This document shows, piece by piece, positions 1-64,000 of a stretch of DNA of 64,000 bases (position 1 is the first letter of the stretch; every line of letters begins with the position of its first letter). Under the pieces are notes generated by a model. The model was not told the DNA's origin. It was given only the letters and a program-made list of their open reading frames with translations, and made no database searches. The stretch lies in the NCBI GenBank assembly GCA_007128135.1, contig SKYA01000028.1, positions 1,136 to 65,135 on the forward strand, in the 5' to 3' direction. Both the position numbers and the translations under genes were made by a program. The stretch comes from Paracoccaceae bacterium. Its GTDB lineage: Bacteria > Pseudomonadota > Alphaproteobacteria > Rhodobacterales > Rhodobacteraceae.

Positions 1-1
1 G

Positions 2-2269
2 TGGGTGAAGGCAGTGCGCGCGGAACTGGCCAGCCTGCCCAATGTCCGGCTGATGCCCCGAACCAGTATCTTTGGCGCGTATGATGGTGGCGTTTTCGGC
101 GCGCTGGAACGGGTTGCACAGCATCTGGCAGAACCCGGGCTGACTCCGCGGGAATGCTACTGGCGAATTGCGGCAAGACGCGCGATTCTTGCCAGCGGCG
201 CGCTGGAGCGCCCCATCGCGCATCCCGGGAATGACCGCCCCGGTGTAATGCTCCTGAGCGCCGTGGCCAGTTACTGGCATCGCTGGGCTGTTGATCCGGG
301 GCGCGTGGTGGTGTTCGGCAACAATGACCATGCGCTGGCAACCGCCCGCAGGCTGGCTGCCGAGGGCATGCGCATCGTGTCTTATATCGACCCGCGCGAG
401 GATCTGGTGGCATCCGACACAGGTTTCCCGTTGCGCAGCGGTGCCGAGGTGGTGGCGACGCGGGGGCGGCACGAGCTGCGCGAGGTCACGATCCGCGCGA
501 AAGGCCGCGAGCACCGGATTGTCTGCGACACGCTCGCGCTCTCGGGTGGCTGGAATCCGACGCTTGCGCTGGCCTGCCATCATGGCATGCGCCCGGTCTG
601 GGACGAGGGGCTCGCAACTTTCGTGCCGCGCCCCGGCATGGTGCCGGGGCTGGAGCCTGCCGGGGCCGCGCGCGGGCGTTTCTCAACGGCGGCCTGCCTT
701 GCAGATGGCATGCAGGCCGCCCGCGACGCGCTTGCCGAACTGGGGCGCACGCCCCCCGACATGCCCGTTCCCGAGGCCGAGGACGGCGGCTATGCCCTTC
801 GCCCGCTCTGGGAGGTCAGGGCCCCCGGTCGCGCCTGGCTTGATTTCGCGAATGATGTCACGACCAAGGATGTCGCGCTGGCAGCGCAGGAAGGCTATGC
901 GTCGGTAGAGCACATGAAGCGCTATACCACACAGGGGATGGCGCCGGATCAGGGCAAGTCGTCGAATATGGGTGCGCTTGCGGTGTTGGCCGATGTCACA
1001 GGGGGCACTATCCCCGAGACAGGGACCACGACGTTCCGCCCACCTTTCGTTCCGGTCAGCATTGGCACGTTGGGCGCAGGTGCGCGGGGCAAGGGCTTCA
1101 GGCCCGAGCGTCGCACGACCTCGGATGCGCAGGCCCGCGCCTTGGGCGCCCCGATGATCGAGGCCGGGCTATGGTATCGCCCCGCCTATTTTCCGCGACC
1201 GGGCGATGCGGACTGGCGCGCGGCCTGCAATCGCGAAGTGGGTTTCGTCCGCAATGCGGTCGGGGTGTGCGATGTCTCGACGCTTGGCAAGATCGCGGTG
1301 CAGGGGCCGGATGCGGGGCGGTTTCTCGATCTTGTCTATACTGGCACCATGTCGCGCCTGACGCCCTGCCGCGTCCGCTACGGACTGATGCTGCGCGAGG
1401 ATGGCCATGTCATGGATGATGGCACCTGCGCGCGTTTGGGCGCGCAGGATTTCCTTGTCACGACCACCACGGCGGCTGCGAGCGAGGTCATGCGCCATCT
1501 CGATTTCGTGCAGCAGGCGTTTTGCAGTGACTGGCAACTGCGGTTTGCCTCGGTAACGGAACACTGGGCGCAGATGGCGATTGCCGGTCCGTTGGCGGGC
1601 GAATTGCTGGGCCATGTTCTGGGCGATGTGCCGGACCTTCCGTTCATGGGCTGTCAGCCTGTGCAGATCGGTGATGTGGCAGGGCGGTTGTTCCGCATCT
1701 CCTTCAGTGGCGAGCGAGGGTATGAACTGGCTGTGCCCGCCGACTTTGGCGCGGACCTGTTCCGACATCTGGTTGCGCTGGCCGAGGGGCTGGGCGGTGG
1801 GTCCTACGGGATGGAGGCGCTCAATGTGCTGCGCATCGAAAAGGGCTTTGTGACCCATGCCGAGATTGACGGGCGCGTGACGGCCTTCGATCTGGGGCTT
1901 CAAGCCATGGTGTCGGGCAAGAAGGACTGCATCGGCAAGGTGATGAGCCAGCGCGAGGGGCTTTGCGGCCCGGAGCGATTGCAAATTGTCGGGTTGCGCC
2001 CGACCGATGCCAATGCCGAAATCCATGCCGGGGCGCATCTCTACCCAATGCGCGCGGCCGCGAAGGCTGCCCATGGGCAGGGTCATGTCACGTCGGCCTG
2101 CTATTCGCCCACGCTCGCCACATGGCTGGGGCTGGCTCTGGTCGTGAACGGTCGCGCGCGTCATGGCGAAACCCTGCGATTGGTAGATGGCTTGCGTGGC
2201 CAGCGGATGGAGGTGACACTGTGCGACCCGGTCTTTTTCGACCCGGATGGAGGGCGGATGCGTGATTGA
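2..2269 (+). CDS. soxA: Sarcosine oxidase alpha subunit, C-terminal ~755 codons (5' end outside window)
   Basis: The frame is open from the window edge. The C-terminal half has GcvT/aminomethyltransferase-like segments (GVCDVSTLGKIAVQGPDA, SFSGERGYELAV, MEALNVLRIEKGF). It is followed with overlap by a gamma-subunit-like ORF, the canonical soxA-soxG order. Confidence 0.85.
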   Translation, partial: WVKAVRAELASLPNVRLMPRTSIFGAYDGGVFGALERVAQHLAEPGLTPRECYWRIAARRAILASGALERPIAHPGNDRPGVMLLSAVASYWHRWAVDPGRVVVFGNNDHALATARRLAAEGMRIVSYIDPREDLVASDTGFPLRSGAEVVATRGRHELREVTIRAKGREHRIVCDTLALSGGWNPTLALACHHGMRPVWDEGLATFVPRPGMVPGLEPAGAARGRFSTAACLADGMQAARDALAELGRTPPDMPVPEAEDGGYALRPLWEVRAPGRAWLDFANDVTTKDVALAAQEGYASVEHMKRYTTQGMAPDQGKSSNMGALAVLADVTGGTIPETGTTTFRPPFVPVSIGTLGAGARGKGFRPERRTTSDAQARALGAPMIEAGLWYRPAYFPRPGDADWRAACNREVGFVRNAVGVCDVSTLGKIAVQGPDAGRFLDLVYTGTMSRLTPCRVRYGLMLREDGHVMDDGTCARLGAQDFLVTTTTAAASEVMRHLDFVQQAFCSDWQLRFASVTEHWAQMAIAGPLAGELLGHVLGDVPDLPFMGCQPVQIGDVAGRLFRISFSGERGYELAVPADFGADLFRHLVALAEGLGGGSYGMEALNVLRIEKGFVTHAEIDGRVTAFDLGLQAMVSGKKDCIGKVMSQREGLCGPERLQIVGLRPTDANAEIHAGAHLYPMRAAAKAAHGQGHVTSACYSPTLATWLGLALVVNGRARHGETLRLVDGLRGQRMEVTLCDPVFFDPDGGRMRD

Positions 2270-2795
2270 GCTTTCCCCGACAGGCGCCTTTGGCGTGCTG
2301 CGCCTGCCACTCGAGCAAGGTGAGACCCGGCTCAGCGCGATTGCGCCGCCGCGCATCACTGCGATTGCGCCCTATCCTGGACAGATGAACGCGCTTTCGC
2401 GCAGGCTTGGCGCCTTTCCTGCCCCCGGCGAGGTTCACGATGGCCAGCTTCGGCTGGTCTGGAGTGGGCGCGAGATGGCATTTGCCTTTGGCGAGGGTTT
2501 GCCCGAGGGGCTGGAGGACTTCGCCGCGCTTTGCGATCAATCCGACGCCTGGGCGGGCCTTGCACTGGTGGGGCAGGATGCGCAGGCGGTTCTGGCGCGC
2601 CTGGTCGCGCTGGATTTGCGCGCTCTTGCTGCTCCGTCCTCGGCGCGCGCCCTGATGGGGCATCTGCCGCTCTTGCTGATCAAGGAAAGCGACACGCGGT
2701 TCGACCTCTGGACCTTCCGTTCGATGGCGGACAGCCTTGTCCATGAGATGGAAGCAGCGATGCGGGGCGTTGCAGCACGAAGGGCCATTTCATGA
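2247..2795 (+). CDS. soxG: Sarcosine oxidase gamma subunit
   Basis: ~180-aa ORF overlapping the soxA stop. Its size, position and the DQSDAWAGLALVGQDAQAVLARL...DLRA region fit the SoxG family. The start is uncertain (ATG 2247 or GTG 2262). Confidence 0.72.
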   Translation: MEGGCVIELSPTGAFGVLRLPLEQGETRLSAIAPPRITAIAPYPGQMNALSRRLGAFPAPGEVHDGQLRLVWSGREMAFAFGEGLPEGLEDFAALCDQSDAWAGLALVGQDAQAVLARLVALDLRALAAPSSARALMGHLPLLLIKESDTRFDLWTFRSMADSLVHEMEAAMRGVAARRAIS

Positions 2796-3220
2796 CCGCA
2801 GAGGACATCATCGCTCATTTCAACCTTGCGCCCCACCCGGAGGGCGGCTGGTATCGCGAGACATGGGCCGCAGCAGCGCAATCAGGTGTGCGCCCGGCAG
2901 GGACGGCCATCCTGTTCCTGTTGTGTGCGGACCAGCACAGTCATTGGCACCGGGTGGATGCGGCCGAGATATGGCACTTTCACACGGGTGCACCTCTCGA
3001 GTTGCGCATTGCGTCCGATAAGCAGGGGCCTGCCGTGGCGCATCTGCTGGGCATCGATTTCACGCAGGGGCAGCACCCGCAGGCCATCGTCCCGCCGCAG
3101 CACTGGCAGGCCGCACGCAGCCTCGGCGACTGGACGCTGGTGGGCTGCACGGTTTCCCCCGGATTTCGCTTCGAAGGGTTCGAGCTTGCCCCGCCGGAAT
3201 TCGACATCCCCGACCGGTAA
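2792..3220 (+). CDS. Cupin-fold protein, DUF985 family
   Basis: The N-terminus LAPHPEGGWYRETW is the hallmark of DUF985 cupins. ATGA overlap with the soxG stop. Confidence 0.7.
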   Translation: MTAEDIIAHFNLAPHPEGGWYRETWAAAAQSGVRPAGTAILFLLCADQHSHWHRVDAAEIWHFHTGAPLELRIASDKQGPAVAHLLGIDFTQGQHPQAIVPPQHWQAARSLGDWTLVGCTVSPGFRFEGFELAPPEFDIPDR

Positions 3221-3223
3221 GAC

Positions 3224-3252
3224 TTGACGCAACCGGCATCTGCCCGTAAAGC
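3224..3252 (+). promoter_or_regulatory. Sigma70-like promoter candidate for rplS-rpmE (TTGACG-N17-TAAAGC)
   Basis: TTGACG at 3224-3229, a 17-nt spacer, then TAAAGC at 3247-3252, directly after the cupin stop codon. Confidence 0.35.
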
Positions 3253-3457
3253 ACCGCAGTCTGCCACCGGGAATCGGTTGCGGACCCGTTCCCCTTGGCG
3301 ACTTGCTGACTTCGACAGGACATCCGGCGAGGCGAACGGCAGTTATGACAAGCGAGACCTACCTCTGGCGGGCACTGCGGTGGACCCGGACGAAGACCAG
3401 AGCTCTTGGCCCGCCACACCTGCACAGGGCAACTGTGCGCATGAGAGAGGACCAGCG

Positions 3458-3838
3458 ATGAACCTGATCGCTCAGATTGAAGCCGAGCAAATCGCGGGGC
3501 TTGGCAAGGACATTCCGGATTTCAGGGCCGGTGACACCATCCGCGTGGGTTACAAGGTGACCGAGGGCACGCGCTCGCGCGTGCAGAACTTCGAAGGTGT
3601 CTGCATCGGACGCAAGGGTGGCAACGGTATCGGTGCCTCCTTCACGGTGCGCAAGATTTCCTTCGGCGAGGGCGTGGAGCGAGTCTTCCCCCTTTACTCG
3701 ACCAATATCGACAGCATCACTGTGGTCCGCCGGGGCCGGGTGCGTCGCGCGAAGCTCTATTATCTGCGCGACCGTCGCGGCAAATCGGCCCGCATCGCCG
3801 AGAAAACCAACTACCGTCCCATGGACGCTTCAGCCTGA
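3458..3838 (+). CDS. rplS: 50S ribosomal protein L19
   Basis: [12 protein letters not shown]...[30 protein letters not shown]...[21 protein letters not shown] is a typical L19. ATG at 3458 is preceded by GAGAGAGGA. The 3224 ORF start is only an upstream in-frame extension. Confidence 0.95.
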
Positions 3839-3849
3839 GGAGCGCTGCG

Positions 3850-4071
3850 ATGAAAGCCGACACGCATCCCGATTACCACCTGATCAATGTCAAGCTGACC
3901 GATGGCACCGTCGTGCAGATGAAATCGACCTGGGGCAAGGAGGGCGAGACGCTCTCGCTCGATATCGACCCCTCGGTGCACCCCGCATGGACCGGCGGCG
4001 GCACGCGCCTGATGGATACGGGTGGCCGGGTATCGAAGTTCAAGAACAAATATGCCGGACTTGGCTTCTGA
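3850..4071 (+). CDS. rpmE: 50S ribosomal protein L31
   Basis: [20 protein letters not shown]...HPAWTGG...[15 protein letters not shown] is a typical alphaproteobacterial L31. Confidence 0.95.
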
Positions 4072-4091
4072 TCAGGCCGCAAATGCTTGGG

Positions 4092-4126
4092 GAAGGGCGC
4101 GGTTTTCCGCGCCCTTCTTGTTTTTT
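4092..4126 (+). terminator. Rho-independent terminator after rpmE
   Basis: 11-bp perfect stem GAAGGGCGCGG / CCGCGCCCTTC with a TTTT loop, followed by TTGTTTTTT. Confidence 0.8.
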
Positions 4127-4226
4127 AACAAGGCCTTGCGCAGCCGTTTCCTGCCCCTTTCGCGCCCTTGTATCTGTCACGAAAGCAGCCTAGATCGACT
4201 GCAATGGAAAGACATGAGGCGGGCGG

Positions 4227-5036
4227 ATGGCGCATATCATCGTCGTGGGCAATGAAAAGGGCGGGTCCGGAAAATCAACGGTCTCAATGCACCTTGCCGT
4301 CGCGCTCGCGCGGTCCGGGCTGCGTGTCGGGGCGATGGATCTGGACCTGCGGCAGCTGACCTTCGGGCGCTATATCGAGAACCGGCGCGACTGGATGGCC
4401 CGCAACGGTCTCGACTTGCCCACGCCCCTTTTCCAACCTCTCCCCGAAGCGGTCCGGTTCGACCTGCCCGACGGGCCGGCGCTGCAAGATGCCCGCATGG
4501 CTGCTGCGCTCGAATTACTGGAGCCGCTTTCGGACATCATCGTCATCGACTGTCCCGGTTCGCATACGCGGCTGAGCCAGTTTGCGCATTCAGTGGCCGC
4601 TACGCTTGTGACCCCGATCAATGACAGTTTCATCGATTTCGATCTGCTGGCGCGCACAGACCCTGAAACAGGAGTAGTCCTGTCCCCGTCGATCTATTCC
4701 GAGATGGTGTGGAGAGCGCGCCAGACCCGCGCTCAGGCGGGCTTGCGACCGATGGACTGGATCGTGCTCCGCAACCGGCTGGGCACCACGGCCATGCATA
4801 ACAAGCGCAAGGTAGGCGATGCGCTGGAGGCGCTGTCGCAGCGCATAGGCTTTCGCATTGCGCCGGGTTTCAGCGAGCGGGTCATCTTTCGCGAGTTGTT
4901 CCCCAAGGGGCTGACCCTGCTGGATCTGCCTGATCTGGGCAGCGAGAGCATGACGCTCTCGCATGTGGCTGCCCGGCAGGAATTGCGCGAGCTTGTTCAG
5001 GCGTTGAAGCTGCCAGCACTGCGCCTCAGTGCCTGA
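4227..5036 (+). CDS. mipZ: Division-plane positioning ParA-like ATPase MipZ
   Basis: IIVVGNEKGGSGKST deviant Walker A, DLDLRQLTF, ENRR, WIVLRNRL and HVAARQELRELV match the remembered Caulobacter MipZ along the whole length. Confidence 0.88.
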   Translation: MAHIIVVGNEKGGSGKSTVSMHLAVALARSGLRVGAMDLDLRQLTFGRYIENRRDWMARNGLDLPTPLFQPLPEAVRFDLPDGPALQDARMAAALELLEPLSDIIVIDCPGSHTRLSQFAHSVAATLVTPINDSFIDFDLLARTDPETGVVLSPSIYSEMVWRARQTRAQAGLRPMDWIVLRNRLGTTAMHNKRKVGDALEALSQRIGFRIAPGFSERVIFRELFPKGLTLLDLPDLGSESMTLSHVAARQELRELVQALKLPALRLSA

Positions 5037-5205
5037 AGCAGCCCCGTGTTGGCAGGCTTGCGTCGAGATGCTCGCTCAGCCCTTCAAGCCGGGACTCGAT
5101 GATTGTATCAAGCTCTTCCTTTTTCCCCCACCCGAGCAGGCCGCCGATCCTGAAAGCGGCTTTGGACGCGGCGGCGACCTCGGGTGCGGATTGTGTGCGG
5201 AACAT
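5026..5205 (-). CDS. Hypothetical small protein (59 aa), not in the supplied ORF track
   Basis: ATG at 5205 is preceded by AGGAGA 7 nt upstream. Mostly G/C third positions. It fills an otherwise ~300-nt gap and overlaps the mipZ stop by 11 nt. No family recognised. Confidence 0.25.
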   Translation of the reverse strand: MFRTQSAPEVAAASKAAFRIGGLLGWGKKEELDTIIESRLEGLSEHLDASLPTRGCFRH

Positions 5206-5335
5206 TTTGTTCTCTCCTGTCTTGCCTGTGACATATCGTTAACCCGGACACCCGGCAGGAATATGGCAATACCATGGCGAAGCTGCAAAGGCATCGCCGA
5301 CGGCATGACGGTATTTCCCGAGCCGGACTGGTCGG

Positions 5336-6823
5336 TCAGATCGCGACCAGAAACAGTGTAATGACCGGGAAGGCGACCAGAATGACAACGCGGATAAGGT
5401 CAGAGGCGACGAAGGGCAGCACGGCCCTGTAGGTGTCGGTGATCCGGGTTTTCGGGTCCATCGCATTGATCACGAACAGGTTCATGCCGACAGGCGGCGT
5501 GATCAGCCCGACTTCGACAACGATCAGCACCAGAATGCCGAACCAGATGGCGATCATCTCGATATTGGCGCGCTCCAGGGCAAGTGCATTCACGCGCCGC
5601 AGGCCAAGCGCCTGGATCTGTTCTCGCGTCAGCTCGGCCCCGGCGGCGATGGCCGCTTCCACACTGCGCAACATCTCCGGGGCAACCTCGACCCCGGCGC
5701 GGATGGCTTCCCGGGCGCGGGCTGCGTGCAGATCGGCCATGCTGACGAAGTTGAAATCAAGTTCCATCATGATGGGCCAGAAGATTGGGATCGTCAGCAG
5801 GATCATGGACAGGCTGTCCATTACGCAACCAAGGATCAGGTAGAAGCACAGGATTAGCAGCAGAACCATAAGCGGGCTGAAGCCCGACCCGCCAACCCAG
5901 GCCGCGATGCTCTGAGGCACCTGCGTCAGCGCGAGAAATCCGTTATAGAAGGCGGCGCCGAAGATGATGAAGAAGATCATCGCGCTGGAGCGCGCCGTCA
6001 CATAGAAGCTCTCGGCTAGGGTCTTGCGTGTCAGACCACCGTTCACCCAGGCAATCAGCCCGGTCCCGAGCGCGCCGACAGCGGCGCCTTCGGTCGGTGT
6101 GAACCAGCCGGCATAGATGCCCCCCACAACCAGACCGAAGACAACCATGACCGGCCAGACCTTGACCAGTGCCCGGAAGCGTTCACCATAGGGGATGCGC
6201 GGGCGGATCCCTGCGGAATCAGGATTCAGTCGCACATAGATCGCGATCACGATCAGATAGCCCAGTGCAGCCATGATCCCCGGAATGAAGGCTGCAAGAA
6301 AGAGCTTAGCGATATTCTGCTCGGTCAGGATTGCATAGATCACCAGGACCACCGAAGGCGGGATGAGGATGCCCAATGTGCCACCCGCCGCGAGTGTCGC
6401 CGTCGAAAACCCGCCCGCATAGCCGTAGCGCTTCAACTCAGGCAGGGCCACACGGCTCATGGTGGCGGCGGTGGCAAGCGAAGATCCGCAGATCGCCCCG
6501 AACCCTGCGCTGGAGCCGATGGCGGCCATCGCCACGCCCCCCTTGCGGTGCCCCAGCCATCCCTCGGCGGCCTTGAACAGGGCCTGTGACATGCCACCGA
6601 GCGTTGCGAAATGGCCCATCAGCAGGAACATCGGGATGATAGAGAGCGAATAGCTCGCGAATGTCGTGAAGGTCTCGGTCTGCAGGCGCGACAGCGGCGT
6701 GTTCGTCGTGCCAGTCACCAGCACCAGGCCCACCAGCCCGGTTATCAACATTGCAAGGCCAATAGGCACGCGCAGAAAGATCAAAGCCAGCAGCGCCGGA
6801 AAGGACCACAGGCCAATTGCCAT
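5336..6823 (-). CDS. dctM: TRAP transporter large permease subunit (DctM family) with a C-terminal hydrophilic insertion
   Basis: Polytopic DctM-like sequence ending in the GLITPPVGMNLFV motif. ATG at 6823 lies 6 nt after the dctQ stop. The longer 607-aa ORF is an Arg-rich upstream extension. Confidence 0.9.
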   Translation of the reverse strand: MAIGLWSFPALLALIFLRVPIGLAMLITGLVGLVLVTGTTNTPLSRLQTETFTTFASYSLSIIPMFLLMGHFATLGGMSQALFKAAEGWLGHRKGGVAMAAIGSSAGFGAICGSSLATAATMSRVALPELKRYGYAGGFSTATLAAGGTLGILIPPSVVLVIYAILTEQNIAKLFLAAFIPGIMAALGYLIVIAIYVRLNPDSAGIRPRIPYGERFRALVKVWPVMVVFGLVVGGIYAGWFTPTEGAAVGALGTGLIAWVNGGLTRKTLAESFYVTARSSAMIFFIIFGAAFYNGFLALTQVPQSIAAWVGGSGFSPLMVLLLILCFYLILGCVMDSLSMILLTIPIFWPIMMELDFNFVSMADLHAARAREAIRAGVEVAPEMLRSVEAAIAAGAELTREQIQALGLRRVNALALERANIEMIAIWFGILVLIVVEVGLITPPVGMNLFVINAMDPKTRITDTYRAVLPFVASDLIRVVILVAFPVITLFLVAI

Positions 6824-6828
6824 CGCAC

Positions 6829-7413
6829 TCAATGCTCGCCCTCCGCATCTTCGCCAAGAATGTCCTGCCCGCGCATTGCCTCCATCAGGCGCACCCAGAC
6901 CATGTAGACACCGACCAGCGCTGCGACGCTTGCCGCGACGAGACAGGCGGCGTAGGGCCACCAGTAGGGCATTTCCAGCAGGTAGGTCGTCTGCCCGGTG
7001 TTGACCCGGCGCATCATGCCCACTGACAACCGCCACGCGATCAGGATCAGCGTGGCCGAGAAAAGCATCTCTATGCCCAGCCGCAACCAGCGCTGTGCGC
7101 GATCGGGCAGGAATGAGGTGAAGATATCCACCCGTGCGTGACCTGATGTGATCTGGCACAACGGCAGGAAGCAGAATATGGCAAAGCCCATCCCGAGTTC
7201 GGTCAACTCGTAGTCACCGAAAATTGGTCCCACTCCCATTCCAAGCAGCGCCGACGCCAGACCCGGCGCGACACCCTGCATCAGGTCGCCGTGCAGGAAG
7301 GCACTCATCTGGCGCCCGATGATCGAGATGCAGGTCATCAGCACCAGGCCGGCCAGCACGATCCCGCCCAGCATGGCCAGCGCGCGGGAAAGGCCCATGG
7401 CGATTGTGTGCAT
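6829..7413 (-). CDS. dctQ: TRAP transporter small permease subunit (DctQ family)
   Basis: ~194-aa four-TM protein between the dctP and dctM homologs. Confidence 0.85.
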   Translation of the reverse strand: MHTIAMGLSRALAMLGGIVLAGLVLMTCISIIGRQMSAFLHGDLMQGVAPGLASALLGMGVGPIFGDYELTELGMGFAIFCFLPLCQITSGHARVDIFTSFLPDRAQRWLRLGIEMLFSATLILIAWRLSVGMMRRVNTGQTTYLLEMPYWWPYAACLVAASVAALVGVYMVWVRLMEAMRGQDILGEDAEGEH

Positions 7414-7494
7414 GTCAGCCCTCTCCGTCGGCGGCGCGGGAAAAGGACGGCCCCGGAATGCGGGGCCGTCCGGTCAGGTCTAGCCGCAGTTGCG

Positions 7495-8532
7495 TCAGTT
7501 CGCGGCCTCGTATTCGGCCATCAACTCGCGGGCGCGGTCGATCATGGCCTGACCATCGATGCCACGTCCTGCCATGTCCGCGATCCAGCGCTCGTAGATG
7601 GGCATCGCCTGCGCGCGCCACATTTCTGCATCCTCCGCAGAGATGGTGATGATATTGTTGCCAAGTTCATCCGCCATTTCCCGTCCCGGAGCATCCCAAT
7701 CCTGCTGTGTGCCACCGGCGAAGACCGAGAATTCCAGCCCTGCATTCGCGTCGATCACCGTTTTCAGGTCATCAGGCAGGGCATCATAGCTGGGCTGGTG
7801 CATGGCCAGCACGAAGGTCACGGTGTAAAGCATGTCGCCCTCGAACTCGGTGTGGTTCTCCACCAGTTCGGGGATGCGCAGCGACGGCGTGACCTCCCAC
7901 GGCATGATCGCGCCGTTGATGACACCGCGCGAGAGCGCCTCGGGCGTCTGCGCGATAGGCATGCCGACAGGGGTTGCGCCAAGAGCTTCGAGCAGTTGCA
8001 CTGTCAGGCGTGACGGGCCGCGAATCTGCATCCCACGCAGGTCATCGGGGCTGCTGACCGGGTCTTCGGTATGGATCACGCCAGGCCCATGCACCCAGGT
8101 TCCGATGATCTTGGTTTCGGAGAATTCCTCCTGCATCGATTCCTCGAACATGTGCCAGTAGGCATAGGAAGCCGCGCGCGCATCGCTGACCATGAAGGGC
8201 AGTTCAAAGACTTCCGTGCTGGGGAAGCGTCCTGGCGTCAGCCCGACAACGGTCCAGATCACATCCGCCGTCCCCGAGACGGCTTGATCGTAAAGCTCGC
8301 CCGGCGTGCCGCCAAGCTGCATCGAGGGGAATCGCTCTACCCGGATTCGTCCCTCGCTGTCTGCCTCGACCCGGTCCGCCCAGACATCGAGAATGTGCCG
8401 CGGCACATTGGCCTGCGCGGCAAGGAAATGGTGCAGCCTGAGTGTGACCTCCTGCGCGAAGGCCGCCGGTGCGCTTAGTGACAGTGCCAGGGCAGCACTG
8501 CCCATCAGGCCCAGAATCGGTCTGCGTTTCAT
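7495..8532 (-). CDS. dctP: TRAP transporter substrate-binding protein (DctP family)
   Basis: Signal peptide MKRRPILGLMGSAALALSLSAPAAFAQ. DctP-like length and motifs. First gene of the dctPQM order. Confidence 0.9.
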   Translation of the reverse strand: MKRRPILGLMGSAALALSLSAPAAFAQEVTLRLHHFLAAQANVPRHILDVWADRVEADSEGRIRVERFPSMQLGGTPGELYDQAVSGTADVIWTVVGLTPGRFPSTEVFELPFMVSDARAASYAYWHMFEESMQEEFSETKIIGTWVHGPGVIHTEDPVSSPDDLRGMQIRGPSRLTVQLLEALGATPVGMPIAQTPEALSRGVINGAIMPWEVTPSLRIPELVENHTEFEGDMLYTVTFVLAMHQPSYDALPDDLKTVIDANAGLEFSVFAGGTQQDWDAPGREMADELGNNIITISAEDAEMWRAQAMPIYERWIADMAGRGIDGQAMIDRARELMAEYEAAN

Positions 8533-8770
8533 GTCTTACTCCTCCCATCGATAATGTTGCAACCGCAACGATCTTAGTGAAAGCACAAGTTCCGGCAGCG
8601 CGCCACTGTTTTTTCGACCGAGCGGTTGATTTTTGTGTATCGCGCCCCGACGCCTGCTCCCTAGCCCCTCCGGTGTCCGGTGAGTTGGCGAAGATTGGAC
8701 CGTGTTGCAGCGGAAAAGCAAGATTTGATTCGCCGCAGGCGTTGCGTGTTGCACAGTCGCGCGGCAATCT

Positions 8771-9661
8771 GTGCAGATGGATAATGGCGCGGGACCGGGC
8801 AGGATGGATGTGCCGACGCAGATGCGATTGCCGCTGACGGGGCCATTGCGGGCAGGCAGTTTTATCGTCACGTTGTTTGGCGATGTCGTCGCCCCGCGGG
8901 GTGGCGAGGTCGGCATCCGTGACATCATCGCTTTCTGTGCACCCTTCGGGCTGAGCGAGACCCTGATCCGTACGGCCATGTCGCGATTGCTTGCCGCCGG
9001 TCAGGTTCAGGGGTTGCGGCAAGGGCGACGCAGCTATTATGCACTGACCGAGTCGGCACGTGCCGAGTACGCGGCGGCGGCGACCGTGATCTATGGCAGT
9101 CCTGCGGTGTCTGGTTGGCGGTTCCTGTGCTTCCCGCAGGGTGGTGCCGCGCAGCAGGTGGCGGCTATGGCGGACCCGGGCCTTGTCGCGCTTTCGGACC
9201 TGTTTGCACTTGGGCCGGCACGCGGAACATCGCCGCCCCAAGGTGCCATCGTCTTCCGGGCCGAGGCTGAAGGAATGCCGGAGAACCTGCGCATGATGGT
9301 GGCGCAACTCTGGCCACTGGAGGGGCTTGAGGCGGCTTATGAAAGTTTTCTCGCCTTGTCACGACAGATCGTGGCGCTGGAAGAGCCGGACCCGACCGAG
9401 GCTCTGGCCTTGCGCGTCCTGCTGGTTCATGCCTTTCGAGAGATCGCCCTGCGAGACCCGTTGCTCGGGCCCGAGTCCCTGCCTGCCGAATGGCTCGGCC
9501 ATGCTGCGCGCAGAGAGTTCGCGGCGCTTTACCTCCGTCTCAGCGCTACCGCTGATTCGGTCGTCGGTGTGCAATTTGCATCGGCATCGGGGCCGCTGTC
9601 GCGTGCCACACCTGCGACGCGGGCGCGACTGGCCAGGTTGCAGCGGGTGCTGACGGCATGA
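8771..9661 (+). CDS. paaX: Phenylacetic acid degradation operon repressor PaaX
   Basis: TLFGDVVAPRGGEV, RTAMSRLLAAG, GRRSYYALTE and the C-terminal LLVHAFREIALRDPLLGPESLPAEW align with the remembered E. coli PaaX. The start is uncertain (GTG 8771 or ATG 8777). Confidence 0.85.
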   Translation: MQMDNGAGPGRMDVPTQMRLPLTGPLRAGSFIVTLFGDVVAPRGGEVGIRDIIAFCAPFGLSETLIRTAMSRLLAAGQVQGLRQGRRSYYALTESARAEYAAAATVIYGSPAVSGWRFLCFPQGGAAQQVAAMADPGLVALSDLFALGPARGTSPPQGAIVFRAEAEGMPENLRMMVAQLWPLEGLEAAYESFLALSRQIVALEEPDPTEALALRVLLVHAFREIALRDPLLGPESLPAEWLGHAARREFAALYLRLSATADSVVGVQFASASGPLSRATPATRARLARLQRVLTA

Positions 9662-9688
9662 ATTTTCAGGAGTTTTGCGCGCAGGATT

Positions 9689-9737
9689 AAAAGCATCACA
9701 CAACACTCATGATTTCTCTTGGTTTTGTGATGCTTTC
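9689..9737. promoter_or_regulatory. Candidate operator: 11-12 bp inverted repeat AAAAGCATCACA-N25-TGTGATGCTTTC upstream of paaJ
   Basis: Arms at 9689-9700 and 9726-9737 are reverse complements at 11 of 12 positions. The 25-nt spacer resembles the widely spaced half-site architecture recalled for PaaX operators. It lies 60-105 nt upstream of the paaJ start. Confidence 0.4.
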
Positions 9738-9795
9738 GGGCTATCTTCGACCAGTCGGTCGAGTTTTGGCAGAGACGGCTTTGGGAGGAGCAGCA

Positions 9796-11001
9796 GTGCC
9801 ACACGCCTTTATCTGTGATGCCCAACGCACGCCCATAGGGCGGTATGGCGGAGCGCTCTCCTCGGTTCGTGCCGATGATCTGGCGGCAATTCCCTTGCGC
9901 GCCCTGATCAACCGTCATCCCGAACTGGACTGGGCGCAGGTCGAGGATGTCATCTATGGCTGCGCCAATCAGGCGGGCGAGGACAACCGGAATGTCGCAC
10001 GGATGGCGGCCTTGCTGGCGGGCTTACCGGTCGAGGTGCCGGGGATCACGGTGAACCGGCTATGTGCATCGGGCCTCGATGCTGTGGGCATGGCCGCGCG
10101 CGCCATCCGTTCGGGGGACACCGGACTGATGCTGGCCGGGGGGGTCGAGAGCATGAGCCGCGCGCCCTTTGTCATGCCCAAGGCCGAAACGGCTTTTTCC
10201 CGCACCAATGCGGTCTTTGACACGACCATCGGCTGGCGCTTCGTGAACCCCAGGATGAAAGCGCAACACGGCATCGATTCGATGCCCGAGACCGCTGACA
10301 ACGTTGCTGCCGATTACAGTGTGTCGCGCGCCGATCAGGACGCCTTCGCGCTTCGCTCGCAACAGCGCTGGGCGGCTGCACAGTCAGAGGGACGTTTCGC
10401 GGCCGAAATCTGTCCGGTCACGGTCCCGCGTCGCAAGGGCGAAGCACTGGTGATAGACACGGACGAACATCCCCGCCCCGATACCACGCCCGAGGCGCTG
10501 GCGAAGCTGCGCGGTATCAATGGGCCGGAACTGAGCGTGACGGCTGGCAATGCCTCGGGCGTCAATGATGGCGCAGCGGCCCTGCTGCTTGCGTCAGAGG
10601 CGGTTGCAGGCGCGCAGGGTCTGACGCCCCGCGCGCGCGTCGTAGCCCATGCGGCCGCGGGCGTGGAGCCGCGCGTGATGGGCATCGGCCCGGTGCCCGC
10701 CATGCGCAAGGTGCTGGCCCTCGCGGGGCTGACAATCGAGGATATCGATCTGATCGAGCTTAACGAGGCCTTTGCCGCGCAGGCGCTTGCGAGCCTGCGT
10801 GAGCTGGGCTTGCCCGATGATGCTGCGCATGTGAACCCGAACGGGGGGGCCATCGCAATGGGCCACCCTCTGGGGGCCTCGGGCGCACGGATGGTCGCGG
10901 CGGCGACATGGGAATTGCAGCGTCGGGGCGGACGCTATGCGCTCTGCACGATGTGCGTGGGTGTGGGGCAGGGCGCTGCCCTGATACTGGAACGGGTTTG
11001 A
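9796..11001 (+). CDS. paaJ: 3-oxoadipyl-CoA / 3-oxo-5,6-dehydrosuberyl-CoA thiolase
   Basis: Thiolase motifs ([39 protein letters not shown]). GTG at 9796 is preceded by GGGAGGAG. First gene of the paa block. Confidence 0.85.
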
Positions 11002-11018
11002 GGCGGGAGGTCTGGAAA

Positions 11019-11996
11019 ATGTATGCACAGATGGTGAAATCGGAAGCGACAACGGAAGCCCCCGAACTCCTCGCGGGTTTTCAGGCGCGGATCGATGCGG
11101 GCGAGAAGATCGAGCCCAAGGACTGGATGCCGGAGGGCTATCGCAAGACGCTGATACGCCAGATCGGCCAGCACGCCCATTCCGAAATCGTGGGGCAACT
11201 GCCCGAGGGCAACTGGATCACCCGTGCGCCCACGCTCGAGCGCAAGGCGATCCTGCTCGCCAAGGTGCAGGATGAGGCCGGGCATGGGCTCTACCTCTAT
11301 TGCGCAGCCGAGACGCTTGGCGTGTCGCGCGACGAACTGACCGAGGCGCTGTTGTCGGGCAGGATGAAATATTCCTCGATCTTCAATTATCCGACGCTCA
11401 ACTGGGCCGATATCGGGGCCGTGGGCTGGCTGGTCGATGGCGCGGCGATCATGAACCAGGTACCGCTGCAGCGCACTTCGTTCGGCCCCTATTCGCGTGC
11501 GATGATCCGCATCTGCAAGGAAGAGTCGTTTCACCAGCGGCAGGGCTACGACATCATGATGAAGATGGCCCAGGGCACACCAGAGCAGAAGGCGATGGCG
11601 CAGGATGCGCTCAACCGCTTCTGGTATCCGTCGCTGATGATGTTCGGCCCCTCGGACAAGGATTCTGTGCATTCCGCACAGAGCATGGCCTGGAAGATCA
11701 AGATAAACACCAATGACGAGTTGCGGCAGAAATTCGTCGATCAGACCGTCCCGCAAGCCGAATATCTGGGCCTGACAATCCCCGACCCGGAATTGCGCTG
11801 GAACGAGGAGAAAGGCGGCCATGATTTTTCCGAGCCCGACTGGTCGGAGTTCTTCGAGGTGATCAAGGGCAATGGCCCCTGCAATGCCGAGCGGATGGAG
11901 GCCCGGCAGAAGGCGTGGGACGAGGGGGCCTGGTTCCGTGAGGGCTTGATGGCGCATGCGCGCAAGCGGGCAGCAGCGAAGGTGGCAGCGGAGTAA
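11019..11996 (+). CDS. paaA: 1,2-phenylacetyl-CoA epoxidase catalytic subunit A
   Basis: Ferritin-like di-iron motifs DEAGHG and EESFHQ. Followed by paaBCDE in canonical order. Confidence 0.92.
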
Positions 11997-12051
11997 GCGG
12001 GGCTCTGCCCCGCACCCCGGGATATTTGAACAAGGATGAAAGGGGAAAGCG

Positions 12052-12336
12052 GTGTCGAATGAGTGGCCATTATGGGAGATCTTCATTCGCGGCCAGCACG
12101 GGCTGAACCACCGGCATGTGGGCAGTCTGCATGCGCCCGATGCCGAGATGGCCGTGAAACATGCGCGCGATGTCTATACCCGGCGCAATGAGGGGGTCAG
12201 CATCTGGGTGGTGCCGTCCGCAAGCATCACCGCGTCAAGCCCGTCGGACAAGGGGCCCCTGTTCGAGCCGTCGAATTCGAAGGTCTATCGCCATCCGACC
12301 TTTTTCGACATTCCGGAAGATGTGGGGAAGATGTGA
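12052..12336 (+). CDS. paaB: 1,2-phenylacetyl-CoA epoxidase subunit B
   Basis: 94 aa. WPLWEIFIRGQHGLNHRHVGSLHA...YTRRNEGVSIWVVP is a typical PaaB. Confidence 0.92.
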   Translation: MSNEWPLWEIFIRGQHGLNHRHVGSLHAPDAEMAVKHARDVYTRRNEGVSIWVVPSASITASSPSDKGPLFEPSNSKVYRHPTFFDIPEDVGKM

Positions 12337-13118
12337 TGGTGGTGGCGTTGGATCTGGATCACGCCCTTTTCGAGGGGCTTTGCCGGATGGGGGATTCGAC
12401 CCTGGTGCTGGGGCATCGGGTCTCGGAATGGTGCGGCCATGCGCCGGTGCTGGAAGAGGATATTGCACTTGCCAACATCGCGCTCGACCTTATCGGGCAG
12501 ACGCAGCTCTGGCTGGGGCTGGCTGCGCAGGTCGAGGGCAAGGGCAAGGGCAAGGGGCGCGATGCCGATGCGCTGGCCTTCCGCCGCGATGCCTGGGAGT
12601 TCCGCAACCTGTTGCTGGTCGAGCGGCCCAATGGCGATTTCGGACATACGCTGATGCGGCAATTCCTGTTCGATGCCTGGCATCAGCCCATGCTGAAAGC
12701 GCTTGAGGGGTCGTCTGAAGCGCGTGTTGCAGAGATCGCCGCGAAGGCGGGTCGTGAGGTCGCCTATCACCTCGAACGCTCGGCCGATCTTGTCATCCGG
12801 CTGGGCGACGGGACGGAGGAAAGCCACAAGCGGATGCAGTCGGCGCTTGACCGGCTCTGGCCCTATACCGGCGAGATGATGACCAGCGACGAGACGGATC
12901 GCGCGCTGGCCGGTGCCGGCGTGATGGCTGCACCGGACAGCATCCGCCCCGCATGGGAGGCGGTCGCGGCCGAGGTGCTTGGCGAGGCCACGCTGAAAAT
13001 CCCGGAGGGCAGCCATATGCACAAGGGCGGCAAGCAGGGCACCCATTCCGAGCATCTGGGCCACATGCTGGCCACCATGCAATGGCTGCAGCGCGCCTAT
13101 CCGGACGCCAGATGGTAA
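12333..13118 (+). CDS. paaC: 1,2-phenylacetyl-CoA epoxidase subunit C
   Basis: ~260-aa ferritin-like protein in the PaaC position (LGHRVSEWCGHAPVLEEDIALANIALDLIGQ). ATGA overlap with paaB. Confidence 0.85.
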   Translation: MMVVALDLDHALFEGLCRMGDSTLVLGHRVSEWCGHAPVLEEDIALANIALDLIGQTQLWLGLAAQVEGKGKGKGRDADALAFRRDAWEFRNLLLVERPNGDFGHTLMRQFLFDAWHQPMLKALEGSSEARVAEIAAKAGREVAYHLERSADLVIRLGDGTEESHKRMQSALDRLWPYTGEMMTSDETDRALAGAGVMAAPDSIRPAWEAVAAEVLGEATLKIPEGSHMHKGGKQGTHSEHLGHMLATMQWLQRAYPDARW

Positions 13119-13618
13119 GCGTTGCGCAGGTCTGGGACTGGCTGGCGGAAGTGCCCGACCCCGAGATCCCGGTGATCTCGGTCACGGATCTGGGCATTGT
13201 ACGTGATGTGACGCTGGAAGGCGAGACCGTGGTGGTGACGGTGACCCCCACATATTCGGGTTGCCCGGCGACTTCGGTCATCAATTTCGAGATCGAGAAG
13301 GCGCTGCGGGCACATGGCGTGACGGATCTGCGGCTGGAGCGCCAGCTTGATCCGCCCTGGACAACTGACTGGCTGAAACCCGAGGCCCGCGCGAAGCTGC
13401 GTGCCTATGGTATTGCACCGCCCATCGACGGCAGCCGCGCCGAAGGCGTGGTCGCAGGGCGAATCAGGCGGCTGACGGGGGAGGCACTCGTCGTGCCGTG
13501 CCCGCGCTGCGGGTCGAAGGACACGAAAAAGGTCAGCCATTTCGGCTCGACGCCCTGCAAGGCCGCCTATCAATGCCAGTCCTGCCTGGAGCCGTTCGAT
13601 TATTTCAAATGCATCTGA
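13112..13618 (+). CDS. paaD: 1,2-phenylacetyl-CoA epoxidase subunit D
   Basis: DUF59-like N-terminus (PDPEIPVISVTDLGIVRDV) plus a C-terminal Cys4 ribbon (CPRCGS...CQSCLEPF). ATGGTAA overlap with the paaC stop. Confidence 0.85.
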   Translation: MVSVAQVWDWLAEVPDPEIPVISVTDLGIVRDVTLEGETVVVTVTPTYSGCPATSVINFEIEKALRAHGVTDLRLERQLDPPWTTDWLKPEARAKLRAYGIAPPIDGSRAEGVVAGRIRRLTGEALVVPCPRCGSKDTKKVSHFGSTPCKAAYQCQSCLEPFDYFKCI

Positions 13619-13628
13619 GGGCCGCAAG

Positions 13629-14699
13629 ATGAGCCGTTTCCATCCTTTGACAGTGACCGATGTGGTCCATGACACGCGCGAGTCCGTTGTCGTGTCCCTG
13701 CAGGCGCAGGAACCCGAGGCTTTCCGCTTCATTCAGGGCCAGTATCTGACCTTCCGGCGCGAGTTTGACGGGCAGGAAATCCGGCGCTCCTACTCCATCT
13801 GCTCGGGGATTGATGACGGCACGCTGCGCGTGGGCATAAGGCGGGTGGCGGGCGGCGCATTTTCGACCTGGGCGAATGACAACCTCGCCCCGGGTGACGT
13901 GCTGGAGGCGATGCCACCTGCGGGCAATTTCCATGTGCCCCTTTCACCCGATCAGGCGCGGCACTATCTGGGCTTTGCCGGCGGGTCGGGGATCACGCCG
14001 GTGCTCTCGATCATCCGAACAGCGCTGGCCCGCGAGCCCGGGAGCCGCTTCACGCTGGTCTATGCCAACCGCCAGATCAGTTCGATCATGTTCCGCGAAG
14101 AGCTGGAGGACCTGAAGAACCTCTATCTCGGGCGGTTCTCTGTCCTGCATGTGTTGGAGCAGGACGCGCAGGAGATCGAGTTGTTCACGGGCCGCGTGGA
14201 CGCCGAGAAAATGGCAGCGCTGTTCCAGCACTGGGTGGACCCGAAATCGGTGGACATGGTGTTCATCTGCGGCCCCGAGCCGATGATGCTGACCATCGCC
14301 GCGGCCCTGCGCGACCAAGGGCTGGAAGACAGCCAGATCAAGTTCGAGCTGTTTGCCTCGAACCAGCCGGGGCGGCTGAAACAATCTGCGCGGGCAAAAG
14401 TGCAGGCCGCGCAGGGCAAGACCTGTGCGCTTGCAGTCACGCTTGATGGCACCACGCGCAATCTGGACCTGCCGCTTGATGGCACCTCGGTTCTGGACGC
14501 AGCACTCGGAGCTTCGCTGGATGCGCCCTTTGCCTGCAAGGCCGGGGTCTGCTCGACCTGCCGTGCCAAGGTGCTTGAGGGCGAGGCCGAGATGGCAGTC
14601 AACCATGCGCTTGAGGATTACGAGGTGCGGCAGGGCTATGTCCTGACCTGCCAGTGTCTTCCCCTCTCTGACAGACTGGTGATCAGCTATGACGAATGA
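13629..14699 (+). CDS. paaE: 1,2-phenylacetyl-CoA epoxidase reductase subunit E (FNR-like domain plus 2Fe-2S ferredoxin)
   Basis: RSYSICS flavin-binding motif, an NAD-binding GGSGITP motif, and the C-terminal plant-type ferredoxin pattern CKAGVCSTC...C. Confidence 0.9.
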   Translation: MSRFHPLTVTDVVHDTRESVVVSLQAQEPEAFRFIQGQYLTFRREFDGQEIRRSYSICSGIDDGTLRVGIRRVAGGAFSTWANDNLAPGDVLEAMPPAGNFHVPLSPDQARHYLGFAGGSGITPVLSIIRTALAREPGSRFTLVYANRQISSIMFREELEDLKNLYLGRFSVLHVLEQDAQEIELFTGRVDAEKMAALFQHWVDPKSVDMVFICGPEPMMLTIAAALRDQGLEDSQIKFELFASNQPGRLKQSARAKVQAAQGKTCALAVTLDGTTRNLDLPLDGTSVLDAALGASLDAPFACKAGVCSTCRAKVLEGEAEMAVNHALEDYEVRQGYVLTCQCLPLSDRLVISYDE

Positions 14700-15450
14700 G
14701 ACCATGCCCATCGAGGAGTATCTGGCGCAGGGCGGGCGGCTGACCTCGCCTTCCAATGTGCCGCCGCGCTATCGGGGCGAGGTGCTGCGCCTGATGGCGT
14801 CCTTTGTCGATAGCGAGATGGCCGGGTCGGCGGGCTTTGCCGATGTCATCAATGATGCGCCGGGGATCACCTCGCGCATTGCCGCCGCCAGGATCGTGCT
14901 GGAAAAGGCCGACCATGCCGAGCGGGTGCTCAGGATCATGGCCGAGTTCGGCGCGGATGTGTCGCGCTATGTGGGCACCCACCCATGGGCTGCGCGCCAG
15001 CCGCGCGAGGCCGATATCGGCGCAGCGCGGCATGGGGGCGACATGCGGCTGGCAGTGTTTCACTACCCGTTGGCGGGCTGGGTCGATGCTGTGGTGATGA
15101 ATGTGTTGCAAGGCGCTGCCGCCGTGATCCAGTTGCGCGAGTTTGCGCAGGTTTCCTATCAGCCGCTGGCCGAGTGTTTTCGCGCAATCCTGCCGCGCGA
15201 GGCGCGCCATGCCGAGCTTGGGCGGGCCGGGCTGCTGACTCTGGCGCATTCCGCGCCAGATCAGGTGCGTGCCTCGCTGGAGTACTGGCGCCCGCGCGTG
15301 GCGCTGGGCTTTGGCGCAAGAGACTCCGAGCGGTTCGAGCGGCTGGCAAAGCTTGGCCTGCGCCACCGTTCCAATGCCGATATGCTGGCCGAGTGGGAGG
15401 CCACGATAGCAAGGCAACTGGTGGAATGTGGAGTGACGGTCAATGCTTGA
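14689..15450 (+). CDS. Additional PaaA/PaaC-like ferritin-fold protein (phenylacetic acid catabolic family)
   Basis: 253-aa helical protein overlapping the paaE stop and the paaZ start. It contains REARH (ExxH) and EKADH motifs and resembles PaaA/PaaC-type proteins. Assignment is by resemblance only. Confidence 0.55.
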   Translation: MTNETMPIEEYLAQGGRLTSPSNVPPRYRGEVLRLMASFVDSEMAGSAGFADVINDAPGITSRIAAARIVLEKADHAERVLRIMAEFGADVSRYVGTHPWAARQPREADIGAARHGGDMRLAVFHYPLAGWVDAVVMNVLQGAAAVIQLREFAQVSYQPLAECFRAILPREARHAELGRAGLLTLAHSAPDQVRASLEYWRPRVALGFGARDSERFERLAKLGLRHRSNADMLAEWEATIARQLVECGVTVNA

Positions 15451-17494
15451 CGGATGGGGCCCCCGCGTGCTGGAAAGCTACCTCTGCGGTGCCTGGCGCA
15501 AGGGGAACGGACCTGCAAAGCCCTTGCACGATGCGGCTACGGGCGATCTGGTCGCCGAGATCGACTCGACCGGCCTCGATTTCGCTGAAGCCCTCGCGTA
15601 TGGGCGTCGTGCGGGCGCGAGCCTGCGGGCGATGACCGTGCATGAACGTGCGCTCATTCTCAAGGCCCTGGGCCTGAAGCTGATGGAGCAGAAGGATGAT
15701 TTTCACGCCCTCTCGCTTGCCACCGGGGCCACGCCCAAGGATGGCTGGATTGATATAGAAGGCGGCATCGGTACGCTTCTGAACTATGCCTCGAAAGCCC
15801 GGCGTGAATTGCCCAATGCGCGCGTGCTGACAGATGGCGTGGTCGAGCCGCTGTCAAGGGATGCCACATTTTCCACACAGCACATCCTGACACCGCTGCG
15901 CGGCGTGGCCGTGCATATCAACGCCTTCAATTTCCCGATCTGGGGGATGCTGGAAAAGCTTGCACCGAACATTCTGGCTGGCATGCCCGCCATCGTCAAA
16001 CCCGCAAGCCAGACCGCCTATCTGACTGAGTTGATGGTGCGGCGGATCATCGAGACGGGCCTTCTGCCCGCAGGGACATTGCAGCTCATTTGCGGTGGTG
16101 TGGGCGATCTGCTGGATAACGTCACCGGGCAGGATGTTGTCACCTTCACCGGCTCTGCGGCGACGGGCCAGCGATTGCGCGCGCATCCCGCGATCATTAG
16201 TGAGAGCACGCGCTTCACCATGGAAGCCGACAGTCTGAATGCCTGCATCCTTGGGCCGGATGCGACGCCTGAAAGCCCCGAGTTTGACCTGTTCATCCGG
16301 GAAGTGAGCCGTGAGATGACCGCAAAGGCCGGGCAGAAATGCACCGCTATTCGCCGCGTCATCATTCCCCGCGCACAAGCCGGGGCCGTGCGCGATGCGC
16401 TTGCCGCGAAGCTCGCCGAAGTCGCCGTCGGCCTGCCAGCCGACCCCGCGACCCGGATGGGCGCGCTTGCGAGTCTCGATCAGCGGGCAGATGTCCGTGC
16501 CGCGATTGCGCGGCTGTCGAGCGAGGCCGAAATCGTCGCGGGCGATCCCGACGTGGTGCGCGTGACAACCGGCGATGCCGAGAAGGGCGCGTTCCTGAAC
16601 CCGGTCTTGCTCTTTGCCAACCAGCCGATGAAAGCCAGTGCAGTGCATGATGTCGAGGCCTTCGGCCCGGTTGCCACGCTCCTGCCCTATGATGATCTGG
16701 CTCAGGTCACGGAACTCGCAGCAATGGGCAAGGGCTCGCTCGTCTCGTCGCTCTTCACGCATGCGCCAGAGGTGGCTGAAGAGGTCGTGCTTGGGCTCGC
16801 GCCCTTCCATGGCCGGGTGATGATCGGCAATCGCGACAGCGCGAGGACCGCCACGGGTCATGGCTCGCCGCTGCCGATGCTGGTCCATGGTGGACCGGGG
16901 CGCGCGGGCGGGGGCGAGGAACTGGGCGGAATACGCGGATTGAATCATTACATGCAACGCACAGCTGTCCAGGGCGCCCCGCGCCTGCTGGGCGCTGTCA
17001 CCGGGCGCTGGCTGGATGGTGCGCCCAGCCGCTCGGACATCCATCCGTTCCGAAAGTCGCTGGCGGAACTCCGCACGGGGGACCAACTCGTGACCGAGGC
17101 GCGCGAAGTGACCCTCGCGGATATCGAGCATTTCGCCGGATTCACGGGCGACACGTTCTACGCCCATATGGATGAAGACGCCGCGCGCGCCAATCCGTTT
17201 TTCGACGGGCGCGTGGCGCATGGCTATCTGATCGTGTCATTCGCCGCGGGGCTTTTCGTTCAGCCCGACCCCGGCCCGGTGCTGGCGAATTACGGCATCG
17301 ACAATCTGCGCTTCCTCACCCCGGTCTATCCGGGTGACACCCTGCAGGTCACGCTCACCTGCAAGGAGATCAACCCGCGCGCCGAAGGCGCTCATGGCGA
17401 GGTGCGATGGGATTGTCAGGTTCGTAACCAGAAGAATGACCTGGTCGCACTTTATGACGTGCTCACAATGGTCGCGAAGACCTGGCCTGCCTGA
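15443..17494 (+). CDS. paaZ: Bifunctional oxepin-CoA hydrolase / 3-oxo-5,6-dehydrosuberyl-CoA semialdehyde dehydrogenase
   Basis: 683 aa. N-terminal ALDH domain with catalytic Cys context GQKCTAIRR, and a C-terminal MaoC hot-dog domain. LESYLCGAWRKGNG aligns with the remembered E. coli PaaZ N-terminus. Confidence 0.9.
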   Translation: MLDGWGPRVLESYLCGAWRKGNGPAKPLHDAATGDLVAEIDSTGLDFAEALAYGRRAGASLRAMTVHERALILKALGLKLMEQKDDFHALSLATGATPKDGWIDIEGGIGTLLNYASKARRELPNARVLTDGVVEPLSRDATFSTQHILTPLRGVAVHINAFNFPIWGMLEKLAPNILAGMPAIVKPASQTAYLTELMVRRIIETGLLPAGTLQLICGGVGDLLDNVTGQDVVTFTGSAATGQRLRAHPAIISESTRFTMEADSLNACILGPDATPESPEFDLFIREVSREMTAKAGQKCTAIRRVIIPRAQAGAVRDALAAKLAEVAVGLPADPATRMGALASLDQRADVRAAIARLSSEAEIVAGDPDVVRVTTGDAEKGAFLNPVLLFANQPMKASAVHDVEAFGPVATLLPYDDLAQVTELAAMGKGSLVSSLFTHAPEVAEEVVLGLAPFHGRVMIGNRDSARTATGHGSPLPMLVHGGPGRAGGGEELGGIRGLNHYMQRTAVQGAPRLLGAVTGRWLDGAPSRSDIHPFRKSLAELRTGDQLVTEAREVTLADIEHFAGFTGDTFYAHMDEDAARANPFFDGRVAHGYLIVSFAAGLFVQPDPGPVLANYGIDNLRFLTPVYPGDTLQVTLTCKEINPRAEGAHGEVRWDCQVRNQKNDLVALYDVLTMVAKTWPA

Positions 17495-17497
17495 GAT

Positions 17498-18088
17498 TCA
17501 TCGCCGCCCGCAGGCGCGCAACTGCGCATCATACATCGCCGCCCGCGAGGCAACCCGGTCAGCTACCCCCAACAGCCATGGCTTGGCATTGTAGGATCCG
17601 CGCGCAAAGCCGGTATGCCCCTCGTGATAGGCCAGATACTGATTGCGTGCATCGGTCAGCGGAACGCCGTTTCGCTCGCGCGTCTTGTTGGTGTACCAAC
17701 CGATGAAATCGGTCGCGTCCCGAATATCCATCCGCGACGCGCGACGACCGCCAGCTTCGCGCACATATTCATCCCAGGTTCCATCCAGCGCCTGCGAGTA
17801 CCCCAGCGCCGAGGACTGCCGGCCCATCGGAATCACGCCAAGCGTATAGCGCACCGGAGTGCGGGCATCGCCAATGAAGCGACTTTCGGCATGGATGATT
17901 GCGGCCTGCACGGGCAAGGGCACGCCCCAGCGCCGTTCGGTTGCCCGCATCGCGGCGAAATATTGAGGGCGTTCGCGCTCCATCAGGCAGGCATTGTCCA
18001 GATTGCGCGGTGCGGTAAAGCTCGGCTGACGCCCGCCACACCCCGCCACGAAGAGGAGTACCAGCAGGGCGAGGAGAGTTCTGCTCAT
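17498..18088 (-). CDS. Lipoprotein with lytic transglycosylase (SLT-like) motifs
   Basis: Lipobox LLFVAGC after MSRTLLALLV. Catalytic-type IHAESRF, then GYSQ and AYHEG motifs. ATG at 18088 was chosen over the longer ORF. Confidence 0.65.
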   Translation of the reverse strand: MSRTLLALLVLLFVAGCGGRQPSFTAPRNLDNACLMERERPQYFAAMRATERRWGVPLPVQAAIIHAESRFIGDARTPVRYTLGVIPMGRQSSALGYSQALDGTWDEYVREAGGRRASRMDIRDATDFIGWYTNKTRERNGVPLTDARNQYLAYHEGHTGFARGSYNAKPWLLGVADRVASRAAMYDAQLRACGRR

Positions 18089-18286
18089 TCTGACCTCGAC
18101 ATTTTTTTCATATAGTAGCGAAATCATGCCGTCATGTAATCCCCCCGAGCGTGAATATGCCGGCACAGGCAGTGTTTCGGGGGGCGCCTGATGCAATTGT
18201 GACCGCCGCCTGCATCACCGAGGCCATTAACGCCTGATTCAAACCTGAGTGCTAGGCTGGGTCCCGGGTGAAGAAACAGGTGGGTC

Positions 18287-19075
18287 ATGCAGCGTTCTGA
18301 CAATGTCAGGCCGATCATCATCAAGCGCAAGAAGGTTGTGGTCGGCGGCGGGCATCATGGTGGTGCCTGGAAAGTCGCCTATGCCGATTTCGTGACGGCA
18401 ATGATGGCCTTTTTCCTCATGCTCTGGCTGCTCGGGTCGGTTACGGACGACAAGCGCAAGGGGATCGCCGATTACTTCTCCGAGACCTATGCAATCCAGA
18501 GCCACTCCTCGGGGGGTGATGGTGTGATGGGCGGGGTGTCCCTCTCGCTCGAAGACTCGCTGACCGACAAGATTGCCACGCGAGAACGTCATCTGACCGA
18601 GACCTCTGCCCTCGAAGCGCTGGCGGAAGTGTTGCAGGAAATTGCAGCGCAGGATGCGGATCTGGCCGAAGCCTTCAACCAGGCGGTGGTGCGCCTGTCG
18701 GATGAGGGACTTGTTGTCGAATTGTTCGACCTCGAGGATTCGGCACTGTTCGATGGGCAGACCGACCTGCCGCGGCCGGTGCTGCAACTGCTTGTCTCCA
18801 TCGTTGCAGACGTGTTCGCGACGGTTGCGAATCCGGTCGCGATCACGGTGCATTCGCGTAGCTTTCCCTCCGTCATTCTGGACAACCCGGTCTGGCCCCT
18901 GACAGTCACGCGCGCGCAGGCACTGCATGCCATGATGCAGACCGCCGGCCTGCCTGATCACCGATTCCGGCGGGTCACCGGCCACGCGGACCGCGCTCCT
19001 GCCGATCCTCAGCCGATGGCCGCCCGGAACAACCGGGTCGAACTGATCCTGCTGCGCGTTGTCGACCGCCCCTGA
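18287..19075 (+). CDS. motB: Flagellar motor stator protein MotB
   Basis: GGAWKVAYADFVTAMMAFFLMLWLL plug/TM segment typical of MotB. C-terminal OmpA-like VTGHADRAP...NRVELILL. Confidence 0.85.
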   Translation: MQRSDNVRPIIIKRKKVVVGGGHHGGAWKVAYADFVTAMMAFFLMLWLLGSVTDDKRKGIADYFSETYAIQSHSSGGDGVMGGVSLSLEDSLTDKIATRERHLTETSALEALAEVLQEIAAQDADLAEAFNQAVVRLSDEGLVVELFDLEDSALFDGQTDLPRPVLQLLVSIVADVFATVANPVAITVHSRSFPSVILDNPVWPLTVTRAQALHAMMQTAGLPDHRFRRVTGHADRAPADPQPMAARNNRVELILLRVVDRP

Positions 19076-19146
19076 GGAATTATCCCAAATTTAACGGATC
19101 GCGCTCAGGATTGCGTTGAGAGAATCATCAGCGCAGTGGAACGGAC

Positions 19147-20460
19147 ATGAGCATTTCGTCATCAATGAACGCTGGCGTGGCGGGCTTGCAGGCCAACGCC
19201 AATCGCCTTGCGACCATCTCGGACAATATCGCCAATTCGGCTACCTACGGTTATCGCCGTGCGCAGACCAGTTTTCACTCCATGGTGGTCGGATCTGGGG
19301 TAGCCGGACAGTCAAACTACTCCGCGGGGGGCGTTCGGACGACAAGCCTGCGTCTGGTGGATCAGGGGGGGTCGCTGATTGGGACCCAGAATTCCACTGA
19401 TATCGCCCTGTCCGGGCGCGGCTTCCTGCCTGTCACTTCGGAACTGGGCTCGAACCTTACTGACGGCACGGCACCCCTTTTGCTGACAACGACAGGGTCC
19501 TTCCGGCAGGACGCGGAAGGGTATCTGCGCGACCCGTCGGGGCATGCCTTGCTGGGCTGGCCCGCATCGGATGACGGCACGATCCCCGCTTTCCCGCGTG
19601 ACAGCGTCGCCGGGCTGCGCCCGGTCCAGATCGAGGTCAACCAGCAATCCTATTTTGCAACATCGCGTATCTCGCTGGGTGTCAACCTGCCAGCATCGGC
19701 GACACTGCCCAGTTCCGCAGGTGACCCGGCACTGATGTCGGTCGAATTTTTCAATTCTCTGGGGCTTGCCAGCACGATCAGCGTGCAGTTCACCCCCGTG
19801 GTTGCACCGCCGGACCCGACGAATACCTGGGGTATGAGCCTTACCAATGCAGAGACAGGCGTATCGCTCGGAAGTTACACGCTGGTCTTCAACGAGGCCC
19901 CCGGGCAGGCCGGTTCGCTGCAATCGGTGACCAGAACAAGCGCCGAGGGCACTGATTATGACCCTGCGACCGGAGTCATCCCGCTCACAATCGGCGCGCA
20001 GGACATAGAGCTTGCCATCGGCATCCCGGGCCAAGGGGGCGGCATCCGCCAGCGCGGCGCAACATTCTCGCCAGCAGGGGTCGAACAGAACGGTTTCGGG
20101 GCAGGCAACCTGATCGGGTTGATGGTCGATGCCAGCGGCAAACTCGACGCAGTCTATGATCAGGGTTTTCGCCGGACGCTCTACCAGATCCCGATCGTCG
20201 ATGTGCCCAATCCAAACGGTTTGACAGCACTCAACAATCAGGCCTTCCAGATCTCGCGCGACAGTGGTGCTTTCTTCCTGTGGGATGCCGGAACCGGACC
20301 AGTGGGCGAGTTCGTCGGCTTTGCGCTTCAGGAATCGGCCACTGATGTCGCGGCAGAACTGACCAGCCTGATCCAGACCCAGCGCGCCTACTCGTCCAAC
20401 GCGAAGGTGATCCAGACCGTCGACGAGATGTTTCAGGAAACGACCAATATCAAGCGCTGA
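19147..20460 (+). CDS. flgE: Flagellar hook protein FlgE
   Basis: N-terminal SSSMNAGVAGLQANANRLATISDNIANSAT and C-terminal LTSLIQTQRAYSSNAKVIQTVDEM flagellar rod/hook motifs, with a hook-sized central domain. Confidence 0.9.
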   Translation: MSISSSMNAGVAGLQANANRLATISDNIANSATYGYRRAQTSFHSMVVGSGVAGQSNYSAGGVRTTSLRLVDQGGSLIGTQNSTDIALSGRGFLPVTSELGSNLTDGTAPLLLTTTGSFRQDAEGYLRDPSGHALLGWPASDDGTIPAFPRDSVAGLRPVQIEVNQQSYFATSRISLGVNLPASATLPSSAGDPALMSVEFFNSLGLASTISVQFTPVVAPPDPTNTWGMSLTNAETGVSLGSYTLVFNEAPGQAGSLQSVTRTSAEGTDYDPATGVIPLTIGAQDIELAIGIPGQGGGIRQRGATFSPAGVEQNGFGAGNLIGLMVDASGKLDAVYDQGFRRTLYQIPIVDVPNPNGLTALNNQAFQISRDSGAFFLWDAGTGPVGEFVGFALQESATDVAAELTSLIQTQRAYSSNAKVIQTVDEMFQETTNIKR

Positions 20461-20484
20461 CCCTAAAGCTACGCAGGATAGCAC

Positions 20485-21930
20485 ATGTCACTCTCCCTCG
20501 CGTTTTCTTCTGCCCTGAGCGGCCTGCATGTCACTGCACGGTCCACGCAGCTTGTTGCTGACAATATCGCCAATGCACAGACCGACGGATACGGTGTGCG
20601 AACGCTCGATCAATCCGCCCGCGTGATGCTGGGTGCGGGCAGCGGCGTGACGTTGCTCGGCGTCCGCCGCGAAACCGATCAGGGTCTTCTGACCGAACGT
20701 CGCAATGCGGCGTCGCATGTTGCGGGCCAGTCGCTGATCGCGGATTTCTGGATGCAGATGGAACGTGCCCTCGGGCTGCCGGATGAGCAAGGCAGCCTCG
20801 CGCATCAGTTCGGCGGGCTGGAGGACGCCCTGAAATTCGCGGCATCGAACCCTGACTCGGACGCCGCACTTCACCAGATAGCGCATCGGACACGCGATAT
20901 CAGCCAGAGCTTTCGGCATTTGCAGTCCCGTGTGCTCGATCAGCGCGAGGTGGCGGACACTCGGATTGCCAGCGAAGTCGGCGATCTGAACAGCGCGCTC
21001 GATGAGATCGTGAAGCTCAACCGCGAGATTCAGCGACAGAATCTTGTCGGCGGTACGCCGCAAGCGTTGATGGACATCCGCCAGCGTCTGGTCGATCAGG
21101 TGGCTGAAATCCTGCCAGTCACGGTGGTCCAGCGGGAGAATGACCAGATTCTCCTGATGGCACGGGATGGCTCGGTTCTCGCGGACCGGCAGGCCACCCG
21201 TTTCGAGTTCGAGCGGACCACCGCTCTGGCACCTTCTGACCTTGTCGAGGATGGTGCGCTGTCGGAGTTGATGGTGAATGGCCGCACTTTCTCGGCACAT
21301 TCGGTCATGCTTTCGGAAGGGCGGCTGGGCGCTGCACTGACCATCCGGGACAGGCTCGGTCCGGACCTCCAGAACCGGATTGACGAACTCGCCGTCAATC
21401 TCGTGCTCCGCTTCATGGGCACTGGCGCAGACCCGAGCCTGCCGTCCGGTGCATTCGGATTGTTCATGCTCGAGGGGCATGCCAGCATGCCTGTTGAGAC
21501 GACAGGTATTGCCGGTCAACTGGACCTGAATGTTCTTGCCGATCCCGATGCCGGAGGCGCGCTCTGGCGGCTCCGCGCTGGGCTTCACGCGCCAGTCCCC
21601 GGCGCCGTCTCGGATAGCGCTCAGATTGTCCGCATGGCGGCAGCGCTCGCCGATCTGGCACCTCTGGGCACATCGGCTGCGGGTGCGCGCTCTCTGCATG
21701 GACATGCGGTGACTCTGGTCTCGCGCGCCGGTGCGGAACGGCTGAGCGCCGAGATGGGGCAGGGCAACGCACAAGCGCGACTCTCGGCCCTTGAAGAGGC
21801 CTTTGCTGCGCGCGGGGTCGATACCGATGCCGAGTTGAGCAAGCTGATGCTGCTGGAAAAGGCCTATGCTGCGAACGCGCGGGTGCTGGCAACGCTTGAT
21901 GCCATGTTGCGCACTGTCATGGAGATTTAG
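20485..21930 (+). CDS. flgK: Flagellar hook-associated protein 1 FlgK
   Basis: ALSGLHVTARSTQLVADNIANAQTDGY at the N-terminus and LEKAYAANARVLATLDAM at the C-terminus. Position directly after flgE. Confidence 0.85.
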   Translation: MSLSLAFSSALSGLHVTARSTQLVADNIANAQTDGYGVRTLDQSARVMLGAGSGVTLLGVRRETDQGLLTERRNAASHVAGQSLIADFWMQMERALGLPDEQGSLAHQFGGLEDALKFAASNPDSDAALHQIAHRTRDISQSFRHLQSRVLDQREVADTRIASEVGDLNSALDEIVKLNREIQRQNLVGGTPQALMDIRQRLVDQVAEILPVTVVQRENDQILLMARDGSVLADRQATRFEFERTTALAPSDLVEDGALSELMVNGRTFSAHSVMLSEGRLGAALTIRDRLGPDLQNRIDELAVNLVLRFMGTGADPSLPSGAFGLFMLEGHASMPVETTGIAGQLDLNVLADPDAGGALWRLRAGLHAPVPGAVSDSAQIVRMAAALADLAPLGTSAAGARSLHGHAVTLVSRAGAERLSAEMGQGNAQARLSALEEAFAARGVDTDAELSKLMLLEKAYAANARVLATLDAMLRTVMEI

Positions 21931-21933
21931 GCG

Positions 21934-22941
21934 ATGATCGATACCCGTTTTGGCGATATGGCCCGATTTACTTCGCTGCGCCGCGATTCCGGCAGGCTGA
22001 ACCGTCAGATCTCGGTGCTGGCCGGCGAACTCGCCTCGGGTGTCGTGGCGGACAAGGCGCGGCATCTGCGCGGTGATCTTACCCGGCTGGCCAGTGTCAG
22101 CAGGGCCATGGAGCGTGCGCTTGTCCACAGACATACGGCCGAAGCGGCTGGTCTTGTCATCGGCGCGCAGCAAGGTGTTATCGACGACATCAGGAATATG
22201 GCGCAGGCGCGCCTTGGCGATCTGACAATTCTCGATCAGTCGCGCTCAGCCGGAGCCGTGCCAGCTGTCATTGATACCATGGCACAGGGTTTCAGCGATC
22301 TTGTGAACCGATTGAATACGTCGCTCGCCGGGCGCACTCTGCTGGCAGGTGCCACCAGCGATGGGCCAGCGGTTGTTTCTGCCGACACCCTGCTTGACGC
22401 GCTGCTCGCCGGTCTGCCACCAGACACCGACGCGGCAGACCTCGCTACGCATGTTGCTCAATGGTTCGCCGATGGCGGCGGCTTTGACAGTGCGGGCTAT
22501 GTCGGCGGACCGCCTGCCAAGGCAGGTCTCGCGCTTGGACAGGGCATGACGACCAGCGCTGCGCCCACAGCACGGGACGCGGCATTCCGGACAACGCTTG
22601 CGGCCTTTGCTACAGGTGCCCTCTTGTCGCGCGGTCTCTACGCCACCGATCCGGAGTCTCAGCGTGTGGTCCTCTGGGATGCTGCACAGGCTCTCGGCCG
22701 GGCCAATGCGGCATTGACGGGCCTTGCCGCGCGCATTGGTGTCGAGGAAGCGAAGCTGGCAGAAGCGACCAGTCGCGCCGTTGCCGAACACACCGCGATG
22801 ACCTTGGCCAGAAACGCCCTTATCGAGGCTGACCCCTATGAGACAGCAACCCGGCTGGAGCAGGCGATGGGGCAGTTGGACATGGTCTATACCCTGACTG
22901 CCAGATTGTCGCGTCTGTCACTTGTGGAATACCTCAGATGA
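21934..22941 (+). CDS. flgL: Flagellar hook-associated protein 3 FlgL (flagellin-like)
   Basis: Position between flgK and flgI, ~335 aa, helical flagellin-like termini (C-terminal YTLTARLSRLSLVEYL). Confidence 0.7.
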   Translation: MIDTRFGDMARFTSLRRDSGRLNRQISVLAGELASGVVADKARHLRGDLTRLASVSRAMERALVHRHTAEAAGLVIGAQQGVIDDIRNMAQARLGDLTILDQSRSAGAVPAVIDTMAQGFSDLVNRLNTSLAGRTLLAGATSDGPAVVSADTLLDALLAGLPPDTDAADLATHVAQWFADGGGFDSAGYVGGPPAKAGLALGQGMTTSAAPTARDAAFRTTLAAFATGALLSRGLYATDPESQRVVLWDAAQALGRANAALTGLAARIGVEEAKLAEATSRAVAEHTAMTLARNALIEADPYETATRLEQAMGQLDMVYTLTARLSRLSLVEYLR

Positions 22942-24047
22942 GCGGACCTGGTCGTGCTCTGGTACTGTCCTGCATGCTGATGTGCATTGCCAGCCTCGGG
23001 CATGCCACTGTCAGGCTAAAGGATTTGGTAGAGTTCGATGGCGTGCGCGGCAATGACCTCCTGGGCTATGGCCTGGTCGTCGGTCTTGACGGCACAGGTG
23101 ACGGCATTCGCAATTCTCCCTTTACCGAAGATATCCTGTCCAACATCCTGGAGCGGCTCGGGGTCAATGTAACAGGCGAACAGTTTCGCCCCCGCAATGT
23201 CGCTGCAGTGATCGTCACTGCGACCCTGCCTCCCTTCGCGCGCGCGGGGGGGCGGACCGACGTTACGGTTTCGGCCATCGGGGATGCATCCAGTCTGCTC
23301 GGCGGCACCCTCGTGATGACGCCGCTGAATGGCGCGGATGGTGCAATCTACGCGGTTGCGCAGGGCACGGTCATCGCTGGTGGTGCATCGGTCGAAGGGC
23401 AGGGTGTGCGGGAAGTTCGTGGCGTGCCGACTTCCGGTTCGATCCCGCTTGGCGCACGTGTCGAGCGAGAGGTGGATTTCGATCTCTCCAGCCTGACCCG
23501 TATCCGGCTGGCGCTGCGGGTGCCTGATTTCTCAACCGCCGCGCAGATCGAGACCGAAATCAACCGCAGTTTCGAGCGGCGTGTTGCCATGATGACCGAT
23601 CCGGGTACGGTGCTTCTGGATCTGGCTGCCACGGGCATGTCCTCGGTCGCCCATGCGCTGGCGCGGATCGAGAACATCCGTGTGACACCACAGACAAAGG
23701 CGCGTGTCGTGGTCGACCAGCGGTCCGGCACGATCGTGCTGGGTGAGGATGTGCGCATCAGCCGTGTTGCAGTTGCGCAGGGTGGGCTTACCCTGCGGGT
23801 TGAGGAGACACCGATTGTCGTTCAGCCCAATCCCTTTGCCGAAGGCGAAACCGTGATTGTGCCGCGCACCAATGTCGGCATCGAGGACGGCAATAAGGTC
23901 GGGCTGGCCGAATTGCGCGCGGGGACGTCGCTGTCGGAAATCGTGGCGGGCATGAATGCGCTGGGTGTGGCCCCGCGTGACATGATCGACATTCTCAACA
24001 GCATCAATGCAGCCGGGGCGCTGCATGCGGAACTGATTGTCAGGTGA
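22938..24047 (+). CDS. flgI: Flagellar P-ring protein FlgI
   Basis: Signal peptide followed by VRLKDLVEFDGVRGNDLLGYGLVVGLDGTGD, a typical FlgI. ATGA overlap with flgL. Confidence 0.92.
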   Translation: MSGPGRALVLSCMLMCIASLGHATVRLKDLVEFDGVRGNDLLGYGLVVGLDGTGDGIRNSPFTEDILSNILERLGVNVTGEQFRPRNVAAVIVTATLPPFARAGGRTDVTVSAIGDASSLLGGTLVMTPLNGADGAIYAVAQGTVIAGGASVEGQGVREVRGVPTSGSIPLGARVEREVDFDLSSLTRIRLALRVPDFSTAAQIETEINRSFERRVAMMTDPGTVLLDLAATGMSSVAHALARIENIRVTPQTKARVVVDQRSGTIVLGEDVRISRVAVAQGGLTLRVEETPIVVQPNPFAEGETVIVPRTNVGIEDGNKVGLAELRAGTSLSEIVAGMNALGVAPRDMIDILNSINAAGALHAELIVR

Positions 24048-24213
24048 CAAAGGACACCCTCGTTGCATGCCGTTGTAACGACATGCGTGAGTCTTCAGCA
24101 TTTATGCGCCGGCTATGGTGATGCGCGCGTGGTTCTGACGGATGAGCGACACAAAAAGGGCAGGGTTCCGAAGGCTGATCACCTCGAGAGACGGCAGTTC
24201 TGACCAGCCGCTC

Positions 24214-24278
24214 CCCTATCGATAGGGTCATGACCTTGCGCTGTGCCTGCGGCCTCCCGTTCAATTCAGCGCAAGGTC
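24214..24278. repeat. Perfect 14-bp palindrome (CCCTATCGATAGGG) followed by a 12-bp-stem inverted repeat
   Basis: Palindrome at 24214-24227. GACCTTGCGCTG at 24232-24243 and its exact reverse complement at 24267-24278 are separated by a 23-nt loop and followed by GCTTTTG. The element lies between flgI and the DMGDH-like gene. Confidence 0.35.
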
Positions 24279-24333
24279 GCTTTTGACTCGTCCAGTGTCG
24301 TGCGTGCCAAGTTCCCAAAGGGAGAGATTTGCG

Positions 24334-26859
24334 ATGACGGTGCTGCTGACAGCAGAGGGAGCCGCGCTGATGAAAACCCATGTCAAGGCCGTTGTCGTCG
24401 GGGGCGGCGCAGTGGGCGCCTCGATCGCCTATCATCTGGCAAGGGCCGGGTGGGAGACGAAGCTTCTCGAACGTGACGAGTTGACCTCGGGCTCTACCTG
24501 GCATGCCGCCGGGCTGTTGCCATTGTTCAACATGGGTTACGCAACCAGTCATATCCATGATTACAGTGTTCGGTTCTACAAGACGCTCGAGGCAGAGACC
24601 GGGCTGAACCCCGGCTTTTCCGTTGTTGGCAATTTGCGCATGGCGCAGACACAGGCGCGCATGGATGAGTACAGGCTCTATGCCACCACGGCCGAGACAG
24701 TTGGAATTGAACATGAGTGGATGACCCCTGCACAGATCCGCGACCGCTGGCCGCTGGTGCGCACGGATGACCTTGTGGGCGCGCTTTATCATCCGACGGA
24801 TGGCTACATAAATCCGGCAGATGTGACGCAGGCCATGGCCAAGGGGGCGCGCCAGTTCGGGGCCGAGATCCAGCGCCGGGTGCAGGTCGAGGGGTATCGC
24901 TGGACGGGCAGCGAATGGGTGGTGAGTTGCGTCCGGATGATCGAGAAGGGTGGCAATCTGGTGCCTTCGGACGAACGGTTCGAGATCACGGCCGAGCATG
25001 TGGTTACCGCGACAGGTAACCATGCCCAGCGCACTGCGCGGCTTCTTGGTATCCGGATCCCCGCGATCCCGGTCGAGCACCAGTATATCGTGACCGAGGC
25101 GGACCCGGCACTGGTTGCCTATCGTCAGGCGGGTGGCCCCGAGCACCCTGTCCTGCGCGATGCGGATGCGAAATGGTATGTCCGCGAGGAGCGTGGTGGC
25201 TGGATTCTGGGCCCCTATGAGCGCAACGCCCCCGCGCGCTTCCTCTATGATGTGCCCGAGAGTTTCCGGGCGGATCTTTTCCCGCTCGATCTCGAACGGA
25301 TCGAAGACGAATACATGTCCATGATCCACCGTATCCCGACCTCGGAGACAGTGGGTCTGAAGGACGACTTTAACGGACCGATATGTTACACGCCCGACGG
25401 CAACCCGCTGGTCGGCCCTGCGCCGGGACTGCGCAACATGTGGCTGGCCGAGGGTTTCAGTTTCGGCATCACGGCGGCGGGTGGCACGGGCCATTACCTT
25501 GCGCAGATGATGGTCGGGGGCGAGGCCGAGATCGACATGGCGAGCCTCGACCCGAAGCGCTACGGGTCATGGATGACAACGGAATACGCCGCGCGCAAGA
25601 ACGAGGAGGCTTACGAGCACGTCTATATCCTGCATCACCCGGACGAGGAGCGCGAGGCCTGCCGCCCGCTGCGCACTGCGCCTTGCTATGACCGGGTAAA
25701 GGCGCGCGGTGCCCAGTTCGGCCAGGTGAATGGTTGGGAGCGGCCCAATTACTATGCGCCGCAAGGCTTAGACGACCACGCTGCGCGCAGTTTCCGGCGC
25801 GGGGACTGGTGGCAATACGCGGCAGAGGAGGCCCGGACCATCCGTGAGGGAGTCGGCATGATCGATGCCACGGCCTTTGCCAAGCATCTCGTGCGCGGTC
25901 CCGGTGCCACGGCTTTCCTCGACTGGTTCACCTGCAACAAGCTGCCCTCGGTGGGGCGGATCAACCTGACATATGCGCTGACGGCCCATGGCACCGTGCG
26001 CACCGAATACACCATCGTTCGGCTGGCCGAGCAAGAATATTACCTTATCTCCGCCGGTGCATGGTCGGACTATGATGGCGATTACCTGTGCAAGGCAGCC
26101 GAAGACAAGATGGCTGACTTCGGCTGGATCGACATCCATGACGTGACGACGCAATGGGGCGTGTTCGCGGTGGCGGGGCCAGGATCGCGCGACCTTCTGA
26201 ACCGGCTGGTCAAGGATGCCTCGCCTGAAACCGTGCTTTCCAACAAGCGTTTCCCATGGCTGTCTGCGCGCAATATCGAGCTTGGAATGTGCCCGGTGCG
26301 GGCGGTGCGTGTGGCCTATACCGGTGAACTGGGCTGGGAATTGCACCATCCGATCGAGATGCAGAATTATCTGTTCGACCAGATCATGGCTGCAGGCGAG
26401 GATGTCGGCCTCAGGCTTGTCGGTGCGCGGGCGCAGAACTGGTTGCGGCAGGAAAAGAGCTATCGCGCCTTCGGCAATGAGCTCGGCCGTGATGCGACCC
26501 CGCTCGAGGCTGATCTGCCACGCTTCGTTGACATGACGAAGGAGTTTCACGGCAAGGAGGCGATGGTCGCGGCGGGTGTCCGCTCGAAATGCTGCACCTT
26601 GCTGATTGATGGACCCGACGATGCCGACCCCTGGGGACGCGAGGCGCTCTATGACGGCGCAACCAAGGTTGGGCGACTTACTTCGGGTGGCTATTCGGTG
26701 GCCTTCGGCAAATCCATCGGCATGGGCTATCTGCGCCCCGATCTGGCCGTGGAAGGAACCAGGTTGAAGGTCCGCATGCTGGGGCAGTTATGGGATGCCA
26801 CCGTCACCTGCGACAGCCCGTATGACCCAAGGAACGCGACCATCCGCAAGGATGGCTGA
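24334..26859 (+). CDS. Dimethylglycine/sarcosine dehydrogenase-like FAD oxidoreductase fused to a GcvT (THF-binding) domain
   Basis: VVVGGGAVGASIAYHLA dinucleotide fold, the STWHAAG flavinylation-type motif, and C-terminal aminomethyltransferase-like motifs (YTGELGWELH). ATG at 24334 has the RBS AAGGGAGAG. ATG at 24370 is an alternative start. Confidence 0.85.
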   Translation: MTVLLTAEGAALMKTHVKAVVVGGGAVGASIAYHLARAGWETKLLERDELTSGSTWHAAGLLPLFNMGYATSHIHDYSVRFYKTLEAETGLNPGFSVVGNLRMAQTQARMDEYRLYATTAETVGIEHEWMTPAQIRDRWPLVRTDDLVGALYHPTDGYINPADVTQAMAKGARQFGAEIQRRVQVEGYRWTGSEWVVSCVRMIEKGGNLVPSDERFEITAEHVVTATGNHAQRTARLLGIRIPAIPVEHQYIVTEADPALVAYRQAGGPEHPVLRDADAKWYVREERGGWILGPYERNAPARFLYDVPESFRADLFPLDLERIEDEYMSMIHRIPTSETVGLKDDFNGPICYTPDGNPLVGPAPGLRNMWLAEGFSFGITAAGGTGHYLAQMMVGGEAEIDMASLDPKRYGSWMTTEYAARKNEEAYEHVYILHHPDEEREACRPLRTAPCYDRVKARGAQFGQVNGWERPNYYAPQGLDDHAARSFRRGDWWQYAAEEARTIREGVGMIDATAFAKHLVRGPGATAFLDWFTCNKLPSVGRINLTYALTAHGTVRTEYTIVRLAEQEYYLISAGAWSDYDGDYLCKAAEDKMADFGWIDIHDVTTQWGVFAVAGPGSRDLLNRLVKDASPETVLSNKRFPWLSARNIELGMCPVRAVRVAYTGELGWELHHPIEMQNYLFDQIMAAGEDVGLRLVGARAQNWLRQEKSYRAFGNELGRDATPLEADLPRFVDMTKEFHGKEAMVAAGVRSKCCTLLIDGPDDADPWGREALYDGATKVGRLTSGGYSVAFGKSIGMGYLRPDLAVEGTRLKVRMLGQLWDATVTCDSPYDPRNATIRKDG

Positions 26860-26960
26860 GCACAGGCGGCCCTGGGCATCTCCAGGGTCGCGCTCCTGCT
26901 GCCATTGCAGGCCCTGCCGTTCGGCCCTAGGGTCGGGTTCAAACCAGCCCGAGGTGCCCG

Positions 26961-28967
26961 ATGACCAACCCGCTTCTTGCCGACTGGCAGACAGAGTTCC
27001 GCCTTCCCCCCTTCTCCGAGATCGCCGACGACCATTTTGCCCCGGCCTTTGACGCCGCAATGGCTTCGGGTCGCAAGGCCTACGCGGCCATTGCCGACAC
27101 TCCCGAGCCGCCGAGCTTTGCCAACACCATCGAGGCGATGGAGTTGGCCGATGATCTGCTGGACCGCGTGGCAGGCGTGTTCTTCAATCTTGCGAGCAGC
27201 GATTCCAACCCCGCACGTGAGGGCTTGCAGCGTGAGCTTTCGCCGAAACTTTCGGCCTATTCATCCGGGATCATCAACAACCGTGCGCTGTTCGAGCGGA
27301 TCGAGGCGCTTTGGGACACGCGCGCCACGCTTGGCCTGAACGCCGAGCAGGCGCGGGTGCTGATGCTCTACCGGCGCATGTTCCTGCGCGCGGGCGCGGC
27401 GCTGCAAGGGGAGGACGCGGCGCGGCTGACCGAGGTGAAGTCCCGTCTGGCGTCGCTTGGGACGCAATTCACCCAGAACATCCTGGCAGATGAGCGCGAC
27501 TGGATGATGCCCCTTGATGACCTGTCGGGACTGCCGGATTTCGTGGTGGCAAGTGCCCGCGCTGCCGCTATGGAGCGCGGGCGCGAAGGCCATGTCATCA
27601 CGCTGAGCCGCTCGCTGATCGTGCCTTTCCTACAATTCTCGACACGTCGCGACCTGCGCGAGCAGGCCTATGCGGCATGGGTTGCGCGCGGGGCGAACGG
27701 CGGCGCGACCGACAATCGGGCGATTGCGGCCGAGATCCTCGCACTTCGCGCCGAACGCGCGGCGCTTCTGGGCCATGAGACTTTCGCCCGCTACAAGCTG
27801 GAAACCGAGATGGCGGGCACCCCCGAGGCCGTGCGCGACCTGTTGATGCAGGTCTGGGAACCCGCGCGTGCCAGCGCGCTGGCCGATGCCGAGAAACTTG
27901 AGGCATTATTGCGTGCCGATGGGCATGAGGGCCCGCTCGAACCCTGGGACTGGCGCTTCTATGCAGAAAAGCTCCGCCAGGCTGAACATGATCTCGATGA
28001 AGCCGCGCTCAAGCCCTATCTGTCACTCGAAAGCATGATCACAGCCGCGTTTGACTGCGCCAACCGACTGTTCGGACTGGAGTTTCGTCAACTGGATCTG
28101 CCCCTCTACCATCATGACGCCCGCGCATGGGAGGTCACGCGCGACGGGCGGCACATGGCGGTGTTTATCGGAGATTATTTTGCGCGGGCCTCCAAGCGTT
28201 CGGGCGCATGGTGTTCGACCATGCGCGGCCAGCGCAAGCTGGGGGGCGAACAGCGGCCCATCGTGGTGAATATCTGCAACTTTGCCAGCGGAGAACCGGC
28301 GCTGCTGTCTTATGATGATGCGCGGACCCTGTTCCACGAATTCGGTCATGCGCTGCACCAGATGCTTTCCGATGTGAGCTATAGTTTCATCGCGGGCACC
28401 TCGGTTGCGCGCGATTTCGTCGAATTGCCTAGCCAGCTTTACGAGCACTGGCTGGAAGTGCCCGAGGTCCTGGCAAGGCACGCACGTCATTTCGATACCG
28501 GCGAGGCGATGCCGCAAGACTTACTCGACCGGCTGCTTGCCGCACAGAATTTCGACCAGGGATTCGCGACTGTCGAATACGTTGCGTCGGCGCTTGTCGA
28601 TCTGGAGTTTCACGACGGCCCGCCAGTCGCGGACCCGATGCAGAAACAGGCCGAGGTGCTGGATGCGCTGGGCATGCCGCGCGCCATCCGCATGCGCCAC
28701 GCGACCCCGCATTTCGCGCATGTCTTCTCGGGTGATGGCTATTCCAGCGGCTATTACAGCTACATGTGGTCCGAAGTGATGGATGCGGATGCCTTTGACG
28801 CCTTCCGCGAGACCGGCGATGCCTTTGACCCGGCGACAGCGGCGCGGCTGGAGCGCTTCATCCTGTCGGCGGGTGGGAGCGATGAGGCCGAAACGCTCTA
28901 TACAGCGTTTCGCGGGCGCATGCCGGGCGTGGAGGCGTTGTTGAAAGGGCGGGGACTGGCGGCATAG
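26961..28967 (+). CDS. dcp: M3-family zinc metallopeptidase (peptidyl-dipeptidase Dcp-like)
   Basis: HEFGHALH zinc motif, ~670 aa, M3 family-like sequence throughout. Confidence 0.85.
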   Translation: MTNPLLADWQTEFRLPPFSEIADDHFAPAFDAAMASGRKAYAAIADTPEPPSFANTIEAMELADDLLDRVAGVFFNLASSDSNPAREGLQRELSPKLSAYSSGIINNRALFERIEALWDTRATLGLNAEQARVLMLYRRMFLRAGAALQGEDAARLTEVKSRLASLGTQFTQNILADERDWMMPLDDLSGLPDFVVASARAAAMERGREGHVITLSRSLIVPFLQFSTRRDLREQAYAAWVARGANGGATDNRAIAAEILALRAERAALLGHETFARYKLETEMAGTPEAVRDLLMQVWEPARASALADAEKLEALLRADGHEGPLEPWDWRFYAEKLRQAEHDLDEAALKPYLSLESMITAAFDCANRLFGLEFRQLDLPLYHHDARAWEVTRDGRHMAVFIGDYFARASKRSGAWCSTMRGQRKLGGEQRPIVVNICNFASGEPALLSYDDARTLFHEFGHALHQMLSDVSYSFIAGTSVARDFVELPSQLYEHWLEVPEVLARHARHFDTGEAMPQDLLDRLLAAQNFDQGFATVEYVASALVDLEFHDGPPVADPMQKQAEVLDALGMPRAIRMRHATPHFAHVFSGDGYSSGYYSYMWSEVMDADAFDAFRETGDAFDPATAARLERFILSAGGSDEAETLYTAFRGRMPGVEALLKGRGLAA

Positions 28968-28971
28968 GAAC

Positions 28972-29028
28972 GGTGGGTGCACAGCACCCACCCTACGCGA
29001 AAGGCCGGAGCGTTGTGCTCCGGCCTTT
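28972..29028. terminator. Two tandem perfect hairpins between convergent genes (bidirectional terminator candidate)
   Basis: GGTGGGTGC-ACA-GCACCCACC at 28972-28992 and AAAGGCCGGAGC-GTTGT-GCTCCGGCCTTT at 29000-29028. They lie between the dcp stop and the stop of the minus-strand 29052 gene. Confidence 0.6.
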
Positions 29029-29051
29029 GCGGTTCGGGCCAGGCCGAAACG

Positions 29052-30179
29052 TCAGATCGCGTAGCGCAGAATTGCGGCCAGATCTGCCTGTTGCGGAATG
29101 TCGGCGCGGCGGACGGCGATGACCTTTCCGCCATGGCTGATTACGCGCCCGGCAATCTCGTCGATCACCCCGTAGCTGACCGCTGAGTCTTCCTTGTCGA
29201 AGGTCACTTCACCGGTTTCCTCATCGACCAGACCCGGCACCACCGAGTCCATATCGACCAGCATGGTATCGACCGCGCCAAAGGTCGCCGCGCGGGCGGC
29301 CCGCGCCACCTGCGTGGTGGCCCGCCCTTCGTTTTCGCGCGCCGAATAAAGCGTGGCGAAACTGGCCACCGACTGGGCATTGAGTTCATCGACGATCTCG
29401 CGTGCCTGCGCACCCAGTTCATGCGCGGGAATGCGCACGGGGCTTGTCTCGACAGAATGTTGGGCCAGATGCGGATATGTGTTGATCGAGCGGTAGATCG
29501 ACAGCAGCGGATCTGTCGCCGCCAGGATCAGCGGTTCATGGCGGCCTGACAGCAACCCGCGCAGCGCCGCGTCGATCTGGCGGCAATACTGGCGCAGATG
29601 GTGTTTCTGTCCCTCGCCACTGCCCAGGCGGCCGGAATAGCTGCGCGAGTTCACATTCGCAGTGCCCGCGACCGAGGCCGCGTCCTTGGGCATGTTCGGC
29701 ACGCGCAATTCCTGCGCGGGCTGGTCGCCCAGCAATTCGATCACGCGCACCTCGTTTTCCGCCAGTGCCAGAATGAAGGCATGTTGCGGCATCGAGACGG
29801 CGCGCAGCAGCGGCTTCAGGTGAAAGCGGTCCGAAACCTGGACGTTTTCAGTCAGATGGTTCGGCAAGCGATAGCTGCGCAGCGAGTCGGGGGTGACGAA
29901 GATTGCCAGCGAATTGGCTTGCACGCGCCAGAAATCGTCATCATCCATCAGGTCGTGCAATTGCTCCTCGATCGGCCAGATGGTGCGCTTGGCCACGCCG
30001 ACTTCCTCGAGCTGGGCCACGGCTTCCTGCGCCAGTTGCTTCAGCCGTGTGCGGGCGGCGTCGATATGCTGGGTCTCGGGTGTTGTCTGCAGATAGATCG
30101 TGATCATGGCCTCACCACGGGTGGCGACAAGGGCGCTGATATCTGCAGAGGTTGGAATATCGACATAGAGCATGGACAC
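29052..30179 (-). CDS. eRF1/Pelota-like protein (bacterial archaeo-eukaryotic release factor-like, baeRF-type), function unknown
   Basis: 375 aa. The extreme C-terminus GGKVIAVRRADIPQQADLAAILRYAI resembles the G..GAILRY ending of eRF1/Pelota domain 3. A central Gly-rich loop GRLGSGEGQ occupies roughly the GGQ-loop position. Assigned from remembered motifs only. Confidence 0.5.
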   Translation of the reverse strand: MSMLYVDIPTSADISALVATRGEAMITIYLQTTPETQHIDAARTRLKQLAQEAVAQLEEVGVAKRTIWPIEEQLHDLMDDDDFWRVQANSLAIFVTPDSLRSYRLPNHLTENVQVSDRFHLKPLLRAVSMPQHAFILALAENEVRVIELLGDQPAQELRVPNMPKDAASVAGTANVNSRSYSGRLGSGEGQKHHLRQYCRQIDAALRGLLSGRHEPLILAATDPLLSIYRSINTYPHLAQHSVETSPVRIPAHELGAQAREIVDELNAQSVASFATLYSARENEGRATTQVARAARAATFGAVDTMLVDMDSVVPGLVDEETGEVTFDKEDSAVSYGVIDEIAGRVISHGGKVIAVRRADIPQQADLAAILRYAI

Positions 30180-30285
30180 AAAACTCCTTCAGGACATGTT
30201 TGCCCTGCACATGGCATGTCTTGCCCGAGGCCGCAAGCGAGAGCGGATTTTTCCCTCTCGGGTGCAATTTCACAGAGCTGTTACG

Positions 30286-30316
30286 GTTGCAGCCCCTCTG
30301 GCCCCTTCCTATATAG
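30286..30316 (+). promoter_or_regulatory. RpoH (sigma32)-type heat-shock promoter candidate for dnaKJ
   Basis: gTTG at 30286-30289, an 18-nt spacer, then CCTATATAG from 30308. This resembles the alphaproteobacterial CTTG-N17-CYTATNT consensus. It lies ~100 nt upstream of the dnaK ATG. Confidence 0.45.
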
Positions 30317-30417
30317 CCCGCAAGCGCCCCGCCCATGGGGTGTTCCACAGACCGGATGGGCCGGGGCCTGACGGGACCGCCCGCTGCCACATCGCTTGAG
30401 CAAGAGGATGCACATAT

Positions 30418-32331
30418 ATGGCTAAAGTCATCGGTATCGACCTTGGTACGACGAATTCCTGCGTTGCCATCATGGATGGCAGCCAACCCCGCGTGATCGA
30501 GAATTCCGAGGGCGCGCGCACCACGCCCTCCATTGTCGCCTTCACGGAAAACGAGCGCCTTGTCGGCCAGCCCGCCAAGCGGCAGGCCGTGACCAACCCG
30601 ACGAATACCATTTTCGCCGTCAAGCGCCTGATCGGGCGCCGTCTGACCGACGCCGAGGTGGAGAAGGACAAGAAACTCGTTCCCTACACCATCATCGACG
30701 GTGGCAATGGCGATGCCTGGGTCGAGGCCCGTGGCGAGAAATACAGCCCCTCACAGATCTCGGCCTTCATCCTTCAGAAGATGAAGGAAACAGCCGAGAG
30801 CTATCTGGGCGAGAAGGTGACCCAGGCCGTCATCACAGTGCCCGCCTATTTCAACGACGCCCAGCGTCAGGCCACCAAGGACGCCGGCAAGATTGCCGGT
30901 CTGGAAGTGCTGCGTATCATCAACGAGCCGACTGCCGCTGCGCTGGCCTATGGTCTGGACAAGAAGGACAGCAAGACCATTGCAGTCTATGACCTTGGTG
31001 GCGGCACGTTCGACATCACCATCCTGGAAATCGACGACGGGTTGTTCGAAGTGAAATCGACCAACGGGGACACGTTCCTTGGCGGTGAGGATTTCGACAT
31101 GCGGATCGTCCATTACCTGGCCGATGAGTTCAAGAAAGAGCATGGCGTTGACCTGACGCTCGACAAGATGGCGCTGCAGCGACTGAAAGAGGCCGCCGAG
31201 AAAGCCAAGATCGAGCTCAGCTCGTCCAGCCAGACCGAGATCAACCAGCCCTTCATCTCGATGGACAGGAACACCGGCCAGCCGCTGCACCTTGTCATGA
31301 AGCTGACCCGCGCGAAGCTCGAATCCCTGGTCGCCGACCTGATCAAGAACTCGCTCAAGCCCTGTGCAGCCGCGCTGAAGGATGCTGGCCTGTCGAAGGG
31401 CGATATCGACGAGGTAATCCTCGTCGGCGGCATGACCCGCATGCCGAAGGTGATCGAGGAAGTGACCAGTTTCTTCGGCAAGGAGCCGCACAAGGGGGTG
31501 AACCCCGATGAAGTGGTTGCCATGGGCGCCGCCATTCAGGCCGGGGTGTTGCAGGGCGACGTGAAGGACGTGGTCCTGCTGGATGTCACGCCGCTTTCTC
31601 TGGGTATCGAGACTCTGGGAGGTGTCTTCACCCGGCTGATCGACCGCAACACGACCATTCCGACCAAGAAGAGCCAGGTCTTCTCGACGGCCGAGGACAA
31701 TCAGAACGCGGTGACGATCCGCGTCTTCCAGGGCGAGCGCGAGATGGCAGCGGATAACAAGCTGCTGGGCCAGTTCAATCTTGAAGACATCCCGCCCGCG
31801 CCACGCGGAATGCCTCAGATCGAGGTCACCTTCGATATCGACGCCAACGGCATCGTGAATGTCTCGGCCAGGGACAAGGGGACCGGCAAGGAGCAGAAGA
31901 TCACCATCCAGGCCTCGGGCGGTCTGTCGGACGAGGATATCGAGAAGATGGTCCGCGATGCCGAGGCCAATGCCGAAGCAGACAAGAAGCGTCGCGAACT
32001 GGTCGAGGCGAGGAACGAGGCCGAAAGCCTGATCCATTCGACCGAAAAGGCCGTGGAAGAGCACAAGGACAAGGTGGACCCGACGACCGTCGAGGCCATC
32101 GAGCTTGCGATTGCAGCACTGAAGGACACGCTCGAAGGTGAGGAGGCCGGCAAGATCAAGTCCGGCATCCAGAATGTGCGCGAAGCATCCATGAAGCTGG
32201 GCGAGGCGATCTACAAGGCGCAGGCCGAGGCGGCTGAAAATGCCGACGTGAGCAACGACGAGCCGCGCGACGTGGATGACGACATTGTCGATGCCGATTT
32301 CGAGGATCTTGGCGACGACAAGCGTAACTGA
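30418..32331 (+). CDS. dnaK: Molecular chaperone DnaK (Hsp70)
   Basis: Full-length canonical Hsp70 sequence ([34 protein letters not shown]). Confidence 0.98.
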
Positions 32332-32351
32332 AGCAGCGGTGCATAACGGAT

Positions 32352-32378
32352 AACCGGTCTGAGCCTCTCAGGCCGGTT
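32352..32378 (+). terminator. Stem-loop between dnaK and dnaJ (attenuator / partial terminator candidate)
   Basis: AACCGGTCTGA-GCCTC-TCAGGCCGGTT forms an 11-bp stem with one G-U pair, followed by GTCTTGTGG. Confidence 0.4.
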
Positions 32379-32400
32379 GTCTTGTGGGGAAAAGATCATC

Positions 32401-33555
32401 ATGGCCAAACGTGATTTCTATGATGTGCTCGGCGTCAACCGCCAGGCTACGGCCGAGGAGATCAAGAAAGCCTATCGCAAGAAGGCCAAGGAACTCCACC
32501 CCGATCGCAATGCAGACAACCCTCAGGCCGAGGCTCAGTTCAAGGAAGTGAACGAGGCTTATGACGCCCTCAAGGACCCTGACAGGAAAGCGGCTTATGA
32601 CCGGTTCGGTCATGCCGCATTCGAGGGGGGCATGGGCAATGGCGGGCGTGGCGGGCACCCGGGCGGCTTTGGAGGTTCGGGCGATTTCGCAAGCGCCTTC
32701 TCAGATGTGTTCGAGGACCTGTTCGGCGATTTCGTCGGCGGTGGCCGCGGAGGGGCGCGTTCGCGTGCGGCGCGCGGGTCGGACCTGCGCTATAACCTGC
32801 GCATCTCGTTGGAAGAAGCCTATGCCGGCACGCGGAAAACTATTCGCGTGCCGCGCCTGTCGGCCTGCGAGGAGTGCAATGGCTCCGGGGCAGAGGGTGG
32901 CGCCGAGCCTGTGACATGCCCCACCTGTTCGGGCATGGGCAAGGTTCGTGCGCAGCAGGGTTTCTTCACGGTGGAGCGGTCTTGCCCGACCTGTGGCGGC
33001 TCGGGGCAGATCGTCAAGAATCCATGTAAGGCCTGTGCCGGGGCAGGGCGGATCGAGAAAGAGGCCAGCCTGTCGGTGAACATTCCGCCGGGCGTGGAAA
33101 CCGGGACGCGCATCCGCCTGTCGGGCGAGGGCGAGGCGGGATTGCGTGGCGGACCGGCGGGAGATCTTTACATTTTCGTAAACGTGGCCGAACACCCGAT
33201 CTTCAAGCGGGACGATGTGACACTGTTCTGCCGTGTGCCCGTGAGCATGGCGCGCGCTGCCCTTGGTGGCGAGGTGGAGGTGCCCACGATCGACGGCGGA
33301 CGCTCGCGTGTCAAGGTCCCGGCAGGTAGCCAGTCCGGGCGGCAGATGCGGCTGCGTGGCAAGGGGATGCCCGCCTTGCGCGGCGGCGGTCAGGGCGACA
33401 TGCTGATCGAACTGGCGGTCGAGACCCCGGTGAACCTCACCTCCCGGCAGAAAGAGCTTCTGGAGGAATTCGAGAAGCTCAGCGCCGAGAACAATCCCGA
33501 AAGTTCCAGCTTCTTTGACAAGGTCAAGGGATTCTGGGACGGGATGAAAGGCTGA
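32401..33555 (+). CDS. dnaJ: Molecular chaperone DnaJ (Hsp40)
   Basis: [13 protein letters not shown]-domain with HPD, a G/F-rich region and four CxxCxGxG zinc motifs. ATG at 32401. Confidence 0.97.
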
Positions 33556-33568
33556 TCGGGGCTGCGGG

Positions 33569-33907
33569 TCAGATATGGCAGGCCCGCGCCACGCGCTCTT
33601 CGATGGCATCACGCTCCCGCAGCAGACGCCGGACCTGTGCATCACGGGGCAAGCCTGCGCCCGCTCCCGCGGCGACACAGGCAACCTGATTGCCCGGAAC
33701 CAGCATGCATTGGTAACTGGTGTAGCCTCGGCTGGCCAGGGTCGCGCTGAAGCCCATGCTGCCCGATGATCGCGCGGCGTCGATCTTCATGTCATGGACC
33801 CGCAGGTCATGGCTTGCGCTGTCGCAGCCATGGGTCGTGCGGCTGGGCGCAAAGCTGGCGCAACCCGCAACAAGGATCGTGCCTGCCATCAGGATAAGTA
33901 TCCGCAT
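33569..33907 (-). CDS. Hypothetical lipoprotein (112 aa)
   Basis: MRILILMAGTILVAGC lipobox. Several further Cys residues. No family recognised. Confidence 0.5.
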   Translation of the reverse strand: MRILILMAGTILVAGCASFAPSRTTHGCDSASHDLRVHDMKIDAARSSGSMGFSATLASRGYTSYQCMLVPGNQVACVAAGAGAGLPRDAQVRRLLRERDAIEERVARACHI

Positions 33908-34080
33908 GATCTGTCCCATCCTGTCGAAATAGAAACCTGTCGGAAATCGGCTCGTCATGCCAAGGTGTCAGCCGCATGCGATGCACGCGGCTGACAGGTG
34001 TATTGCCTAAAGGAGAACTCGCGTCTTGCACGTTACCCGCATGCAGGACCTGTCCCCCGATGGCGCACCGGGTCGCAGGA

Positions 34081-34377
34081 TCAGCTTCCCTTCTTGCAGG
34101 CTGCTGGACGCATCACATAGTGGCCAGCGCGCACAAGGTGCTTCTTCTCTTCATACACAGCGGGGTAGTGCATGCGATAGATCTGTTCGCCAGCGGTTCC
34201 GTTGCGATACTCCAGCTTGGTTTTGGCGGCTTTTACCAGATGCTTGGTGACCCGGTATTCAGGTGCCACATAGACGTAGTCAAAACATTCGACCACATGG
34301 CCTTTCCATGCTGCCGCCGGTGTCGCGAAAAACGGAGCCATTGCCAGAGCCAGCGCCGGGAGTGCGATCTTCTTCAT
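34081..34377 (-). CDS. Hypothetical secreted small protein (98 aa)
   Basis: Signal peptide MKKIALPALALAMAPFFATPAAA. GGAGGA-type RBS (revcomp of TCCTCCGAG at 34384-34390). No family recognised. Confidence 0.5.
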   Translation of the reverse strand: MKKIALPALALAMAPFFATPAAAWKGHVVECFDYVYVAPEYRVTKHLVKAAKTKLEYRNGTAGEQIYRMHYPAVYEEKKHLVRAGHYVMRPAACKKGS

Positions 34378-34601
34378 TTTAGTCCTCCGAGTGATAGGGA
34401 TTGGTGTATATTTTTTTGACTACTCAAATGCCTCGCAAAGTGCGCAGATTCCTGCTGGTTCACAGAGAAATGCCGCACTTGTGATTACGCTAGCACCAAG
34501 TAACCTTTCTGGCAACATTAGAGATCATGAATGGATCACAGTTAATCCATTGTTATCATTTGTGCCGTCAGAATGGGAGCATGGAGACGAGAGGCCCTGG
34601 A

Positions 34602-35351
34602 ATGACCGAATCCGTGATGCCTTTGTTCGAGGCGGATCAAGGCGCTGCGGCGCAGCCCGTGGCCACGGCCTCGCGCATCCCGTCCTACTTGCGCGATCAC
34701 CGCAAGCGTCTGCGAGAGCGCTTCCTGTCCGGGGGCAGCGCGGCCTGTGCTGATTACGAACTGCTCGAACTGATCCTCTTTCGCGCCATCCCGCGTCAGG
34801 ATGTGAAGCCGCTGGCGCGCCAGCTCCTTGACACATTCGGCGATCTGAGCGCGGTCATCGCCGCTTCTGCGGGCAGGCTGCGCGCGATTCCGGGTGTCGG
34901 TGAGGCGGTTCTGACAGAACTAAAGCTGATTGAAGCCTGCGCGCATCGCATGGCGCGTGCGCGGATCATGGATCGCCCGGTCATCTCGGGCTGGCAGGCG
35001 CTGCTCGACTATTGCCATACGGCCATGTCGCACCGCGAGACCGAGCAATTCCGGGTTCTGTTTCTGGACCGCAAGAATGTCCTTATCGCGGATGAGGCGC
35101 AGGGCGAGGGCACGGTCGATCATGTGCCCGTCTATCCGCGCGAGGTTTTGCGCCGGGCGCTGGAACTGAATGCATCGGCGCTGATCCTCGTTCACAACCA
35201 CCCGTCGGGCGACCCTTCGCCCTCGCAGGCAGATATCACCATGACCGAGGCAATTCGCGCTGCTGGCGAAGCGCTCTCGGTCATGCTGCATGATCACATC
35301 ATCATCGGCAAGTCACGCGAACTGAGCTTCCGAAGTGAAGGCTATCTGTAG
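34602..35351 (+). CDS. radC: RadC-like JAB/MPN domain protein (UPF0758)
   Basis: HhH-like N-terminal half (DYELLELILFRAIPRQDVKPLARQLL, IPGVGEA) and the JAMM motif HNHPSGDPSPS. The start could be 34581 or 34602. Confidence 0.85.
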   Translation: MTESVMPLFEADQGAAAQPVATASRIPSYLRDHRKRLRERFLSGGSAACADYELLELILFRAIPRQDVKPLARQLLDTFGDLSAVIAASAGRLRAIPGVGEAVLTELKLIEACAHRMARARIMDRPVISGWQALLDYCHTAMSHRETEQFRVLFLDRKNVLIADEAQGEGTVDHVPVYPREVLRRALELNASALILVHNHPSGDPSPSQADITMTEAIRAAGEALSVMLHDHIIIGKSRELSFRSEGYL

Positions 35352-36442
35352 TGGTCCGCTCGGGGTTGCGCTGCGACCGTCGGGGAGTCGTGCATCAACG
35401 TCGCGTGCCGGGGTGCTTCCAGCGTCAGGGGCATGACCAGAATGCCCGTCTCGGTAGGGCAATCGGGCACGGAAAAGGTCATTTCCCTGACCTTGGCATC
35501 GGTGCCCGGACCGGTCTGCAGCAGATAGGCCGACATGTCGCGACCGCAGAGCAACTCCGTATAGCGCATCTCGACCTCGACACGCGCCCGCAGGGCGTGT
35601 TCCGCCGGAATCGAGTAGATTTCGGCCAGCATCGGTTCCGGACCTTGCGATTCCCCCAGCGAGATCAGGAAGGCCGCGTCATGATTGGGGTCGAAAGGGC
35701 GGGAGGCATGGATATGCCCGTCGCTGCCAAAATCCGCCCCGTCGTGATAGGCATGAAGTGAGAAATCGGCACTGCCCGACCATTGCAGGATGATGCGCAG
35801 ATGCTCTTCGACACCCTCGACCGTGACGGCGGCATTCAGAAACTGGTCATCCGACAGGAAGACATCGATCTTCGCTTCGCGCGCGAGTGCGGGCAGGTAG
35901 CTGCTGAAATGCCCGTCCGGCGAGGTGTACCCGCTGAAGGCAAGGTCGCCATGGCTTATGACAAGGCGCTCATCGGGGTAGCAGGGGGCTGAGAGCCGAA
36001 GCTCTATCAGCGCATCCACACCTGCGGTCGCGGTAAGCTGCGGTGTGCAACTCTCGCCTGTTTCGGTCGCGCCTGGCTCAAGGCGGGCCATTTCGGGGGC
36101 GAAATCGGTTCCGGGCCTGCGCGTTCCTGGCGATGCTTCGTCTTGCAGCGCGGCCAGGCGGTCGTCAGCTTCGGCCATGGAGTGGCCAGTTGTCAGCCCC
36201 TGTGCCAGATCTGTCGGTAGCTCGGGCGTTTTCGCGCCATTGGCGCGCTGTTCCAGCTTGACCTGGGTGCCGCTCGAGACAAGACCTGCGCCAAGAACCT
36301 GTTCGGGCTGGGCCGTCACTCTGGCCGAGCTGCCCGCAGGCGCCGGAGTGGGTTTGTTCAGAAAATTCTGCGCTGCATAGGTAGATGCCGCTATTCCGGC
36401 AATCACGATTGCCGCGCTGCGAATGATGATCTGCTTTTTCAT
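35342..36442 (-). CDS. Hypothetical membrane-anchored / exported protein (366 aa)
   Basis: MKKQIIIRSAAIVIAGIAASTYAA signal/anchor, then a low-complexity linker and a ~230-aa C-terminal domain. Downstream of secA on the same strand. The stop overlaps the radC stop region by 10 nt. Confidence 0.6.
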   Translation of the reverse strand: MKKQIIIRSAAIVIAGIAASTYAAQNFLNKPTPAPAGSSARVTAQPEQVLGAGLVSSGTQVKLEQRANGAKTPELPTDLAQGLTTGHSMAEADDRLAALQDEASPGTRRPGTDFAPEMARLEPGATETGESCTPQLTATAGVDALIELRLSAPCYPDERLVISHGDLAFSGYTSPDGHFSSYLPALAREAKIDVFLSDDQFLNAAVTVEGVEEHLRIILQWSGSADFSLHAYHDGADFGSDGHIHASRPFDPNHDAAFLISLGESQGPEPMLAEIYSIPAEHALRARVEVEMRYTELLCGRDMSAYLLQTGPGTDAKVREMTFSVPDCPTETGILVMPLTLEAPRHATLMHDSPTVAAQPRADHYR

Positions 36443-36556
36443 TGCCTGCCCACACCTTTTGCCTGTGGGCGAGAAGGTGCCGGATGAATCGGGCTCCAAT
36501 AGGGCCAAACAAAGGAAATCCGGCCCAATTCGAGTCAAATCCGACAGGTCTTTCTG

Positions 36557-39247
<2,691 letters not shown>

Positions 39248-39467
39248 GCGCTCTTGCCTCTTTCTACCTGTTGCCGCCCTGAACCGGACCGCTAACCAAA
39301 TCGTCATGGACCTGCGCCCGTCCGCGGGGTTGTGGGCCCGCACAAGCTTCCATAGAAGGACAGGTGAACCGCGCGGCCCAACAAGGCCAAACCTGCACGC
39401 GATGTAATGGGCGGTCTGAACAGTGTCAACGAGGCGGACCCAAAGCGCCTGCGCAAGAGAGGTAAAG

Positions 39468-40325
39468 ATGGTCAGATTTTCGCGATCCGGTGTTGTCGTT
39501 GCGGCTTTGCTGGTGTTTTCCCCGCCGGCCCTTGCGGAAACCGAGCCCAGCCGTGACACTGTCCTGGCAACGGTGAACGGCACTGACATCACCCTGGGTC
39601 ATGTCCTGGCCGCACGCGACAACCTGCCCGAGCAGTTCCGCGCCATGCCGCCCGATGCACTGTTTCAGCCCCTGGTCGAGCAGCTGATCGAGCAGACCGC
39701 CATCATGCAGGAGGCCGAAGGGACCCTGAGCCCGCGCGAACGGATCGCGTTCGAGAACGAGCAGCGCGCCTTCATCGCCAATGCAGCGCTGACGCGAGCG
39801 GCCAATGCTGCCCTGACCGAAGAGAACATCGACGCCGCCTACACCGCCTTTGTCACTGAATTCGACGGCCGCGAGCCGACACCGGAGTTTAACGCCTCGC
39901 ATATCATCGTCGAGACCGAGGAAGAGGCGCTTGCGCTGCGTGAACAGCTCGACGCAGGCGCGGATTTCGCCGAACTCGCGCGCGAGCATTCGCGCGACGG
40001 AGCCGCGGCGGCGGGCGGCGCGCTGGGCTGGTTCGGCCTCGGCGCGATGATCCCGGAATTCGAGGAGGCCGTGACGGAGATGGAGGTGGGCAGCTACATG
40101 GGCCCGCTCGAGACGCGCTTCGGCTGGCATCTCGTCTTGCTCAACGACACGCGCATGTCCTCTGCCCCGCCACTGGATGAGGTGCGCGAGGCGCTGGAAC
40201 AGAACCTGCAACGCGAGGCCGCGCAGGCCGAACTGACCCGCGCGACCGAAGCCGCCAGCATCGAACGCCGGTATGAGGGGTTCGACTCCTCGATCCTGGC
40301 ACGCAGCGAGTTGCTGGACGACTGA
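39468..40325 (+). CDS. Periplasmic parvulin-type peptidyl-prolyl isomerase (PpiC/SurA-like)
   Basis: Signal peptide ending ALAETE. Rotamase domain [12 protein letters not shown]...[17 protein letters not shown]...FGWHLVLL. Confidence 0.85.
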
Positions 40326-40388
40326 CGGCCCCGGGTGTATGCAGCGAAGAGCGCCGGACCGCTGGCGGTCCGGCATTTTTCATGGAGC

Positions 40389-41699
40389 ATGGGGATGGGC
40401 GCGAAAAAGAAGCTTAAGCGCAAGATCAAGTCGCTGAAAGCGAAACTCAGGAAGAAGGGCGCAGCCCCCGCTGTCTCGCCGCTGGCCCCGGCGGCCTTTC
40501 CCGATCTGCCGGTCATTCGCGGTGCGCGCTTTGCGTCCGCCTCTGCCGGTGTCCGCTACAAGGGCCGAACCGATGTGATGCTGGCTCTTCTTGCCCCCGG
40601 ATCGGTGCTGGCGGGCAGTTTCACCCGCTCAGCCACGCGCGCGCCCTCGGTATTCAATGCACAACGCAAGATCGGGGACACGGCGGCGGACGGCGCGGCC
40701 ATCCTGGTCAATTCCGGCAATGCCAATGCCTTCACCGGCGCCGAAGGCGTGGCGGCTGTGCAGTCGATCTGCGAGGCCGTTGCGCAAACGCTTGGGTTGC
40801 CCGAGTCGCGCGTCTTCACTGCGTCCACTGGTGTGATAGGCGAATTGCTTCCGCATGAGCGGATCACGGCCGTTCTCGATCAGCTTGCCGCAGAACTTTC
40901 CGAAGCGTCCCTGCCCGACGCGGCGCGCGCGATCATGACAACCGACACCTTTCCTAAAGGGGCCGCGGCGACGGTCGAGATTGGCGGCGTGCCGGTGCAG
41001 ATTGCAGGGATTGCAAAGGGTTCGGGCATGATCGCTCCCGACATGGCGACCATGCTGGTCTATATCTTCACGGATGCGCGCATCACCCGGCCCGTGCTGG
41101 AATCCATGGTCACGCGCCTGACCGACAAGACCTTCAACTGCATTACGGTCGATAGCGACACCTCGACTTCCGACATGCTGCTGGTCGGTGCCACCTGCCA
41201 GTCCGAGGCGCCGCTGATCGAGCTTGACAACAGCCCTGCGGGCGTCGCCTTTGCGCAGGCGTTGGGCGAGGTGATGCGCGATCTCGCTCATCAGGTCGTA
41301 CGCGATGGCGAGGGGGCGACGAAATTCATTGAAGTTGTGGTCTCGGGGGCGCGTTCGGATGCCGATGCGCGCCGCGTCGCCTTTGCGATTGCCAATTCGC
41401 CGCTGGTCAAGACAGCCGCTGCGGGCGAGGATCCGAACTGGGGCCGGATCGTGATGGCCGTGGGCAAATCCGGGGCCGAGGCTGACCGCGACCGCCTTTC
41501 GATTCGCCTTGGCCCGCATCTTGTTGCCTATCAGGGACAGGTGGCACGCAGCTACAGCGAAGAGGTGGGCGCCGCCTACATGAAGAACGCCGAGATCGTC
41601 ATCGGGGTCGATCTGCGCCTTGGTGTGGGGGCCGCGACTGTCTGGACCTGCGATCTGACCAATCGCTATATCGAGATCAATGCGGATTATCGCTCGTGA
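40389..41699 (+). CDS. argJ: Bifunctional glutamate N-acetyltransferase / amino-acid acetyltransferase ArgJ
   Basis: VSPLAP...GVRYKGRTDVML and the autoproteolysis-site context DMATMLVYIFTDA. Lys-rich N-terminal tail. The start is 40389 or 40395. Confidence 0.92.
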   Translation: MGMGAKKKLKRKIKSLKAKLRKKGAAPAVSPLAPAAFPDLPVIRGARFASASAGVRYKGRTDVMLALLAPGSVLAGSFTRSATRAPSVFNAQRKIGDTAADGAAILVNSGNANAFTGAEGVAAVQSICEAVAQTLGLPESRVFTASTGVIGELLPHERITAVLDQLAAELSEASLPDAARAIMTTDTFPKGAAATVEIGGVPVQIAGIAKGSGMIAPDMATMLVYIFTDARITRPVLESMVTRLTDKTFNCITVDSDTSTSDMLLVGATCQSEAPLIELDNSPAGVAFAQALGEVMRDLAHQVVRDGEGATKFIEVVVSGARSDADARRVAFAIANSPLVKTAAAGEDPNWGRIVMAVGKSGAEADRDRLSIRLGPHLVAYQGQVARSYSEEVGAAYMKNAEIVIGVDLRLGVGAATVWTCDLTNRYIEINADYRS

Positions 41700-42094
41700 A
41701 GACAGTTCTCGTGTCGGCAGTTGCGCTGGTTGATCCTGACGGGCGCGTGCTGCTGGCGCAGCGCCCCGAGGGCAAGTCCATGGCCGGGCTGTGGGAGTTT
41801 CCCGGCGGCAAGGTCGAACAGGGCGAGACCCCGGAGGCCGCGCTCATTCGCGAATTGCAGGAGGAACTTGGCATCGACACCTGGTCAAGCTGTCTTGCGC
41901 CGCTGACTTTCGCCAGCCACAGCTACCCGGATTTTCATTTGCTGATGCCTCTTTTTGTCTGCCGAAAATGGCAGGGGCAGCCACTGAGCCGCGAAGGCCA
42001 GACCCTGAAATGGGTGCGCCCCGCCAATCTGCGCGACTATCCGATGCCGCCTGCCGACGTGCCCCTTATCCCGATCCTGCGCGATTGGCTCTGA
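41696..42094 (+). CDS. mutT: NUDIX hydrolase, MutT-like (8-oxo-dGTP diphosphatase)
   Basis: Nudix box GLWEFPGGKVEQGETPEAALIRELQEELGI. GTGA overlap with the argJ stop. Confidence 0.8.
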   Translation: MKTVLVSAVALVDPDGRVLLAQRPEGKSMAGLWEFPGGKVEQGETPEAALIRELQEELGIDTWSSCLAPLTFASHSYPDFHLLMPLFVCRKWQGQPLSREGQTLKWVRPANLRDYPMPPADVPLIPILRDWL

Positions 42095-42220
42095 CTTGCC
42101 GCGTCACGACGGCGCAACCTTCCCGCCCGGCAAAGCCGGGCAGCGCCCGGGAAGGGCGAGGGTCGGGCGGGTGGGCGCCCTGAGCGGGCGCTTCTTCCGC
42201 GCGCGCGCCCTTGCGCTACC

Positions 42221-43759
42221 TCAGCCCGGGCGTGTTTCCTCATGCAGCATCGAGAGCCCTAGCTGCGCGCGTCGCCGCAGCCAAGGGTCGGGCCGGTAGC
42301 GCGGGTCACCGGTGGCGCGCATCATCCCCTCCAGAATCGACATCACCCGTGCAGGTCCGATTGCATCGGCCCAGGCCAGCGGGCCTTGCGGATAGTTCAG
42401 CCCCAACCTTACAGCACGGTCAATGTCGGCAGGTGTCGCCACCCGGTGCGTGGCGACCTGTGCGGCGATGTTGATGATCGTGGCAAGGATGCGCTGCGCC
42501 ACAAAGCCCGGACTATCGCCCAACACGCTCGCAGGTGTGCCATCGGCGGCCAGCATGGCCTGGGTGGTGGTCAGGATTTCCGGTCGCGTGGCAGGCGTGC
42601 CCATCAGGCTGCGTCGCCCCCTGAAGGCGAAAAGCGGATCGACCGCGACCACGCGCGCTGCATCCAGACCGCGACTGACGGCCACGGCACTGGCATCCAC
42701 GCCCAGAGGGGTGACCAGCAGGATCGAATCCGCTTGCGGGCTCGCGCCCTGATCCAGTGTCCCGCCAGCTTCGGTCACGACCTGCGCCAGCGCCGCAGCG
42801 GCCTCGGGGAGGGCCGGGTCGATCCAGAACCTGCCGCCCGTGTATGCCGGGACAGCGGCTTCCTCCGGCACGACTTGCCTGCCATTTTCGTAGCGGTAAT
42901 GTCCTTCGCCCGTCTTGCGTCCAAGGAGCCCCGCCTGCATTCGCTGGCCCATCATGACCGAGGGACGGTAGCGCGGTTCGTGATAGCTTTCGCCATAGAT
43001 GGCGAGCGAGGCCGGATGCGTGACATCAAGGGCCGTCAGGTCGATCAACTCGAACGGTCCCATGCGAAAGCCCGCCGCCTCGCGCATGATCCGGTCCACG
43101 GTGAAGAAATCGGCCACGCCCTCGCTGACCAGATGCGCGGCTTCCAACGTATAGCCGCGCCCGACCTGATTGACCAGAAACCCCGGTGCGTCGGCGACGC
43201 GCACGGGGCTGCGCCCCATGCGCCGTCCCAGCGCCATGAGCGCCTCGATCACCTCCGGGTCCGTGCGCACCCCGGCAATTACCTCGACCAGCGGCATCAG
43301 CGGCACCGGGTTGAAGAAGTGAAACCCTGCAATGCGCTCAGGGCGCGCGCAGTGGCCCGCAATCCGCGTGATCGAGAGCGAGGAGGTGTTCGATGTCAGG
43401 ATGCATTCGGGCGTGACCAGCGCCTCCAGCTCGGCAAATAGCGCGGCCTTGACATCGATATCCTCAACGATCGCTTCGACCACCACATCGGATGGCGCGA
43501 GCGCTGCAAGCCCGTCCGCGGGTGTAATGCGTGTCATTGCCGCCTCGGCTTCGGATCCGGTCATGCGACCCTTCTCGACAGCGCGAGACAGCATCCCGAC
43601 GACGAAATCGTGCGCCTCGCGCGCGGCGCCAGGGCGGGTGTCATGGATCAGCACCTGAACCCCGCCCATGGCCGCCACCTGCGCGATCCCGCGCCCCATG
43701 GCGCCTGCACCGACTATCCCAAGTGTCAGGTCGGGTGCATCGGCGGGTTTTCGGGCCAT
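42221..43759 (-). CDS. 3-hydroxyacyl-CoA dehydrogenase with duplicated C-terminal domain (PaaH-type architecture)
   Basis: GIVGAGAMGRGIA Rossmann motif and HFFNPVPLMPLVEV. A second C-terminal 3HCDH_C-like segment (LNYPQGPLAWADAIG), as in PaaH-type enzymes. Confidence 0.85.
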   Translation of the reverse strand: MARKPADAPDLTLGIVGAGAMGRGIAQVAAMGGVQVLIHDTRPGAAREAHDFVVGMLSRAVEKGRMTGSEAEAAMTRITPADGLAALAPSDVVVEAIVEDIDVKAALFAELEALVTPECILTSNTSSLSITRIAGHCARPERIAGFHFFNPVPLMPLVEVIAGVRTDPEVIEALMALGRRMGRSPVRVADAPGFLVNQVGRGYTLEAAHLVSEGVADFFTVDRIMREAAGFRMGPFELIDLTALDVTHPASLAIYGESYHEPRYRPSVMMGQRMQAGLLGRKTGEGHYRYENGRQVVPEEAAVPAYTGGRFWIDPALPEAAAALAQVVTEAGGTLDQGASPQADSILLVTPLGVDASAVAVSRGLDAARVVAVDPLFAFRGRRSLMGTPATRPEILTTTQAMLAADGTPASVLGDSPGFVAQRILATIINIAAQVATHRVATPADIDRAVRLGLNYPQGPLAWADAIGPARVMSILEGMMRATGDPRYRPDPWLRRRAQLGLSMLHEETRPG

Positions 43760-43762
43760 GGC

Positions 43763-44536
43763 TTATTCTCCCCTGAATCGTGCCGGGCGCTTTTCGAGGA
43801 ATGCGGCCATGCCCTCGGCCTTGTCGGTAGTGTCGAACAATGTCTCGAAGGCGCGGCGTTCCAGCATGATGCCTGTGTCAAGCGGCGCATCGGCCCCGGC
43901 CAGCACCACTTCCTTGATCTTGCGGGCCGCCAGCGGTGGCAGCGAGGCGATCCGCGCGGCGAGTTCCAGCGCGTGGGGCAGTACCTCGGCGTCCTCCACC
44001 ACTTCCGAGACGAGCCCCATCTCGAAGGCGACCCGCCCCGTGACCGGCTGCCCGGTCAGCAGCATCTGCATGGCCTTGAACTTGCCCACGGCCCGCACCA
44101 GCCGCTGCGTGCCCCCGCCGCCAGGCATGATGCCGACCCCGATCTCGGGCTGGCCCAGCCTGGCGCCCTCGCCTGCGATGATGATGTCGGCATGCATGGC
44201 CAGTTCCAGCCCGCCCCCCAGCGCAAAGCCGCGGATTGCCGCGATGACCGGCAGCGGGCAGGCGGCGATAACGCCCCAGGTCTGGCGCATGTCCACACGC
44301 GCGACATCCGTCGTGGACATGGTGGCAAATTCGCGCAGGTCGGCACCGGCAACAAAGGCGCGCTCGTCGCCGGTCATGACGATTGCGCGCAACTCAGGTT
44401 CCTGCACCGCCTGCATGAATGCCGCGGCCAGCGCCTTTCGCAGCGGTGTGTTGAGCGCGTTGCGCGCCTCGGGGCGGTTGATGCGCAAGAGGCGCACACC
44501 GGGCGCCGGGTCTTCCTGAAGGATCAGATCGGTCAT
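43763..44536 (-). CDS. Enoyl-CoA hydratase/isomerase (crotonase family, PaaF-like)
   Basis: 257 aa with crotonase motifs (FVAGADL, AAIRGFALGGGLELAMHADI). Lies 3 nt upstream of the dehydrogenase gene. Confidence 0.85.
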   Translation of the reverse strand: MTDLILQEDPAPGVRLLRINRPEARNALNTPLRKALAAAFMQAVQEPELRAIVMTGDERAFVAGADLREFATMSTTDVARVDMRQTWGVIAACPLPVIAAIRGFALGGGLELAMHADIIIAGEGARLGQPEIGVGIMPGGGGTQRLVRAVGKFKAMQMLLTGQPVTGRVAFEMGLVSEVVEDAEVLPHALELAARIASLPPLAARKIKEVVLAGADAPLDTGIMLERRAFETLFDTTDKAEGMAAFLEKRPARFRGE

Positions 44537-44659
44537 TGCTTCCCCGGTTAAAGGTCGATCACGTCGTGAACTGGGCTGATCTTATGGCAATATCATCTCA
44601 CTATGGACAGACCCGTGCGCGTTTTTTTTCTCACGAATGCCCGAACACCGGCCTTGCGC

Positions 44660-45946
44660 TCAGGGTTTTTGAAACCGTCCGGGCGCAAAAGGCGCCAGCG
44701 GAAGGTTGACATGCTGGCCCGCGATCATCTGCGCCAGAACCTGCCCGGTGCGCGCTCCACCTGTCAGTCCGATATGGTGGTGGCCAAAACCAAGCCACGC
44801 CCCGGAAAGGCCAGGAACCTCTCCGATCAGCGGCAGTGAGTCCGCGGGCACCGGGCGGTGCCCCATCCACTCGGTTTCCCTCTGCCAGCGCAATTCGGGA
44901 AAGGTGCGGGCAATGTGATGGCGCAGAAGTCGCAGCGGTGCGGTCGAGGGGCCTGCATCAAGCCCCCCATATTCGACGATGCCTGCAAGCCGCAATCGTC
45001 CCTCCATCGGAGTCACGACAAACTTGCCAGCGGCGACCATCATGGGCGCGCGCAAGGAATGCGAAGGCTCCCACAGGTCGATGTGATAGCCCCGTTCGCT
45101 TTCCAGCGGCACGCGCAGCCCGAGCCGCGAGGCCATCGGACCGGACCAGGCGCCGGTCGCCAGTACGACAGCATCGCACCCGAGCGTTTCCTCATGCCCG
45201 TCGCCGGTGGCAAGCCGGACGCCCGTGACATGCCCGCCCGCGCGGGCGATGTCGCGCAACTCGGCCTTGAGAAACTTGCCGCCCTGTGCGACGACATGCG
45301 CGGCAAGACGCTCGACATAGCTGCCCGGATCATTGATCCGCCCATGGTCTTGCAGCCGAGCGATGAAATTCACGCCGGGGCCGATGGCCGGGTCGCAGTC
45401 GCGCGCCCTGGCGCCCTCTGCCTCGTCCCAGCGAAACCCGAGCGCGCGCCGCAATTCCCAGCCAAAGGAATCGGCCGCGTAATCCTGTCGGCTTCGATAG
45501 AGATAGATATACTCCGACGGCACCACGAGCGCCTCTGCCCCGGTTTGCGCCGCGAGCGCCTGATGATCGGCCAGGGAGTTGCCGACAAGCCCGGCAAGCG
45601 CGGTGGCGATGCGGCGCGTATCCGCCGCATTGGCGTGGCTCAGATAGCGTATCATCCATGGCGCGAGCCGCGGCAGGTAGGACCAACGCAGGAAGAGCGG
45701 CGCGCGCGGGTCCAGTAGCATTCGTGGTGCCCTGGCCAGCAGCCCCGGCACCGTGACCGGCACCACTGCGCATGAGGCCAGCACGCCACCATTGCCGAAA
45801 CTCGCGCCCGCCGCCGGCCCCTCGCGATCAATCAGGGTGACGCGCTGGCCCAGTCGCTGAAGCCAGACTGCCGTGGCGACCCCGACCATTCCGGCCCCGA
45901 TCACCGCGACATGCCTGCCTGACCTTCCTGAGTCTGCATCTGCCAT
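44660..45946 (-). CDS. FAD-dependent oxidoreductase (DAO / D-amino-acid dehydrogenase-like)
   Basis: HVAVIGAGMVGVATAVWLQRLG dinucleotide-binding motif, ~428 aa, DadA-like. ATG at 45946. Confidence 0.8.
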   Translation of the reverse strand: MADADSGRSGRHVAVIGAGMVGVATAVWLQRLGQRVTLIDREGPAAGASFGNGGVLASCAVVPVTVPGLLARAPRMLLDPRAPLFLRWSYLPRLAPWMIRYLSHANAADTRRIATALAGLVGNSLADHQALAAQTGAEALVVPSEYIYLYRSRQDYAADSFGWELRRALGFRWDEAEGARARDCDPAIGPGVNFIARLQDHGRINDPGSYVERLAAHVVAQGGKFLKAELRDIARAGGHVTGVRLATGDGHEETLGCDAVVLATGAWSGPMASRLGLRVPLESERGYHIDLWEPSHSLRAPMMVAAGKFVVTPMEGRLRLAGIVEYGGLDAGPSTAPLRLLRHHIARTFPELRWQRETEWMGHRPVPADSLPLIGEVPGLSGAWLGFGHHHIGLTGGARTGQVLAQMIAGQHVNLPLAPFAPGRFQKP

Positions 45947-46057
45947 GTCCACGCTCCTGCCATGCGATCGCCTGCATGGTCTAGGGCCACCGACGGGTCC
46001 GCGCAAGCGCAGAGCCGCGCTGGCCTGTCGTCGGCAGCAGCGCACGGTGCATGGCGC

Positions 46058-46915
46058 TCAGTACCAGAGCCGGAATTGTTCACGCGTGATCTTCAGAAGC
46101 CGCGCCTGAAGCCGTGCGCTGCGCAGGCGCAGCGGCATGGCCGCATGGGCGGGTTGCGACAGGATCGGCGCATCCGCGATCAGTCTCGCCTGACCGCTCT
46201 CGTCCAGTGCACGCGCCGTCTGTTCGAAGACATAGCCACTGGCGCCAAGTTTCAGGATCATGTCCGCCGCCGCATCCGCGCGCCCGACCGTCATCGGGGC
46301 GCCTACGAATTGCGGCAACTGCCTGCGATGCGCGGCCTCGAAGGCAGGGGCGTAATTCCCGAAGACATAGCGGTGCACATCCACGTCCGAAAGCCGCAGG
46401 GCATGGGTCGAGATCATGCGATAGCGAATATCGCCCAGTCCCGTGAAATGCAGGTCCGGATGCGGGCGGGGAGTGAACAGCACCGCGAAATCCAGCGTGC
46501 CCGAGATCAGGTCGCTGCACATCTGGTTGGAGTAATCGAGCTCGAAATATATGGCCATGCCGGGAAAGGTCGCCTGAAACCTAGCCGCCCAATCTGCCAG
46601 ATGGCTGGTCGCCAGATCATGCTGAAGACCCAGTCGCAGCACCAGCGCGCGCTCGCCCCGATGCTCTACCGAGCGTTTCGCAGCCGTCCATTCCGCGCGC
46701 AACGCGCGGGCATGCGGTTCGAATCTCAGCCCCTGGGTGGTCAGGTCCGTACCTGCGCGCGAGCGACTGAACAGCGCGGTTCCGAGGGCCCGCTCCAGGG
46801 CCTTGAGCCGGGCCGAGACAGTCGATTGCGTGACACCCAGCCGGTCTGCCGTGCGGTGGAAGCTGCGCGTCTCGCACAGGTCCAGGAAAGTGGTGATCTG
46901 GTCGATCTGCATCAT
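46058..46915 (-). CDS. LysR-family transcriptional regulator
   Basis: N-terminal wHTH (ITTFLDLCETRSFHRTADRLGVTQSTVSARLKALE) plus an LTTR substrate-binding domain. Divergent from the 47028 operon. Confidence 0.9.
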   Translation of the reverse strand: MMQIDQITTFLDLCETRSFHRTADRLGVTQSTVSARLKALERALGTALFSRSRAGTDLTTQGLRFEPHARALRAEWTAAKRSVEHRGERALVLRLGLQHDLATSHLADWAARFQATFPGMAIYFELDYSNQMCSDLISGTLDFAVLFTPRPHPDLHFTGLGDIRYRMISTHALRLSDVDVHRYVFGNYAPAFEAAHRRQLPQFVGAPMTVGRADAAADMILKLGASGYVFEQTARALDESGQARLIADAPILSQPAHAAMPLRLRSARLQARLLKITREQFRLWY

Positions 46916-46931
46916 GGACAGACTGCGCCTT

Positions 46932-46950
46932 CTGATCGTAAAAGCCGATC
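46932..46950. promoter_or_regulatory. LTTR-box candidate (TGATCG-N7-CGATCA, containing ATC-N9-GAT)
   Basis: Perfect 6-bp inverted repeat in the 112-nt lysR / operon intergenic region. It fits the T-N11-A / ATC-N9-GAT LysR-type motif. Confidence 0.45.
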
Positions 46951-47027
46951 AATAACCGCTGGTTTGTCGAATTGAAAGCGGGACGGGCTATTGCAATACT
47001 GCCGTCATCGGGCAAGGGGCAGGGCTG

Positions 47028-49469
47028 ATGGCAGAGTTTCCGACACAGGCGCGGGTCGTGATCATCGGAGGAGGTGTGGTCGGAGCGTCCTGCCTGTATC
47101 ATCTGGCCCGCGCAGGCTGGCGCGACTGTCTGCTGCTCGAGCGCAATGAACTGACGGCGGGGTCGACATGGCATGCCGCGGGCAATGTGCCCACCTTCTC
47201 TTCCTCATGGTCGATCATGAACATGCAGCGGTATTCCGCGGAACTCTATCGCGGGCTGGGCGCGGCGGTGGATTACCCAATGAACTATCATGTCACCGGA
47301 TCGGTACGGCTGGGGCATACGGTGGAGCGGCTGCGAGAATTCGAGCGCGTCAAGGGCATGGGGCGCTATCAGGGCATGGACCTCGAGGTGCTCGCCCCTG
47401 ACGATATCCGCAGCCGATATCCGTTTGTCGAGACGCATGACCTTTCTGGGGCGCTGTATGACCCGTATGATGGCGATATAGACCCCGCGCAGCTGACCCA
47501 GGCTCTGGCCAAGGGTGCCCGCGATGCCGGCGCGCGGATCGAGCGGTTTTGCCCGGTGACAGCGGCGCGCTGGACCGGGAGCGAGTGGGCTCTCAAGACT
47601 CCGAAGGGCGAGATACGTTGCGAATATGTGGTCAATTCGGCAGGCTATTACGCGGCGCGCGTGGGCGCGATGTTCGGCCGCCGCGTGCCGATGATGGTGA
47701 TGAGCCATCAATACCTGTTGTTCGACACAATCCCCGAGCTTGAGGCGTGGACCCGTGAGGTGGGCCACAAACTGCCGCTGTTGCGCGATGTGGACAGCAG
47801 CTACTATCTGCGGCAGGAAAAATCCGGCTTCAACCTGGGCCCGTATGAGAACCCCGGTCGCGCACACTGGGTCTCGCCGGATGATCCCATGCCCGAGGAT
47901 TTCAGCTTCCAGCTTTATCCGGACGATCTGGAGCGGATCGAATGGCAGATGACGGATGCCATGGCGCGCGTGCCGCTGCTGGAAAAGGCGGCCCTGCAAA
48001 AGGTCATCAACGGTCCCATTCCCTACACGCCCGACGGCAACCCGCTGATCGGCCCAATGCCCGGCGTGCCCAATGCCTATGAGGCCTGTGTCTTTACTTT
48101 CGGCATATGTCAGGGCGGCGGCGCGGGCAAGGTGCTTGCCGAATGGGTCATGGAGGGCGCGACCGAATGGGACATGTGGTCCTGCGACCCGCGCCGTTTC
48201 ACCGGGTTCGAGGATCACGACTATTGCGTGGCCAAGGGGATGGAGGTGTATGGCCATGAATATGCCATCCATTTCCCGCATCACGCGTGGCCCGCCGGGC
48301 GCGGCAAGAAACTCTCACCGGTTCACGCCGAGGTGGCGGCGCTGGAGGCGCAGTTCGGCGCCTTCAACGGCTGGGAGCGTGCGCTATGGTTTGCCCGCCC
48401 GGGCGATGACACTTCAGAGCAAGCGCAAAAGACATGGGATCGCGAGGGGCCGTGGTTCGCGGCCGTCAAGGCCGAATGCGAGGCAGTGCGCGATGCCTGC
48501 GGCATTCTCGACCTGCCGGGGTTCTCGCGGTTCCGGCTGAAAGGGGCCGGGGCGGACGACTGGCTTGCACGACAGATTACCGGACGCGTGCCCGGGGTCG
48601 GGCGCGTTGGGCTGGGCTATTTCGCCGACGACAAGGGGCGGATCGTCACGGAAATGTCGCTGGCGCGAATGGCGCCGGACGAAGTGCTGCTGATCACGGC
48701 GGCAACGGCGCAGGGCCATGACGGCGACTGGCTGAGCCGTCATCTGGAGCCTGGCCTGACACTGGTGGATGAAACCGACGACTGGTCCTGCCAGATCCTG
48801 ACCGGTCCGCGTGCGCGTGATATCCTTGCACAGGTGTGTATCGGCGATCTGCTGCGTCCCTGGCTGACGCATCAGGCAGTGCAGATTGACGAGCGCGCGT
48901 GCCATCTGATGCGCGTTTCCTTTGCCGGAGAACTGGGCTGGGAGGTGCATGCCCGCGCTGCCGACATGCCCGCCATCCGCGCAGCGGTGATGGAGGCAGG
49001 CAAGCCGCATGGGCTGAAACCCTTCGGCATGTACGCGCTCAATTCGCTTCGGATCGAGAAAGCCTATCGCGCGTGGAAGGGCGATCTTTCGACCGATTAC
49101 ACGATGCTGCAAGGCGGGTTTGAGAGATTCATCGATTGGGACAAACCCAAATTCCGGGGTAAAGCGGCGCTCTCGAGCGAGAAGGAGGCAGGGGTTGCCA
49201 AGCGGTTCACCGTGCTGAAGGTTGCGGCGGGCGAATGCGACCCGCCCTATATGTCCACCCTCTGGCATGATGGGGCAGTGGTGGGCGAGACGACCAGCGG
49301 CTATTGGGGCCATCGCGTCGGGGCCTGCCTTGCGCTGGGGATGCTGCGCGCCGATCTGGCGCAACCCGGTACGCAGATCGAGGTCGAGATATTCGGCAAG
49401 CGCTGCGCGGCCGAGGTGCTGGGCGATGGCCCGGTCTGGGACCCCGGCAACGAACGGCTGCGCGCATGA
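47028..49469 (+). CDS. DMGDH/sarcosine-dehydrogenase-like FAD oxidoreductase with GcvT domain (paralog 2)
   Basis: VVIIGGGVVGASCLYHLA, the STWHAAG motif, and the C-terminal FAGELGWEVH aminomethyltransferase-like domain. Confidence 0.85.
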   Translation: MAEFPTQARVVIIGGGVVGASCLYHLARAGWRDCLLLERNELTAGSTWHAAGNVPTFSSSWSIMNMQRYSAELYRGLGAAVDYPMNYHVTGSVRLGHTVERLREFERVKGMGRYQGMDLEVLAPDDIRSRYPFVETHDLSGALYDPYDGDIDPAQLTQALAKGARDAGARIERFCPVTAARWTGSEWALKTPKGEIRCEYVVNSAGYYAARVGAMFGRRVPMMVMSHQYLLFDTIPELEAWTREVGHKLPLLRDVDSSYYLRQEKSGFNLGPYENPGRAHWVSPDDPMPEDFSFQLYPDDLERIEWQMTDAMARVPLLEKAALQKVINGPIPYTPDGNPLIGPMPGVPNAYEACVFTFGICQGGGAGKVLAEWVMEGATEWDMWSCDPRRFTGFEDHDYCVAKGMEVYGHEYAIHFPHHAWPAGRGKKLSPVHAEVAALEAQFGAFNGWERALWFARPGDDTSEQAQKTWDREGPWFAAVKAECEAVRDACGILDLPGFSRFRLKGAGADDWLARQITGRVPGVGRVGLGYFADDKGRIVTEMSLARMAPDEVLLITAATAQGHDGDWLSRHLEPGLTLVDETDDWSCQILTGPRARDILAQVCIGDLLRPWLTHQAVQIDERACHLMRVSFAGELGWEVHARAADMPAIRAAVMEAGKPHGLKPFGMYALNSLRIEKAYRAWKGDLSTDYTMLQGGFERFIDWDKPKFRGKAALSSEKEAGVAKRFTVLKVAAGECDPPYMSTLWHDGAVVGETTSGYWGHRVGACLALGMLRADLAQPGTQIEVEIFGKRCAAEVLGDGPVWDPGNERLRA

Positions 49470-51907
49470 CAGCCATTCCCGACCGCGCGCAGGCGGTCAT
49501 CATCGGGGGCGGCGTTGCGGGCTGCTCGGTCGCCTATCATCTGTCGCTGATGGGCTGGCGCGATATCGTGCTGCTGGAGCGCAAGCGCCTGACCTCGGGC
49601 ACGACCTGGCATGCCGCCGGACTGATCGGCCAGTTGCGCGGCAATGCCAACATGACACGGCTCGCGAAATATTCGACCGATCTCTACACGCGATTGGAAG
49701 AAGAGACGGGCCTTGCCACCGGCTTTCGGCAGGTCGGCTCTATCTCGGCAGCGTTGACGCCAGAGCGGCATCACGAACTCCTGCGCGCTGCCACCACCGC
49801 GCGCGCCTTCGCTGTCGAGGTTCAGGAAGTCTCTCCCGGCGAGATCAGGGCGCTTTATCCGCATCTGAATACGGCGGATGTGGTGGGCGGCGTGCATCTG
49901 CCCGGTGACGGGCAGGCCGACCCGGCCAATATTGCGCTGGCACTGGCCAAGGGGGCGCGGATGCGCGGGGCGCGCGTGCTGGAAGGGGTCAAGGTCACGC
50001 AGGTCTCATTCAAGGACGGGCGGGTGCACGGGGTTGGATGGCAAAGCGGGCAGGAGCATGGCCAGATCGCCACGGACGTCGTGATCAACTGCGCGGGCAT
50101 GTGGGCGCGCGATCTGGCGGCAGAGGCAGGCGTCAGCCTGCCGCTTCATGCCTGCGAGCATTTCTATCTCGTCACCGAACCCATTGCCGGGCTGGGGCAT
50201 CTGCCGGTGCTGCGCGTGCCCGATGAATGCGCTTATTACAAATCCGACGCGGGCAAGATGATGCTGGGCGCGTTCGAGCCCAAGGCCAAGCCCTGGGGCA
50301 TGGCGGGAATCCGCGAGGATTTCGAGTTTGACACATTGCCCGAGGACTGGGACCATTTCATGCCCATTCTCGAGGCTGCCATGCACAGGATGCCGTTGTT
50401 GCAAAGCGCCGGGATTCACACTTTCTTCAACGGCCCCGAAAGCTTCACCCCCGACAACCGTTATTATCTGGGCGAGGCGCCGGAACCGGGCGGTTACTGG
50501 GTCGTGGCAGGGTTCAACTCGGTGGGCATCCAGTCGGCGGGTGGCGCGGGCATGGCGGTCGCGCACTGGATCACGCAGGGCGAGGCGCCCTTCGACCTCA
50601 ATGATGTGGATATACGCCGCGCCCAGCCCTTTCAGCGCAACCGTCGCTACCTGGCCGAGCGGGTCAGCGAGACGCTGGGACTGCTCTATGCCGATCACTT
50701 CCCCTACCGGCAGATGGAAACCGCGCGCGGCATCCGCCGCTCGCCGTTGCATGCGCATCTGCGCTCACGCGGTGCTGTCTTTGGCGAGGTGGCCGGATGG
50801 GAGCGCGCCAACTGGTTCGCGCAGGACGGGCAGGAGTCGCGCTATGCCTACTCGTGGTTCCGGCAGAACTGGTTTGACAGCCATCGCCGCGAGCATCTGG
50901 CCGTGCGAGAGGATGTGGGCCTGTTCGACATGTCTTCCTTCGGCAAGATCCGAATCGAGGGGAGAGATGCGGCCTCCTTTCTGCAACGCCTCTGCGCCAA
51001 TCAGGTGGATGTGCCGCCGGGGCGCATCGTCTATACGCAGATGCTCAACCCGCGCGGCGGCATCGAGGCGGATGTGACCGTCACCCGTTTGTCCGAAACA
51101 GCCTTTCTGATGGTGACGGCGGTGGCCAATCTGCAGCGCGATCTGGCCTGGATGCGCCGCCATCTCGCTGCGGATGAGTTCGTCACCATCACGGACACGA
51201 GCGCCGCCGAGGCGGTGCTGTGCCTGATGGGACCGCGTGCGCGCGAGGTGCTGGCGCGGATCACGCCTGCGCGGCTCGACAACGATGCCTTCCCGTTTGG
51301 CACCGCGCAGGAGATAGAGCTTGGCATGAGTCTTGGGCGCGCGCATCGCATCACCTATGTCGGCGAACTGGGCTGGGAGTTGTATGTCCCCACCGATCAG
51401 GCCGCGCATGTGTTCGAGGCACTGCTCGAGGCCACGCCGGAACTGGCACTGTGTGGCCTGCACGCGCTCGATTCCTGCCGGATCGAGAAAGGCTTTCGTC
51501 ATTTCGGCCATGATATTACTGATGAGGATCATGTTCTCGAGGCGGGCCTCGGTTTTGCGGTCAAGCCGGACAAGGGCGCGTTCATAGGGCGTGAGGCCGT
51601 GCTGCACAAGCGCGAGGCCGGACTGGAGCGAAGACTTGTGCAGTTCCGGTTGCGCGACCCCGAGCCGCTGCTGTTTCATAACGAGGCTATCTGCCGTGAC
51701 GGGCAGATCGTCGGAACCATTACCAGCGGAAATTACGGGCATCATCTGGGGGGCGCGGTCGGGCTTGGATATGTGCCCTGCAAGGGCGAGAGCGCGGAGG
51801 CCTTGCTGGCGTCGCATTACGCGATCGAGATCGCCGGCAAGCGCCATGAGGCCGAGGCAAGCCTTGCGCCGCTCCATGACCCGAAGGCCGAACGTGTGAA
51901 GCGCTAG
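49466..51907 (+). CDS. DMGDH/sarcosine-dehydrogenase-like FAD oxidoreductase with GcvT domain (paralog 3)
   Basis: AVIIGGGVAGCSVAYHLS, TTWHAAG and YVGELGWELY. ATGA overlap with the preceding paralog. The 867-aa ORF is an upstream extension. Confidence 0.85.
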   Translation: MTAIPDRAQAVIIGGGVAGCSVAYHLSLMGWRDIVLLERKRLTSGTTWHAAGLIGQLRGNANMTRLAKYSTDLYTRLEEETGLATGFRQVGSISAALTPERHHELLRAATTARAFAVEVQEVSPGEIRALYPHLNTADVVGGVHLPGDGQADPANIALALAKGARMRGARVLEGVKVTQVSFKDGRVHGVGWQSGQEHGQIATDVVINCAGMWARDLAAEAGVSLPLHACEHFYLVTEPIAGLGHLPVLRVPDECAYYKSDAGKMMLGAFEPKAKPWGMAGIREDFEFDTLPEDWDHFMPILEAAMHRMPLLQSAGIHTFFNGPESFTPDNRYYLGEAPEPGGYWVVAGFNSVGIQSAGGAGMAVAHWITQGEAPFDLNDVDIRRAQPFQRNRRYLAERVSETLGLLYADHFPYRQMETARGIRRSPLHAHLRSRGAVFGEVAGWERANWFAQDGQESRYAYSWFRQNWFDSHRREHLAVREDVGLFDMSSFGKIRIEGRDAASFLQRLCANQVDVPPGRIVYTQMLNPRGGIEADVTVTRLSETAFLMVTAVANLQRDLAWMRRHLAADEFVTITDTSAAEAVLCLMGPRAREVLARITPARLDNDAFPFGTAQEIELGMSLGRAHRITYVGELGWELYVPTDQAAHVFEALLEATPELALCGLHALDSCRIEKGFRHFGHDITDEDHVLEAGLGFAVKPDKGAFIGREAVLHKREAGLERRLVQFRLRDPEPLLFHNEAICRDGQIVGTITSGNYGHHLGGAVGLGYVPCKGESAEALLASHYAIEIAGKRHEAEASLAPLHDPKAERVKR

Positions 51908-51914
51908 CCAGACA

Positions 51915-53498
51915 TTGACACCCGAACAGAAGGGGCACCCCATGAGCCAGATCGTTTCAGAACCCGCCCCTGCGCGCAACAAGGCGCGACGGGGGCGCGC
52001 AAGCCGCATGGCCGAACGCGCCGCCCCCCTGGCCGAGGCCTTGCGGCCGGTGCGTGCAGGACTGCCGGGGGGGCAATACCGCCCGCTGAGCGATGCGGGC
52101 GTGCAGCAGATCCATGCGGCTGCGCTGGATGCGCTGGAAGAGATCGGGCTCGCACAGGCTCCTGCCTCGGGCGTCGATATCCTGACCGGCGCGGGCGCGA
52201 TGCAGGGCGCGGATGGGCGTATCCGCTTTCCGCGCGCGCTGGTCGAGGACATGCTGGCTGTCGCCGCGCGCGACATCACCCTTTACGCCCGCGACCCGTC
52301 CCATGACCTGCACCTGTCCGGCAGCAAGGTGCATTTCGGCACCGCAGGCGCAGCGGTGCATGTGGTCGATCCGGTCACGGGCGATTATCGCGACTCGACC
52401 GCGCAGGATCTCTATGATGCCGCACGGATCACGCAAGGGCTCGAAAATGTGCATTTCTTTCAGCGCACCATGGTCTGTCGTGATGTTCCCGACAATTTCG
52501 ACATGGATATCAATACACTCTATGCCTGCCTCTCTGGCACACGCAAGCATGTCGGAACCTCGTTTTCCGACCCCGCCCATGTGGCGGGTTGTTTCGATCT
52601 GCTTCACATGGTGGCAGGGTCGGAACACGTCTGGCGCAACCGTCCCTTCGTCAGCAACTCCAACTGCTTCGTCGTCCCGCCGATGAAATTTGCCGAGGAA
52701 AGCTGCATGGTCATGGAGGATTGCGTGCGCCGGGGCATGCCGGTGCTCCTGCTGTCGGCCGGGCAGGCCGGGGCCACGGCACCCGCGCCGATTGCGCTCG
52801 CCATCGTGCAGGCAGTGGCGGAATGCCTTGCGGGGGTGGTCTATGTCAACGCCATCACGCCGGGGCATCCCGCGATCTTCGGAACCTGGCCTTTCGTATC
52901 TGACCTGCGAACCGGCGCCATGTCGGGCGGCAGTGCAGAGCAAGCCCTCCTGACCGCAGGCTGCGCGCAGATGCACCGTTTCTACAACCTGCCGGGCGGG
53001 GCTGCGGCGGGTATCTCCGACAGCAAGCTGCCTGACATGCAGGCGGGATGGGAACAGGCCATCACCAACACGCTGGCAGGGCTCTCGGGGCTGAACATGG
53101 TCTATGAATCGGTGGGGATGCATGCCTCGCTTCTGGGCTTCTGTCTGGAGAGCCTTGTCATGGGGGATGACATCCTCGGTCAGGTGCTGCGCTGTGTGCG
53201 CGGCATCGATGTGACACCGGACTCGACGTCGCTGGATGTGATGCGCGAGGTCTGCCTGGGCGGTCCGGGGCATTATCTGGGGTCGGACCAGACCTTGCGG
53301 CTGATGCAGACCGAATATGTCTATCCCAGTGTCGGCAACCGGATGAGTCCCAAGGAATGGGTAGAGGCAGGCTCGCCGCGGCTGCTGGACCGCGCCATTG
53401 CGCGCAAGAACGCGCTTCTGGCGACTATGGGCAGCACCATCGACCCCGACATCGACGCCGCCATCCGCGCGCGGTTCAATATCTGTTTTCGCAACTGA
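51915..53498 (+). CDS. MttB-superfamily (trimethylamine methyltransferase-like) protein, non-pyrrolysine type
   Basis: ~520-aa uninterrupted ORF with no internal TAG. Overall resemblance to MttB/MtgB-type TIM-barrel methyltransferases (LSD..V..IH.AAL..LE..G, long C-terminal barrel). The start may be ATG 51942. Confidence 0.8.
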   Translation: MTPEQKGHPMSQIVSEPAPARNKARRGRASRMAERAAPLAEALRPVRAGLPGGQYRPLSDAGVQQIHAAALDALEEIGLAQAPASGVDILTGAGAMQGADGRIRFPRALVEDMLAVAARDITLYARDPSHDLHLSGSKVHFGTAGAAVHVVDPVTGDYRDSTAQDLYDAARITQGLENVHFFQRTMVCRDVPDNFDMDINTLYACLSGTRKHVGTSFSDPAHVAGCFDLLHMVAGSEHVWRNRPFVSNSNCFVVPPMKFAEESCMVMEDCVRRGMPVLLLSAGQAGATAPAPIALAIVQAVAECLAGVVYVNAITPGHPAIFGTWPFVSDLRTGAMSGGSAEQALLTAGCAQMHRFYNLPGGAAAGISDSKLPDMQAGWEQAITNTLAGLSGLNMVYESVGMHASLLGFCLESLVMGDDILGQVLRCVRGIDVTPDSTSLDVMREVCLGGPGHYLGSDQTLRLMQTEYVYPSVGNRMSPKEWVEAGSPRLLDRAIARKNALLATMGSTIDPDIDAAIRARFNICFRN

Positions 53499-53507
53499 GG
53501 GGCTGGC

Positions 53508-54947
53508 ATGATTTCCGACAATCTGGGGCAATTTCTGATCGGCGGGGCGTGGGTGACGCCTGACCCGGCGGCCCGGCGCTTCGGCGTGGAGAACCCTGCA
53601 ACCGAGTCCATCATGGCCAAGATCCCCCTTGGCACCGAAGCCGATGCCGCGCGTGCGATTGCAGCGGCGCGCGATACTTTCGAGGAATGGACGGGCACGC
53701 CTGTCAGCGACCGGCTGGACCTGCTGGCCCGGGTGCTGACGCTTTACCGCGCGCGTCGAGCAGAACTGGCTGATGCAATGCGGCTGGAGATGGGTGCGCC
53801 TTCCGCATGGGCGCTCGAGGCGCAGGCATGGGCGGGCGAGGTGCATCTGGAGGCGACGCTGGAGGCGGGCAAACGCTTTCACTGGGAAGAACAGCGCGGC
53901 ACGACCCGACTGATCCGCGAGGGGATCGGGGTCTGCGGACTGATTACGCCCTGGAACTGGCCATTGAACCAGATCGTCTGCAAGGTCGCTCCGGCGCTGG
54001 TCGCGGGCTGCACGATGGTGCTCAAGCCGTCGGAGCTTGCACCCCTGTCGGCAGTGCTCTTCGCCGAAATCCTGCAGGAGGCAGGCTGCCCGCCGGGTGT
54101 GTTCAATCTCGTGCAGGGCACCGGACCGGAGGTCGGGCAGGTGCTGGCGTCGCACCCGGAGGTGGACATGGTCAGCTTCACAGGCTCGACCCGCGCAGGA
54201 GTGTCGGTGGCACAGGCCGCCGCGCCCACTGTCAAGCGGGTCGCACAGGAACTCGGTGGGAAATCCCCGAATATCCTGCTTCCGGAGTGTGACTTCCCGG
54301 CAGCCGTGGCGGCAGGGGTAACGGCCTGCATGGACAATGCAGGCCAGTCCTGCGACGCGCCGACGCGCATGTTCGTGCCCGCCGCGCGCATGGCCGAGGC
54401 GATGGAAATTGCGCGCGACACTGCCAGCGCGATACGCCCGGGCGACCCGGTTGACCCGAAGACGACCATGGGGCCGCTGATCAGCCGCGCGCAGTGGGAC
54501 AAGGTGCAGGGGATGATCGCGCAGGGCATGGCCGAGGGCGCCGAACTTGTCTGCGGCGGTCCGGGGCGGCCAGAAGGGCTGAATCGGGGCCACTTCGCGC
54601 GACCGACCGTGTTTGGACATGTCACCCCGCAGATGACCATCGCGCGCGAGGAGATTTTCGGCCCGGTCCTGTCGATCCTTGCTTATGACACTGTCGATGC
54701 GGCGGTCGCGATGGCCAATGACACGGTTTACGGTCTAGCCGCCTATGTGCAGGGCCCCGAGGCACAGGCGCGCTTGGTCGCAAGACGGCTGCGGGCGGGG
54801 CAGGTCCAGATCAATGGTCCGGATTGGAACGTGCACGCGCCTTTCGGGGGCTACAGGCAATCGGGCAACGGGCGCGAATATGCCGACTGGGGCATCCATG
54901 ATTTCTGCGAGGTCAAGGCACTTGTGGGATATGGGGCAGAACAATGA
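53508..54947 (+). CDS. NAD(P)-dependent aldehyde dehydrogenase
   Basis: ELGGKSP motif, catalytic Cys context NAGQSCDAPTR, EEIFGPV, ~479 aa. Confidence 0.9.
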   Translation: MISDNLGQFLIGGAWVTPDPAARRFGVENPATESIMAKIPLGTEADAARAIAAARDTFEEWTGTPVSDRLDLLARVLTLYRARRAELADAMRLEMGAPSAWALEAQAWAGEVHLEATLEAGKRFHWEEQRGTTRLIREGIGVCGLITPWNWPLNQIVCKVAPALVAGCTMVLKPSELAPLSAVLFAEILQEAGCPPGVFNLVQGTGPEVGQVLASHPEVDMVSFTGSTRAGVSVAQAAAPTVKRVAQELGGKSPNILLPECDFPAAVAAGVTACMDNAGQSCDAPTRMFVPAARMAEAMEIARDTASAIRPGDPVDPKTTMGPLISRAQWDKVQGMIAQGMAEGAELVCGGPGRPEGLNRGHFARPTVFGHVTPQMTIAREEIFGPVLSILAYDTVDAAVAMANDTVYGLAAYVQGPEAQARLVARRLRAGQVQINGPDWNVHAPFGGYRQSGNGREYADWGIHDFCEVKALVGYGAEQ

Positions 54948-55849
54948 GCACGCATTACGGCTATATCGGGCTGGGCAATCTGGGCGGTCATGTTGCCGCG
55001 TCGCTGCTCAGGGCCGGGTTTCGCGTCACTGTCCACGATCTGAACGCCGCCCTTGCGGCGCGGCTTCTTGAGCAAGGCGCTACATGGGCTGACAGTCCCG
55101 AGGCGCTTGCAGCCAGTGTCGACCATGTCATGACCTGCCTGCCGTCGCCTGCCGTCAGCCGGGCGGTTCTCGAACGCATCCTGCCCCATATGCGCCCGCA
55201 GGCCTGCTGGATAGAGAATTCCACTCTGGGGCGCGATGATATCCTTGCGCTTGCCGAGCTTGCCGCACGCCACCAGGTAGCGACACTGGAGGCCCCTGTC
55301 ACAGGCGGCGTCCATCTGGCGAAGCGCGGCGAGATCACCGTTCTGGCCGGGGGCGCGCAGGAGCTCTATGCGGCGCATCTGCCCGCGCTGCAGGCCATCG
55401 GCAACCGGCAATTCCACATGGGCCCGCTGGGCTCGGCCGCGATCATCAAGGTGATCACCAACATGTTGGCCTTCATCCATCTGAAAGCCTGCTCCGAGGC
55501 GTTGATGCTGGCAAGGCGCGGCGGGCTCGATCTTGCGCAGGCATGGCACGCAATCGCGGCGTCGTCCGGCACTTCGTTCGTGCATGAGACCGAAGGCGCG
55601 CTGATTCTGAACGGCAGCTATGACATCGCCTTTTCCATCGACCTGGCGTTGAAGGATCTGGGCTTTGCACTCGCTTTCGGACGTGAATTCGAGGTGCCTC
55701 TGGAGCTTGCCTCGGCGACCGAGCAGACCTATGTTGCTGCACGAGCCGCCTATGGCGGAAAGGCGCAATCGCCGATGATCGCAAAGCTGCTCGAGGACCT
55801 TCTCGGAACCGATCTGCGCGCAGAAGGTTTTCCTGAAAAGCTCGAATAG
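54944..55849 (+). CDS. Beta-hydroxyacid dehydrogenase family oxidoreductase (3-hydroxyisobutyrate / tartronate semialdehyde reductase-like)
   Basis: GYIGLGNLGGHVAASLLRAGF Rossmann motif and 6PGDH_NADP-binding-like layout. ATGA overlap with the ALDH gene. Confidence 0.85.
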   Translation: MSTHYGYIGLGNLGGHVAASLLRAGFRVTVHDLNAALAARLLEQGATWADSPEALAASVDHVMTCLPSPAVSRAVLERILPHMRPQACWIENSTLGRDDILALAELAARHQVATLEAPVTGGVHLAKRGEITVLAGGAQELYAAHLPALQAIGNRQFHMGPLGSAAIIKVITNMLAFIHLKACSEALMLARRGGLDLAQAWHAIAASSGTSFVHETEGALILNGSYDIAFSIDLALKDLGFALAFGREFEVPLELASATEQTYVAARAAYGGKAQSPMIAKLLEDLLGTDLRAEGFPEKLE

Positions 55850-55985
55850 GCGCTGCGCGCGGGCAGGAATCCCGGCTTTGTCAAGCCATGGTGCCAGCGG
55901 TGGCCCTATGCTTGCGAAACGGTACGCAGGGAATGATGTCTGACCGTTCAGGGCTGCGAGTGCCTGTCGGGGAAGCGGAACAGTC

Positions 55986-57197
55986 GTGAGCCACGAGGCA
56001 GACAGCAAGACGGCATATCCGGGCAGCGCGGGTGAGGTTTTCAGGGCCTTCCTGAAACTGGGCCTGACCAGTTTTGGCGGACCGATCGCGCATCTGGGCT
56101 ATTTCCGGGACGAGTTGGTGATAAGGCGCAAATGGCTGGATGACCGGGCCTATGCCGATCTGGTTGCCCTTTGCCAGTTTCTGCCGGGGCCTGCCTCGTC
56201 TCAGGTCGGCTTTGCGTTGGGCATGGCGCGCGCGGGCTGGCCGGGCGCGCTGGCGGCCTTTATGGCGTTCACTCTGCCGTCAGCGCTGATCCTGCTGGTC
56301 TTTGCGATGACTGCGGCCAGCATCACGGGGCCGGTGGGGACAGGCGCCATGAACGGGCTGAAGATCGTCGCCGTTGCCATTATTGCCCAGGCAGTCTGGG
56401 GAATGACGAAGTCACTCTGCCCCGACAGGGAACGCGGCGCCATCGCTGTGGCCGCTGTGGTCGTACTGGCTTTCGTACCCGGGGTGTCTGGCATGATCGG
56501 CGCGATTGTACTCGGGGCGGCATCAGGTCTGATGCTGGGGCGTGGAACCGGCATACCGGTTGGAGGCCATGTCGCCCTTCCAGTGACGCGCCGGGGTGCG
56601 CTCGGCGCGCTGGTCTCCTTTTTCGCGCTGCTGGTGCTGTTGCCGCTGCTGTCGGGGCAGGCGCAGGCATTCGCCGTCATCGACAGTTTCTACCGGGCGG
56701 GCGCGCTGGTATTCGGTGGCGGGCACGTGGTGCTGCCGCTGTTGCAGGCCGAGACCGTGGCAACAGGCTGGGTGGGTAGGGACGAGTTTCTAGCGGGTTA
56801 CGGAGCGGCGCAGGCGGTGCCGGGGCCGCTTTTCACCTTTGCCGCCTATCTGGGGGCCGTGCTGGGACCAGAGCCGAACGGACTCGTCGGCGCGACCCTG
56901 GCGCTGTTGGCCGTTTTCCTGCCAGGGTTCTTGCTGTTGGTTGGTGTGCTGCCTTTCTGGGATAGCTTTCGGAGAGCGCCGCGCGCGCAGTCGCTGATGC
57001 AGGGGGCGAATGCGGCGGTCGTCGGGATACTGGGTGCAGCCCTCTATTCCCCGATCTTTACTGGCGCGATCAGTGACATCCGCGATTTCGCTCTGGCGCT
57101 TGCATGTTTCGTGCTTCTGATGGCGTGGAAGGCACCGCCCTGGATCGTGGTGATCGTGGCGGCTCTGGGTGGTGTCGCGCTGGCACTGTCGGGCTGA
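55986..57197 (+). CDS. chrA: Chromate ion transporter (CHR family)
   Basis: FLKLGLTSFGGPIAHLGYFRDELV and the duplicated second half (ALVFGGGHVVLPLL), typical of long-chain ChrA. GTG start. Confidence 0.85.
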   Translation: MSHEADSKTAYPGSAGEVFRAFLKLGLTSFGGPIAHLGYFRDELVIRRKWLDDRAYADLVALCQFLPGPASSQVGFALGMARAGWPGALAAFMAFTLPSALILLVFAMTAASITGPVGTGAMNGLKIVAVAIIAQAVWGMTKSLCPDRERGAIAVAAVVVLAFVPGVSGMIGAIVLGAASGLMLGRGTGIPVGGHVALPVTRRGALGALVSFFALLVLLPLLSGQAQAFAVIDSFYRAGALVFGGGHVVLPLLQAETVATGWVGRDEFLAGYGAAQAVPGPLFTFAAYLGAVLGPEPNGLVGATLALLAVFLPGFLLLVGVLPFWDSFRRAPRAQSLMQGANAAVVGILGAALYSPIFTGAISDIRDFALALACFVLLMAWKAPPWIVVIVAALGGVALALSG

Positions 57198-57237
57198 GGC
57201 CGACGCCGTTGCGGCCTGCCCTCGCCATCACGAAACC

Positions 57238-58206
57238 CTAATTGCCCAGCATCCATTCGCCGCCTGGAAAGAGGGCGTGAAAAGCGAAGGCAAACGGAAT
57301 GTCATGGGGCAGATCGCGCCCGTGTTCATCCCGCACGCGCACCGTGCCCACATCGCGCCCCTGGGCGATGTCGCGGCTGTCCAGGGCCGAGGCCTGGCCT
57401 GGGGTCCAGCTGAGCACTACGCCTGACTCGCGTATCTCGCCTTCCTGGCGCAGCCGCTCAAAGGTCCAGGCGCGGTTGTCCACCCGCACGACGCGGGCCA
57501 GCGGCGAGATGCCGTGGGGCGGGTCTTCGCCCTGATAGAGAAAGGGCCGGACTGCACTGTCATAGCCTACATAAGGGTTCGAGCCGTAGCTGCGCCGCCA
57601 TTCGGGCTCGTCCATCACCAACCCTTCCGGGTTGCGTCCTGCAAACTCGGCCCAGCTTTCCATCCAGCCGGGCAACATGGTCAGTAGCTGGCCGGTGTGC
57701 TGCCCGACGATCCCCTCGCCTGTGGCCTGCTGCCACCAGCTTTCCGTCTCGCGGTCATACATGACCATGTCGGAATGGCGCAGCTTGCCCGAAACGCCGA
57801 AGGTATGGCGCACATCGTCAATGCGTGCGTCAAAGATCATGGCCGAGTTGCAGAGTGGGCAGAAGGTCACGGCGATCGGCTTGCCGCCCACCACGTCATT
57901 GACGATTTCATGCCACATCAGATAGCGGATCGGATAGGCGCGTGCGGCTTCGCCCTGCGGCTCGTAGGTCATCACCGGCTCGCGGTCATGGATGCGGGCT
58001 TCGTCGGAGACGGGGATGAAGGCAGGCTCCCAGATTGCCGGGATGCCATCGCGCGGTGGGCCGCCCGAGATGATTTCGGCCAGATCGACACTCCTTGTAT
58101 CGAAATCGGCCTTGGGGAATTCGGCCCGCCACTGGGCCGGTATGTCGGCCATGACCGGCACGGCGACCAGAATCGAGGTCAGGATCAGGGCGGCAGGGCG
58201 GATCAT
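57238..58206 (-). CDS. DUF3179 domain-containing exported protein
   Basis: Signal peptide, then PRDGIPAI, AYPIRYLMWHEIVND, VTFCPLCNS and GKLRHSDMVMYDRETESWWQQ, typical of DUF3179. Last gene of the sigF operon (12-nt gap). Confidence 0.8.
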   Translation of the reverse strand: MIRPAALILTSILVAVPVMADIPAQWRAEFPKADFDTRSVDLAEIISGGPPRDGIPAIWEPAFIPVSDEARIHDREPVMTYEPQGEAARAYPIRYLMWHEIVNDVVGGKPIAVTFCPLCNSAMIFDARIDDVRHTFGVSGKLRHSDMVMYDRETESWWQQATGEGIVGQHTGQLLTMLPGWMESWAEFAGRNPEGLVMDEPEWRRSYGSNPYVGYDSAVRPFLYQGEDPPHGISPLARVVRVDNRAWTFERLRQEGEIRESGVVLSWTPGQASALDSRDIAQGRDVGTVRVRDEHGRDLPHDIPFAFAFHALFPGGEWMLGN

Positions 58207-58218
58207 GGTGTCTCCTTT

Positions 58219-58824
58219 TCAGTCGATCTGCAATTCGCTGGCGAAAGTTCCTCGTGCCGTCCTGCAATCCTTTGGGTCGGCAGGCTGCATGACCGAGGCG
58301 CGCCGACACAGGCGAACCTGAAACGATCCTTCGATCTGGGGTTGCGGACCCGAAAGGTCCAGCAGGGTGAAGGCAAAGGCGTCCGACCCCGGCAGGTCGG
58401 GGGTTTCCCAGTAGTCAACGAACCCGTCGGGCCTGTAGGTTACGCGGGCATCAAGGGGCTGCACGCCGGGCCTGGCATCAGGGGGCAGGGCGAGGTTTAC
58501 GACCAGCCGGGCGGTTCCGGCCGCGCCCTCCAGGCTGATTGCGTCGAGCGTCGCAAAGCGTGTCATTCCGGCGCGTTCAGGTACAGGCTGGAACTGCTCT
58601 GGCGCGTCGGCGAGGTCGAAAAGCATGAACGGAGCGTTCTCGACAGATGCGGTCGCCGCACCCATCTGCAGAAACAGGGCGACTGACAGGAGAAGAACCG
58701 CGCAACGGTGCCTCGATCCCGGGCTGGAGCGGCCGGGGCGCGACAGTACCGCGTGTCGTCGCGCGAGGCTGTGGGCGAATGAGTCATCCTCGCCAGCGCG
58801 GACAGGTCCATGTTCACTCACCAT
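58219..58824 (-). CDS. Hypothetical membrane-anchored periplasmic protein (sigF operon gene 3)
   Basis: ATG at 58824 overlaps the nrsF stop (ATGGTGA). A hydrophobic segment CAVLLLSVALFLQMGAATA is followed by a ~145-aa domain with two Cys. The start codon choice is uncertain. Confidence 0.5.
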   Translation of the reverse strand: MVSEHGPVRAGEDDSFAHSLARRHAVLSRPGRSSPGSRHRCAVLLLSVALFLQMGAATASVENAPFMLFDLADAPEQFQPVPERAGMTRFATLDAISLEGAAGTARLVVNLALPPDARPGVQPLDARVTYRPDGFVDYWETPDLPGSDAFAFTLLDLSGPQPQIEGSFQVRLCRRASVMQPADPKDCRTARGTFASELQID

Positions 58825-59450
58825 TTCAGCAACCTCGGACCCGCCAGCCCGCCTGCCAGAGCAACCATCAGGATTGCCGCTGAATAGGCGGGAAGGGAAA
58901 ACAGTGCTGCGTCCTGGTCGCAGTAAAGTGAGTAGATCGCAGCGGCCAACCCGCCCGCCATCAGGCCGCCAGCGGCGCCGGTGAGCCGAGGCTGCAGTGC
59001 TGCTCCTGCCGAGAGTGCCCACAGCACCGCGGCAAGCAGTGGCAGCGCAAGCGCCGGGATTGACGCCAGACAGGTCAGCAGCGCAGGCGTGCCCAGCGCA
59101 GCCGCCAGCCCTGTCAGTCCGTCGCGTGCAAGGGCCAGGGCAAATCCTGCAACCAGAAGGGCAATGAACAGCCCCGTCAACCAGAAGCGTCGCTGCCAGC
59201 GCTGGCCCGGATGTGACAGGGCAAAGGCCAGCGCGCCCGCGACGATAACCAGACCCGAAGGCACAAGGGTCTTTCCCGCAACGGGCGAGGTCAGTGCCGC
59301 GGTCAGATCGGGCCTGAGGCCCCAGAACAGCACAAACAGCATCAGCGAGACCCCAATGGCCAGCGGCAGGGACCGCATCATGCGCTGCGCGACTGTTGCC
59401 TGCGGCAGGGTATCGGCGGCGAGGACGGCTATCAGGTCATCGGTTTTCAT
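58818..59450 (-). CDS. nrsF: Anti-sigma-F factor NrsF (DUF1109 family, polytopic membrane protein)
   Basis: MKTDDLIAVLAAD N-terminus typical of DUF1109 and six predicted TM segments. ATGA overlap with the upstream ECF sigma gene. Two Cys residues (LLTCLAS, SLYCDQD). Confidence 0.8.
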   Translation of the reverse strand: MKTDDLIAVLAADTLPQATVAQRMMRSLPLAIGVSLMLFVLFWGLRPDLTAALTSPVAGKTLVPSGLVIVAGALAFALSHPGQRWQRRFWLTGLFIALLVAGFALALARDGLTGLAAALGTPALLTCLASIPALALPLLAAVLWALSAGAALQPRLTGAAGGLMAGGLAAAIYSLYCDQDAALFSLPAYSAAILMVALAGGLAGPRLLKW

Positions 59451-59959
59451 TCGATCATCCTTTCGCGAAGCTGCGCGATGCTCTTGAGGGCCCTGTGAAG
59501 GGCCACGCGGACGGCTCCCTCCGACATGTCGAGCCGCCTGGCAGTCTCTGCCGTGGTCTCGCCATACAGTCCAAAGGCGCGTACGATCTCGGCAGCGCGG
59601 GGCTCGAGTGCATCGAGTACCTTCTCCATATCGCGCCCCTGCATCGGATCGGGACCACATTCAACCGCCAGGGCTCCGGCGAATTCGTCGATCGACAGTT
59701 CCACGCGCCGCCCGCGCGCACGGAAGGCGTCCACAACCTTGTGACGGGCTATGGCATAAAGCCAGGGGCGCAGGGGCGCGTCCTCGTGCCATGTGTGGCG
59801 TCTGGTGTGGATGGCGAGCAGGACGTCCTGCAGGATGTCCTCGCAGGTTTCGTGGGTCATATTGTTGCCGCGCCCGCGCACGACCGCACGCAAGGCAGGC
59901 GTGATTGCCTGCAGCAGACGCCTGTATGCCGCAGCATCGCCACGATTGGCGGCACGCAT
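59447..59959 (-). CDS. sigF: ECF-type RNA polymerase sigma factor (SigF-like, paired with NrsF)
   Basis: Region 2 (EDILQDVLLAIH...RPWLYAIARHKVVDAFR) and region 4 (ETTAETARRLDMSEGAVRVALHRA). ATG at 59959 follows the GGGAGGA RBS. The ORF track starts at TTG 59989. Confidence 0.85.
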   Translation of the reverse strand: MRAANRGDAAAYRRLLQAITPALRAVVRGRGNNMTHETCEDILQDVLLAIHTRRHTWHEDAPLRPWLYAIARHKVVDAFRARGRRVELSIDEFAGALAVECGPDPMQGRDMEKVLDALEPRAAEIVRAFGLYGETTAETARRLDMSEGAVRVALHRALKSIAQLRERMIE

Positions 59960-60006
59960 CAAATCCTCCCAGGCTTCAGGGTTTTCCAAACTTCCGCATC
60001 CCCCTG

Positions 60007-60032
60007 TTCGTTCCGCGTAGCTAACTTGTTAC
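60007..60032 (-). promoter_or_regulatory. ECF SigF-type promoter candidate for sigF-nrsF operon (GTAACA-N16-CGAA)
   Basis: The minus strand reads GTAACA (60032-60027), 16 nt, then CGAA (60010-60007). This matches the remembered Caulobacter SigF motif GTAACC-N16-CGAA and lies ~45 nt upstream of the sigF ATG. Confidence 0.5.
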
Positions 60033-60100
60033 AGTCCTAGCACTCTTCGTTTGAGAAAATCCCGATTTACTCACCCCGTTATCACATGGCTGTGAGCCAT

Positions 60101-60126
60101 GTAATTCTGCCGGGGATACAGGCGAA
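60101..60126 (+). promoter_or_regulatory. ECF SigF-type promoter candidate for the bufferin-like operon (GTAATT-N16-CGAA)
   Basis: GTAATT at 60101-60106, a 16-nt spacer, then CGAA at 60123-60126. The geometry is the same as the divergent sigF promoter. It lies ~50 nt upstream of the DUF2282 ATG. Confidence 0.5.
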
Positions 60127-60175
60127 CTGTCTGGCGGGACTGCACTTACGCACCCGCCAACAGGAGAATGTATTC

Positions 60176-60487
60176 ATGTCGACCAAGCACCTTGCTCTGC
60201 CGCTTGCGGCCTCGCTCGCAACTGCGCTCACCCTCGCCGGTGCTCATGCGCACGCCCAGTCGGCCACGATGGAAAAATGCTATGGCATTTCGCTTGCAGG
60301 CGAGAATGACTGCGCCGCCGGCCCCGGCACCACCTGCGCGGGCACATCGACGGTTGACTATCAGGGCAACGCCTGGACGCTGGTTGCGACCGGCACCTGC
60401 ACTGAGATCGAACTGCCCGAGATGGCCGATGGCACAGCGCGCGTCGGATCTCTGGACGAAATCGATCGCGATCTGCCACCGGCCTGA
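60176..60487 (+). CDS. bufA: DUF2282 (BufA1-type) secreted precursor peptide of a bufferin-like RiPP
   Basis: Sec signal peptide [27 protein letters not shown], then [43 protein letters not shown] with four Cys in the DUF2282 pattern. AGGAG RBS 9 nt upstream of ATG 60176. Confidence 0.85.
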
Positions 60488-60540
60488 TCGCGTCCCGGGG
60501 CGGGCAACAGCCCCGCCCCGATCCCTTGCAGGAGTGGGCC

Positions 60541-61392
60541 ATGACACAGCTACCCGCCACGACCGGTCTGGGCTTCAAGGCGGAACATTTCCGCGACATC
60601 ATGGCCGCCAGGGGCGCCCTGGGGTTTCTTGAGGTCCATGCCGAAAACTACATGGGCGAGGGCGGGGTACCCCATGCCATGCTGGCCGCCCTGCGCGAAG
60701 ACCATGCGCTGTCACTGCATGGTGTGGGTCTTTCGATCGGAGGCGCAGAGGCGCTGGACCGTGATCATCTGGCGCGCCTGCGCGTGCTGATCGACCGCTA
60801 CAGGCCCGAGAGTTTCTCGGAGCATCTGGCATGGTCGAGCCACGGCGCCGCATGGCTGAACGACCTGCTGCCCCTGCCCTATACGGACGAGACCCTGGCG
60901 AGGGTCTGCGCGCATGTCGATCAAGTGCAGGAGACGCTTGGCCGCCGTATGCTGCTGGAGAATCCGGCAACCTATGTCACCTTTGAATGCTCGACCTGGA
61001 CCGAGACCGATTTCCTTGCCGAAATCGTACGGCGCACGGGTTGCGGGCTGCTGCTGGATGTCAACAATGTCTTTGTCTCGGCAACGAACCACCGTTACTG
61101 CCCGCGCGCCTATCTGTCGAGTTTCCCGCGTCATGCCGTGGCCGAAATCCATCTGGCAGGGCATGACACCGAGGAACTGCCCTCCGGCCCGCTGCTGATC
61201 GACAGTCACGGCGCGCCGGTGGCAGACCCGGTCTGGACACTCTACGCCGAGGTCCTGGCGCAGACCGGCCCCCTGCCGACCCTCATCGAATGGGACACCG
61301 ATGTGCCGGAATTCGAGGTTCTGCTGGGCGAGGCCGCCCGCGCGACTGCCCTGCTGGATGCCGTGAAGCAAGGCCATCCCGATGCAGCCTGA
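60541..61392 (+). CDS. bufB: DUF692 / MNIO-family (MbnB-like) multinuclear non-heme iron oxidative enzyme
   Basis: GLGFKAEH..., [55 protein letters not shown] and LIEWD are the characteristic DUF692 TIM-barrel motifs. AGGAG RBS. Confidence 0.85.
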
Positions 61393-62131
61393 ACCCTCGC
61401 ATGCCGCGCTGCAAGCCCGGTTCCACGCCGCGCTCTGGCAACCCGACCCGCCTCGTGGGCTCGCCGCCGTGGCGCAAGACGAACTCGCGCAACGTTTTGC
61501 CGTCTATCGCAACAATGTCCAGCACAGCCTGACCCGCGCGCTGGCGGCGCGCTTTCCCGTGGTCGAGCAGATCGTGGGGGCGGCCTTCTTCACGGCCATG
61601 GCGCGGGTGTTCATTGCGGCCTCGCCTCCGGCCGACCCGGTCATGCTGCGCTGGGGAGGCGTCCTCCCGGCCTTTCTGGACGGGTTTCCGCCCGCTGCAC
61701 AGCTACCCTATCTCGGTGATGTCGCGCGGTTGGAATACGCTCGCGGTCGCGCCTGTCACGCTGCAGATGCGCCCTCGGTCGCGCCCGAAGCCCTGAATGT
61801 GCCCGGGCTCGAAGACCTGCGATTGCGCCTGCATCCGTCAGTGCATCTTTTTGCCTCGCCGCATCCGGCAGTGCAGATCTGGCAAGCGCATCAGCCAGGC
61901 AGCACTCGTGCCCCGCTCAGGGCGGGGCCGAACCATGCCGTGATTGCGCGCGCGCCCGATTTCGCCGTTGTGGTCGAACCAGTCGATGCCGCCAGTTTCG
62001 CCGTGCTTTCGATGCTGTCGAAGGGCGCGACGCTTGGTCATGCGGCGAGCCAGGCCGACCCCACGCCCGCACTGACGCTGTTGCTGCGCTACGGGCTGAT
62101 TTCCGATGCACTGACAGGAGATATCCAATGA
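61382..62131 (+). CDS. bufC: DUF2063 protein (BufC-type partner of the DUF692 enzyme)
   Basis: [32 protein letters not shown]...FI is the typical DUF2063 N-terminal region. 11-nt overlap with the DUF692 gene. Confidence 0.8.
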
Positions 62132-62616
62132 CGCATGCCACTGACACAGCCCGGACGGGCCTTGCCACCCGTGTCCGCGATCTGATCCGCCAGTCAAACG
62201 CGCTGGCCAGTCACATCCCGCAGGATCTCGTCACGCTTGCGGCGCGTATCTTCCCGGCGGTTGTCTTCTGGCAATCCGCGCGCACCAAGGTCGATGGCTT
62301 TTCGATAAAGGACTCGACCTGGTTCCTGTTCGAGCATGTCTATGCGCTGCCCCTGATCCCGCCCGCAGTGGCAGCGGTAATGGCCACTATGGCCGAACAT
62401 GTGCTGCCCGTGCTGCTGATCCTTGGTCTGTTTGCGCGCTTCGCCGCGCTGGGTCTGTTGATCATGACGGCGGTCATCCAGTTCCTTGTCTTTCCCGGTG
62501 CCTGGGTGACGCACGGGCTCTGGGCTGCGGCGCTTCTGGTCACGCTCGCTCTGGGGCCGGGGCGGCTGGCACTCGATCATCTGCTGAGGCTTGAGCCTGG
62601 CATATCGAGGGACTGA
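62128..62616 (+). CDS. bufD: DoxX-family integral membrane protein (BufD-type)
   Basis: ~160 aa with four hydrophobic segments and DoxX-like features ([25 protein letters not shown]). ATGA overlap with the DUF2063 gene. Confidence 0.78.
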
Positions 62617-62805
62617 CCTTCGGCACGGATCAGGCGCGCCTCGATTCTTGCCGGTCGCCGCCGCAGCCCGTTCCGTCAAGCGCGGCCAGGGCTGATGGCG
62701 GAGTCATCACAACGCGTTCCAAGTACTTATTCGCGCTCGCCACCCTTTGGAGCAAGGCAATCCCGGGACACTGACCCGGATCGACAATGGCACTCTTGTA
62801 AAACA

Positions 62806-62881
62806 TGGTGAGCCCGACAGGATTCGAACCTGTGACCCACTGATTAAAAGTCAGTTGCTCTACCAACTGAGCTACGGGCCC
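62806..62881 (-). tRNA. tRNA-Lys (anticodon UUU), CCA encoded
   Basis: The reverse complement folds as a 76-nt cloverleaf. Acceptor GGGCCCG/CGGGCTC, D arm GCTC-AGTTGGTA-GAGC, anticodon arm ACTGA-CTTTTAA-TCAGT, T arm ACAGG-TTCGAAT-CCTGT, then ACCA. Confidence 0.95.
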
Positions 62882-62894
62882 ACGCATGGCTGGC

Positions 62895-62923
62895 TACTTA
62901 GAAAAGCCCTACTCGCTGGTCAA
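62895..62923 (-). promoter_or_regulatory. Sigma70-like promoter candidate for tRNA-Lys (TTGACC-N17-TAAGTA)
   Basis: The minus strand reads TTGACC (62923-62918), 17 nt, then TAAGTA (62900-62895). The -10 element ends 13 nt before the mature tRNA 5' end. Confidence 0.45.
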
Positions 62924-63011
62924 GGGCTAATCTGGTGCAAAGGCGCGCTTTCCCTGTCGGAATGGCAAATGCCGACTGGTCAGCTTGCCCTGGACCCCCT
63001 ATATCGCGCCC

Positions 63012-63845
63012 ATGCTCTGGGAACTCACCCCGCTCGCCTTTGTCAAGATGCATGGCGCAGGCAATGATTTCGTCATGATCGACTCGCGGGTGCGCCCCGG
63101 CGGGGTGATTACGGCCGCGCTCGCACGGGCCATCGGAGATCGTCATCGCGGCGTGGGGTTTGACCAGCTGGCCGAACTGCGCGCTTCGGACAGTGCCGAT
63201 CTGGATCTGGATTTCTGGAATGCCGACGGCTCGCGCGCGGGTGCATGCGGCAATGCCACACGCTGCGTGGCCGCAACCGTAATGGCCGAGAAGGGCGTGG
63301 ACAGGCTCAGCATTCGCACGGCGCGCGGGGTGCTGCACGCCGAGAGGCGTGATGCGCAAGTCTGGGTCAATATGGGCCCGCCTGTGCTTGACTGGCGTGA
63401 GATCCCGCTCGCGCGCAACTGCGATATCGACCACCTGCCCCTGCCCGGAGATCCGGCGGCAGTGGGTATGGGCAATCCGCATTGCGTCCATTTCGTGCCG
63501 GATGCCTGTGCCGCGCCCGTGGCCGCCCGCGGTGCAGAGGTCGAGCATGACCCGCTCTTCCCGCAAGCAACAAATGTCGAGTTTGCCTCGATGATCGGAA
63601 CCGATCATCTGCGCCTGCGGGTATGGGAGCGCGGGACGGGTATCACATTGGCCTGTGGCTCGGGGGCCTGTGCGACGGCGGTGGCGGCGCATCGGCGTGG
63701 GCTTGCAGGTCGGCGCGTGATAATCGAGGCGGATGGCGGGCGGCTGGAAGTTGACTGGCAGGCGGATGGTGTCTGGCTGTCAGGACCAGTTGCGCATGTG
63801 TTCGACGGGGTGCTTTCGCCCGGGTTTCTGGCGGGGTGCCAATGA
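63012..63845 (+). CDS. dapF: Diaminopimelate epimerase
   Basis: [15 protein letters not shown], two catalytic-Cys contexts (GNATRC and ACGSGACA), ~277 aa. ATG at 63012 lies within a TTG-initiated ORF. Confidence 0.9.
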
Positions 63846-64000
63846 CCGCGCCGCGCTTCACCACCTTGGGGTGCCGTCTCAACGCCTATGAGACCGAGGC
63901 AATGAAGGCGATGGCAGAGGCTGCCGGGCTTCGCGAGGCGCTGGTGGTCAATACCTGCGCCGTCACCGCCGAAGCCGTGCGCAAGGCGCGTCAGGAAATC
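63842..64000 (+). CDS. Radical-SAM methylthiotransferase (MtaB/MiaB-like), N-terminal 53 codons; continues past window
   Basis: [18 protein letters not shown]...[19 protein letters not shown] is the UPF0004 N-terminal domain of the MiaB/MtaB family. ATGA overlap with dapF. Confidence 0.75.

Follow-up and report, generated by a model that had tools for sequence, protein, structure and literature searches.

The 64,000-nucleotide stretch of DNA analysed here (hereafter the window), from a Paracoccaceae bacterium, contains an operon that I consider, with a probability of about 65%, to be a LysR-controlled system for the stepwise N-demethylation of a methylated ammonium compound, in which an MttB-family methyltransferase acts via a shared corrinoid protein, MtgC, and the favoured substrate is one other than glycine betaine. 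The stepwise logic, with later methyl groups removed by two enzymes resembling dimethylglycine dehydrogenase (DMGDH), had been proposed in an earlier, sequence-only reading of this DNA, and is supported by the present analysis. Knowing the substrate would reveal a further route by which aquatic bacteria turn over methylated nitrogen, and one more demand for cobalamin. For that purpose, this operon has the richest genetic setting, with a regulator, two demethylases for the later steps and two carbon-skeleton enzymes.

Organization and regulation of the operon

A domain search returned the expected Pfam domains for all six genes, five of them on the same strand with a divergent LysR gene opposite. 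The features are as follows:

46058–46915, minus strand: LysR-family regulator (HTH_1 and LysR_substrate domains)
46933–46951, unstranded: predicted LysR-type box, inverted repeat TGATCG-N7-CGATCA, which includes ATC-N9-GAT and T-N11-A
46972–47000, plus strand: putative promoter-like site (TTGAAA, 17 nt, AATACT)
47028–49469, plus strand: DMGDH-like FAD/tetrahydrofolate N-demethylase A, 813 aa (DAO, FAO_M, GCV_T, GCV_T_C)
49466–51907, plus strand: DMGDH-like FAD/tetrahydrofolate N-demethylase B, 813 aa (DAO, FAO_M, GCV_T, GCV_T_C), ATGA overlap with A
51942–53498, plus strand: non-pyrrolysine MttB-superfamily methyltransferase, MtgB2 clade, 518 aa (PF06253, 370.7 bits)
53508–54947, plus strand: aldehyde dehydrogenase (ALDH), nearest to the betaine-aldehyde/aminoaldehyde type, 479 aa (Aldedh, 486.7 bits)
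54944–55849, plus strand: beta-hydroxyacid dehydrogenase (beta-HAD) family protein, 301 aa (NAD_binding_2 and NAD_binding_11), ATGA overlap with the ALDH gene

The LysR gene is found in the equivalent position at the Gemmobacter, Pseudorhodobacter and G215 loci; the protein reached no equivalog cut-off in the NCBIfam profile search. In an alignment of the intergenic region, the arms of the inverted repeat are kept across four genera, as are both hexamers of the promoter-like site, which is the sole sigma-70-like match within positions 46000–56200 and may act as the promoter. The ATC-N9-GAT box of the sequence-only reading is thus confirmed as part of a longer repeat, kept together with a -35/-10 pair, and the protein domains and intergenic T-N11-A motif are, as far as sequence can tell, those of a LysR-type regulator with a divergent target promoter.

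The two ATGA overlaps (49466–49469 and 54944–54947) and the 9 nt that separate the MttB and ALDH genes can be read directly in the sequence, as had been reported. However, the 7-nt gap described before the MttB gene presumes a TTG start at 51915. The most likely start is the ATG at 51942, which leaves a gap of 34 nt, has a Shine-Dalgarno motif (GAAGGGG) immediately upstream, and yields the 518-aa product recorded for the same sequence in the protein collection (P0001). Because of this start, and since the gaps at orthologous loci span 63–70 nt, the DMGDH-B/MttB junction is, judging by these positions, not translationally coupled. The proposal of a single LysR-controlled operon is supported. 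The cluster is kept in Gemmobacter and Pseudorhodobacter, and its DMGDH-A/DMGDH-B/MttB core is found across many alphaproteobacterial families; the contexts of three distant representatives (P0123, P0125 and P0126, 42–47% identity) were heterogeneous and uninformative. The host of the operon described here is a freshwater bacterium.

Both DMGDH-like proteins possess the domain architecture of the dimethylglycine/sarcosine dehydrogenase family (DAO, FAO_M, GCV_T and GCV_T_C), and share this four-domain FAD and folate arrangement over their full length with mammalian DMGDH (PDB 4PAA, 5L46) and Arthrobacter dimethylglycine oxidase (PDB 1PJ5), but they are only 32% identical to each other. Protein B matches DMGDH with 468 bits and the Arthrobacter oxidase with 377. 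Similarity to solved structures was considered as a means of picking the true DMGDH and rejected, as A and two paralogs outside the operon score 539–559 bits and B 468, values that do not indicate which of them acts on dimethylglycine. By neighbour annotations, neither A nor B matched the glycine-betaine-induced R. pomeroyi proteins SPO0544, SPO0635 and SPO1628. In roughly half of 38 loci, members of the MttB clade have an orthologue of A as neighbour.

The methyltransferase clade and its probable corrinoid partner

The window MttB matches PF06253 over residues 16–510 (370.7 bits; family cut-off 25), which places it in the MttB superfamily. Its reading frame of 518 codons has no internal stop, and the position of Pyl334 (shown as X) in the Methanosarcina barkeri trimethylamine methyltransferase MttB (PDB 7XCL) is taken by an ordinary residue, Ile358, in agreement with the earlier assignment to the non-pyrrolysine branch. 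The M. barkeri enzyme belongs to the same superfamily (163 bits), but differs in its pyrrolysine, its amber codon and in not sharing the aerobic host. Desulfitobacterium hafniense MtgB (PDB 2QNE, 9YCE) is likewise non-pyrrolysine and of the same TIM-barrel MttB fold family, with a full-length match of 198 bits, but comes from an anaerobe with dedicated, adjacent MtgC and MtgA.

A phylogeny against characterised members had been suggested. The tree obtained, in which MtpB, MtcB, MtyB, SPO2108 and SPO2134 were left out and naming relies on PDB matches and synteny, resolves the clade of the window MttB as a monophyletic branch of its own (support 0.97), roseobacter members included. The window protein is 64–67% identical to these roseobacter members. 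In Ruegeria sp. THAF57, the gene order (IPMS-like, CysS, OMP, MttB, B12-dependent RNR) fits the annotations of SPO2130, 2131, 2133, 2134 and 2136, and by this synteny the window MttB is assigned as the orthologue of MtgB2 (SPO2134) from Ruegeria pomeroyi. It is distinct from MtgB1 (SPO2108; PGA1_RS07270 in P. inhibens; S. meliloti homologue PDB 4YYC), the glycine betaine:cobalamin methyltransferase that has genetic support in aerobes. MtgB1 belongs to the same superfamily and presumably uses the same corrinoid partner, but shows only 26–29% identity to the window protein. The genome has a separate MtgB1 orthologue, which lies on a different contig and scores 752 bits to 4YYC. The MtgB2-type clade was found in 46 of 401 sampled alphaproteobacterial species genomes (∼11%), streamlined marine-type genomes included, and in each case an MtgB1-like paralog accompanies it.

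The absence of a corrinoid partner, as initially described, holds for the window and its whole contig, where no B12-binding domain was found, but not for the genome. The outcome that the sequence-only reading had named as contrary to it, namely a corrinoid protein and MT2 encoded elsewhere and co-regulated, is, as far as the encoding goes, what a genome search returned. The following genes lie on other contigs:

C112, 20524–21225: MtgC, 233 aa (B12-binding_2 and B12-binding)
C112, adjoining MtgC: MtgE, an S-methyl_trans protein
C87, 925–1977: MtgD-like protein, 350 aa (Pterin_bind and CdhD)
C67, 16443–18488: RamA-type reductive activase, 681 aa (RACo domains)
C140, 4265–5083: DUF1638 protein (DUF1638 domain)

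The genome therefore holds the components of an MtgBCD(E) system, with a standalone corrinoid protein, MtgD, a RamA-type activase and DUF1638, and the DxHxxG motif of MtgC (D113, H115, G118) is invariant in 19 orthologues. In aerobic Alphaproteobacteria, a single corrinoid protein, MtgC, is common to the split methionine synthase and the MttB-type demethylases (PMC12478193). Genetic work has shown that aerobic roseobacters use this shared MtgC and the pterin-binding MtgD, encoded apart from the mtgB genes (Mausz et al. 2025, PMC12478193), and R. pomeroyi needs both mtgC and mtgD to demethylate glycine betaine (PMC12478193). Together with the full MtgC/E/D, RamA and DUF1638 set found here, this published mechanism answers the headline puzzle of the earlier reading, of how an MttB homologue could work without a corrinoid acceptor. 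The closest known system is R. pomeroyi DSS-3 MtgB2, which is of the same clade and also has no adjoining corrinoid gene. However, the roseobacter gene is an orphan for which the evidence is proteomic only, while here it lies in an operon with two DMGDH-like genes, ALDH, beta-HAD and LysR.

The predicted methyl transfer from the window MttB to MtgC is in keeping with genome co-occurrence; a complex prediction from the two alignments scored 0.04, but was run without controls and counts neither for nor against binding. In the proposed pathway, the MtgB2-type MttB would take one methyl group from the substrate and load it onto shared MtgC in the Co(I) state, from which MtgD would pass it to tetrahydrofolate, or MtgE to homocysteine, with RamA and DUF1638 re-reducing any oxidised cobalamin. 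As expected from their family, DMGDH-like A and B would then oxidise the remaining N-methyls, yielding 5,10-methylene-tetrahydrofolate. ALDH and beta-HAD may act on the carbon skeleton, at an alcohol or aldehyde group, before or after demethylation.

Substrate of the MtgB2-type enzyme

Residues R312 and H348 are essential in MtgB, where an H348E variant is almost dead (PMC13080624). The four betaine-binding residues of D. hafniense MtgB are all replaced in the window MttB (Y97G, R312G, H348E and F356L); the counterparts are G136, G353, E389 and L397, identified at ∼30% identity in HMMER and MAFFT alignments that agree. The window MttB consequently lacks the residues expected of a glycine betaine methyltransferase (Y97, R312, H348, F356). 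The G-G-E-L pattern is identical in 36 of the 42 clade members, and the three other MttB paralogs of the genome retain Arg and His at the betaine-binding positions. By this comparison, the substrate pocket of the MtgB2 clade is rebuilt, and because the betaine-binding residues are replaced, the substrate is probably not glycine betaine. The clade also has invariant arginines of its own (R175, R180, R234, R417 and R467), and these could contact a carboxylate from a different direction. Glycine betaine appears less favoured than some other compound, possibly one without a carboxylate at the MtgB site. The earlier idea of a substrate other than glycine betaine is viable, and the active-site comparison strengthens it.

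Glycine betaine is nevertheless a serious rival. The operon could encode a plain corrinoid-dependent glycine betaine pathway, with MttB as a second glycine betaine:corrinoid methyltransferase, A as dimethylglycine dehydrogenase and B as sarcosine dehydrogenase, yielding glycine. The triad exactly matches the needs of this conversion, which requires no skeleton enzyme, and A matches the rat and human dimethylglycine dehydrogenases with 554 bits. R. pomeroyi MtgB2 rises by log2 2.5–4.1 on carnitine, choline and glycine betaine, and has been named a candidate glycine betaine methyltransferase (PMC12478193). Orthologues of B are widespread (91 of 401 sampled genomes), including 49 of 355 genomes that do not possess the MttB clade, a distribution that suits enzymes acting on a common metabolite. 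I nonetheless regard this pathway as unlikely. All four betaine-contacting residues are lost, the essential R312 included, with glutamate in place of H348, and the genome's own MtgB1 orthologue retains Y97, R312 and H348, alongside a further DMGDH-like gene beside another MttB paralog and a sarcosine-oxidase-like gene. In P. inhibens, loss of mtgB1 and gbcAB abolishes growth on glycine betaine, so the paralogs mtgB2-4, termed uncharacterised, do not stand in for mtgB1 (bioRxiv 10.64898/2025.12.19.695462). Streamlined genomes retain both MttB types: all 12 small genomes with the clade (some of 1.4–1.7 Mb) also hold a high-scoring MtgB1-like paralog, which argues for different functions. Furthermore, transporters adjoining the clade in other genomes are of PotD or Dpp type rather than betaine type, and a glycine betaine pathway leaves ALDH and beta-HAD without a role.

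Two other explanations bear on the chemistry rather than on the substrate. A corrinoid-free MttB, passing the methyl straight to tetrahydrofolate or another acceptor, would suit an operon and window that hold no corrinoid gene and neighbours that are tetrahydrofolate-dependent. To my knowledge, however, all characterised MttB-family enzymes methylate a corrinoid. MtgC orthologues are present in 42 of the 46 sampled genomes with the clade, against 37 of the 355 genomes that do not carry it; the four exceptions are incomplete (64–91%), and a standalone B12-binding protein of ∼235–300 aa is found in 10 of 10 small genomes tested. The related R. pomeroyi reaction also genetically needs mtgC (PMC12478193), and I consider direct transfer highly improbable. 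More improbable still is that the window MttB is a paralog which has no catalytic function or is decaying, and simply travels with the operon, as its low Pfam score (370 bits, against 710–789 for the other paralogs) and its missing substrate-binding residues might suggest. The clade shows 80–93% identity between genera and 50–77% between families, with 133 invariant columns among 22 aligned sequences, it is kept even in the 1.4–1.7 Mb genomes, and the R. pomeroyi protein is detected and induced (PMC12478193).

Returning to the favoured demethylation of a compound other than glycine betaine, a more specific version can be put forward tentatively, at less than even odds. The MtgB2 clade would be the aerobes' cobalamin-dependent methyltransferase for a methylammonium compound other than a classical carboxylate betaine at the MtgB site, with the invariant Glu389 replacing the carboxylate-binding His, and the Paracoccaceae ALDH and beta-HAD tying in the carbon skeleton. 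Candidates would be amino alcohols of the choline or N,N-dimethylethanolamine type, a tertiary amine in its protonated state, or a hydroxy-betaine, for example homoserine betaine or the DGTA head group. Literature searches on the breakdown of homoserine betaine, and on MttB in combination with DMGDH, found nothing specific.

Proposed skeleton enzymes

The best NCBIfam match of the ALDH is BADH, at 396 bits, well under the 668.6 cut-off, so that it is not identified as BetB. A choline-to-betaine module formed by ALDH and beta-HAD was considered, and rejected as necessary, as a canonical betB-betA pair is already present on C77; no bet cluster was found beside the closest ALDH paralog (C115). 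The beta-HAD can be placed at family level only, as it scores below the equivalog cut-offs for HIBADH (153.7 vs 291.6) and L-threonate dehydrogenase (172.5 vs 350), and below that of the tartronate semialdehyde reductase model. The two genes are an add-on of some lineages only: the ALDH is co-located with the MttB clade in Paracoccaceae and G381, and beta-HAD homologues adjoin it in G087 and G381.

Operon layout and control region

Open reading frame listing and Pfam scans bear out a minus-strand LysR gene opposite five plus-strand genes, in a window whose G+C content lies at 60–67%:

46058–46915 (−), LysR regulator gene
47028–49469 (+), DMGDH-like A, 813 aa (DAO, FAO_M, GCV_T, GCV_T_C)
49466–51907 (+), DMGDH-like B, 813 aa (DAO, FAO_M, GCV_T, GCV_T_C)
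start most likely ATG 51942 (+), MttB-family protein (PF06253)
53508–54947 (+), aldehyde dehydrogenase (ALDH)
54944–55849 (+), beta-hydroxyacid dehydrogenase family protein (beta-HAD)

Inspection of the sequence confirmed both ATGA overlaps and the 9-nt gap described in the sequence-only reading. In contrast, the 7-nt gap it placed at the MttB junction holds only with TTG 51915 as the start. ATG 51942 is better placed: GAAGGGG stands just 5' of it, the resulting 518-aa product equals the protein-collection entry, and the same junction has gaps of 63–70 nt in the orthologous loci of Gemmobacter fulvus and Pseudorhodobacter ferrugineus. The divergent intergenic region between the LysR gene and DMGDH-like A (112 nt) contains an inverted repeat, TGATCG-N7-CGATCA (46933–46951), and −35 (TTGAAA) and −10 (AATACT) hexamers, all of which are kept in Gemmobacter, Pseudorhodobacter and a fourth genus in an intergenic alignment. 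The count of terminator-like sites within the operon does not exceed the shuffle expectation.

On the 3' side, a chromate transporter (ChrA) gene follows after 136 nt (55986–57197, +), a position where relatives instead carry an SDR gene, transcribed from the other strand. On the other flank (42221–46045, −), a gene for a 461-aa D-amino-acid-dehydrogenase-like flavoprotein lies on the same strand, 12 nt after the LysR gene, and next come genes for an enoyl-CoA hydratase and a 3-hydroxyacyl-CoA dehydrogenase of 512 aa; these genes are outside the cluster in Gemmobacter and Pseudorhodobacter.

Identity and binding site of the MttB-family protein

The genome encodes four PF06253 proteins, and the window MttB shares only 26–29% identity with the other three. 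Its scores are 198 bits against D. hafniense MtgB and 163 bits against Pyl-MttB; the paralogs reach 300–404 bits against MtgB and 365–752 bits against 4YYC, the S. meliloti structure. Glycine betaine is bound in MtgB by Y97, R312, H348 and F356, and the R312L variant is inactive and H348E nearly so (Picking et al., 2026; PMC13080624). The aligned residues of the window MttB are G136, G353, E389 and L397, and its Ile358 aligns with Pyl334 of MttB. Arg-His is present in all three other paralogs, with Y, R and H all retained in the one on contig C141. The window protein belongs to a clade of 42 tips (hereafter the window clade) that is monophyletic in a 124-sequence alignment (support 0.97). At the betaine positions the clade shows a G-G-E-L signature in 36/42 and G-S/V-E-L or G-G-E-I in the remainder; it also has invariant Arg and aromatic residues of its own. 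Judged from these alignments, the substrate pocket of the clade is rebuilt, and its substrate may bear a carboxylate.

Two paralog loci were inspected. At C6:34005–38733 (L025), an MttB gene (Y-R-H-L) has a divergent LysR gene on one side and, on the other, the gene of an N-methylproline demethylase (StcD)-type flavoprotein with Oxidored_FMN/Pyr_redox_2 domains, and the locus looks like a proline-betaine-type module. At C141:37612–44503 (L024), a further MttB paralog (S-R-H-G) is accompanied by an XRE-type regulator, with a fourth DMGDH-like gene nearby.

The clade locus of a Ruegeria sp. has the order LeuA-like, CysS, aminotransferase, small outer-membrane protein, MttB and B12-dependent ribonucleotide reductase. 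This matches the R. pomeroyi proteome table, where SPO2130 is of the isopropylmalate/homocitrate synthase family, SPO2131 is CysS, SPO2133 an outer membrane protein, SPO2134 MtgB2 and SPO2136 a B12-dependent reductase (PMC12478193); by synteny, the window MttB is therefore the ortholog of MtgB2 (SPO2134). The ortholog of the C141 paralog adjoins guaA in a roseobacter-type genome, as MtgB1 (SPO2108) adjoins SPO2109 guaA in R. pomeroyi. Glycine betaine does not support growth of a P. inhibens mtgB1 gbcAB double mutant, and the same study terms mtgB2-4 related uncharacterised methyltransferases (bioRxiv 10.64898/2025.12.19.695462); a clade member is present in a Phaeobacter sp. genome.

Probable corrinoid partner

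The sequence-only reading had the operon lacking a corrinoid partner. This stands for the window's contig, where a domain search found no B12-binding domain, but not for the genome: the genome-wide search it proposed, once run, found a 233-aa protein with B12-binding cap and B12-binding domains on contig C112, adjoining a homocysteine S-methyltransferase-domain protein in a split methionine synthase arrangement. Other contigs encode a 350-aa Pterin_bind/CdhD protein (C87), a 681-aa RACo/RamA-type activase (C67), a DUF1638 protein (C140) and a partial classical MetH (C106). Directly upstream of the activase gene, a 138-aa ORF (C67:18575–18991, −) gives a weak, below-cut-off B12-binding match (20.5 bits).

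[quoted passage not shown] The genes of the pfam06253 proteins MtgB1 and MtgB2 lie elsewhere in that genome, away from MtgC/MtgD, and RamA and DUF1638 are co-induced (PMC12478193). Among 401 alphaproteobacterial species genomes, the window clade occurs in 46 and MtgC orthologs (at least 69% identity) in 79. MtgC is present in 42/46 clade-positive versus 37/355 clade-negative genomes, an association that spans many families and that a Fisher p-value overstates, since related genomes are not independent. The four clade-positive genomes without MtgC are 64–91% complete, and a standalone B12-binding protein (∼235–300 aa) was found in 10/10 small genomes tested. Family membership, genome inventory, this co-occurrence and the published genetics on the sister paralog together give good support to a corrinoid-dependent mechanism via shared MtgC; a corrinoid-free mechanism is very improbable.

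Conservation of the cluster and its substrate

The nearest MttB relatives (80–93% identity) are from Gemmobacter, Tabrizicola, Pararhodobacter, Pseudorhodobacter and Rhodobacter, which places the genome in the Paracoccaceae (Rhodobacterales). The LysR gene and five-gene cluster are complete in G. fulvus and P. ferrugineus, with different flanks. DMGDH-like A/B orthologs are recurrent neighbours of the clade, at about half of 38 fetched loci. Within the same set, ALDH and beta-HAD homologs are linked to it only in Paracoccaceae and one further genome (G381), while the locus of another (G087) has beta-HAD without ALDH. Regulators are of the LysR or XRE-cupin type, and the ABC transporter genes seen at a few loci are PotD-type or Dpp-type, not betaine-type. 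In roseobacter-type genomes the clade MttB gene is an orphan, and the DMGDH-like orthologs are still paired, at a separate locus beside transporters of the LysE and EamA families. Of the 401 genomes, 91 have a DMGDH-like B ortholog, 49 of these without a window-clade MttB.

I consider a corrinoid-dependent demethylation operon whose substrate is not glycine betaine, or not glycine betaine alone, to be the best reading (probability about 0.65). Plain glycine betaine catabolism would fit the DMGDH-like neighbours and the induction of MtgB2, whose log2 rise is 3.6 on carnitine, 2.5 on choline, 3.9 on glycine betaine and 4.1 on succinate plus glycine betaine (PMC12478193). It is nevertheless unlikely, as the betaine-binding residues are replaced in the window MttB, the MtgB1 type is co-retained, and ALDH and beta-HAD are extra. 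At least one MtgB1-like paralog is kept in 12/12 smaller clade-positive genomes, including genomes of 1.4–1.7 Mb, which argues against redundancy between the two types. The canonical betB-betA pair lies on contig C77, and the operon ALDH is thus not needed for choline oxidation.

At two loci, L071 (genome G369) and L073 (G073), an Arg-His-type MttB and a G-G-E-L-type MttB share one cluster with a DAO flavoprotein and the pair of DMGDH-like orthologs, so that both methyltransferase types flank the same demethylase pair.

Further flavoenzyme-related genes were identified in the window. An ORF at 1–2269 (+), running past the window start (C68:330–3404), encodes ∼1000 residues whose C-terminal part resembles the DMGDH-like GcvT domain (27–29% identity), probably a sarcosine oxidase alpha subunit; a Pfam scan of the ORF next to it gave no match. 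A third full-length DMGDH-like gene (24283–26859, +; 858-aa ORF, 539 bits to rat DMGDH, 37% identity to DMGDH-like A) stands alone between flgI (flagellar P-ring) and a peptidase M3 gene.

Follow-up and report, generated by a model that had tools for sequence, protein, structure and literature searches.

What do four tightly packed + strand genes at 60176-62616 of a Paracoccaceae contig make, and what switches them on? We analyzed the whole 64,000-nucleotide stretch that holds them (the window) and read the locus, with a probability of roughly 0.87 and judging by its sequence, as a complete gene cluster for making a Buf1-type bufferin (captophorin) that would be controlled by the adjacent SigF/NrsF pair. 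It is the combination of a complete buf gene set with SigF/NrsF signatures that points to a standard cluster of this type under SigF/NrsF. Gene content, catalytic and structural signatures, and promoter motifs with their conservation were computed here; the chemistry, metal specificity, and inducing signals discussed below are inferred by homology to Caulobacter buf1.

The coordinates bear out the four co-directional genes described in the first-pass annotation, with a 53 nt spacing from bufA to bufB, an 11 nt overlap between bufB and bufC (ATGCAGCCTGA), and an ATGA overlap between bufC and bufD. Two AGGAG Shine-Dalgarno sequences are present, one 9 nt upstream of the bufA ATG and one 6 nt upstream of the bufB ATG. 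Profile searches assigned the products to DUF2282, DUF692, DUF2063, and DoxX (PF10048, PF05114, PF09836, and PF07681, respectively), all with scores well over the curated cut-offs, as had been expected. Of the 80 related loci, essentially all have bufA, bufB, and bufC together in this order. The nearest relatives are Natronohydrobacter, Roseinatronobacter, and Yoonia, and the exact locus is also present in the MAG GCA_007119805.1. No buf2 cluster was found in the 64-kb window, and an Rfam search of the operon returned no known RNA family, the matches falling at the downstream tRNA locus.

Features of the buf locus and its neighborhood, in positions of the window
Feature	Position	Strand	Description	Evidence or context
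chrA	55986-57197	+	
DUF3179 gene	57238-58206	-	Periplasmic protein	PF11376 2.4e-81
orfX	58219-58824	-	201 aa, predicted periplasmic or membrane-anchored	One hydrophobic segment, conserved C-x16-C pair
nrsF	58818-59450	-	Membrane anti-sigma-F factor	PF06532 6e-36
sigF	59447-59959	-	ECF sigma factor, 170 aa	Sigma70_r2 + r4_2 domains
SigF-type promoter toward sigF	60007..60032	-	GTAACA-N16-CGAA	1 mismatch to GTAACC-N16-CGAA
SigF-type promoter toward bufA	60101..60126	+	GTAATT-N16-CGAA	2 mismatches to GTAACC-N16-CGAA
5'-UTR stem-loop	60133..60158	+	GGCGGG-N14-CCCGCC	Between -10 element and Shine-Dalgarno, conserved leader
bufA	60176-60487	+	Buf1/DUF2282 precursor, 103 aa	PF10048 1.3e-24
BufA signal-like N-terminus	60176-60256	+	27 aa	
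BufA core	60257-60484	+	76 aa	
GC-rich hairpin	60497..60519	+	GGGGCGGG(C)-loop-(G)CCCCGCCCC	bufA-bufB spacer
bufB	60541-61392	+	MNIO (DUF692) bufferin maturase	PF05114 2.1e-106
bufC	61382-62131	+	DUF2063/HvfC-BufC partner protein	PF09836 1.7e-23
bufD	62128-62616	+	DoxX-family membrane protein	PF07681 2e-16

The precursor BufA scored 86.4 bits against PF10048 (cut-off 22.4) in a match that runs from position 1 to 50 of the 53-position profile, and its core holds four cysteines (Cys8, Cys19, Cys27, and Cys48) in motifs that include NDCAAG, TTCAGT, and GTC. Their 11/8/21 spacing is kept in 77/77 aligned BufA homologues, and a six-frame search of the whole 64-kb window for C-x10-C-x7-C-x20-C found a single occurrence, at bufA. 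We judged the N-terminus by a simple signal-peptide rule: BufA has Lys4, a 10-residue hydrophobic window (mean Kyte-Doolittle 2.0), and then AHA followed by Q, and it passed the rule together with 71 of the 77 homologues. The profile match, the cysteine register, and the signal-like N-terminus thus agree with the earlier description of a Sec-signal precursor with a mature part of ~76 residues and four DUF2282-pattern cysteines. When compared with BufA1 through the Pfam profile and published residue numbers, BufA showed the reported flanking residues, namely Glu two positions before CysI, Tyr after CysI, Ala after CysIII, Trp at CysIII+13, and Val at CysIII+16. The unmodified core has a computed monoisotopic mass of 7765.51 Da, and the mature core is predicted to weigh ~7755.43 Da (-10.08 Da). 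The precursor contains no EGKCG repeats; a weak DUF6801 match under its cut-off was dropped.

BufB passed the NF050167 MNIO_BufB equivalog model (386.9 bits versus a cut-off of 310). All nine equivalents of the MbnB iron ligands (H60, H95, E140, D173, N176, H204, D221, H223, and E250) are present and invariant across 79 homologues, and so the earlier call of a DUF692 (MNIO) enzyme with the full motif set held for the second gene. Its best solved relative is 3BWW (8e-42). Two other identities were rejected: an HvfB/oxazolin enzyme, as the HvfB model gave 241.6 bits (cut-off 360), and an MbnB equivalog, as TIGR04159 gave 50.5 bits (cut-off 325) and BufA, at 103 aa and with a Sec signal, is unlike the short MbnA leader-core peptide.

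BufC scored under the NCBIfam HvfC cut-off, though it passed PF09836. Searches of PDB sequences with BufC, either as a single sequence or with a profile of 28 sequences, gave no relevant match, and its kinship to NGO1945 and TglI was visible by fold comparison alone. An AlphaFold2 model (pLDDT 90.1, pTM 0.86), for which the alignment was built from database matches, had only two significant PDB fold matches, TglI (8hci_A, E 9e-6) and NGO1945 (3dee, E 5e-5). As modeled, BufC is a partner of PME type 1, with an N-terminal MNIO-binding domain joined to a C-terminal RRE-like alpha/beta domain, in keeping with the MNIO partner role first assigned to this DUF2063 protein. Likewise, the fourth product matched PF07681 and has hydrophobic segments, as befits the DoxX membrane protein proposed before; BufD scored 49 bits against the HvfX family model (cut-off 80), and a DoxD match under its cut-off was dropped. 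A DoxX gene is present in 67.8% of MNIO-PME1 clusters and is therefore frequent, not obligatory (supplement, PMC13097082).

The regulatory pair lies on the other side of a 186-bp spacer. sigF and nrsF, which overlap by 4 nt, are transcribed divergently from bufA. SigF scored 202.8 bits against the NF009165 equivalog (cut-off 198), and its start was taken as the ATG preceded by GGGAGG, backed by the gene call on the public contigs and the leader sequence, with an alternative TTG start at 59989. NrsF passed its Pfam model and scored 80.5 bits against NCBIfam NrsF, under the cut-off of 300. It holds Cys127 and Cys177, 50 residues apart and invariant in 29 homologues; their counterparts in Caulobacter NrsF, C131 and C181, are functional.

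Within the spacer we found an outward-facing pair of SigF-type motifs (GTAAYN-N16-CGAA), and the same pair recurs in ~20 related loci. The sigF-facing promoter is the only zero-mismatch match to GTAAC[ACG]-N15-17-CG[AT]A on both strands of the 64-kb window, and its counterparts lie 12-54 nt upstream of sigF in ~20 related loci. The -10 element facing bufA ends 50 nt upstream of the bufA ATG; a motif at 48-54 nt upstream of bufA was seen in eight related loci, and among the closest relatives the sequence ahead of bufA lines up in register. Its -35 hexamer, GTAATT, departs from the relatives' GTAACR. Over the whole window, SigF motifs were at chance level (30 found versus 28.4 expected), so the case for these promoters rests on position, orientation, and conservation. 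A scan for sigma-70-type promoters found none, and no terminator-like match lay inside the intergenic spacers of the two operons. Coupling of buf to SigF/NrsF, as it was originally put, stands as a link by divergent transcription out of a common promoter region rather than by co-transcription.

Hairpins flank bufA on both sides. The leader with the 5'-UTR stem-loop (GGGACYGCA...CCC) is kept in the window and in seven related loci, one of which has a TTGGG/CCCAA variant of the stem; other clades have different hairpins at this position. The second hairpin starts 9 nt past the bufA stop codon and lacks a U tract. A similar GC-rich stem of 8-15 bp follows the bufA stop in most of 71 related spacers, with varying sequence and a median z of -2.2. 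Covariation support was weak for both, and we therefore report them as recurrent structures only; they may set the ratio of precursor to enzyme.

The closest studied counterpart is Caulobacter vibrioides, where buf1ABCD (CCNA_03363-03366, that is, CC3254-CC3257) and sigF-nrsF (CC3253-CC3252) are the same six genes, numbered in matching order, and the buf products fall into the four Pfam families found here. The cysteine register is identical in spacing (Cys12/23/31/52 in BufA1 versus 8/19/27/48 here), as are the promoter logic (GTAACC-N16-CGAA) and the separation of the NrsF cysteine pair. GTAACC-N16-CGAA is the Caulobacter SigF site, and the four buf genes of CC3252-CC3257 are SigF dependent (PMC3511200). 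There are differences as well: the core has 76 residues here and 68 in BufA1, with an acidic tail past CysIV of 28 rather than 16 residues that is common to close Rhodobacterales relatives; Ala replaces Lys after CysII; the bufA -35 hexamer is unlike that of Caulobacter; and the sigF operon has orfX and a DUF3179 gene in addition. Caulobacter Buf1 is induced by copper, protects against it, and yields a -10 Da product that binds Cu(II) with a Kd of ~6e-15 M and Cu(I) with one of ~7e-20 M (PMC11626156). The bufferin chemistry that the first-pass annotation described, in which the central cysteines become 5-thiooxazoles, the outer ones form a disulfide, and the peptide chelates copper in the periplasm, agrees with the published accounts (PMC11626156; 10.64898/2025.12.15.693703).

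The likeness to the Cupriavidus gig operon, also proposed at the outset along with that to the Caulobacter operons, holds for the order of the genes. In Cupriavidus metallidurans and Legionella pneumophila, transition-metal stress induces gig, an operon whose four genes encode DUF2282, DUF692, DUF2063, and DoxX proteins (PMC11626156), and GigA (WP_011519119) is the Buf1 example modeled in PMC12452194. Unlike the window, the gig hosts are beta- and gamma-proteobacteria; the four closest beta-proteobacterial BufB homologues that we fetched are 60-63% identical. Related systems include Haemophilus influenzae hvfABCX (oxazolin) and other EGKCG-repeat captophorins (fontiphorin, gonophorin, and bulbicupramide), which likewise combine an MNIO, a DUF2063/RRE partner, and DoxX; their precursors carry a Sec signal, and their products contain 5-thiooxazoles and bind copper (10.64898/2026.07.17.739211, PMC13097082). 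The site-3 residues N175, D242, and H244 of HvfB correspond to N176, D221, and H223 of BufB, but the precursor here is a folded four-cysteine DUF2282 domain instead of an unstructured EGKCG repeat. Methanobactin MbnB has the MNIO fold and nine metal-ligand residues identical to those of BufB, needs a partner protein, and gives a copper-binding product, as in bufferin systems. The sequence kinship is distant (E 1e-8 to 6e-11), however, and the methanobactin product bears oxazolone/thioamide groups, comes from a short leader-core precursor without a Sec signal, and serves copper acquisition rather than periplasmic buffering.

By analogy with Caulobacter, periplasmic metal or thiol stress would inactivate NrsF, the membrane anti-sigma factor with the conserved Cys127/Cys177 pair. 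SigF, once set free, would transcribe bufABCD from GTAATT-N16-CGAA and its own operon, sigF-nrsF-orfX-DUF3179, from GTAACA-N16-CGAA. In the cytoplasm, a BufB-BufC heterodimer (a multi-iron oxidase with an RRE-type partner) would convert Cys19 and Cys27 into 5-thiooxazoles in an O2-dependent reaction. The peptide would then be exported by Sec, cut by signal peptidase after AHA27, and closed by a Cys8-Cys48 disulfide, and the folded 76-residue BufA may chelate periplasmic Cu(I)/Cu(II) via its two thiooxazoles, at the 1:1 ratio expected of Buf1 products, to buffer copper stress.

In other bacteria, the signals for SigF/NrsF homologues are chromate, cadmium, or hypochlorite, and the trigger here might therefore be something other than copper: Caulobacter SigF was first characterized via its response to chromate and cadmium (PMC3511200), and Azospira and Brucella SigF/NrsF have been discussed in the context of hypochlorite defence (PMC4436054, PMC8315932). 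The product could then be a bufferin biochemically while its main trigger or target is some different thiophilic metal, or else an oxidant, with Cr(VI), Cd, Au, and reactive chlorine species as candidates; periplasmic thiol/oxidant defence would then be the joint task of the peptide, of DoxX, and of DUF3179 with its CPLC motif. The suggestion that doxX in bufferin clusters means protection from other stresses (PMC12452194) is in line with this idea, and so are orfX-DUF3179 pairs beside msrPQ or CcdA/thioredoxin genes. Against it, Caulobacter bufA1 reporters answer Cu and not Fe, Zn, or Mn; Buf1 picks copper out of a metal mixture; and the sequence holds nothing that would tell inducers apart. 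Nor does chrA help. The first-pass annotation had pointed to it as a neighbor, and it does lie at a distance of 3 kb, separated from buf by sigF, nrsF, and two further genes, but none of the 80 related loci has chrA within 6 kb of buf, and no credible SigF motif precedes chrA in the window. We rejected a chrA-buf link on these grounds and regard the adjacency, which is not conserved, as incidental. Overall, we consider a trigger or target other than copper unlikely.

Doubts about whether a modified peptide is made at all weigh far less. That the bufA-facing -35 hexamer is weaker than that of relatives and that the sequence comes from a metagenome-assembled genome might suggest a silent or decaying remnant. 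Yet none of the eight ORFs of the two operons is broken, Shine-Dalgarno sequences are in place, gene overlaps would allow translational coupling, all catalytic residues and precursor cysteines are conserved, base composition of the locus is that of its flanks, and the identical protein occurs on three independent contigs; decay is very improbable. We give even less credence to BufA being an unmodified small membrane or periplasmic protein whose neighbors act elsewhere, a notion that could appeal to the old Pfam title of PF10048, "predicted integral membrane protein", and to precursor genes without an adjacent MNIO gene (PMC12452194). The sole hydrophobic stretch of BufA is its predicted cleavable signal peptide, bufA, bufB, and bufC stay together in a fixed order across related loci, and MS and NMR show that BufB1/BufC1 modify BufA1 (PMC11626156; 10.64898/2025.12.15.693703).

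A SigF-controlled bufferin cluster is not a novelty as such. The view that the family is normally annotated as hypothetical or DUF proteins no longer applies: Pfam now names PF10048 "BufA1" and PF09836 "HvfC_N", the NCBIfam BufB equivalog was passed, and at NCBI, homologues from Rhodobacteraceae already bear the name "HvfC/BufC family peptide modification chaperone". The family has >20,000 catalogued precursors, and catalogues already list the Buf1 + SigF/NrsF architecture for thousands of genomes, where it is now named automatically. Clusters with a sigma factor and NrsF are among the major Buf1 types on record (PMC12452194), and NrsF is present in 14.1% of MNIO-PME1 clusters (supplement, PMC13097082). 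The locus is accordingly an intact but ordinary bufferin cluster, through which the Caulobacter-type sigF-nrsF/bufABCD arrangement reaches Rhodobacterales unchanged. To our knowledge, no bufferin member from Rhodobacterales has been studied experimentally, and the locus yields exact predictions in the cleavage site, the mass shift, the promoter positions, and the NrsF cysteines.

The one mildly new point is the presence of orfX-DUF3179 on a stress-sigma-factor operon. orfX and nrsF share 7 nt, and orfX probably belongs to the sigF operon; the DUF3179 gene follows 12 nt later, with a strong Shine-Dalgarno sequence before its start. OrfX had no Pfam or NCBIfam match, and only 20 homologues were found among 5.8 billion proteins. 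DUF3179 follows orfX in 9/9 contexts examined, usually behind SigF-type promoters, and in other Rhodobacteraceae the pair lies behind such promoters (some perfect) or beside buf operons. It adjoins msrPQ in one locus and CcdA/thioredoxin genes in four others. The C116-P-L-C119 (CPLC) motif of DUF3179 is invariant in 81 sequences, and DUF3179 is listed as a UxxC/T selenoprotein family (PMC9312934), the selenoprotein form being known from other taxa. About 70 of 80 close DUF3179 homologues lie away from buf and sigF, which rules out the family as a dedicated bufferin gene and leaves only the orfX-paired version as consistently SigF-linked.

We tentatively suggest, with considerable doubt, that the SigF/NrsF regulon of some Rhodobacteraceae includes orfX-DUF3179 and that the pair assists the bufferin in thiol redox or in copper handling. 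It may, for example, maintain the redox state proper to the thiooxazole thiols or to the structural disulfide, a logic comparable to that of the Scs copper-tolerance system. As candidate accessory genes of the SigF regulon, orfX and DUF3179 offer a possible entry point to DUF3179 function. We also observed a DUF3179 gene directly after bufD in nine related loci.

We examined the four co-directional genes of the candidate metallophore operon, which encode a DUF2282 precursor (bufA), a DUF692 (MNIO) enzyme (bufB), a DUF2063 partner (bufC) and a DoxX protein (bufD), using the ORF list, the raw sequence and Pfam. Every detail of gene order, gap and overlaps in the first-pass annotation was borne out, and all four products matched the profiles named there, far exceeding the curated Pfam cut-offs (see the table). 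A Shine-Dalgarno sequence, AGGAG, precedes both bufA and bufB, and the base composition of the region (GC 0.61-0.67) is the same as that of its flanks. All the defining features of a Buf1-type bufferin cluster that can be assessed from sequence were found, supporting the earlier interpretation of the locus as such a cluster.

Features of the buf locus and its surroundings (window coordinates)
Feature	Position	Strand	Remarks
chrA	55986-57197	+	full-length chromate transporter; convergent with DUF3179 gene, 3 kb from buf
DUF3179 gene	57238-58206	-	12-nt gap after orfX; strong Shine-Dalgarno
orfX	58219-58824	-	201 aa; 7-nt overlap with nrsF; continues the sigF-nrsF gene string
nrsF	58818-59450	-	anti-sigma-F factor; divergent from bufA; 4-nt overlap with sigF
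sigF	59447-59959	-	ECF sigma factor; divergent from bufA; 4-nt overlap with nrsF
SigF-type motif GTAACA-N16-CGAA	60032-60007	-	faces sigF; in 186-bp spacer
SigF-type motif GTAATT-N16-CGAA	60101-60126	+	ends 50 nt 5' of bufA ATG; in 186-bp spacer
5'-UTR stem-loop	60133-60158	+	between SigF -10 element and Shine-Dalgarno
bufA	60176-60487	+	103 aa; PF10048 (BufA1/DUF2282), 1.3e-24
GC-rich hairpin	60497-60519	+	no U tract; 9 nt past bufA stop codon
bufB	60541-61392	+	283 aa; 53-nt gap after bufA; PF05114 (MNIO/DUF692), 2.1e-106
bufC	61382-62131	+	249 aa; overlaps bufB by 11 nt; PF09836 (HvfC_N/DUF2063), 1.7e-23
bufD	62128-62616	+	162 aa; ATGA overlap with bufC; PF07681 (DoxX), 2e-16
tRNA-Lys(UUU)	62806-62881	-	between bufD and dapF

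BufA consists of a 27-residue signal-like part, with a basic residue, an A/L-rich hydrophobic stretch and an AHA|Q site, followed by a 76-residue acidic core (pI 4.05; computed monoisotopic mass 7765.51 Da). A simple rule for signal-like N-termini was satisfied by 71 of 77 BufA homologues. The core carries Cys8, Cys19, Cys27 and Cys48 (CysI-IV), whose 11/8/21 spacing is kept in all 77 aligned homologues, and the pattern C-x10-C-x7-C-x20-C occurs only once, in bufA, across the six frames of the 64-kb window. The same spacing is seen in Caulobacter BufA1 (Cys12, 23, 31 and 52; PMC11626156). Using BufA1 residues taken from published papers (PMC11626156; 10.64898/2025.12.15.693703), we found that both peptides share, in register, Glu at CysI-2, Tyr after CysI, Ala after CysIII, and Trp and Val at CysIII+13 and CysIII+16 in the second beta-strand. 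The differences are small: CysII is followed by Ala here, whereas it is followed by Lys in BufA1, and the acidic tail past CysIV is 28 rather than 16 residues long, as it also is in aligned close Rhodobacterales relatives.

BufB passed the NCBI equivalog model for the MNIO family bufferin maturase (386.9 bits against a cut-off of 310) and failed those for HvfB, ApyH, MbnB and ChrH. Among solved structures, its closest relative is 3BWW, a DUF692 protein of Histophilus somni (8e-42), followed by TglH and MbnB (1e-15 to 1e-8). The ligands of MbnB are His54, His90, Glu133, Asp163, Asn166, His192, Asp208, His210 and Glu239 (PMC9060507). HMMER alignments gave H60, H95, E140, D173, N176, H204, D221, H223 and E250 as the BufB equivalents; the alignment with Methylosinus trichosporium OB3b MbnB stops short of H60 and E250, which were placed by motif and invariance. 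All nine are present and invariant among 79 homologues. Searches against the PDB with the BufC sequence found no relative. A confident AlphaFold2 model of BufC (41 sequences; pLDDT 90.1, pTM 0.86) had significant fold matches only to TglI (8hci_A, E 9e-6) and NGO1945 (3dee, E 5e-5), both of which are MNIO partner proteins. BufD is a membrane protein of the DoxX family; the earlier remark that this component has no assigned role agrees with a July 2026 HvfB preprint, which still calls the role uncharacterised (10.64898/2026.07.17.739211).

The gene set and order of nrsF-sigF/bufABCD are those of Caulobacter CC3252-CC3257. There, all four buf genes depend on SigF, for which the published site is GTAACC-N16-CGAA (PMC3511200). 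Window-wide, SigF-type matches are at chance level (30 found, 28.4 expected), so their count itself proves nothing. The outward-facing pair of motifs in the spacer recurs at similar distances in ~20 related loci in which sigF and bufA are likewise divergent. Among the closest relatives, the upstream regions can be aligned in register, and the sigF-facing site is the sole zero-mismatch match to the relaxed consensus in the entire window. SigF/NrsF had been described as physically and apparently transcriptionally coupled to the operon. Given the divergent promoters, the link is a regulatory one rather than co-transcription. NrsF also retains Cys127 and Cys177, 50 residues apart and invariant in 29 homologues, which correspond to C131 and C181 of Caulobacter NrsF, whose substitution de-represses the regulon.

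Two hairpins flank bufA. The 5' leader GGGACYGCA...CCC, which forms the short stem-loop, is conserved in the closest clade (the window and seven related loci, L001-L007); in other clades, this position is occupied by different hairpins. A stem similar to the one 3' of bufA, but different in sequence, is found in most of 71 related spacers (median z -2.2). Covariation support is weak for both. Either hairpin may stabilise the precursor transcript or cause its partial termination, and the 3' one could act as a partial terminator or mRNA stabiliser, raising the precursor relative to the enzymes.

By analogy with Caulobacter (PMC11626156), a labelling study (10.64898/2025.12.15.693703), and HvfBC and fontiphorin work, NrsF would release SigF under stress. 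Cys19 and Cys27 would then be oxidised by BufB-BufC to 5-thiooxazoles, the peptide would be exported via Sec, the Cys8-Cys48 disulfide would form, and the folded peptide would bind one copper ion via two nitrogens and two sulfurs.

The locus is of a well-known kind that can be annotated automatically. A survey charted 21,424 precursors, proposed the class name captophorins (PMC13097082), and in its supplement listed DoxX in 67.8%, DUF2282 in 55.1% and NrsF in 14.1% of MNIO-PME1 clusters; sigma factor/NrsF genes are a described feature of Buf1 clusters (PMC12452194). The statement that such genes are normally annotated as hypothetical or DUF proteins no longer holds: Pfam has adopted the names BufA1 and HvfC_N, NCBIfam includes a BufB model, and Yoonia and Roseinatronobacter homologues carry the NCBI product name 'HvfC/BufC'. 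The exact locus and proteins have already been deposited publicly, in MAG GCA_007119805.1 (SKOY01000061.1) and two ENA assemblies (L081-L083). Throughout Rhodobacterales and Rhizobiales there are BufB homologues with 60-80% identity whose loci retain the full bufABC(D) synteny. The marine origin that had been assumed is not established, since the closest relatives with a name are Natronohydrobacter, Roseinatronobacter and Yoonia. Our literature search found no experimental work on the family in Rhodobacterales; two papers dealing, by their titles, with secondary-metabolite potential and pan-genome analysis in members of this order, Paracoccus marcusii and Rhodoalgimonas, mention DUF692. Separately, we observed BufB homologues on 505 plasmid or chromid records (73 from Escherichia and 136 from Ralstonia among them), indicating that bufferin-type clusters are often carried on mobile or secondary replicons.

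Among the other neighbours, chrA does lie near buf in the window, as had been pointed out, but the association is not conserved (0 of 80 related loci), and we found no credible SigF motif upstream of chrA. The adjacency is probably incidental. An 85-aa ORF (62630-62887) overlapping the tRNA-Lys(UUU) gene is probably spurious.

To our knowledge, the only undescribed element of the locus is the extension of the SigF regulon by orfX and DUF3179. OrfX had no match in Pfam or NCBIfam, and only 20 homologues, all unnamed, were found among 5.8 billion proteins. DUF3179 lies directly behind orfX in all nine contexts examined (the window and eight other contigs). OrfX adjoins a sigma-nrsF pair in five of them (the window, L165, L166, L168 and L169) and bufABCD in two (the window and L167); a sigma gene is also located where the L084 contig is cut. 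Perfect SigF-type motifs precede the orfX operon in L084, L165, L169 and L170; L170 has no nearby sigma gene. Overall, orfX-DUF3179 looks like an undescribed SigF-regulon module. We also observed orfX-DUF3179 next to msrPQ (Oxidored_molyb and Ferric_reduct) in L171 (5001-8103); Caulobacter msrP (CC2748) belongs to the SigF regulon.

The DUF3179 motif C116-P-L-C119 is invariant, and DUF3179 appears in a list of UxxC/T selenoprotein families (PMC9312934). Without orfX, DUF3179 is found directly 3' of bufD in nine loci and 3' of bufABC in L146. Of 80 close DUF3179 homologues, about 70 show no linkage to buf; the link is real but limited to a subset. Beside buf operons, a CcdA-like gene for a CcdA/DsbD-type membrane protein follows DUF3179 in L102, L108 and L146, and both a CcdA/DsbD-type and a thioredoxin-like gene adjoin it in L167 (4814-7009). 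These neighbours suggest that a thiol-disulfide relay feeds DUF3179.

Upstream of orfX-DUF3179 in three other Rhodobacteraceae loci, in which no MNIO gene was found, we noted a gene for a 309-335-aa protein (L084 853-1854, L168 4905-5912 and L165 4916-5845). The protein has a signal-like N-terminus, low-complexity repeats (CAANP-type and Cys-rich in L084 and L168, (EAEG)n in L165) and, at the C-terminus, a conserved domain that ends with a CxxCH motif. A perfect GTAACC-N16-CGAA stands 5' of the gene in two of the loci, L084 and L165. The protein could be another, distinct Cys-rich periplasmic product under SigF control.
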